Notes: generated by a model not told the origin, from the letters alone. Counted from the first letter of the stretch, positions 1 to 25,335 are shown. The stretch is DNA of 25,335 nucleotides from Myxococcota bacterium (GCA_041288095.1 JBGGMJ010000151.1:1-25335); one strand, 5' to 3'. Made by a program: numbers and translations.

Positions 1-1
1 G

Positions 2-436
2 GGCGGCGAGCACGCGCACTACATCACCATGGAAACCGAGCTCAACACGGCGATCGCCACCAAGATCGGTGAGCTCGCGCTCACGGGCAGCGTCTCACGC
101 GTCACCGGCTTCGATGACCCCAATGACTACGTCTACGAAGACACTCTGCGCATCATCGTCGGCTCGAGCTTGGTTTGGCGCACGCGCGCCGCGTTCTCGT
201 TCTACCCCTTCTCGAACTACCACCAGTTCGCGATCGGCCCGGCCGTGGACGTCCTCGGGGTGCCGACGCGCGACGAGATCTTGGTGCGCGCCGGCCTCGT
301 GACCCGCATCGTCTTGAACAAATCGATCGAGGTGCGCGGCAGCTTCGTGCCGACGCTCGTCAGCCGCGACCGTTTGGGCCTCATCACCAGCGACTTCACG
401 GAGCTGGGGGTACGCTGGCGCTGGGCGAGCGAGTAG
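2..436 (+). CDS. Hypothetical protein, 5'-truncated, possibly the C-terminal part of an outer-membrane beta-barrel
   Basis: Frame is open from position 2 (GGEHAHYIT-M...). Amphipathic strand-like segments and an aromatic-rich end (FTELGVRWRWASE). The start probably lies upstream of the window. Confidence 0.5.
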   Translation, partial: GGEHAHYITMETELNTAIATKIGELALTGSVSRVTGFDDPNDYVYEDTLRIIVGSSLVWRTRAAFSFYPFSNYHQFAIGPAVDVLGVPTRDEILVRAGLVTRIVLNKSIEVRGSFVPTLVSRDRLGLITSDFTELGVRWRWASE

Positions 437-1007
437 ACGCTAAAACGGAGGCCGCTTCCGACAGGCTCGCCGCCATCGCATCGGCGAGCTCGGCGGTGAT
501 GCGGGAGAGCGCCTCTGACGTGCTCGCGCCGCTGCCGTCGACGACGGCGCTGTAGCTCGCCTGTCGTCGCTCGATGGCCCGCGGCAGGTCGCTGGCCATC
601 AAGCTCCAGCTCGCCTCGCACTCGAGCTTGCCGGAAACCTCACGGAGCGTCAGGACGTCGACGACCCAGGCGAGGCTCCCGCGTGGTCGCGGCGCGTCGG
701 GAAACACCACCACGCCCTGCGGTAAGCGCGTCACCAGGTTCTGTGCCAGCGTCTGACGCATCAAGAAATCGAGCTCGTCCGTCCAACGCTCCAGCGAGCT
801 GATGGTCACCTCGTGGTCGTTGCTCCCGTGCAAGATGCGGTGTCCCGCGACGCTCGGCGGCAAATGCACCGCCTCGAGACGGACGGGCGCTCCGGTGTAG
901 CTGGTCCGGTTCGACGCCGCTTTCGGCGCCAGCGTGTAGAAGCGCGTGGGCTCGCTGTGGCCACACGCCGTGGCCAACAAGGCGATGAGCAAGAGAGCGC
1001 GTCTCAT
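396..1007 (-). CDS. pqiC: PqiC-family outer-membrane lipoprotein (ABC-type transport auxiliary lipoprotein)
   Basis: Lipobox LATA-C, followed by PTRFYTL, ERWTDEL and ASW motifs. ATGA overlap with the pqiB stop. Confidence 0.85.
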   Translation of the reverse strand: MRRALLLIALLATACGHSEPTRFYTLAPKAASNRTSYTGAPVRLEAVHLPPSVAGHRILHGSNDHEVTISSLERWTDELDFLMRQTLAQNLVTRLPQGVVVFPDAPRPRGSLAWVVDVLTLREVSGKLECEASWSLMASDLPRAIERRQASYSAVVDGSGASTSEALSRITAELADAMAASLSEAASVLASTRSPSASVPPAP

Positions 1008-2575
1008 TGTTTGTCCTCACTCTTTCCGAAGAGCAGCGACTCCGGGTTGCGCTCGATCGAGTCCGCCAAAGCGCGCAACGACCGCGCTGCCTTGGTGAGC
1101 TGGCGCATGGCTTCGGGGAAGCTCGTCCCCTGCGCCGCGCCCTCGCCCGTCATGACGGCTCGCGCTTCGACGGCCGTCCCCTGCACCGCCGTGGCGCTCG
1201 CGCGCAGCTCGCGCAAGGTGGGCTCCAGCTGCGGCTCGATGGTGGCGAGCGCGCGGTTCAGGCGCGCCGCGGTGCCCTTGAGCTCGTCGCCGATGTCCTT
1301 GATGGGCACGCTGTCGATCTTGGCTAGGATCGAAGCGGCTGTCGACGTGAGGGTCGCGAGGTCGCCCGTCGTCGTGACCGGCAGCTTGGGATGAAGCGCG
1401 CCTTGCACGAGCGATGCGCGACTGTCGGTACGCACGAGCTCGAGGCTCGAGGCTCCAACCAGCGGTGGTGACTGAGTGACGCGCAAGCGATAGCCCCGTT
1501 CGAGGAGCTTCCGCATGAAAGCGTCCATCGCGACCCGGTCCTTCTCGTCGAAGCCGAGTCGCCGTGGGTGCAACGCCACGGTCATCGGCGTGCTCACGGC
1601 GCCGGTCTCGGCGTCGGCGTGCAGGGTGCTGGAGCGGACACGGCCGATACGAAATCCGAGCAAGGTCACCGGGGCTCCCGCGACCGCGCCCGAGCCGCTG
1701 TCGAAGGTAGCTTCGTAGAGCACGTCGGGACCGTCGTTGCCGTCGCGGGCACTGCTCTCGTCGGCGAACAGACGGAAGCCCGCGCCATCGGGCGCGGGGG
1801 GCAGCTCGAACGCGCGCGGTGGCGTGTCGAAGGCAATGCCGCCCGCGAGGAGGTCACTGGCCGCCGGCAAGTTGGTCGTCACGCCCTCCGCTGACAACGA
1901 CAACTGAACGCCGCCGCTGATCCAGAAGTAGCTCTCTTCGCGCAATGCCTGGGCGAATGGCTCGATGACGAAGGCGTCGATCTCGAACCCGTTCGGCGCG
2001 ACGAAGCGCACCTCGGTGACATTGCCGGCGTCGTCGCCGTGATAGGCGACCCGCGCGCCCGGTTTGAGCGAGCCGCGCTGCTCGGTGCGCAAGACGATGC
2101 GTTTGCCGGGCGTTCCAGGATAGATGACGGGCGCGCGGTCGAGTCCGCTGAAGCGGGTGGCACGCTCGCCTGGCCCCGGCGCCATCTCGATGGACAAACC
2201 CGTCACGGCGGCTGTCAGCGACGAGAGATCCGATAGCGACGGGTTCGCGCCCACCAGCCAGAACTGCGTGCCGGTGGTGAGCAGCGGCGAGACGCTGCGC
2301 GACATCAGCAGCGTCATCTCGACGTGCTCGTGGTCGTCAGCGAGCTCGATCTTGGTGACGCGGCCGACGGTGAGTCCCTTGTAGTTGACCTCGGTGTCGC
2401 GCACCTTGGCGCCGGCCGCGTCGTCGAACGTGACCACCACCTCGACGCCACGCTCGAGGACGGCATTGATTGCGAGGTAGCCGACGACGATCAGCGCCGC
2501 GGCCGGTACCGCCCAGACCACGCCGGGCAGCCTGCGCTTGATGCGTCGCGCCTCGGGGATGAGCTCAGCCATCAT
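1004..2575 (-). CDS. pqiB: PqiB-family MCE-domain intermembrane lipid transport protein (about 3 MCE domains)
   Basis: N-terminal TM (VWAVPAAALIVVG), MCE repeats (YKGLTVGRV..TQFWLV; YHGDDAGNV..FWI; LLGFRIGRV), helical C-terminus ending NPESLLFGK. Confidence 0.9.
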   Translation of the reverse strand: MMAELIPEARRIKRRLPGVVWAVPAAALIVVGYLAINAVLERGVEVVVTFDDAAGAKVRDTEVNYKGLTVGRVTKIELADDHEHVEMTLLMSRSVSPLLTTGTQFWLVGANPSLSDLSSLTAAVTGLSIEMAPGPGERATRFSGLDRAPVIYPGTPGKRIVLRTEQRGSLKPGARVAYHGDDAGNVTEVRFVAPNGFEIDAFVIEPFAQALREESYFWISGGVQLSLSAEGVTTNLPAASDLLAGGIAFDTPPRAFELPPAPDGAGFRLFADESSARDGNDGPDVLYEATFDSGSGAVAGAPVTLLGFRIGRVRSSTLHADAETGAVSTPMTVALHPRRLGFDEKDRVAMDAFMRKLLERGYRLRVTQSPPLVGASSLELVRTDSRASLVQGALHPKLPVTTTGDLATLTSTAASILAKIDSVPIKDIGDELKGTAARLNRALATIEPQLEPTLRELRASATAVQGTAVEARAVMTGEGAAQGTSFPEAMRQLTKAARSLRALADSIERNPESLLFGKSEDKQ

Positions 2576-3770
2576 CGCCGCGCTCCCGGGCTACGTCCCA
2601 CATGAGACGCGGGTCGAAGACGCGCGCCGCTATGACGGTCAAGAGCACGACGGCGGTGAAAGCGGGCGCCGCGGCCTCGGCCCGACTCGACATCGCGGCG
2701 TTGTATTGCGTGACCGGCACGAAGCACGCGAGGACCAACGGGTCGACCATTGACCAGCGACCGATGGCATCGACCACGTGGTAAAGCTTCGTTTTCAGGC
2801 GTAGGCGGCGTCGCGAGCGTCGCACCACCGACGAGATGCACCAACCGAGGCTTGCGAGCTTCAAGAACGGAATGGCGAAGCTCGCGACGAACACCAGGAG
2901 CGCGAGGCCGATCATGCGCACCTCGATGAGATCGATGACGCCGCCCATGACGGTGTACGAGACCTGGCTGAACTTGATGGGCAAGGTCGCCATCGGGAGG
3001 ATGTTCGCGGGGATGTAGAGGATGACGCTCGCGATGACCAAGGCGGTCGCGCGACTGACCGATTGCGGCCGCCGCAGGCGCAGCCGCGCGCTGCACCGCG
3101 GACAATCACTGCCCAGGAGCCGCGTCTGCTCGACCCGGCTACACACCATACAGGCCACGGCCGGCGGCTCCACGTGCTCGCTGTCGGGCATGATGGCGCG
3201 CCAGACGGTCGCCTTGTCGAGCGCCGCGGTGAGAATGAGACTGATGAAGCCGACGACGACGAAACAAACCCCACCCGCGCCGAGCGTCGTCGACACCGTG
3301 GCGTCGAGCCGCTCGTAGGCCACCCAGAGCGCGACGAGCAGCACGTCGGTCATGGCCCAGACCTCGAACCAGGTGGCATAGCGGAAGGCGCGTCCGAGCC
3401 ATGGACGCCGGCGGTTGTAGAGCACCGACCCGAGAACGGCGCTGAGCAAGGTGAACCGCGCAAAGGGCGCGACGATGACCACGAACCCGATGACGGCGGC
3501 GAGGGTTGGCCAGCCATCGTTCGTCATCGCGGACACGCACGATGCGATGACGCTGGTTCGCTTGGCCTGCAACACCGAGGTCGAAAGGAAGGGCAGGAAG
3601 TTGGCGGGGAAGAACAAGAGCAGGCCGGCGACGCTGCAACCGAACGCAAGCGTCATGCTACGTCCGGAGCTCCGCCAGAGCTCGGATCCGCACGCGACAC
3701 ACTCGACGACATTGGCGTCGTCGCCACGCTCCACGCTTTGAAGCGTGCCGCAGCTCCCACATTCCATCAT
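2565..3770 (-). CDS. pqiA: PqiA paraquat-inducible inner-membrane protein (two PqiA domains)
   Basis: Four CxxC pairs, two repeats of PANxLP, WAMTDV and IGRWSMVD, and FDPRLMWD at the end. Start placed at ATG 3770 after a G-rich RBS-like tract. Confidence 0.9.
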   Translation of the reverse strand: MMECGSCGTLQSVERGDDANVVECVACGSELWRSSGRSMTLAFGCSVAGLLLFFPANFLPFLSTSVLQAKRTSVIASCVSAMTNDGWPTLAAVIGFVVIVAPFARFTLLSAVLGSVLYNRRRPWLGRAFRYATWFEVWAMTDVLLVALWVAYERLDATVSTTLGAGGVCFVVVGFISLILTAALDKATVWRAIMPDSEHVEPPAVACMVCSRVEQTRLLGSDCPRCSARLRLRRPQSVSRATALVIASVILYIPANILPMATLPIKFSQVSYTVMGGVIDLIEVRMIGLALLVFVASFAIPFLKLASLGWCISSVVRRSRRRLRLKTKLYHVVDAIGRWSMVDPLVLACFVPVTQYNAAMSSRAEAAAPAFTAVVLLTVIAARVFDPRLMWDVARERGDDG

Positions 3771-3826
3771 ATTGGCGTCCGCCCCCCTGCTTTCGCCGTG
3801 AATTAAGGTAGGTAGTGCGAAGCCCA

Positions 3827-4561
3827 ATGCGCAACATCACCCCCTTCCTTCTGGTTTTTCTCGCCGCTTGCGCGCGCCCCCCCCTGAAAGTGGGCACCAC
3901 CGGTGATTACCGGCCATTCAGCCTCTGGCAGGGGTCTCAACCCGAAGGTGCCGACATCGCCATGGCCAAGGCCTACGCCAAGGCGCAGGGCCGAGAGGTC
4001 GTCTTCGTGCGCACCAAATGGACGACCCTCCTCGAGGACCTACACGCTGGTTGGTTCGATCTCGCCATGTCGGGCATCACCATCACCGAGCAGCGCGAGC
4101 GCGAAGCGGCGTTCAGCAGACCCTATTTTCAGGGCTACAAAGTGGCGGTCGTCCGCTGCGGCGACACTCAGCGCTTCGCCAGTTTGGCCGACGTCGATCA
4201 GAAAGGCGTGCGCGTCATCTACAACAACGGCGGCACCAACGAAGCCTTCGCGCGGCGCACCATCAAGACGGCTTCGCTCGAGAGCGAAGCCGACAATCTG
4301 CGTGTCTTCGCGAGGCTCGTCGATGGCGACGTCGACGTCTTCTTCACGGACAACATCGAAGCGACGGTGACGACCGGCGACAAGCACAAGGGCGTGCTCT
4401 GCACCGCTTTGGCGCACGAGAAGCTCGCGCCATTCGTCATCGCGGTCCTCGGCCGGCGTGGCAGCAAGGAGCTCGAACGCTTCGACGCCTGGCTCGCCGA
4501 CCCGGCCAATCAGAGCGCGATCGAAACCGTCTTGGTGGTCACGAACTCGAGCAAGCCGTAG
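3827..4561 (+). CDS. Family-3 solute-binding lipoprotein, cyclohexadienyl dehydratase (PheC)-like
   Basis: Lipobox LAA-C; LKVGTTGDYRPFS, DLAMSGITIT, NNGGTNE and TDNIEA motifs typical of the PheC clade. Confidence 0.75.
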   Translation: MRNITPFLLVFLAACARPPLKVGTTGDYRPFSLWQGSQPEGADIAMAKAYAKAQGREVVFVRTKWTTLLEDLHAGWFDLAMSGITITEQREREAAFSRPYFQGYKVAVVRCGDTQRFASLADVDQKGVRVIYNNGGTNEAFARRTIKTASLESEADNLRVFARLVDGDVDVFFTDNIEATVTTGDKHKGVLCTALAHEKLAPFVIAVLGRRGSKELERFDAWLADPANQSAIETVLVVTNSSKP

Positions 4562-5898
4562 CGGGATACCTCGCGGCCGTAGCCGCTCTCTTTGACGCCG
4601 CTGAACGGTAGGCGCGGGTCCGATTTGACGTTGTGGTTCACGAAGGCGAGTCCTGCCTCGAGCTCACGTGCCGCGATGGCTTCGCCGCGCGCCAAGTCAC
4701 GGGTGAGCACAGCGGCACCCAGACCGAAACGCGAATCGTTGGCGATGCGGACCGCGTCGTCATCGTCGCGCGCCGTGATGATGGCCGCCACCGGTCCGAA
4801 GATCTCTTCGTCGTATGCCGGCTGTCCGGGCCGCACATCCGCTAGAACGGTCGCGGGATACCAAGCGCCGCGCTTGCGCGGGATCTCGCCGCCCAAGAGG
4901 AGCTTCGCGCCCTTTTCGATGCTCTCGGTGACCTGTTTGTGCACACCATCGCGCGCGCGCATGTTCACCAATGGACCCAGCTTGGTATCGGGCTCACTCG
5001 GATCGCCCGCCACCCACTCGCCCATCGCTTCGACCATGGCCTTGGTGAAGCGCTCGCGGATTGGCTCGCTGACCACGAAGCGCTTGCCGGCGATGCAGCT
5101 CTGGCCGCCGTTCACCATGCGCGCCGTGGCGCAGACCTTGGCGGCATGCACCGGATCCGCGTCCGCCAAAACGACGTAGGCATCGCTACCACCGAGCTCG
5201 AGGACACACTTCTTCAACACGGTGGCCGCGGCGGCGGCGACGGCCTTGCCCGCATTGACGCTGCCGGTGAGCGATACGGCCGCGATGTCCGGGTTGGTGA
5301 TCAGCGCTGAGACCTGCGGCACGTCGACGAGCAGCGTCTTGAAGACGTTCTCGGGAAAGCCGGCATCCTTGAAGATCGACTCGATGGCGAGCGCGCAGCC
5401 GGGGACGTTGTCGGCGTGTTTCATCACCACGCAGTTGCCGGCCATCATCGCGGGCGCGGCGCAGCGAAAGAGCTGCCAGAACGGAAAGTTCCAGGGCATG
5501 AGCGCGAGAATCACACCAACGGGCTGGAAGCTGACGAAGGCGCGCACCTTCGGGTCGCCCAGGTCCACGGGCTCGTCCGCCAGCATCGCCGCGGCGTTGT
5601 CCGCGAAGTAGGTGCAAACGAAGGCGCATTTGAGCACCTCGGCACGGCCGTCGCTGAAGGGTTTGCCCATCTCGCGGGTCATCAAGCGGGCGAGCTGGTC
5701 GGTGCGCTCGGTGAGGAACTTAGCGGCGCGACGCATGAGCTTCGCCCGCTTTTCGAGGTCGGTGCGGCGCCAAGCGGGAAACGCGTGGCGCACCTCGGAG
5801 ATCGCCGCGGCCGCCTCCTCGTCGGTCAGCCCGTCGTACTTGGCGAGCGGCAAATCGGTCGTCGGATCGATGACGGTGAAGGCACCGGGTCGGCTCAT
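4510..5898 (-). CDS. NAD(P)-dependent succinate-semialdehyde dehydrogenase-family aldehyde dehydrogenase
   Basis: EMGKP, MPWNFP, TGS, LELGGSD, GQSC (catalytic Cys), EEIFGP and GVKESGYGRE. Start placed at ATG 5898. Confidence 0.9.
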   Translation of the reverse strand: MSRPGAFTVIDPTTDLPLAKYDGLTDEEAAAAISEVRHAFPAWRRTDLEKRAKLMRRAAKFLTERTDQLARLMTREMGKPFSDGRAEVLKCAFVCTYFADNAAAMLADEPVDLGDPKVRAFVSFQPVGVILALMPWNFPFWQLFRCAAPAMMAGNCVVMKHADNVPGCALAIESIFKDAGFPENVFKTLLVDVPQVSALITNPDIAAVSLTGSVNAGKAVAAAAATVLKKCVLELGGSDAYVVLADADPVHAAKVCATARMVNGGQSCIAGKRFVVSEPIRERFTKAMVEAMGEWVAGDPSEPDTKLGPLVNMRARDGVHKQVTESIEKGAKLLLGGEIPRKRGAWYPATVLADVRPGQPAYDEEIFGPVAAIITARDDDDAVRIANDSRFGLGAAVLTRDLARGEAIAARELEAGLAFVNHNVKSDPRLPFSGVKESGYGREVSRYGLLEFVTTKTVSIAL

Positions 5899-5914
5899 AG
5901 AGCCCAAGGGTAAC

Positions 5915-6460
5915 CTAATCGAGGGCGATAGCAACACCCACGCTGAAGCGGTATTGGCGATATCCGAACGGTACGCCGCTGATCTGCGGCAAGGGTATCG
6001 CAACCCGCATCGACTCGATCAGGACGCTGACCCGCTCGCTCACACGCACCTCGGCGCACAGCGGGGTCAGGCCGAAGTATGGACCGACCGAGCCCTTGGG
6101 CACGCCGTAGAGATCGAAGAGCAGCCACGAGGCGCCCAGATAGCCAATGGTCGTCAGCGAGACGCGGCTGGACTTGAGCCAGCGGTAATCGATGGTCGCG
6201 AAGAAGTTGGCGCTACCCCTGCGCAGCTTCAGCCGCGTCACCGACCCATAGGGGTTGTATTCGCCGCCGAAACCCGCGTGCCAGTCCTTGGCGAAGCGAA
6301 AGCGCATCCCGAGCCCACCGGCGAGCGCCGCCTTGTCGAACGAGCCACCGAGCGTCGCAGTGAGGTCGACGTCTTTGTCCTCGAGCTGCGCATGCGCGAC
6401 GCGCGGTACCCCGAGGAACAACCCTAGGGCGACGACGAGCGCTTTACCGAATGATCCCAT
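5915..6460 (-). CDS. Secreted small outer-membrane beta-barrel-like protein
   Basis: GGGGG RBS before ATG 6460, signal peptide ending AHA, alternating G/aromatic strands, terminal YRFSVGVAIALD. Confidence 0.6.
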   Translation of the reverse strand: MGSFGKALVVALGLFLGVPRVAHAQLEDKDVDLTATLGGSFDKAALAGGLGMRFRFAKDWHAGFGGEYNPYGSVTRLKLRRGSANFFATIDYRWLKSSRVSLTTIGYLGASWLLFDLYGVPKGSVGPYFGLTPLCAEVRVSERVSVLIESMRVAIPLPQISGVPFGYRQYRFSVGVAIALD

Positions 6461-7452
6461 TTTTTCCCCCGCCTGATTCCAAGAAATCCGAGCGCGGACA
6501 GGAGCAGCCATGGGCTCAACCCCGCCGCCGCGCAGGTAGTCGCTGCGGCATAACGGCTGTCCGCTGTAGCACACCAGCCGTTGTCGAAGGTGCAGCTCTC
6601 GTCGGTCTGCGTGGCGCGCTCGAAAGCAGCGCTCGCGTTGTCGACGCGGGCAGCGGGGTCACCTTCGAGCATGGCGAGCAGCAGCTCGACCGAGGCGTTG
6701 GTCGCGCGCTCGAGGCGGAGCTGGCGCCGCGCGTCGATGTTGACGCACTCGTCGAGCTCGCTGCGGTGCTCCGGCCCATCGCGCTCTTCGCTGGCGATCT
6801 CTTCGACGTAGTCGACCCAGTTGAGCACCGTGGTGATACGCTCGGCGCCTTCGTCGCGGAAGGTGTGGCTGAAGCCGTCCTGGAGCGCGTGCAGCGCTTG
6901 GCCCATGTTCAGGTAGAAGCGGATGAGCGCGAGGTCGACCTTGCTGCGCAGGGGCAGGCTCTGCTCGACGACGGCGAGCTCGTCGGCGTTGACGCTGCCG
7001 TCTTCGAACAAGCCGGCCGCCGCGCTTTCGAGCGATGCGCGAGCGCTGACCTGGCAAGCGAGCACCGAGCTGCTCGAGCCATTAGGCTCGTCGTCACCGG
7101 GGCCGCGCAGGCAGTGGTCGTCTTGTCGGCTGGGATCGCCGTGGATCAAGGCGAGCGAGGTGATGTCGACGCTGGCGTTCTCCCGAATGTCGGGACGGCG
7201 GACACCCAACAGGATGGCGGCCGACGCGACGTCTTGCATGTCACCCGGAAGATGAAACGGCATGTCGTCGAGCAGCGCTTGCTCGTCGTCATTGCGCGCC
7301 GGGATGGGCTCGGCGAGCCCCAGGCTTCGCACATGACGCAGCGCCTCTTCGGTGATGCGCTCGTGGCAACCGTTACTGACCGGACTTTCGATCGTGTAGG
7401 CGTGGGCGACGCCCGAAGAGAGCAGCACGAGCCCGAGAAGCCATAGCCGCAT
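6424..7452 (-). CDS. Secreted Zn-dependent phospholipase C/P1-nuclease/Het-C-like protein with a C-terminal MYXO-CTERM-like anchor
   Basis: Signal peptide ending AHA, then CHERIT, DHCLR, GQALHALQDGFSH and EHRSELD. Tail TTCAAAGLSPWLLLSALGFLGIRRGKK (Cys, hydrophobic helix, basic residues). Confidence 0.6.
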   Translation of the reverse strand: MRLWLLGLVLLSSGVAHAYTIESPVSNGCHERITEEALRHVRSLGLAEPIPARNDDEQALLDDMPFHLPGDMQDVASAAILLGVRRPDIRENASVDITSLALIHGDPSRQDDHCLRGPGDDEPNGSSSSVLACQVSARASLESAAAGLFEDGSVNADELAVVEQSLPLRSKVDLALIRFYLNMGQALHALQDGFSHTFRDEGAERITTVLNWVDYVEEIASEERDGPEHRSELDECVNIDARRQLRLERATNASVELLLAMLEGDPAARVDNASAAFERATQTDESCTFDNGWCATADSRYAAATTCAAAGLSPWLLLSALGFLGIRRGKKWDHSVKRSSSP

Positions 7453-7554
7453 GCTTCAACAACTTAGGGCGCTTTGGTGACCTGTCCACATGGCACGGCT
7501 GAATATTCCGCGATTGTGTTACCGTGGACGCGGGGTGAGGTGTCGGGAACGGTC

Positions 7555-8994
7555 GTGGTTCACTGGCGATATTCTGCTCTCTTCTTGCTGGTCTTCGGCG
7601 TCGGGTGCGACGGCGCGGTCGAAGGGCCGAACCTCGACGACGAGCAGACCGACGAGCAGACCGATCAAGACACCATCGACCTCACCGACCAGGACCAGCA
7701 GGCGACGGACACCGACACCAACGGCGGCGACACCTTGTTATCTGGTGATGGCGGCGATGGCGGTGACAGCAACGGTGGGGATGGTGGTGGCGACAGCATG
7801 GGTGGCGGCGATGACGAGCCTCCTACCGACGACGATCCTCCCCCGCCGACCCCCGTCGCGACGACCTTGATTGCGATCAGCGACACCACTCAGTCTGCTT
7901 TAGCGGGCACTGCTGTCGGCGCCGATCCCGAGGTCGAGGTCCGCGATCAGCTCGCCGCCCCGATGGCCGGGGTCACCGTGCACTTCGAGGTCGTGGCCGG
8001 GGGCGGCACCATAGCGCCAACGACGAACGTGACGACGGATGCGCAGGGTCGGGCGAAGCTCGCCTCCTGGACGCTCGGCAAGAGCGCGGTAGCCAACGCG
8101 GTGCGGGCGTCGCTGCCCGATCACGCAGGGCTGGGAAACGAGCAGTTCGACGCCACGGTCGAAGGTGACTTCAAGATCGAGCTCATTTATCTGAGCGCCG
8201 TCAGCGACACGCAGCGCGCTGCCTTCGAAAACGCCGCGGCTCGATGGCAAGCGGTGATCGTCAACGAGCTACAAGACGTGCTCTTCACGCGAGACGAGCT
8301 CGATCCGGCGTGCGGCCATACCAGCGACACGACCGAGATCATCCTGGACGACTTGCTCATCTTCGCCGGGGTCGTCGATATCCCGGATCCCGGACCAGGC
8401 AACACCTTGGCGCAAGCGGGCCCCTGCTATCAGCGTGGGGATGGGTCGACGATCATCGGCATCATGGCGTTCGATATCGAGGACATCGCTTCGCTCGAGC
8501 AGGGCGGACTGTTCGAAGCAACGGTGCTCCACGAGATGGGTCACGTCATTGGGATCGGCACCTATTGGACGGACCCACCAGGTCTGGATTTGATCGACAA
8601 CCCATCGGTGCCCTCGAGCCCAGGAGTCGACACCATCTTCACCGGCGCATCCGCCGTAGCCGCCTATCGAACCCTGGAGCCCGGAATGCCCACTGGAGTA
8701 CCGGTCGACAACACCGCCATCGAAGGCTCCGCTGATGCTCACTGGCGGGAGTCGAAGTTCGGTATCGAGCTGATGAGTCCCAGCATCACGACCGGCCAGA
8801 CGGCGCTGCCCATGAGCGTCGTGACCATCGGCTCGCTCGATGATCTAGGGAGCTACGAGGTCAACATGGCGGCGGCCGATCCATTCAGCTTCGATCCGGG
8901 CCTGCGCTTGGAAGCTCCCAGCGGCCCGCCCATCGAGGACTGGTGTGTGCCGCTACGGCCCTTGCCACCGGTGCCGCTTTTCGTGATGCCGTAG
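7555..8994 (+). CDS. Leishmanolysin (M8)-like zinc metalloprotease lipoprotein with Ig-like domain
   Basis: Lipoprotein signal (LLVFGVG-C), D/G/P-rich linker, Big_1-like segment (VTTDAQGRA), AQAGP, HEMGHVIG, HWRES...ELMS (Met-turn) and TIGSLDDLG. GTG start at 7555 is inferred. Confidence 0.8.
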   Translation: MVHWRYSALFLLVFGVGCDGAVEGPNLDDEQTDEQTDQDTIDLTDQDQQATDTDTNGGDTLLSGDGGDGGDSNGGDGGGDSMGGGDDEPPTDDDPPPPTPVATTLIAISDTTQSALAGTAVGADPEVEVRDQLAAPMAGVTVHFEVVAGGGTIAPTTNVTTDAQGRAKLASWTLGKSAVANAVRASLPDHAGLGNEQFDATVEGDFKIELIYLSAVSDTQRAAFENAAARWQAVIVNELQDVLFTRDELDPACGHTSDTTEIILDDLLIFAGVVDIPDPGPGNTLAQAGPCYQRGDGSTIIGIMAFDIEDIASLEQGGLFEATVLHEMGHVIGIGTYWTDPPGLDLIDNPSVPSSPGVDTIFTGASAVAAYRTLEPGMPTGVPVDNTAIEGSADAHWRESKFGIELMSPSITTGQTALPMSVVTIGSLDDLGSYEVNMAAADPFSFDPGLRLEAPSGPPIEDWCVPLRPLPPVPLFVMP

Positions 8995-8997
8995 CCC

Positions 8998-9873
8998 ATG
9001 GACGAGCTGAACGAGCTGCTGCATCGCGTGCTTTTCCGTATCTCCGATACGGACGTCACGCCGATCTCCCTTCTCATCTTCTTGATCACCCTGCTCGTCG
9101 CCATCGGCGTCGGCCACATCGGCCGGCGGTCGGTCACGCGCCTACTCGTCCGCTACAGCGGTCAGACGAACGAGGGCGTCGCCTACGCGCTCGGCCGCAT
9201 CGCGCAGTACATCATCGTCGGCCTCGGCCTGGTGATGGCGCTCGACAACGTCGGCTTCTCGCTGAAGTCACTCGCCGCGCTCGGCGCCATCCTCGCGGTC
9301 GGCATCGGTTTCGGCTTGCAGAACATCGCCCAGAACTTCGCGAGCGGCATCATTCTGCTCATCGAGCGCCCAGTGCAGAAAGGCGACTTCATCGATGTGG
9401 GCGGCGCCTCCGGCACCGTGGAAGACATCGCCATGCGCGCGACCCGCATCCTCACGCGCGACGGCATCCAGATCATCGTCCCGAACAGCGAGCTGGTCTC
9501 GAGCCGCGTGGTCAATCGCAGCGCGCCCACGCCGCGCGCACGAGCGCGCATCGGCGTCGGCGTCGCCTACGGCTGCGACACCGAGCTGGTGCGGACCACC
9601 TTGCAGGCAGTCGCTGGAGCGGACGCGCGTGTGCTGAAGGACCCACCCCCGAAGGTCTACTTTCGCGACTTCGGCGACAACGCGCTGAAGTTCGAGCTGG
9701 CGATCTGGATGGACGCTCCCGAGCAGGAGTCGACCATCACCAGCGATCTGCGCTTCGCCGTCGACAAAGCATTCCGCGGCGCAGGCATCGAGATCGCCTA
9801 TCCGCAGCGTGACTTGAACATTCGTTCCGGGCTCGAAGACCTCGTGAAGGCTCTCGAGAAACGTAACGACTAG
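8998..9873 (+). CDS. mscS: Small-conductance mechanosensitive channel (MscS family)
   Basis: GIGFGLQNIAQNFASG, ERPVQKGDFI, IIVPNSEL, IGVGVAYG and GIEIAYPQRD. Confidence 0.92.
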   Translation: MDELNELLHRVLFRISDTDVTPISLLIFLITLLVAIGVGHIGRRSVTRLLVRYSGQTNEGVAYALGRIAQYIIVGLGLVMALDNVGFSLKSLAALGAILAVGIGFGLQNIAQNFASGIILLIERPVQKGDFIDVGGASGTVEDIAMRATRILTRDGIQIIVPNSELVSSRVVNRSAPTPRARARIGVGVAYGCDTELVRTTLQAVAGADARVLKDPPPKVYFRDFGDNALKFELAIWMDAPEQESTITSDLRFAVDKAFRGAGIEIAYPQRDLNIRSGLEDLVKALEKRND

Positions 9874-11984
9874 AGACGTTGCTTCAAGAACGTCCACGCC
9901 AGCGCCCGCATCAGCGCCGCCTGCTTGTTGTCCGCGGCGCCACCATGCCCGCCCTCGATGTTCTCGTAGTAGAGCACGTCGTGCCCCTGCTCCTCCATGC
10001 GCGCCATCATCTTGCGCGCGTGGCCGGGATGCACGCGGTCGTCGCGCGTCGAGGTCATGAAGAGGATCGGGGGATATTTCGTATCCGCTTTGACGTGGTG
10101 ATACGGCGAGAAACGCTCGATGAACTGCCAGTCAGCGGTGTCGGGGTCGCCGTACTCCGCCATCCAGGAAGCGCCGGCGAGTAGCTTGCTATAGCGTTTC
10201 ATGTCGAGGAGCGGCACTTCGCAAACCACCGCACCGAACAGCCGAGGGAAGTGCATGGCCATGTTGCCGACGAGCAAACCGCCGTTGCTGCCGCCCCAAA
10301 TTCCGAGGTGTTTGGGCGTGGTCACCTTGCGGGCGACGAGATCCTCGGCGACCGCCGCGAAATCCTCGTAGGCGCGGAAGCGCTTGTCCTTCAGAGCGGC
10401 CTGATGCCAACGCGGACCGTATTCGCCGCCGCCGCGGATGTTGGCCACGACGTAGACGCCGCCGTGCTCGAGCCAATCGCCGAGCGCGCCACTGTAGCCG
10501 GGCGTCAGCGAAACCTCGAAGCCGCCATAGCCGTAGAGGACGGTCGGGTTTTCGCCGCTCATGACGATGTCCGCCTTCGCGACCATGAAGTACGGCACGC
10601 GCGTTCCGTCCTTCGACGTGACGAAATGCTGGGTCACTCGCATGCCCTTGGCGTCGAAGAACGCCGGGAGCTGCTTGAGCGGCGTGAATTTCTTGCCGAC
10701 TGTACCGAACGCCAGGGTCGTCGGTGTGAGGTAGTCAGTGACCGTCATGAAGACGTCGTCCGACTCCTCGTCGTCGACGGGATCGACCCCAACGCTGCCC
10801 AGGGTTGGCGCGTGCGCGAGCGTCGAGCGCGCCCAGGTACCTGGTGTCAGCACCTCGATGCGGTTCTTCACGTCCTCGAGGATGTTCAAGAGCATGTAGC
10901 TCTTGGTCCAGGTGTAGCCCGCGAGCGAGGTGGTCGGTGTCGGGGTGAAGAGCGCGCGCACCTCACGCTTGCCGCTCATGAACGCATCGAAGTCGGCGAC
11001 GAGCAGCGAACCCTCCGGATAGGTGGTGCCGTTCAGCGTCCACGGCTCGCGCAGCTCGATGGTGAGCCACTGGCGGTGCACGCCCTTGCTCGCGGAGTCG
11101 GGCAAGTCGACCTTCGCGAGACTCCCGTCCTTGTTCCGCAGGTAGAGCTCGTTCGAATAGAACGCGATGGAGCGCGTGACGAAGTCGCGTTCGAAGCCGG
11201 GTGTGTCGTCGTGCCCGGCGCCGACGGCGAGATCTTCGTGTTTGCCCTCGTAGACCGTCTTGGCTTCGGCGAGGGGTTGAGAGCGCCGCCACTCCTTGGC
11301 GACGCGCGGGTAGCCCGACGAGGTCATCGAACCGGGCCCGAAGTCGGTCGCTACGTACGTCGTGTTCTCGTCGATCCACGAGACACTACCCTTCGCCTCC
11401 GGCCGAATGAAGCCGTTCTCCACGAAGGCGCGCCGGCGCAAGTCGTACTCGCGCGTGACATCGGCGTCGGCTCCGCCGCGTGACAGCGATAACAGACAGT
11501 GCACCCACTCGTCCTTGCGACTCTTCGGCCGCAAGCAATCGGCGCCGTGCCAGACCCAATTCTCTTTCTCGGCGACGTTCAGCGCGTCGACGTCGACGAT
11601 GACGTCCCACTTGGGTTGGTCCTTGCTGTATTCCGGAAACGTCGTACGTCGCCAAAGGCCGCGCTGGTGCGCGGCGTCGGTCCAGAAGTTGTAGTAGTAG
11701 TCTCCGCGTTTGCGGACATAAGGGATCTTGGCGTCGCTATCGAAAATGGCGAGGAGCTTGGCGCGCAGGGGCTCGAAGCCGGGGTCGTTCTCGAGCCTCC
11801 CCAGGGTCGTGCGGTTGCGCGCGCGCACCCAGTCGAGTTGTTTTTCACCGCTGACGTCTTCGAGCCAGAGGTGGGGATCTTCCTCGATGGTCTTGGGCAC
11901 GGAGGCTCCTGCGGCGACGGGTGGAGTCGGTGCGTTGCATGCTGCCGTGAGCAGCAAGAGAACGACGGCACGACGAGGGAACAT
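9870..11984 (-). CDS. Prolyl oligopeptidase (S9A) lipoprotein
   Basis: Lipobox TAA-C, DPHLWLE, YGYGGF, NIRGGGEYG, GGSNGG (Ser), DDRVHP (Asp) and GGHG (His). Start at ATG 11984. Confidence 0.93.
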   Translation of the reverse strand: MFPRRAVVLLLLTAACNAPTPPVAAGASVPKTIEEDPHLWLEDVSGEKQLDWVRARNRTTLGRLENDPGFEPLRAKLLAIFDSDAKIPYVRKRGDYYYNFWTDAAHQRGLWRRTTFPEYSKDQPKWDVIVDVDALNVAEKENWVWHGADCLRPKSRKDEWVHCLLSLSRGGADADVTREYDLRRRAFVENGFIRPEAKGSVSWIDENTTYVATDFGPGSMTSSGYPRVAKEWRRSQPLAEAKTVYEGKHEDLAVGAGHDDTPGFERDFVTRSIAFYSNELYLRNKDGSLAKVDLPDSASKGVHRQWLTIELREPWTLNGTTYPEGSLLVADFDAFMSGKREVRALFTPTPTTSLAGYTWTKSYMLLNILEDVKNRIEVLTPGTWARSTLAHAPTLGSVGVDPVDDEESDDVFMTVTDYLTPTTLAFGTVGKKFTPLKQLPAFFDAKGMRVTQHFVTSKDGTRVPYFMVAKADIVMSGENPTVLYGYGGFEVSLTPGYSGALGDWLEHGGVYVVANIRGGGEYGPRWHQAALKDKRFRAYEDFAAVAEDLVARKVTTPKHLGIWGGSNGGLLVGNMAMHFPRLFGAVVCEVPLLDMKRYSKLLAGASWMAEYGDPDTADWQFIERFSPYHHVKADTKYPPILFMTSTRDDRVHPGHARKMMARMEEQGHDVLYYENIEGGHGGAADNKQAALMRALAWTFLKQRL

Positions 11985-12037
11985 GCCCTCTGGTAACCGA
12001 GCCGGAGAAGGAAAGCGAGGAGACGCGCCGGCCTCTA

Positions 12038-14398
12038 TCAGGGCCGGGCCATGGTCCCCGTGCTCTGGCCGAGCTCCACGATGCTGTCGTAGAGAAGCTG
12101 CGTCACATACGAAAAGTTGTGCGCGTAGGCGCCGTGGTCTTTGCGCGATAGATTGTAGTTGTGCGCGGCTCGCAGCAGCGTCGCCGGCCAGGGGCCAAAG
12201 GCGTTGTTGCGCGTGGTCTCGGACGCGTCGCACGCAGGCCCGCTACCGTTGGTATCCCTGAAGAAGTAGGGGTTGCTACTGCTGAAGCAAGGCTTCAAAC
12301 CGACCGTGACCGAGTCGCGCATCGCGGTGAGCAGGCGCGCCGCGGCGCCGTCGAGCTCGGCCTGCAAGCTCTCGGTGGTGTTGGCGTCGCCGTCATAGTC
12401 GCCGGTGCGGTCTATCGGACGGATATCCTCGGGACCGTCGGCATCGGCGTGACAGCCGCCGCATGTGGTCTCCCACACGTCCGCTATAGCAAACGTATGG
12501 TTGCTCTGCACTGGCCGGTGACACGAAATGCACTCGGAGCCGCCCATGTGCGCGAGCGGACCGGCGTATGTCTGGCCGACTGCCTCGGCGCCGACATGCA
12601 GACTGCTACCCGCGCGGGTGCCCGCCGCGGGGTCGTAGTGAACGTTCAGGAAGCTCGTGACGTTGCCGGGCGAAGCCGCCGCGATTGCCGCTTCGATCGT
12701 GGCTTGGGATTGACGCCCGATGTGGCAGTTGGCGCAGAGGTTGTCGACGTTGTCGCTGCCGGGATTGGACGCGGGTGTCGGGTCGAAGGTGGTCGTCGTA
12801 CCGTTGGCGAGCCGCACGACCGCGGGCACGAAGGCTTTCCATTCCGGCGCGAAGGTCTCGTGACAGGTGTAGCACTCGAGGCCGTTGGCCTGCTCTTCCA
12901 CGACGTCACCGACACCGTACTGGGCAAAGAAGCGGAACCCCGAGGCGCCGCCGTGACAACGTGAGCACGAGGCGCTGACACCGTCGTTCGCATCCCAGTT
13001 GCGCGCCGCGGCGCTCGCGCCGTTGAAGTGGCCTTGATCGTTGCGCACGAGGTCCGTGGTATCGAGCGGCGGAGCCAGCGCGCCGCCGAGATCGACGGTG
13101 GAGTCGTGCAAAAGCTGGATGGTGTACTTGGCGTTGTGCGCGAAGTTGCCCGGGTCGGTCGTCGAGAGCTGATAGTTGTACGCCGCCTTGAGCGCGCGCG
13201 GAGTCCAAGCGCGATAGGCGTTGGCGAAGGTAGCCTCGCTCGCCTCGCAGGTGCCATTGGCGTTGCCGTCGGTGAACCAATACGGGTAGCTGCCACTGCC
13301 GTAGCAGAGAGCACCGCCATGCGCGGCCGCGTAGCTACGCAACGTGGTGAGCAGAGTTTCACGCAGTCCTTGCAGCTCGAAGGCGATGCCCTCGGCGGTG
13401 TTGCCGTCGCCGTCGTAGTCTTGATTGCGCGACGCGATCATGCGGATGTCACGAAGCTTGGCATTGTCGGTCGCGCCGGTGTGGCAGGTCGCACAGGCGT
13501 CGACCTTGACTTGCAACGAGTGCGCGTCGTGACAGCCGACGCAGGTGTCGAAGCCGGGCACGTGGCGGAAGCGCACGTCATAGACCTGGTCGTCGTATTG
13601 ATAGCCGCCGGCTGCGACCCCCGCGTAGAGCGTCGCTCCGGCGGGATAATAGTGCACGTTGGTGAAGCCGAGAGCCGGATCGACCGTGTCATCGCCGACC
13701 GTGCCGGCGGCGCTGATGACGCTGTCGACGTCGGCTCCGGAGGCGCGCCCTTGATGGCAGGTCATGCAGCGAGCCTCGGGACCGAGCCCTTCTACGGTGG
13801 CGCCCGAGGGGAACGTAGCATCCGTCAAAGCGGACACAGCGGCGTTATGGCAAGTCTTGCAGTCGATGACCGAGCCGGTCGGCGCGGCGCTGTCGACCTG
13901 ACCGGTCGGGGAGCCATCGCCACCTGCGTAGTCGATGAGGCCTTGCGAGCTGTGACAGCGCGCGCAGGTCGTGGGGATCTGGCCTTCGTCGTCCCAGTTG
14001 GTGAACGCGGGTGCGCCGGCGTCCGCGTGAGCGGAAGCCTGCCAGGCGTCGAAGAAGGGAATGGTGGCGTTGACGTCGGTGACGACGACGAGGACATGCC
14101 GCCCAGCCGCTCCAGTGTCGGCCCCGGTCGCGGTGATCACGGTCTCGCCGGACCCCAAGGCAGTGACCGTACCGTCGGCGGCGACGGTGGCGATGCTCTC
14201 GTCGGCGCTCGTCCACGCGTAGCTCGCGTCGCGGCCGTTCGCGGTCGTGGCCGTGAGCAGCGCGCTCTCGCCGACATCGAGTAAGCTCGGTCCGTCCGTC
14301 GTGATGACGGGCAGGCGCTCTTTTTCGAGCTCGGCGCAAGCGCCGATGAAAGCGAGCCCGCACACTGAGGCAAGCGTGAACATGTGGCGTGAGCTCAT
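12038..14398 (-). CDS. Decaheme c-type cytochrome lipoprotein with an N-terminal Big_2 Ig-like domain and two tandem pentaheme repeats
   Basis: Lipobox IGA-C21. Ig motif WTSADESIATVAADGTVTA. Ten CxxCH motifs: CARCH, CKTCH, CMTCH, CVGCH, CATCH, CSRCH, CYTCH, CANCH, CISCH, CGGCH. Confidence 0.9.
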   Translation of the reverse strand: MSSRHMFTLASVCGLAFIGACAELEKERLPVITTDGPSLLDVGESALLTATTANGRDASYAWTSADESIATVAADGTVTALGSGETVITATGADTGAAGRHVLVVVTDVNATIPFFDAWQASAHADAGAPAFTNWDDEGQIPTTCARCHSSQGLIDYAGGDGSPTGQVDSAAPTGSVIDCKTCHNAAVSALTDATFPSGATVEGLGPEARCMTCHQGRASGADVDSVISAAGTVGDDTVDPALGFTNVHYYPAGATLYAGVAAGGYQYDDQVYDVRFRHVPGFDTCVGCHDAHSLQVKVDACATCHTGATDNAKLRDIRMIASRNQDYDGDGNTAEGIAFELQGLRETLLTTLRSYAAAHGGALCYGSGSYPYWFTDGNANGTCEASEATFANAYRAWTPRALKAAYNYQLSTTDPGNFAHNAKYTIQLLHDSTVDLGGALAPPLDTTDLVRNDQGHFNGASAAARNWDANDGVSASCSRCHGGASGFRFFAQYGVGDVVEEQANGLECYTCHETFAPEWKAFVPAVVRLANGTTTTFDPTPASNPGSDNVDNLCANCHIGRQSQATIEAAIAAASPGNVTSFLNVHYDPAAGTRAGSSLHVGAEAVGQTYAGPLAHMGGSECISCHRPVQSNHTFAIADVWETTCGGCHADADGPEDIRPIDRTGDYDGDANTTESLQAELDGAAARLLTAMRDSVTVGLKPCFSSSNPYFFRDTNGSGPACDASETTRNNAFGPWPATLLRAAHNYNLSRKDHGAYAHNFSYVTQLLYDSIVELGQSTGTMARP

Positions 14399-14802
14399 GG
14401 CGATGCCCCTTCAGTAATCCATGCGAGGATGGTGCTGTAGTCGTCCGAACTAGTGGCGATCACGGCGCCACCGCCATGGCTCTCGCCGGTGGCTTCGCGC
14501 AGGAGCGTGCTCGTCGCCGGACTCGCGACGTTCACGAGAGCCAACACGGTGTCGTGGTCCGTCGCGGCGTCACCGCTGAGGTGATAGGCCGAGCCCGCGG
14601 CAAGGCCGCCGCTCCCGTGACAGGAACCGCAGCGCGCCATGAGAATGGGCAGCACGCTGGAGGCGAACGAGGAACCACCATCGTCGTCGCCGCTCGTGTC
14701 GCCGTCGCCGCCGCTCATATCGTCGGGTGAGGGATCACCGCGCTCGAAGCCGCCGCAGGCAACGAGTCCGAGCAGCATCAGCGCCAGGAGCCTAGAACTC
14801 AT
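14395..14802 (-). CDS. Monoheme cytochrome c lipoprotein (planctomycete cytochrome c/PSCyt1-like)
   Basis: Lipobox LVA-C, acidic Gly linker, SFASSVLPILMARCGSCH, ESHGGG and ILAWITEGA. Confidence 0.8.
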   Translation of the reverse strand: MSSRLLALMLLGLVACGGFERGDPSPDDMSGGDGDTSGDDDGGSSFASSVLPILMARCGSCHGSGGLAAGSAYHLSGDAATDHDTVLALVNVASPATSTLLREATGESHGGGAVIATSSDDYSTILAWITEGASP

Positions 14803-15988
14803 AGATCACCTGGAAGCGCAGCACGTCATCATCGACCTCGTCGCGCTTCTCGAGATTCCAGAAGTGATAGATGGCGCCCGTGAGATTTCGGTAGCGCGCA
14901 ACGACGGCGAGGTTGTGGCTCGTCGTGTCACGCAGGTCGTAGCGGGTGTCGTCACCAAGCACGCCGCGTCGGTTGTCGAGCAGCTTCAAACCGGTGCGCG
15001 CCTGCACGTAGAGCCAGTCGAACGCGTAATAGCGGATCTGCAGGTAGTCGGCGAAGTGGTAGTAGTCCTCGCCCGCCCCGCCATAGCCACGGCTAGCGCC
15101 ACCCGAGACGTCGGCACGAAGGACGCCGAGATCGATCGTGAGGCGATCCAAGATCGGCACGCCGTAGACCCGCCACAAGCTGATGTCGAAGGCTTGCATG
15201 AAGAGGCGGCGGCCGAAGCCGAGCGCGTTGTAGTAGGCGGAGTAGTAGACCGTGAACGGCGCGTAGGAGAGGGTAATGCGGTCGCCAAAGCCGAAACGCA
15301 CGTCGCGCGCCGGCGAGAAATCGGACTGCAGATTGATGACGGCGTCAGGCCGCGCCAACGCGTAACCCTGCACCGCGTAGATGTCGTTGGCGACGAGCAA
15401 TGGCCCGACGCGCGTCTGCACGTTCACGGTGCCGCCGTGTTGCGCCCAAATGACCGGCAAGATTTGCTGATCGAAGCCGGCGCGGCCGCCGTAGGCATGG
15501 TGATAGAGCGGGTCCGGGCCGAAGGGCACGAGGATGCGTCCCGCACGCGCGCGCACGCGCACGCGGCCCTCGAGCACGGTCTTGCGGTAGGTGATCTCGT
15601 ACCAAGTCTGGCCGATGATCTCGAGGTTGAAGCTGAACGGCTCGTCTTTGACGTCGCGCTCGAGGAACAACAGGCGGTGATAGTTCTGAAGCGCGTCGCG
15701 TCCCTTGAGGAAGTTGTCGCTATAGCCGACACGCTCGTAGTTGATGTCGAAGCGGCCGTGCAGGCGGAGATTGCCCGGAAGCGCGAGGCCCCCGAAAATG
15801 TCACCGCCGCCGTGCGGAGAACCGCCGCCGTGGGGCGCGGCCGCGGGTGGTGTCTCGGCGGCTGGTGTCTCGGCGGCTGGTGCCTCGGCGGCTGGTGTCT
15901 CGGCGGGCGCTGTCTCGACGGACGCGGGCTCGACGACCTCCTCGGGCCCCGCCAGCGCCAGGAGTAAGGCGACTAGTTGCGGTGACAT
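14792..15988 (-). CDS. Outer-membrane beta-barrel porin associated with cytochromes
   Basis: Short hydrophobic leader, low-complexity linker, Tyr/Phe-rich amphipathic strands, GRILVPFG motif and a C-terminal beta-signal LRFQVIYEF. Confidence 0.75.
   Translation of the reverse strand: MSPQLVALLLALAGPEEVVEPASVETAPAETPAAEAPAAETPAAETPPAAAPHGGGSPHGGGDIFGGLALPGNLRLHGRFDINYERVGYSDNFLKGRDALQNYHRLLFLERDVKDEPFSFNLEIIGQTWYEITYRKTVLEGRVRVRARAGRILVPFGPDPLYHHAYGGRAGFDQQILPVIWAQHGGTVNVQTRVGPLLVANDIYAVQGYALARPDAVINLQSDFSPARDVRFGFGDRITLSYAPFTVYYSAYYNALGFGRRLFMQAFDISLWRVYGVPILDRLTIDLGVLRADVSGGASRGYGGAGEDYYHFADYLQIRYYAFDWLYVQARTGLKLLDNRRGVLGDDTRYDLRDTTSHNLAVVARYRNLTGAIYHFWNLEKRDEVDDDVLRFQVIYEF
15848..15922. 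repeat. 15-bp tandem repeat (tggtgtctcggcggc, 4 near-perfect copies plus 1 degenerate) encoding (A/P)AE(T/A)P linker units in the porin
   Basis: Units start at 15848, 15863, 15878, 15893 and 15908. Confidence 0.85.
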
Positions 15989-16323
15989 GTTTCACAGTCA
16001 GCGTCGTCGAAGGACCAAGCCGATTTGCCGTCGTGGCAAGAGGCGCAGAACTTCCCCGCGTCCATGTCGTCATGGGTGAAGCCCATCCGCTGTTGCGGAA
16101 ACAGCGTCGGATGGCAGACGTAGCAAGCAAACTGGTCGTGCGACCAATGCGAATAGAGCGCAGCCTGTGGCGGGTCACCTTTGCCGTGCGCGCGGACGAT
16201 GGGAATGCGTACTGTCGGCGGCATGCCGAGGCTCGCGTTGGCGCTCTTCTCGCGCCAGATGGCGAGCATCGCGGCAGAGGCCAATACCGCGATCACGATG
16301 CCCTTGTAGTGCCGTCCGGTCAC
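15973..16323 (-). CDS. c7-type triheme cytochrome c
   Basis: GGAGGAG RBS before GTG 16323, N-terminal hydrophobic segment, then YSHWSH-CYVCH-DMDAGKFCASCHDGKSAW-CETCH. Confidence 0.85.
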   Translation of the reverse strand: MTGRHYKGIVIAVLASAAMLAIWREKSANASLGMPPTVRIPIVRAHGKGDPPQAALYSHWSHDQFACYVCHPTLFPQQRMGFTHDDMDAGKFCASCHDGKSAWSFDDADCETCHRN

Positions 16324-16324
16324 G

Positions 16325-16507
16325 TCACGCTCCTCCGCGCAGGGCGAGTCGCACGACGTGCATCGCGAAGTAGCCGACACCGAGGGCGATGAGAGGGATC
16401 CCCAAGAGAGCGAAGGCGACGAACGAGCCCGGCCCGAAGGAGGCCAGCTCGATAGTCTCGAGAGCGAGACCAACACCGATGCACGCAGTGAAGAATCGTG
16501 TGTTCAT
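16325..16507 (-). CDS. Small (60 aa) two-helix membrane protein
   Basis: ATGA overlap with the NapC stop, exactly fills the gap to the c7 gene, two hydrophobic segments. Confidence 0.65.
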   Translation of the reverse strand: MNTRFFTACIGVGLALETIELASFGPGSFVAFALLGIPLIALGVGYFAMHVVRLALRGGA

Positions 16508-17145
16508 TCGACGCGCGCCTCCGTCGGAGTCCAAATCTCGGCATCACCGAGTGTCTCGGTCGCATGCACCACGTCGTGACAGCCGGCGGCCACGCACGAC
16601 GTCGACCCAGCACGAAGCGCGGCAAAGCCTCCGTCATCGACCTTCGCGTGTGCCTTCACCTTGAGGAACGCTCGGGTTCCATCGTGACAGTGAAGGCAGT
16701 TGGCGTTGGCGTAAGGGGCGTAGAGCTTAGGGTGCTCCGGAATGGTTCCGAGATAGTGGACGAGGACGTGACGAAAGCCGTTGAGCTTCGCCTTGAAGCC
16801 ACCGAACATCGCGTAGTCGGTGTGGCAGGTGTAACAAGCGCGGTCCCGCGGTACGAGGCCACGCTGCACGTGCGTCGCCGCGAGATACTCCGAATCATCC
16901 ACTGTGAGGCTGCGCGCGAAAGGCTCCATCTCGTGACATTGGCTGGTGCAGAACTCGGTACGCTGCGATCGCTCGATGCCACTCGCGACGCCAACCACAG
17001 CGGCGCTCGCCGGCAACAAGATCGCGCACAAGAGCAGCAACAGTGGTCCGCCGGTCGCGGCCCGCAGCTGCTCGTAGCGTGCAAACACCAGCACCAAGCC
17101 GGTGAGCGCGAGTCCCACCACGATCCAAGCGAGCCAGTCGAGCAT
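16504..17145 (-). CDS. NapC/NirT/NrfH-family membrane tetraheme quinol dehydrogenase
   Basis: Two N-terminal TM helices; EFCTSQCHEM, CYTCH, AKLNGFRHV, NCLHCH and CVAAGCH. Confidence 0.85.
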   Translation of the reverse strand: MLDWLAWIVVGLALTGLVLVFARYEQLRAATGGPLLLLLCAILLPASAAVVGVASGIERSQRTEFCTSQCHEMEPFARSLTVDDSEYLAATHVQRGLVPRDRACYTCHTDYAMFGGFKAKLNGFRHVLVHYLGTIPEHPKLYAPYANANCLHCHDGTRAFLKVKAHAKVDDGGFAALRAGSTSCVAAGCHDVVHATETLGDAEIWTPTEARVE

Positions 17146-17151
17146 CTGCTG

Positions 17152-17505
17152 TCACTTCAACGAAGCGAGCCAGGCGACGAGCTTCTTCAGATCGTCATCC
17201 GAGCCCTGATACTTCTTCTTGTGCTTCTTGCCGTTGAGCTCGGCCTGCTTGGTGATGAACTTCTCGATGGTGGCCGCGTCGTGTTTGGCGCCGACCTTCG
17301 ATAAGTCGCCCGCGTCACCGTCGCTCTTGATGCCTTGCTCGGTGACCGAGTGACATTGAGGGCAGCCAGCGGCGACGAAGACCGCTTTCCCAGGTGGATC
17401 GTCTGCGTAGGCCGCGCGCGACGCGAACATCACACCGAGCAGGCAGGCACCCATTAGGATGGAGCGCGCGAACGACCCAGTCCGCGAAAAAGCACACATC
17501 ATCAT
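17152..17505 (-). CDS. Periplasmic monoheme cytochrome c, Lys-rich
   Basis: GGAGGG RBS before ATG-ATG-ATG (start could be 17505, 17502 or 17499), signal peptide ending AYA, GKAVF..CPQCH, GDLSKVG and LVAWLASLK. Confidence 0.85.
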   Translation of the reverse strand: MMMCAFSRTGSFARSILMGACLLGVMFASRAAYADDPPGKAVFVAAGCPQCHSVTEQGIKSDGDAGDLSKVGAKHDAATIEKFITKQAELNGKKHKKKYQGSDDDLKKLVAWLASLK

Positions 17506-17553
17506 CGCCCTCCGGCGAGGCAGAAGATGGGGCCGATGTGCACTCTTGTCGAG

Positions 17554-17585
17554 CGAAAGTTTTTCGCGCGTCCGCAAAATTTGCG
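17554..17585. promoter_or_regulatory. Two palindromic putative transcription-factor sites upstream of the cytochrome operon
   Basis: cgaaa-gtt-tttcg (17554-17566) and cgcaa-aat-ttgcg (17573-17585), matching the motif found upstream of both sigma54 promoters. Confidence 0.55.
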
Positions 17586-17609
17586 GCGACAGGTAATCCG
17601 CTACAGCGG

Positions 17610-18038
17610 TCAAGTCGACATCAGAAGCCGCACGAGCAAGCGCACCATGTCGGATTCGGTGACTATCCCGACAAGCACGCCGTCATCGACGACCGGCAGA
17701 CAGCCAATGCCGGCCTCGAGCATCAGTGTCGCCGCGTCGCGCGCCAGCATGTCGCGAGTCGCCGTACGCACGCTGGTCTGCATCAAAGTACGCGCCGGAA
17801 GGCGATGCTCGAGCGCGACGGTCTCGCGCGCCGATAGGTGCAGCGTCGAGCTAGGACGCGCAGCCAGAATGTCACGATGGCTCACCAGACCCACGAGCTT
17901 GCCATGCTCGACGACCGGCAGGTGGCGGATGTGCTTGAGCGCCACGATGGCGGAGGCAGTCGCGAGGTCATCGTCCGGCCCGAGACTGACGACGGGGCTG
18001 CTCATGAGATCGGCGACGCGGGTCTCGGCGATGTCCAT
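17610..18038 (-). CDS. CBS-domain pair protein
   Basis: VADLMSSPVV, IRHLPVV..LVGLVSHRD and IGCLPVV..LVGIVTESD. Start at ATG 18038. Confidence 0.88.
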   Translation of the reverse strand: MDIAETRVADLMSSPVVSLGPDDDLATASAIVALKHIRHLPVVEHGKLVGLVSHRDILAARPSSTLHLSARETVALEHRLPARTLMQTSVRTATRDMLARDAATLMLEAGIGCLPVVDDGVLVGIVTESDMVRLLVRLLMST

Positions 18039-18083
18039 GAGGAAACCCTTGCCAGACGCGCGGGCTTGCGCAAAGGCGTTGGC

Positions 18084-18644
18084 ATGAGCGTCGACGTCCC
18101 CGCGTTGCAGAAATTGGTCGCGACCATCGCTAGCGGGCTGGGCACGGTGGCGAGCACACCCACTCGCGAGAGCACCGCCGCCGCCTTGCAAGAGGCGCTG
18201 GCCGCGCTCGAGGTGCTGGTGACGACGTTGCGCGACGGCGAGCTGTTGCGTCGGAGCGGCGAGCTCCCGACCATCGAAAAGCTCGAGCACCAATATGGCC
18301 GCGCGCTCGCGCGTATCATCGCCGCGCTCGGTGGGCTCCCCGTCCTTGCCGACGAGCGCAGCGCGACGCTCGCGCGCTTGCTCGTCGAAGACGCAGGCGC
18401 GCGCGCCGCACTCCTCTCGCTCGATCCCAAGCGCGACGCCGAGCTCTTCGAGACGCTCTACGATCTCTTCGTGCCCAGCCGCGCAGCCAGGAGCGCCGCG
18501 GCGCGACCCGCATACGTGATAGCGGCCGTCACTCCACCGCCGCCCGCGAGCGAGCCCGATGAGCCGGATCCCGACCTTGCACCTGAGCACCATGTGAGCG
18601 GCGTGCAGCGCGTCAGGCCGGGCGCCAAGCCACGCAAGCGCTAG
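18084..18644 (+). CDS. Hypothetical alpha-helical protein with a Pro-rich and basic tail
   Basis: Fills the gap divergent from the CBS gene with genome-like codon usage; no recognisable motif. Confidence 0.55.
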   Translation: MSVDVPALQKLVATIASGLGTVASTPTRESTAAALQEALAALEVLVTTLRDGELLRRSGELPTIEKLEHQYGRALARIIAALGGLPVLADERSATLARLLVEDAGARAALLSLDPKRDAELFETLYDLFVPSRAARSAAARPAYVIAAVTPPPPASEPDEPDPDLAPEHHVSGVQRVRPGAKPRKR

Positions 18645-18659
18645 TCCGTCGCGCACCAG

Positions 18660-18702
18660 CGCAAGAATTGCGACGCGGTAACGTCCAGGCGCGAAATGTG
18701 CG
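18660..18702 (+). promoter_or_regulatory. Paired upstream activator sites for a sigma54 enhancer-binding protein
   Basis: cgcaa-gaa-ttgcg (18660-18672) and cgcga-aat-gtgcg (18690-18702), starting 88 and 58 bp before the -24 GG. Confidence 0.6.
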
Positions 18703-18746
18703 CGGCCCTGACGCCAAGAAGATGCTGACGCGCGGGCTCCAGCCGT

Positions 18747-18762
18747 CGGCATCGCTATTGCA
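18747..18762 (+). promoter_or_regulatory. sigma54 (RpoN) -24/-12 promoter of the CBS-ackA-xfp unit
   Basis: cGGcatcgctattGCa: GG-N10-GC with TTGCA, 38 bp before ATG 18801, which has an AGGAG RBS. Confidence 0.7.
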
Positions 18763-18800
18763 AACGTTGGTGATCGCTTCACAGCAACAGGAGACCATCA

Positions 18801-19211
18801 ATGAGCAAGCCCGTCCCACAGATCCGCAAGTACATGACCACCACCCCCATCACGATGGGCGCCGAGCAAACGCTCGCCACCGCGTCCGCGAAGATGACCG
18901 AGCATCGTGTCCGACATCTACCCGTGCTCAAGGGCGGCAAGCTCGTGGGCATCATCTCCGACCGCGACGTCCGCCTGGCGGAGAGCTTCCAAGGCGTCGA
19001 TCCGAAGGTCGAGCCGCTCGACTTCGTCATGACCAACGACGTGTACACGGTAGGCCCGGAGACCCCGCTCGATGAGGTCGTCGGTCACATGGCTGAGACG
19101 AAGGTCGGCTCCGCGATCGTCGTCGATGCCGGCCACGTGGTTGGCGTGTTCACGACGACGGATGCATGCCGCGCGCTCGCCGAGCTATTGGAGACGCGCT
19201 TGCGCAAGTGA
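18801..19211 (+). CDS. CBS-domain pair protein
   Basis: YMTTTPIT, VRHLPVL..LVGIISDRD and VGSAIVV..VVGVFTTTD. Confidence 0.9.
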   Translation: MSKPVPQIRKYMTTTPITMGAEQTLATASAKMTEHRVRHLPVLKGGKLVGIISDRDVRLAESFQGVDPKVEPLDFVMTNDVYTVGPETPLDEVVGHMAETKVGSAIVVDAGHVVGVFTTTDACRALAELLETRLRK

Positions 19212-19271
19212 GCAGCCGTTACCGGCTACCGTATTGGCCGCGGGGTGCTCATCATGCGATGCGGTCTCGTC

Positions 19272-20462
19272 ATGCGCATCCTCGTCGTCAATACGGGCAG
19301 CTCGTCGGTGCAGCTGCAGCTCGTGGTCACGGGCGCAGCCCACGCAAGCGCGGATGACGCCAAGGTCGAGCTCGCGGCGAAGGTCGAGTCGTTGAAAGGC
19401 GACGCGCACCTCGTCGTCGACGGCAAGCGCCGACCGGCGAAGGCAAGGCAACACGCGGAGGGCGCGCGGGAGATTCTCGACACGCTGGGAGAATCCCTGC
19501 GCGAGGTTCACGCCGTCGTTCATCGGCTCGTCCATGGCGGTGCCCGCTATCGCGAGCCCGTGCGCATCGACGAAGAGGTCATGGCTGCGATCCGCGACCT
19601 CGAGACGCTCGCTCCCCTGCATAACAGGGTAGCGCGCGAGGTCATCGAGGCGCTGCGCGAGCGTTTGCCCGACGTGCCTCACGTCGCGGTGTTCGACACC
19701 TCATTTCATGCCCGGCTACCCGAGCAGGCGTTCACGTACGCCATCGCACCGGAGCTCGCGCGCGCCTACGGCATTCGCCGCTACGGGTTTCACGGCACCG
19801 CCTACCGGTACATGGCGAACCGCTACGCCGATATCCGCGAAAACGGATCATCCCGACCCGCGAAGGTGGTGGCGGTGCACCTCGGAGGCGGTTGCTCGGT
19901 CGCGGCCATCGATGGCGATCACTCGGTCGAGACGTCGATGGGGATGACGCCACTCGAAGGCCTGGTTATGGGAACCCGCGCCGGCGACATCGATCCCGGC
20001 ATCATCGAGCTACTGGCAACGCGCGAGAACAAGTCGGCGGCCGAGGTCGTCGATCTGTTGAACCGCGCCGGTGGCCTCAAGGCGCTGTCGGGACTGACCG
20101 AAGATACGCGCGTGCTCGTCGAAGAGATGGCGACCAACCCCCGCGCCGCGCTTGCTCTCGAAGTGTTTTGCCATCGCATCGTCAAGTACGTCGGCGCCTA
20201 CCTCGCGGTGCTCGACGGCGCCGAAGCCCTCTTGCTGGGCGGCGTCATCAACGAGAACACGCCGTGGGTTCGCGAGCGTGTCTGCCGACAGTTCGCGTGG
20301 TGCGGGCTCGAGCTCGACGCCGGGCGCAACGCCGACACCATCGACCGCGAAGGCCGCATCAGCACCGACACCTCACGCCTCCACGCCTGGGTGATTCCGG
20401 CAAGAGAAGATCTCCAACTTGCCTTCGAGGCCGCGTGCCTCATCGAAGGCACGAGGACCTGA
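19272..20462 (+). CDS. ackA: Acetate kinase
   Basis: [48 protein letters not shown] and GTRAGDIDP. Confidence 0.92.
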
Positions 20463-20464
20463 CG

Positions 20465-22831
20465 ATGGAACGGATCCTGAGCAGCGAAGAGCTACGCCGT
20501 ATCGATGCCTATTGGCGGGCTTGCAACTACCTGTCCGCGGGCATGATCTACCTGCGAGACAATCCGCTATTACGGAAGCCACTCGCGGCGGAGCACATCA
20601 AGCGCCGCTTGTTGGGGCACTGGGGGTCCGACCCAGGCCAGTCGTTCATTTGGGTGCACCTGAACCGAGTGATCAAGAAGCATGATCTCGATATGATCTT
20701 CATCTCGGGTCCGGGTCATGGCGCGCCCGCCATGCTCGCGAACGCGTATCTCGAGGGCACCTACTCCGAGATCTATCCCGACTGCGGTGAGGACGAAGCG
20801 GGCCTCACACGCTTCTTCAAGCAGTTCTCGTTCCCGGGTGGCATCGGCAGCCATTGCACCCCCGAGACGCCGGGCTCGATCCATGAGGGCGGCGAGCTCG
20901 GGTACAGCCTGTCACACGCCTATGGTGCCGCTTTCGACAATCCCGAGCTCATCGTCGCGGCCGTCGTCGGCGACGGGGAAGCTGAAACCGGGCCGCTCGC
21001 CACCTCGTGGCATTCCAACAAGTTCTTGAACCCGATCCGCGATGGCGCGGTGCTGCCCATCTTGCACTTGAACGGCTACAAGATCGCGAACCCGACCATC
21101 TTGGCGCGCATCCCACACGAGGAGCTCGAGCAACTCTTTCGCGGCTACGGTTACACGCCGCACTTCGTCGAGGGTCACGAGCCGGAAGCCATGCATCAAA
21201 CCATGGCGGCGGTGCTCGAGCGCTGCGTCGCGGAGATTCGTGGCGCTCAGCGGCAAGCGCGCGGCTCCGGGCAAGCGACGCGACCCCGCTGGCCCATGAT
21301 CGTCCTGCGCTCGCCCAAAGGCTGGACGGGCCCGAAGGAAGTCGCCGGCCACCGCGTCGAGGACTACTGGCGCTCGCATCAAGTGCCGGTCGCCGATGCC
21401 GCGACCAACGCGAAAGGCTTGGCTGTCGTCGAACAATGGCTGCGCAGCTACCGGCCGGAAGAGCTCTTCGACGCCTCGGGCCGGCTCGCCGTGGAGCTTC
21501 GCGACCTAGCCCCCAAGGGAACGAGGCGGATGAGCGCCAATCCGCATGCGAACGGAGGGCTACTCCGCAAGCAGCTCGACCTTCCAGATTTTCGTGAGTG
21601 CGCTGTAGCGGTCAAGAAGCCGGGCCGAGAGCTCGCGTCACCGACGCAGGTGCTCGCTGGTTACTTGGGCGAAGTCATGCGCCGCAATATGACGAGCTTT
21701 CGCCTCTTCGGCCCCGACGAAACGGCATCGAACAAGCTCGACGGGGTTTACGCCGCCTCGAAGAAGACTTGGCTCGGGGACTATCTGCCCGAGGACGCGG
21801 ACGGTGGCGAGCTCGCGCCCGACGGCCGCGTGATGGAAATGCTCTCGGAGCATACGCTCGAAGGCTGGTTCGAGGGTTACGTCCTCACCGGCCGCCACGG
21901 GCTCTTCTCCACCTACGAAGCCTTCGTCCACGTCATCGACTCGATGTTCAACCAGCACGCCAAGTGGCTGGACAAAGCGCGGCAAGGCCTCGACTGGCGA
22001 GCGTCGATCTCGTCGGTGAATCTGCTGATCACCTCGCTCGTCTGGCGGCAGGACCACAACGGCTTCACCCATCAAGATCCAGGCTTCCTCGATCTCGTCA
22101 CCAACAAGAGTCCCGATGTCGTCCGCATCTATCTGCCGCCCGACGCGAACTGCTTGCTCTCGGTAGCGGACCACTGCTTGCGCTCGCGCGACTACGTCAA
22201 CGTCATCGTTTCCGACAAGCAGCCGCACTTGACGTTTCTCGAGATGGACGCCGCGGTGAAACACTGCACCAAGGGGATCGGCATCTGGGATTGGGCGAGC
22301 AACGACCAGGGCAATGAGCCGGACGTCGTCCTCGCGTGCGCCGGCGACATCGCCACGATGGAGACGCTGGCGGCCGCGGCGTTACTCCGGGAGAAGCTCC
22401 CGGAGCTCAAGGTGCGGTTGGTGAACGTCGTCGATCTCTTCCGCTTGATGCCCGAGAGCGAGCATCCGCATGGGTTGTCGGATCGCGACTTCGACTCGCT
22501 CTTCACGACCGACAAGCCGGTGATCTTCTGTTTCCATGGCTATCCCGCGCTGATTCACAAGCTCGCGTACAGGCGCCGCAACCACCAGAACATCCACGTT
22601 CGCGGCTACAAGGAGAAAGGCAACATCAACACGCCTTTCGAGCTCGCAATCATCAACCAGGTGGATCGCTTCAACCTCTGCATCGACGTGGTGAACCGCG
22701 TGCCGCACCTGGTGGAGCGCGGCGCGCATTTGAAGGAATGGCTCAAGAATCAGATCATCGACAGCCTCGAGCACGCGCATGCCGAAGGCATCGATCGTGA
22801 GGCGATCCGCGATTGGGGCTGGCCCGGGTAA
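20465..22831 (+). CDS. xfp: Xylulose-5-phosphate/fructose-6-phosphate phosphoketolase
   Basis: [39 protein letters not shown] (TPP binding), LSEH and [11 protein letters not shown]. Start at ATG 20465. Confidence 0.95.
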
Positions 22832-22842
22832 GCGCCGACTCG

Positions 22843-22886
22843 CGAAATTTCTGCGGAGGAAGATTGCCTCGCCCGCAATTGCTGCG
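22843..22886 (+). promoter_or_regulatory. Paired upstream activator sites for a sigma54 enhancer-binding protein
   Basis: cgaaa-ttt-ctgcg (22843-22855) and cgcaa-ttg-ctgcg (22874-22886), starting 89 and 58 bp before the -24 GG. Confidence 0.6.
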
Positions 22887-22930
22887 CGTCAGCGAGCGCA
22901 TCGGTGCGCGATTTCACGGCTCCGGCGACT

Positions 22931-22946
22931 GGGAACGGCATTTGCA
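22931..22946 (+). promoter_or_regulatory. sigma54 (RpoN) -24/-12 promoter of the osmC-acyl-CoA ligase unit
   Basis: gGGaacggcatttGCa: GG-N10-GC with TTGCA, 35 bp before ATG 22982, which has an AGGAGG RBS. Confidence 0.68.
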
Positions 22947-22981
22947 ACTGGAGGGTCACGAAGCACACGCAGGAGGACCCC

Positions 22982-23392
22982 ATGGCGCACACATACGAAA
23001 TCCCCATCGAGCTCGTCAGTCAGCAACGCATCGACGCGACCGTCCACGGCCATTTGATCCGCACGGACCAACCGATCGGCCGCGGCGGCCACGATGCCGC
23101 ACCGTCGCCGTTCGACCTGTTTCTCGCGAGCATCGGCACATGCGCGGGACTCAGCATCCAAACCTTTTGCGTCAAGCGCGACATTCCCTTCCAGGGGATC
23201 GGCATCATCGAGGAGATCGCTCTGGACGACCATGGTGTTCTGACCGGCGTGGAAGTGCGCATCACGCTCCCGGAGGGCTTCCCGCCCCGCTACGTAACGG
23301 CGCTGCACAAGGTCGTCGCGCAATGCGCCGTCGCGCGCTCGGTGCTCGCGCGCCCCAACTTCACGGTCACCACGCACAAGAGTGACGCATGA
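22982..23392 (+). CDS. OsmC/Ohr-family protein
   Basis: IRTDQP..GG..APSPFDLFLASIGTCAG and a second Cys in QCAV. Confidence 0.88.
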   Translation: MAHTYEIPIELVSQQRIDATVHGHLIRTDQPIGRGGHDAAPSPFDLFLASIGTCAGLSIQTFCVKRDIPFQGIGIIEEIALDDHGVLTGVEVRITLPEGFPPRYVTALHKVVAQCAVARSVLARPNFTVTTHKSDA

Positions 23393-25335
23393 CGCGTACG
23401 GGTCTCGATGCCGTGCTCGCTCCACGTTCGGTCGCTGTCGTCGGTGTGTCGCGCGAACGCGGCGGCATCGGTGCCGAGATCTTCCACAACCTCATCGCTT
23501 CCGGGTTTCGCGGGCCCGTCTATCCAGTCAATCCGCATGCCGATTGGGTGCAATCCGTCAAAGCGTACGCGAGCGTCGCGGAAGTCCCCGGACCGGTCGA
23601 CCTGGTCGTCATCACCACGCCAGCGTCCGCGGTGCGCGGCGTGGTCGAAGCTTGCGCGGCGAAAGGCGTCAACGGGATCGTCGTCATCAGCGCGGGTTTC
23701 GCCGAAGGCGGAGGTGATGCGCGCGCGCAACAGCGAGAGCTCGCCGAGTATTGCCGCCGCGCCGGCATGCGCATGGTCGGGCCCAACTGTCTCGGAGTCT
23801 TGAGCACCGCGCCGGACGTTCGCCTCAATGCGACCTTCGGTCCGATCAATCCGCCACGGGGCAGCGTCGCTTTCGCTACTCAGTCCGGTGGTCCAGGGCT
23901 TGCGGCGTTCGACTACGCCGAGAGCCTCGGGGTCGGCATCAGCGAGCTCGTCAGCATGGGGAACAAGGCCGACGTCTCCGGCAACGATCTCATCGAGCGC
24001 TGGCGCGACCACCCGGCGACGCGCGTCATCCTCTTGTACCTCGAGAGCTTCGGCAACCCGCGACGCTTCCTCGAGCTGGCGCGCGAGGTGAGCGCCAAGA
24101 AGCCGATCATCGCCGTCAAGGCAGGGCGCACGCCAACCGGAGCGCGCGCGGCAAGCTCACACACCGCGGCCCTCACGAGCTCAGACACCGCCGCCGCGGC
24201 TCTCTTCGCCCAAACCGGAGTCGTGCGGGTCGAGAGCATGCGCGAGCTGCTCGAGACCGCGAGTGTTCTAGCTCTGCAACCTGTCCCGGCCGGTCGACGC
24301 ACCGCGATCATCACCAACGCCGGCGGCCTCGGCATCATGGCTGCCGACGCGTGCGAAGCGCGCAATCTCCTGCTCCCCAAGCCCGACCCATCGACCCGCG
24401 ACGCTCTGCGTGGTTGCTTGCCGGCCGCTGCTTCCGTCGAGAACCCGATCGACATGGTCGCCAGCGCCTCGGCGCAAACTTACGAGCAGACCCTGAGCAC
24501 GGTGCTCGCCAGCGATGCGTTCGATTCCGCTATCGTGTTGCTAGTGCCGACGGCCGTGACCAACACCGAAGAGATCGCGCGTTCCATCGTTCGCGCTAGC
24601 GCCGGGACGAGCAAGCCGGTCGTGACGGCAATCGTGGGAGTCCATGGCGTCGCCGAGGGCCGCAGGCACTTGTGTGCGTCGGGCTTCCCCGCCTTCGCGT
24701 TCCCCGAGGATGCCGTGAACGCCCTCGGTCATGCGACGGATTACGGCGTCTGGCGTGCAGCGCATGCCGAGCGCGAGGCGGCGCCGGCGCCACGCGACGC
24801 TAGCTCGGCCCGAAGGATTCTCGACCAGGCCAAAGCGAGGCTCCGCGCGAGCGCCCCGGATGCCGCGAGTGGTTGGCTCGATCCACAAGAGACGCACGCT
24901 CTTCTCGCGGCGTGCGGGATCGCGATGCCGCGCAGCGCCTTCGTCACTACCATCGAAACAGCCATCGCCGGCGCCGAGCGCATTGGCTACCCGGTGGTCG
25001 CGAAGGTCGTCGCGCCGCATGTCCTCCACAAGACGGAGGTCGGCGGCGTGCGCATCGGGCTCCGGGACGCGGCGGCGGTGCGGGCAGCCTGTGGCGCCAT
25101 GGTCGACCGCTTGAACGGAGTGGTCGACGGCTTCGTCATCCAGGAAATGCGCGAAGGGGGTACGGAGCTACTCGCCGGCGTCTCGCGTGACCCGACCTTC
25201 GGCCCGCTAATCGGCTTCGGAGCCGGCGGCACGCAAGCGGAGCTGCTGGCTGACGTGGCCTTTCGTATCGCGCCTCTGACGCCGGGAGACGCGCGCGCGC
25301 TGATCGAGGACATCCGCTCGCAGGCTCTCTTGAAA
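23389..25335 (+). CDS. ADP-forming acetate/acyl-CoA ligase (fused alpha-beta ACD family), 3'-truncated
   Basis: Absent from the ORF track because it runs off the window. ATGA overlap with osmC. Translation gives PRSVAVVG, YPVNP, ISAGFAE, GPNCLG, GNKADV, AASSHTAAL, TNAGG, NPID, HKTEVGGV and DPTFGP. Confidence 0.9.
   Translation, partial: MTRTGLDAVLAPRSVAVVGVSRERGGIGAEIFHNLIASGFRGPVYPVNPHADWVQSVKAYASVAEVPGPVDLVVITTPASAVRGVVEACAAKGVNGIVVISAGFAEGGGDARAQQRELAEYCRRAGMRMVGPNCLGVLSTAPDVRLNATFGPINPPRGSVAFATQSGGPGLAAFDYAESLGVGISELVSMGNKADVSGNDLIERWRDHPATRVILLYLESFGNPRRFLELAREVSAKKPIIAVKAGRTPTGARAASSHTAALTSSDTAAAALFAQTGVVRVESMRELLETASVLALQPVPAGRRTAIITNAGGLGIMAADACEARNLLLPKPDPSTRDALRGCLPAAASVENPIDMVASASAQTYEQTLSTVLASDAFDSAIVLLVPTAVTNTEEIARSIVRASAGTSKPVVTAIVGVHGVAEGRRHLCASGFPAFAFPEDAVNALGHATDYGVWRAAHAEREAAPAPRDASSARRILDQAKARLRASAPDAASGWLDPQETHALLAACGIAMPRSAFVTTIETAIAGAERIGYPVVAKVVAPHVLHKTEVGGVRIGLRDAAAVRAACGAMVDRLNGVVDGFVIQEMREGGTELLAGVSRDPTFGPLIGFGAGGTQAELLADVAFRIAPLTPGDARALIEDIRSQALLK

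What the first reader, a model, noticed from the sequence alone, without database searches (positions are those of the whole stretch)
12038..17505. Seven-gene, 19-heme porin-cytochrome operon: candidate new envelope-spanning extracellular electron transfer conduit
Seen in sequence: seven co-directional genes joined by overlaps or tiny gaps (6-nt gap, ATGA, 1-nt gap, 16-nt overlap, 11-nt overlap, ATGA), with heme-binding motif counts 1+4+0+3+0+1+10. Gene order broadly tracks predicted location from inside to outside: periplasmic monoheme, inner-membrane NapC/NrfH-type quinol dehydrogenase, small membrane protein, c7 triheme, porin, monoheme lipoprotein, decaheme lipoprotein. Established: Shewanella CymA-MtrCAB and Geobacter porin-cytochrome complexes use this logic. 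Inference: this is a self-contained quinol-to-surface wire built from different parts. It has no MtrA/DmsE-type decaheme, a barrel about half the length of MtrB, a terminal cytochrome unlike MtrC, and no catalytic terminal reductase (Mo, Cu or flavin enzyme) in the operon.
Basis: partly seen in the sequence, partly recalled or inferred. Interest (0 to 1): 0.88.

Follow-up and report, generated by a model that had tools for sequence, protein, structure and literature searches.

The report
Porin-cytochrome electron gate in myxobacteria
A soil myxobacterium carries a conserved seven-gene set joining a quinol-oxidising membrane cytochrome, small periplasmic cytochromes, a porin-like outer-membrane barrel and a ten-heme lipoprotein, probably an undescribed way of passing respiratory electrons to or across the outer membrane.

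Summary
Seven translationally coupled minus-strand genes (12038-17505) carry 19 heme sites: 17 CXXCH, one CX3CH and one CX4CH. The unknown 398-aa product folds as a 16-strand OprP/PorB-like porin, not an MtrB-like sheath. Its family is small: 198 representatives among 1.84 billion proteins, no Pfam or NCBIfam model, nearly all Myxococcota, including cultured Corallococcus and Myxococcus.

Synteny is strong. A c7 gene lies upstream in 58 of 60 loci and the monoheme lipoprotein gene downstream in 62 of 64. In 32 of 71 loci the barrel reading frame carries two CXXCH motifs in an N-terminal extension; in the one tested these are two tandem copies of that monoheme domain. That is the architecture published for Cyc2, except that Cyc2 has one heme.

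In some relatives, true OmcA/MtrC-family decahemes replace or join the window's decaheme. The five such genomes checked have no MtrB. The window's decaheme is an internally duplicated, probably all-bis-His protein, remotely related to the MtrC pentaheme domain.

My reading: an uncharacterised outer-membrane electron gate fed from menaquinol (confidence about 0.5). Surface exposure, direction and the way electrons pass a narrow porin remain untested. This is a new variant of a known kind.

The parts
17152..17505 (-). g1: secreted monoheme cytochrome c, 117 aa. Signal peptide ends AYA|DD; heme motif CPQCH.
   Evidence: PF00034 32.4 bits. In an alignment of 9 homologues the KHK histidine is invariant and there is no conserved Met, so probably bis-His. 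Homologues were found only in 8 loci, 7 with a heme-free barrel frame and one (L037) with a single CXXCH.
16504..17145 (-). g2: NrfH/NapC-type membrane tetraheme quinol dehydrogenase, 213 aa, with two N-terminal hydrophobic segments.
   Evidence: PF03264 31.6 bits, above cut-off. NrfH equivalog only 30.2 of 134.2 bits. Heme 1 motif C(x)xxCHEM is conserved in 11 of 11 aligned sequences. The window has CX3CH at heme 1 and CX4CH at heme 4. Hydrophobic segments at residues 1-25 and 26-58.
16325..16507 (-). g3: 60-aa hydrophobic membrane protein, probably a subunit of the quinol dehydrogenase module.
   Evidence: No family. An equivalent hydrophobic ORF lies between the NrfH-like gene and c7 in 35 of 37 loci, usually overlapping the NrfH stop. 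Hydrophobic stretch at residues 19-56.
15973..16323 (-). g4: periplasmic c7-type triheme cytochrome, 116 aa.
   Evidence: TIGR04257 50.1 bits (cut-off 40) and PF14522 46 bits. In 53 aligned homologues the three heme sites and three further His (H59, H62, H84) are invariant, which suggests bis-His. It lies upstream of the barrel in 58 of 60 loci with enough flank.
14792..15988 (-). g5: 16-strand porin-like outer-membrane beta-barrel, 398 aa. Disordered Pro/Ala/Glu N-terminal linker; ends YEF.
   Evidence: AF2 pLDDT 84.5, pTM 0.79, residues 66-398 mostly above 90. Foldseek: OmpC, OprP, OprO, PorB, E 2e-9 to 1e-7. VIA-align: OprP Z 23.1, MtrB only Z 10.9. No Pfam or NCBIfam hit. 198 representatives in 1.84 billion proteins.
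15446..15529 (-). Codons 154-181 of g5: L3-type loop VPFGPDPLYHHAYGGRAGFDQQILPVIW, the family signature.
   Evidence: 15 of 28 positions are at least 90% conserved. Mean top-residue frequency is 0.78, against 0.62 for the strands. The same ILVPFG..HH.YGG motif occurs in the remote ~345-aa group.
15843..15921 (.). 15-nt tandem repeat, 5.3 copies, encoding the (P)AAET linker of g5.
   Evidence: TRF score 116. The region has pLDDT below 50.
14395..14802 (-). g6: monoheme lipoprotein, 135 aa. Lipobox Cys16, conserved C-x-x-F-x-R-G, acidic/Gly linker, about 90-aa heme domain.
   Evidence: 54-sequence alignment: C16, R21, G22, C58, C61, H62 and H109 are invariant or nearly so. 0 of 54 members reach E 0.01 for PSCyt1; only weak hits to generic cytochrome c models, in 4 members at most. 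Weak match to the RoxC N-terminus, E 5e-8. Two tandem copies of the domain in the N-terminal extension of the L011 barrel (E 2e-16, 4e-15). Lies downstream of the barrel in 62 of 64 loci.
12038..14398 (-). g7: decaheme lipoprotein, 786 aa. Lipobox, Big_2 domain, then two duplicated pentaheme modules each with a DYDGDGN motif and a helical tail.
   Evidence: 10 CXXCH. Big_2 31 bits. The two halves are 34% identical, E 6e-38. There are 10 invariant non-motif His for 10 hemes. PF22113 scores 28.1 bits, below the cut-off of 30. hhalign against neighbours of the OmcA/MtrC family: probability 97.4%, E 1.2e-11.

Best explanation
The operon encodes a complete electron path from the inner-membrane menaquinol pool to cytochromes held at the outer membrane. 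It is built around a cytochrome-associated 16-strand porin of an undescribed family.

Proposed path, all steps inferred:
1. g2 (NrfH-type tetraheme) with the small membrane protein g3 oxidises quinol.
2. g1 (monoheme) and g4 (c7 triheme) carry electrons across the periplasm.
3. The g5 porin and the lipid-anchored monoheme g6 form the outer-membrane unit. In the fused relative tested the g6 domain is covalently joined, twice, to the barrel's N-terminus, as the heme domain is in Cyc2.
4. The decaheme lipoprotein g7, an all-bis-His electron carrier with no open catalytic heme, is the terminal outer-membrane-anchored wire. It passes electrons to an extracellular or pore-accessible oxidant such as Fe(III), Mn(IV) or humic quinones.

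The barrel is a narrow L3-bearing porin, so it cannot sheathe a multiheme protein as MtrB does. Electron passage therefore needs another solution: hemes docked at the pore mouths, or a small redox-active solute or metal ion in the pore, as proposed for Cyc2.

Outward flow is favoured because the inner-membrane entry point is a quinol dehydrogenase type and myxobacteria use low-potential menaquinone (recalled, not from a call).
For: Shown here:
- Tight translational coupling of seven genes.
- Family assignments for g1, g2, g4 and g7.
- g5 is a confident 16-strand porin fold (Atlas model).
- The module is conserved. c7 is upstream in 58 of 60 loci and g6 downstream in 62 of 64. An NrfH-like gene is present in 40 of 57. 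A g7-type or OmcA/MtrC-type decaheme is present in 47 of 57. All four occur together in 38 of 51 loci with full flanks.
- In a 401-genome phylum sample, all 26 genomes with a close barrel homologue (E at or below 1e-130) have a g7 orthologue on the same contig within about 3 kb. This is 25 of 25 without the unpublished G195.
- Rosetta-stone fusion: 32 of 71 loci encode a barrel reading frame with two CXXCH motifs in an N-terminal extension. In L011, the one compared, these are two g6-like domains.
- True OmcA/MtrC-family decahemes sit beside the module. TIGR03507 scores 340-454 bits against a cut-off of 209 in 5 of 5 tested. They stand in place of g7 in L007, L008 and L047 and beside it in L020, L028, L045 and L063. 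None of the 5 genomes checked has an MtrB match.
- g7's pentaheme module is remotely homologous to the pentaheme module of those OmcA/MtrC-type neighbours.
- g7 has 10 invariant distal-type His for 10 hemes.
- Remote barrel relatives in other phyla sit with g6-like lipoprotein cytochromes, an FMN_bind protein and the ApbE flavin transferase, or beside multiheme (4- or 8-heme) cytochromes.

From papers (passages read): Cyc2 and Cyt572 are modelled as 16-strand OprP/OprO/PorB-like barrels with an N-terminal periplasmic heme domain.
Against: - No experiment or localisation data exist. Surface exposure of g6 or g7 is not testable here.
- The barrel fold with its conserved L3 loop is that of a solute channel, and nothing shows that electrons rather than solutes cross it.
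- The g6-type domain is fused at the periplasmic end of the barrel, so at least that heme is probably periplasmic.
- The host is an aerobe (two heme-copper oxidases, one cytochrome bd) with only five ORFs carrying 3 or more CXXCH. That is unlike known metal respirers.
- Ten loci carry none of the NrfH-like, g7-type or OmcA/MtrC-type genes by the tblastn count (L016, L042, L049, L052, L055, L057, L059, L061, L065, L071). L042 does have an OmcA/MtrC-like gene by Pfam, and L016, L065 and L071 each lack a module gene too. So the decaheme and quinol dehydrogenase are accessory to the core.
- g7-like decahemes also occur without this barrel in 9 of 35 genomes that have them.
- The MtrB search was in genomes of unknown completeness.
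Confidence: 0.5

Rival explanations
1. Periplasm-confined redox chain. All cytochromes, including both lipoproteins, face the periplasm. The porin is only a dedicated entry channel for a small soluble oxidant, such as chelated Fe(III), Mn(III), a metalloid oxyanion or an organic shuttle. The oxidant is reduced in the periplasm by the decaheme.
For: The barrel is a classical 16-strand solute porin, closest to phosphate-selective OprP (Z 23.1). Its L3-type constriction loop is its most conserved element. Fused g6-type domains lie at the N-terminal, periplasmic end of the barrel. Facing the periplasm is the usual position for outer-membrane lipoproteins (established knowledge).
Against: It does not explain why a mere channel is fused to heme domains and translationally coupled to cytochromes. 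OmcA/MtrC-family decahemes replace or accompany g7 in relatives, and these are extracellular in every characterised case (established knowledge). The Big_2 domain of g7 matches surface proteins such as intimin and phage fibres. g7 shows no open-coordination heme.
Confidence: 0.25
2. The same hardware run inwards. This would be a Cyc2-like outer-membrane oxidase for Fe(II), Mn(II) or reduced minerals or humics. Electrons would go via c7 and g1 to the terminal oxidases, and via the NrfH-type protein to the quinone pool.
For: The fused relatives share the Cyc2/Cyt572 architecture of an N-terminal heme domain plus a 16-strand OprP/O-like barrel. The host has aerobic oxidases. g1 is a soluble monoheme c that could feed an oxidase. 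Mto clusters of iron oxidisers also carry a CymA-type gene (section heading and passage read in PMC10654088).
Against: Most loci (the fused form) lack g1 and keep only the quinol dehydrogenase type. All hemes look bis-His, hence probably low potential (inference). Reducing menaquinone with Fe(II) at neutral pH is not favourable (established thermodynamics, recalled). Cultured carriers (Corallococcus, Myxococcus) are organotrophic predators (recalled).
Confidence: 0.13
3. Non-respiratory role. This would be a low-flux redox device for reductive iron acquisition, redox sensing or protection, rather than energy metabolism.
For: The host is an aerobe with few multiheme cytochromes. Minimal c7-barrel-g6 modules lie beside a PAS histidine kinase and a response-regulator HD-domain protein in L057, with homologous ORFs in L050, L054 and L058. 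CBS-pair proteins recur near the cluster.
Against: A 19-heme chain with its own quinol dehydrogenase is costly for a sensor. No TonB receptor, siderophore or regulator gene lies in the window's operon.
Confidence: 0.08

Closest known systems
Cyc2 / Cyt572 fused cytochrome-porins of iron oxidisers
   Same: A 16-strand barrel of the OprP/OprO/PorB class. The published models use those same templates (passages read), and they are the top structural matches of g5. In 32 of 71 related loci the barrel frame carries c-type heme motifs in an N-terminal extension.
   Different: The window's barrel has no heme motif. Its heme domain is a separate lipoprotein. The fused relative tested carries two ~90-aa domains rather than one short one. 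The cluster adds a quinol dehydrogenase, c7 and a decaheme. Sequence homology to Cyc2 could not be tested, because no Cyc2 sequence or model is in the tools.
MtrCAB (Shewanella) and MtoAB/PioAB
   Same: The same logic: quinol dehydrogenase of the NapC/NirT family, then periplasmic carrier, then an outer-membrane barrel with a lipoprotein decaheme. Relatives carry true OmcA/MtrC-family proteins. g7's pentaheme module is remotely homologous to theirs.
   Different: No MtrA/DmsE decaheme (TIGR03508: 30.3 of 192.2 bits). No MtrB (no PF11854 hit; VIA Z 10.9, rmsd 9.2). 16 strands rather than 26. g7 gave no hit to the OmcA-like N-terminal domain model (PF22112) and carries Big_2 plus helical tails instead.
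Geobacter OmbB-OmaB-OmcB and ExtABCD conduits
   Same: A gene cluster of a beta-barrel, periplasmic cytochrome and lipoprotein multiheme cytochrome, as the conduit pattern is described in PMC5585712 (passages read).
   Different: The periplasmic partner here is a triheme c7, not an octa- or dodecaheme. There is an extra monoheme lipoprotein. The cluster carries its own quinol dehydrogenase. No sequence comparison was possible, because the Geobacter sequences were not on hand.
PCC3/PCC4 clusters of iron oxidisers (He et al. 2017, PMC5566968)
   Same: Putative conduits predicted from gene clusters of a porin plus multiheme cytochromes plus an inner-membrane redox protein (abstract and passages read).
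   Different: In PCC3 the cytochromes have median heme counts of 34 and 21. In both PCC3 and PCC4 the inner-membrane protein is a five-helix putative b-type protein. Here the cytochromes are small and the entry point is an NrfH-type c cytochrome.

Membership tests
MtrB/PioB outer-membrane sheath (PF11854) | Match to the MtrB_PioB model. | tested here: not met
   No Pfam hit for g5 at E 0.1. No match in the whole genome, which is 90% complete.
MtrB/PioB outer-membrane sheath (PF11854) | About 26-strand barrel wide enough to hold MtrA. | tested here: not met
   The AF2 model has 16 strands. Best matches are 16-strand porins at Z 20-23, while MtrB 6r2q_B scores Z 10.9 with rmsd 9.2.
MtrA/DmsE decaheme (TIGR03508) | Periplasmic decaheme above the model cut-off. 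| tested here: not met
   Best scores are g7 30.3 bits and g2 17.1 bits, against a cut-off of 192.2.
OmcA/MtrC family decaheme (PF22113, TIGR03507) | Score above the curated cut-off. | tested here: not met
   g7 scores 28.1 bits on PF22113 against a cut-off of 30, and has no TIGR03507 hit. Orthologues L048 and L044 reach 38-39 bits on PF22113. hhalign shows remote homology of one pentaheme module, probability 97.4%.
OmcA/MtrC family decaheme (PF22113, TIGR03507) | Ten hemes in two pentaheme domains on a lipoprotein. | tested here: met
   10 CXXCH. Two duplicated pentaheme halves. Lipobox Cys21 is at least 90% conserved.
OmcA/MtrC family decaheme (PF22113, TIGR03507) | Beta-barrel domains I and III (OmcA-like_N). 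| tested here: inconclusive
   No PF22112 hit in g7. The structure prediction of g7 was not accepted by the tool, so its fold was not compared with solved MtrC.
Cyc2-type fused cytochrome-porin | One polypeptide with an N-terminal CXXCH domain and a barrel. | tested here: not met
   g5 has no heme motif. The feature is met in relatives: 32 of 71 loci have two CXXCH and 8 have one.
Cyc2-type fused cytochrome-porin | 16-strand OprP/OprO/PorB-like barrel. | tested here: met
   The template identity comes from papers read.
Cyc2-type fused cytochrome-porin | Sequence homology to Cyc2. | not testable with these tools
   No Cyc2 sequence or HMM was available. NCBIfam gave no hit for g5.
NapC/NirT/NrfH quinol dehydrogenases | Match to PF03264 above the cut-off, with a membrane anchor and four heme sites. 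| tested here: met
   31.6 bits against a cut-off of 24.1. Hydrophobic N-terminus. Four sites, two of them CX3CH and CX4CH, aligned to CXXCH of relatives.
NapC/NirT/NrfH quinol dehydrogenases | NrfH equivalog score, and partnership with NrfA. | tested here: not met
   TIGR03153 30.2 bits against a cut-off of 134.2. No NrfA-type gene in the operon. The CXXCHxM-like heme 1 motif is present; that this motif is typical of NrfH is recalled, not from a call.
Cytochrome c7 triheme (TIGR04257, PF14522) | Score above the cut-off, with three heme sites and bis-His ligands. | tested here: met
   50.1 bits against 40, and 46 bits against 24.8. Six invariant His.
PSCyt1 (planctomycete cytochrome c domain) for g6 | Match to the Pfam model. 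| tested here: not met
   0 of 54 family members hit it at E 0.01. The resemblance was seen by eye only and is recalled.

The most novel reading that the evidence does not exclude
Myxobacteria, including cultured aerobic predators such as Corallococcus and Myxococcus, possess a third structural solution for moving electrons across a Gram-negative outer membrane. It would be a narrow 16-strand porin with lipid-anchored or fused monoheme domains and a c7 donor. It would serve surface decahemes of the OmcA/MtrC family without any MtrAB-type sheath. The pore's conserved His/Asp-rich L3 loop, or a bound metal or small shuttle, would act as the relay.
Probability: 0.35. Interest if true: 0.82.

Novelty: new variant of a known kind. 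Interest (0 to 1): 0.64.

Why it matters
Only a few outer-membrane electron conduits are understood: Mtr/Mto/Pio, the Geobacter Omb/Ext clusters, and Cyc2.

This cluster defines a compact, conserved and uncharacterised one. Its barrel family has no Pfam or NCBIfam model. It links the Cyc2 architecture (heme domain plus 16-strand porin) with OmcA/MtrC-type surface cytochromes.

It is present in cultivable myxobacteria (complete genomes L038 and L048), so it can be tested by knock-out. If it is functional, soil myxobacteria would join the organisms that exchange electrons with minerals or humics. OmcA/MtrC homologues found without MtrAB in metagenomes would then have a candidate partner. Iron-gene annotation tools would also gain a new marker.

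Tried and rejected
- Complex prediction of barrel (residues 62-398) with c7 (residues 30-116): no verdict, ipSAE 0.02 in both runs, controls not run. This is not evidence either way.
- Structure prediction of the decaheme (alignment A5) was not accepted by the tool. So g7 was not compared by fold with solved MtrC, OmcA and the like.
- The profile of g7 against PDB sequences gave only Big_2 matches and chance-level cytochrome hits: c7 at E 0.011, and chain 6r2q_A (333 aa, an Mtr-complex entry that the table labels 'Cystathionine beta-synthase') at E 0.087. The profiles of g5 and g6 against PDB sequences gave nothing meaningful.
- No RNA holder was listed for the operon. Only soil and cave metagenome DNA runs hold it.
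- The promoter/terminator scan gave nothing above shuffled expectation. Rfam gave no match in the window.
- I considered g1 as the stand-in for the missing fused diheme domain and rejected it: no similarity.
- The fermentation genes next door (acetate kinase, phosphoketolase) are not conserved beside the cluster in any fetched locus, so I did not use them as evidence for an 'electron sink' role.
- I rejected a catalytic multiheme enzyme (NrfA, HAO or MccA type) for g7. Only weak sub-threshold hits appear, and there are ten invariant distal-type His.
- Earlier notes of this scan hold nothing on this locus. Three notes on other pieces of the genome bear only on the organism.
- The FastTree of barrel domains suggests that unfused forms are basal and that the window plus L001 nest beside a fused clade. 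No support values were examined and several labels are contig-end artefacts, so I draw no conclusion on loss versus gain.

Full report
**Observation**

The window carries seven co-directional minus-strand ORFs between 12038 and 17505.
- g1 to g2: 6-nt gap
- g2/g3: ATGA overlap
- g3 to g4: 1-nt gap (g4 starts with GTG, preceded by GGAGGAG)
- g4/g5: 16-nt overlap
- g5/g6: 11-nt overlap
- g6/g7: ATGA overlap

Heme motifs are 1, 2 (+CX3CH +CX4CH), 0, 3, 0, 1 and 10. An alignment with ten relatives shows that both sit exactly where the relatives have CXXCH. The heme 1 motif C(x)xxCHEM is invariant.

The density of heme motifs is not a genome-wide property. The 5.85-Mb, 90%-complete assembly has only five ORFs with three or more CXXCH, and two of them are in this operon. 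All seven genes are single copy.

**What each gene is**

- **g1** is a secreted class I-type monoheme cytochrome (PF00034). It has an invariant His in a KHK motif and no conserved Met.
- **g2** passes the NapC/NirT model (31.6 bits, cut-off 24.1) but not the NrfH equivalog (30.2 of 134.2 bits). It has two N-terminal hydrophobic segments.
- **g3** has no family, but it is a real gene. A hydrophobic ORF of 46-84 aa lies between the NrfH-like gene and c7 in 35 of 37 loci, usually overlapping the upstream stop.
- **g4** is a c7-type triheme (TIGR04257 50.1 bits, cut-off 40). Six His are invariant in 53 homologues.
- **g6** is a lipoprotein. It has a lipobox Cys16, a conserved C-A-D-F-x-R-G-type motif directly after the lipid-modified Cys, an acidic/Gly-rich linker, and a ~90-aa monoheme domain with invariant His62 and His109. 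By eye it resembles the planctomycete PSCyt1 domain, but 0 of 54 family members hit that Pfam model; the only hits at E 0.01 are weak ones to generic cytochrome c models, in 4 members at most. The only library signals are weak matches to the N-terminus of RoxC and to a Leptospira lipoprotein family.
- **g7** is a lipoprotein with a Big_2 domain followed by two pentaheme modules. The modules are duplicates of each other (34% identity, E 6e-38). Ten His outside the CXXCH motifs are invariant in 39 orthologues. That is enough for bis-His ligation of all ten hemes, so an open catalytic heme is unlikely (inference).

**The barrel**

g5 has no Pfam or NCBIfam hit.
- With a 56-sequence alignment, AlphaFold2 gives mean pLDDT 84.5 and pTM 0.79. 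Residues 66-398 are mostly above 90 and form 16 strands. Residues 15-64 are disordered. This disordered stretch is a Pro/Ala/Glu linker encoded by a 15-nt tandem repeat.
- Foldseek against the PDB returns OmpC, OprP, OprO, PorB and similar porins, with probability 1.00 and E 2e-9 to 1e-7.
- The Foldseek-independent search ranks OprP first (Z 23.1, rmsd 3.5, 287 residues). Chitoporin, DcaP, PorB and Omp32 follow at Z 21-22. MtrB (6r2q_B) scores only Z 10.9 with rmsd 9.2.
- The ESM Atlas model of the same protein points the same way.

But the barrel is a classical 16-strand porin, not a shortened MtrB.

The loop between strands 5 and 6 is in the position of porin loop L3. It is the most conserved part of the family: 15 of 28 positions are at least 90% conserved, with a mean of 0.78 against 0.62 for the strands. 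It includes invariant His163, Tyr166, Gly167, Gly168 and Asp173.

**Distribution and synteny**

A profile of the barrel family finds only 198 proteins at E at or below 0.001 among 1.84 billion representatives.

A scan of one genome per species returned 71 loci. Nearly all are Myxococcota, and they include complete genomes of Corallococcus coralloides and C. exercitus, and Myxococcus dinghuensis.

For the synteny count I dropped the three remote loci L068-L070 (barrel identity below 34%). Among the other 68:

| Feature | Loci with it | Loci with enough flank | Misses or notes |
|---|---|---|---|
| c7 within 2.2 kb upstream | 58 | 60 | L016; L071, a 58-residue fragment match |
| g6 directly downstream | 62 | 64 | L065; L071 |
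| NrfH-like gene | 40 | 57 | |
| g7-type decaheme | 43 | 57 | |
| OmcA/MtrC-like decaheme | 13 | 57 | |
| Either decaheme type | 47 | 57 | |
| All four components together | 38 | 51 | full flanks on both sides |
| None of NrfH, g7 or MtrC-like | 10 | 51 | see below |

- The ten loci in the last row are L016, L042, L049, L052, L055, L057, L059, L061, L065 and L071. L042 does have an MtrC-like gene on the other strand by Pfam. L016 lacks c7, L065 lacks g6, and L071 is a fragment match.
- Six of them (L049, L052, L055, L057, L059, L061) carry a plain c7-barrel-g6 core. So do four shorter loci (L050, L053, L054, L058), in which only those three genes are shared.
- In a 401-genome sample of the phylum the barrel was found in 31 genomes. 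This is a floor, because a stricter first look was used. It is single copy in all but one of them and patchy by family.
- All 26 genomes with a close homologue (E at or below 1e-130) have a g7 orthologue on the same contig within about 3 kb. This is 25 of 25 without the unpublished G195.
- Nine genomes have g7-like decahemes without the barrel. In two of the five such loci examined (L082, L084), g7 lies beside a four-heme cytochrome and near 11-heme (and in L084 16-heme) cytochromes.

The test 'genes do not co-occur' is thus also not met.

**Three comparative findings that change the reading**

1. *The barrel is fused to heme domains in many relatives.* In 32 of 71 loci the barrel reading frame is about 700-870 codons long and has two CXXCH motifs in an N-terminal extension. 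Eight more loci have one motif. In L011, the one compared, the extension is two tandem copies of the g6 domain (E 2e-16 and 4e-15). It is not related to g1. A heme domain fused to the N-terminus of a 16-strand porin is the architecture published for Cyc2 and Cyt572. Those proteins were modelled on OprP, OprO and PorB, with the heme domain on the periplasmic side (passages read in bioRxiv 10.1101/2021.03.22.436458; PMC10654088; PMC13741234). The window's version is a split form: a bare barrel plus a lipid-anchored g6.

2. *True OmcA/MtrC decahemes sit beside the module in relatives.* They stand in place of g7 in L007, L008 and L047, beside it in L020, L028, L045 and L063, and divergently in L042. 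PF22113 gives E 2e-30 to 2e-58. TIGR03507 scores 340-454 bits against a cut-off of 209 in 5 of 5 tested. None of those five genomes has an MtrB match, though their completeness is unknown. Profile-profile comparison links g7's second pentaheme module to the C-terminal pentaheme domain of these proteins (probability 97.4%, E 1.2e-11, 146 columns). Heme motifs drive part of such alignments, so this is remote homology at best.

3. *Remote barrel relatives also sit in extracytoplasmic redox clusters.* These are about 345 aa, heme-free, and carry the same ILVPFG..HH.YGG loop.
   - In L079, L080 and L081 the barrel is followed by a ~190-aa membrane protein, then a ~185-aa protein that in L079 is FMN_bind/RnfG-like, then a lipoprotein cytochrome, then the flavin transferase ApbE. 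In L079 and L080 the lipoprotein starts C-G-A-P-x-P-F-x-R-G.
   - L078 has the membrane protein and a g6-like monoheme lipoprotein.
   - In L077 the contig ends right after the barrel gene.
   - Rhodothermaceae (L068, L069) and Eisenbacteria (L070) relatives lie divergently beside 8-heme or 4-heme cytochromes.
   - A Calescibacterium locus (L065) has only c7 plus the barrel.

   The pairing of this barrel with a lipoprotein cytochrome of the g6 type is therefore old.

**Mechanism**

I propose the following path. g2/g3 oxidise menaquinol. g1 and c7 shuttle electrons across the periplasm. The porin with g6 is the outer-membrane unit. g7 is the terminal outer-membrane-anchored wire. All of these steps are inferred. 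None is shown.

The main argument that electrons actually cross the membrane is the association with OmcA/MtrC-family proteins. These are extracellular in all characterised systems (established knowledge). In the five genomes checked they have no MtrB, and the adjacent barrel here is this porin.

The main difficulty is geometric. A 16-strand porin with an L3 loop cannot house c7 or g6 the way the 26-strand MtrB houses MtrA. Passage would need hemes docked at both mouths, or a redox-active solute or metal in the pore, as has been suggested for Cyc2.

I favour outward flow for two reasons. The entry point is a quinol dehydrogenase type, and all hemes look bis-His. The low-potential menaquinone of myxobacteria is recalled, not from a call.

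The host has two heme-copper oxidases and a cytochrome bd. Any such pathway would therefore be auxiliary, for example under oxygen limitation.

**Rivals**

- A periplasm-confined chain in which the porin merely admits a soluble oxidant. This fits the fold and the periplasmic position of the fused domains. It leaves the fusion and the OmcA/MtrC association unexplained.
- The same hardware run inwards, as a Cyc2-like metal oxidase.
- A non-respiratory role in iron acquisition or sensing.

**Comparison with known systems and novelty**

The cluster is not MtrCAB: there is no MtrA and no MtrB, and g7 is below the OmcA/MtrC cut-offs. The window's barrel is not a Cyc2 either, because it has no heme. 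The cluster also differs in composition from the Geobacter Omb/Ext conduits (passages in PMC5585712) and from PCC3/PCC4 (PMC5566968).

Eight full-text searches found no description of this cluster or of electron transfer by these genera in the held library. Subscription-only papers and supplements were not searched.

Database names for the orthologues are only 'hypothetical protein', 'Ig-like domain-containing protein' or 'cytochrome c3 family protein'.

I rate it a new variant of a known kind, the porin-cytochrome or cytochrome-porin conduit. It has a new barrel family and a new combination of parts.

**Limits**

- No localisation, expression or activity data exist.
- The complex prediction gave no verdict.
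- The decaheme could not be folded, because the prediction tool did not accept the job.
- No coordinates of the barrel model were available, so I infer that the conserved loop lies in the lumen only from its position in the strand order and from the porin matches.

Noticed in passing
L079:4830-8868, L080:4182-8452, L081:7-4107 (metagenome contigs): A remote branch of the barrel family (~345 aa, low-GC organisms) heads a conserved cluster: barrel, ~190-aa membrane protein of no family, FMN_bind/RnfG-like protein (tested in L079 only), lipoprotein cytochrome (C-G-A-P-x-P-F-x-R-G start in L079 and L080), and ApbE flavin transferase. This looks like a flavin-plus-heme outer-membrane redox module, and I found no description of it.
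   Followed up: partly
window 15843-15921: A 15-nt tandem repeat (5.3 copies, 89% matches) encodes the Pro/Ala/Glu-rich disordered linker between the signal peptide and the barrel of g5. Its copy number may vary between strains.
   Followed up: partly
window 16504-17145: The NrfH-like g2 of the window and its closest relative L001 has CX3CH at heme 1, and CX4CH at heme 4. Most relatives have CXXCH there. The CX4CH is shared by L007, L008 and L047, which have unfused barrels.
   Followed up: partly
window 17610-18050 (-) and 18801-19211 (+): Two CBS-pair proteins flank the head of the operon. tblastn with these two proteins finds matches near the cluster in L001, L008, L012, L024, L034 and L064. 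They may be a regulatory or sensing partner.
   Followed up: partly
window 19245-25335: Acetate kinase, phosphoketolase (XFP) and an ADP-forming acetyl-CoA synthetase-like protein lie divergently next to the operon. This neighbourhood is not conserved beside the cluster in any fetched locus.
   Followed up: partly
L042:4214-7120 (-), L020:3441-5912: The OmcA/MtrC-family decahemes beside the module in these loci carry collagen triple-helix repeats at their N-termini. This is an unusual stalk for an outer-membrane cytochrome.
   Followed up: no
L057:3910-7409; L058:44-2057: The minimal c7-barrel-g6 module of peat-fen Myxococcales MAGs is preceded in L057 by a PAS hybrid histidine kinase and a response-regulator HD-domain protein, with homologous ORFs in L050, L054 and L058. 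In L058, NrfA and NrfH genes lie upstream on the other strand.
   Followed up: partly
L082, L084, L086 (genomes G124, G084, G129): g7-like deca- or dodecahemes occur without this barrel. L082 and L084 hold a four-heme cytochrome and 11-heme cytochromes; L084 also a 16-heme one with Geobacter-type CX4CH motifs. L086 holds a YNCE-like beta-propeller and a 723-aa unknown protein ending in an aromatic residue; L082 holds a 462-aa one. These may be other conduit types.
   Followed up: partly
window 396-3827: A PqiA / MlaD-domain / ABC-auxiliary lipoprotein set (a lipid-transport type system) lies at the left end of the window. It is unrelated to the finding.
   Followed up: no
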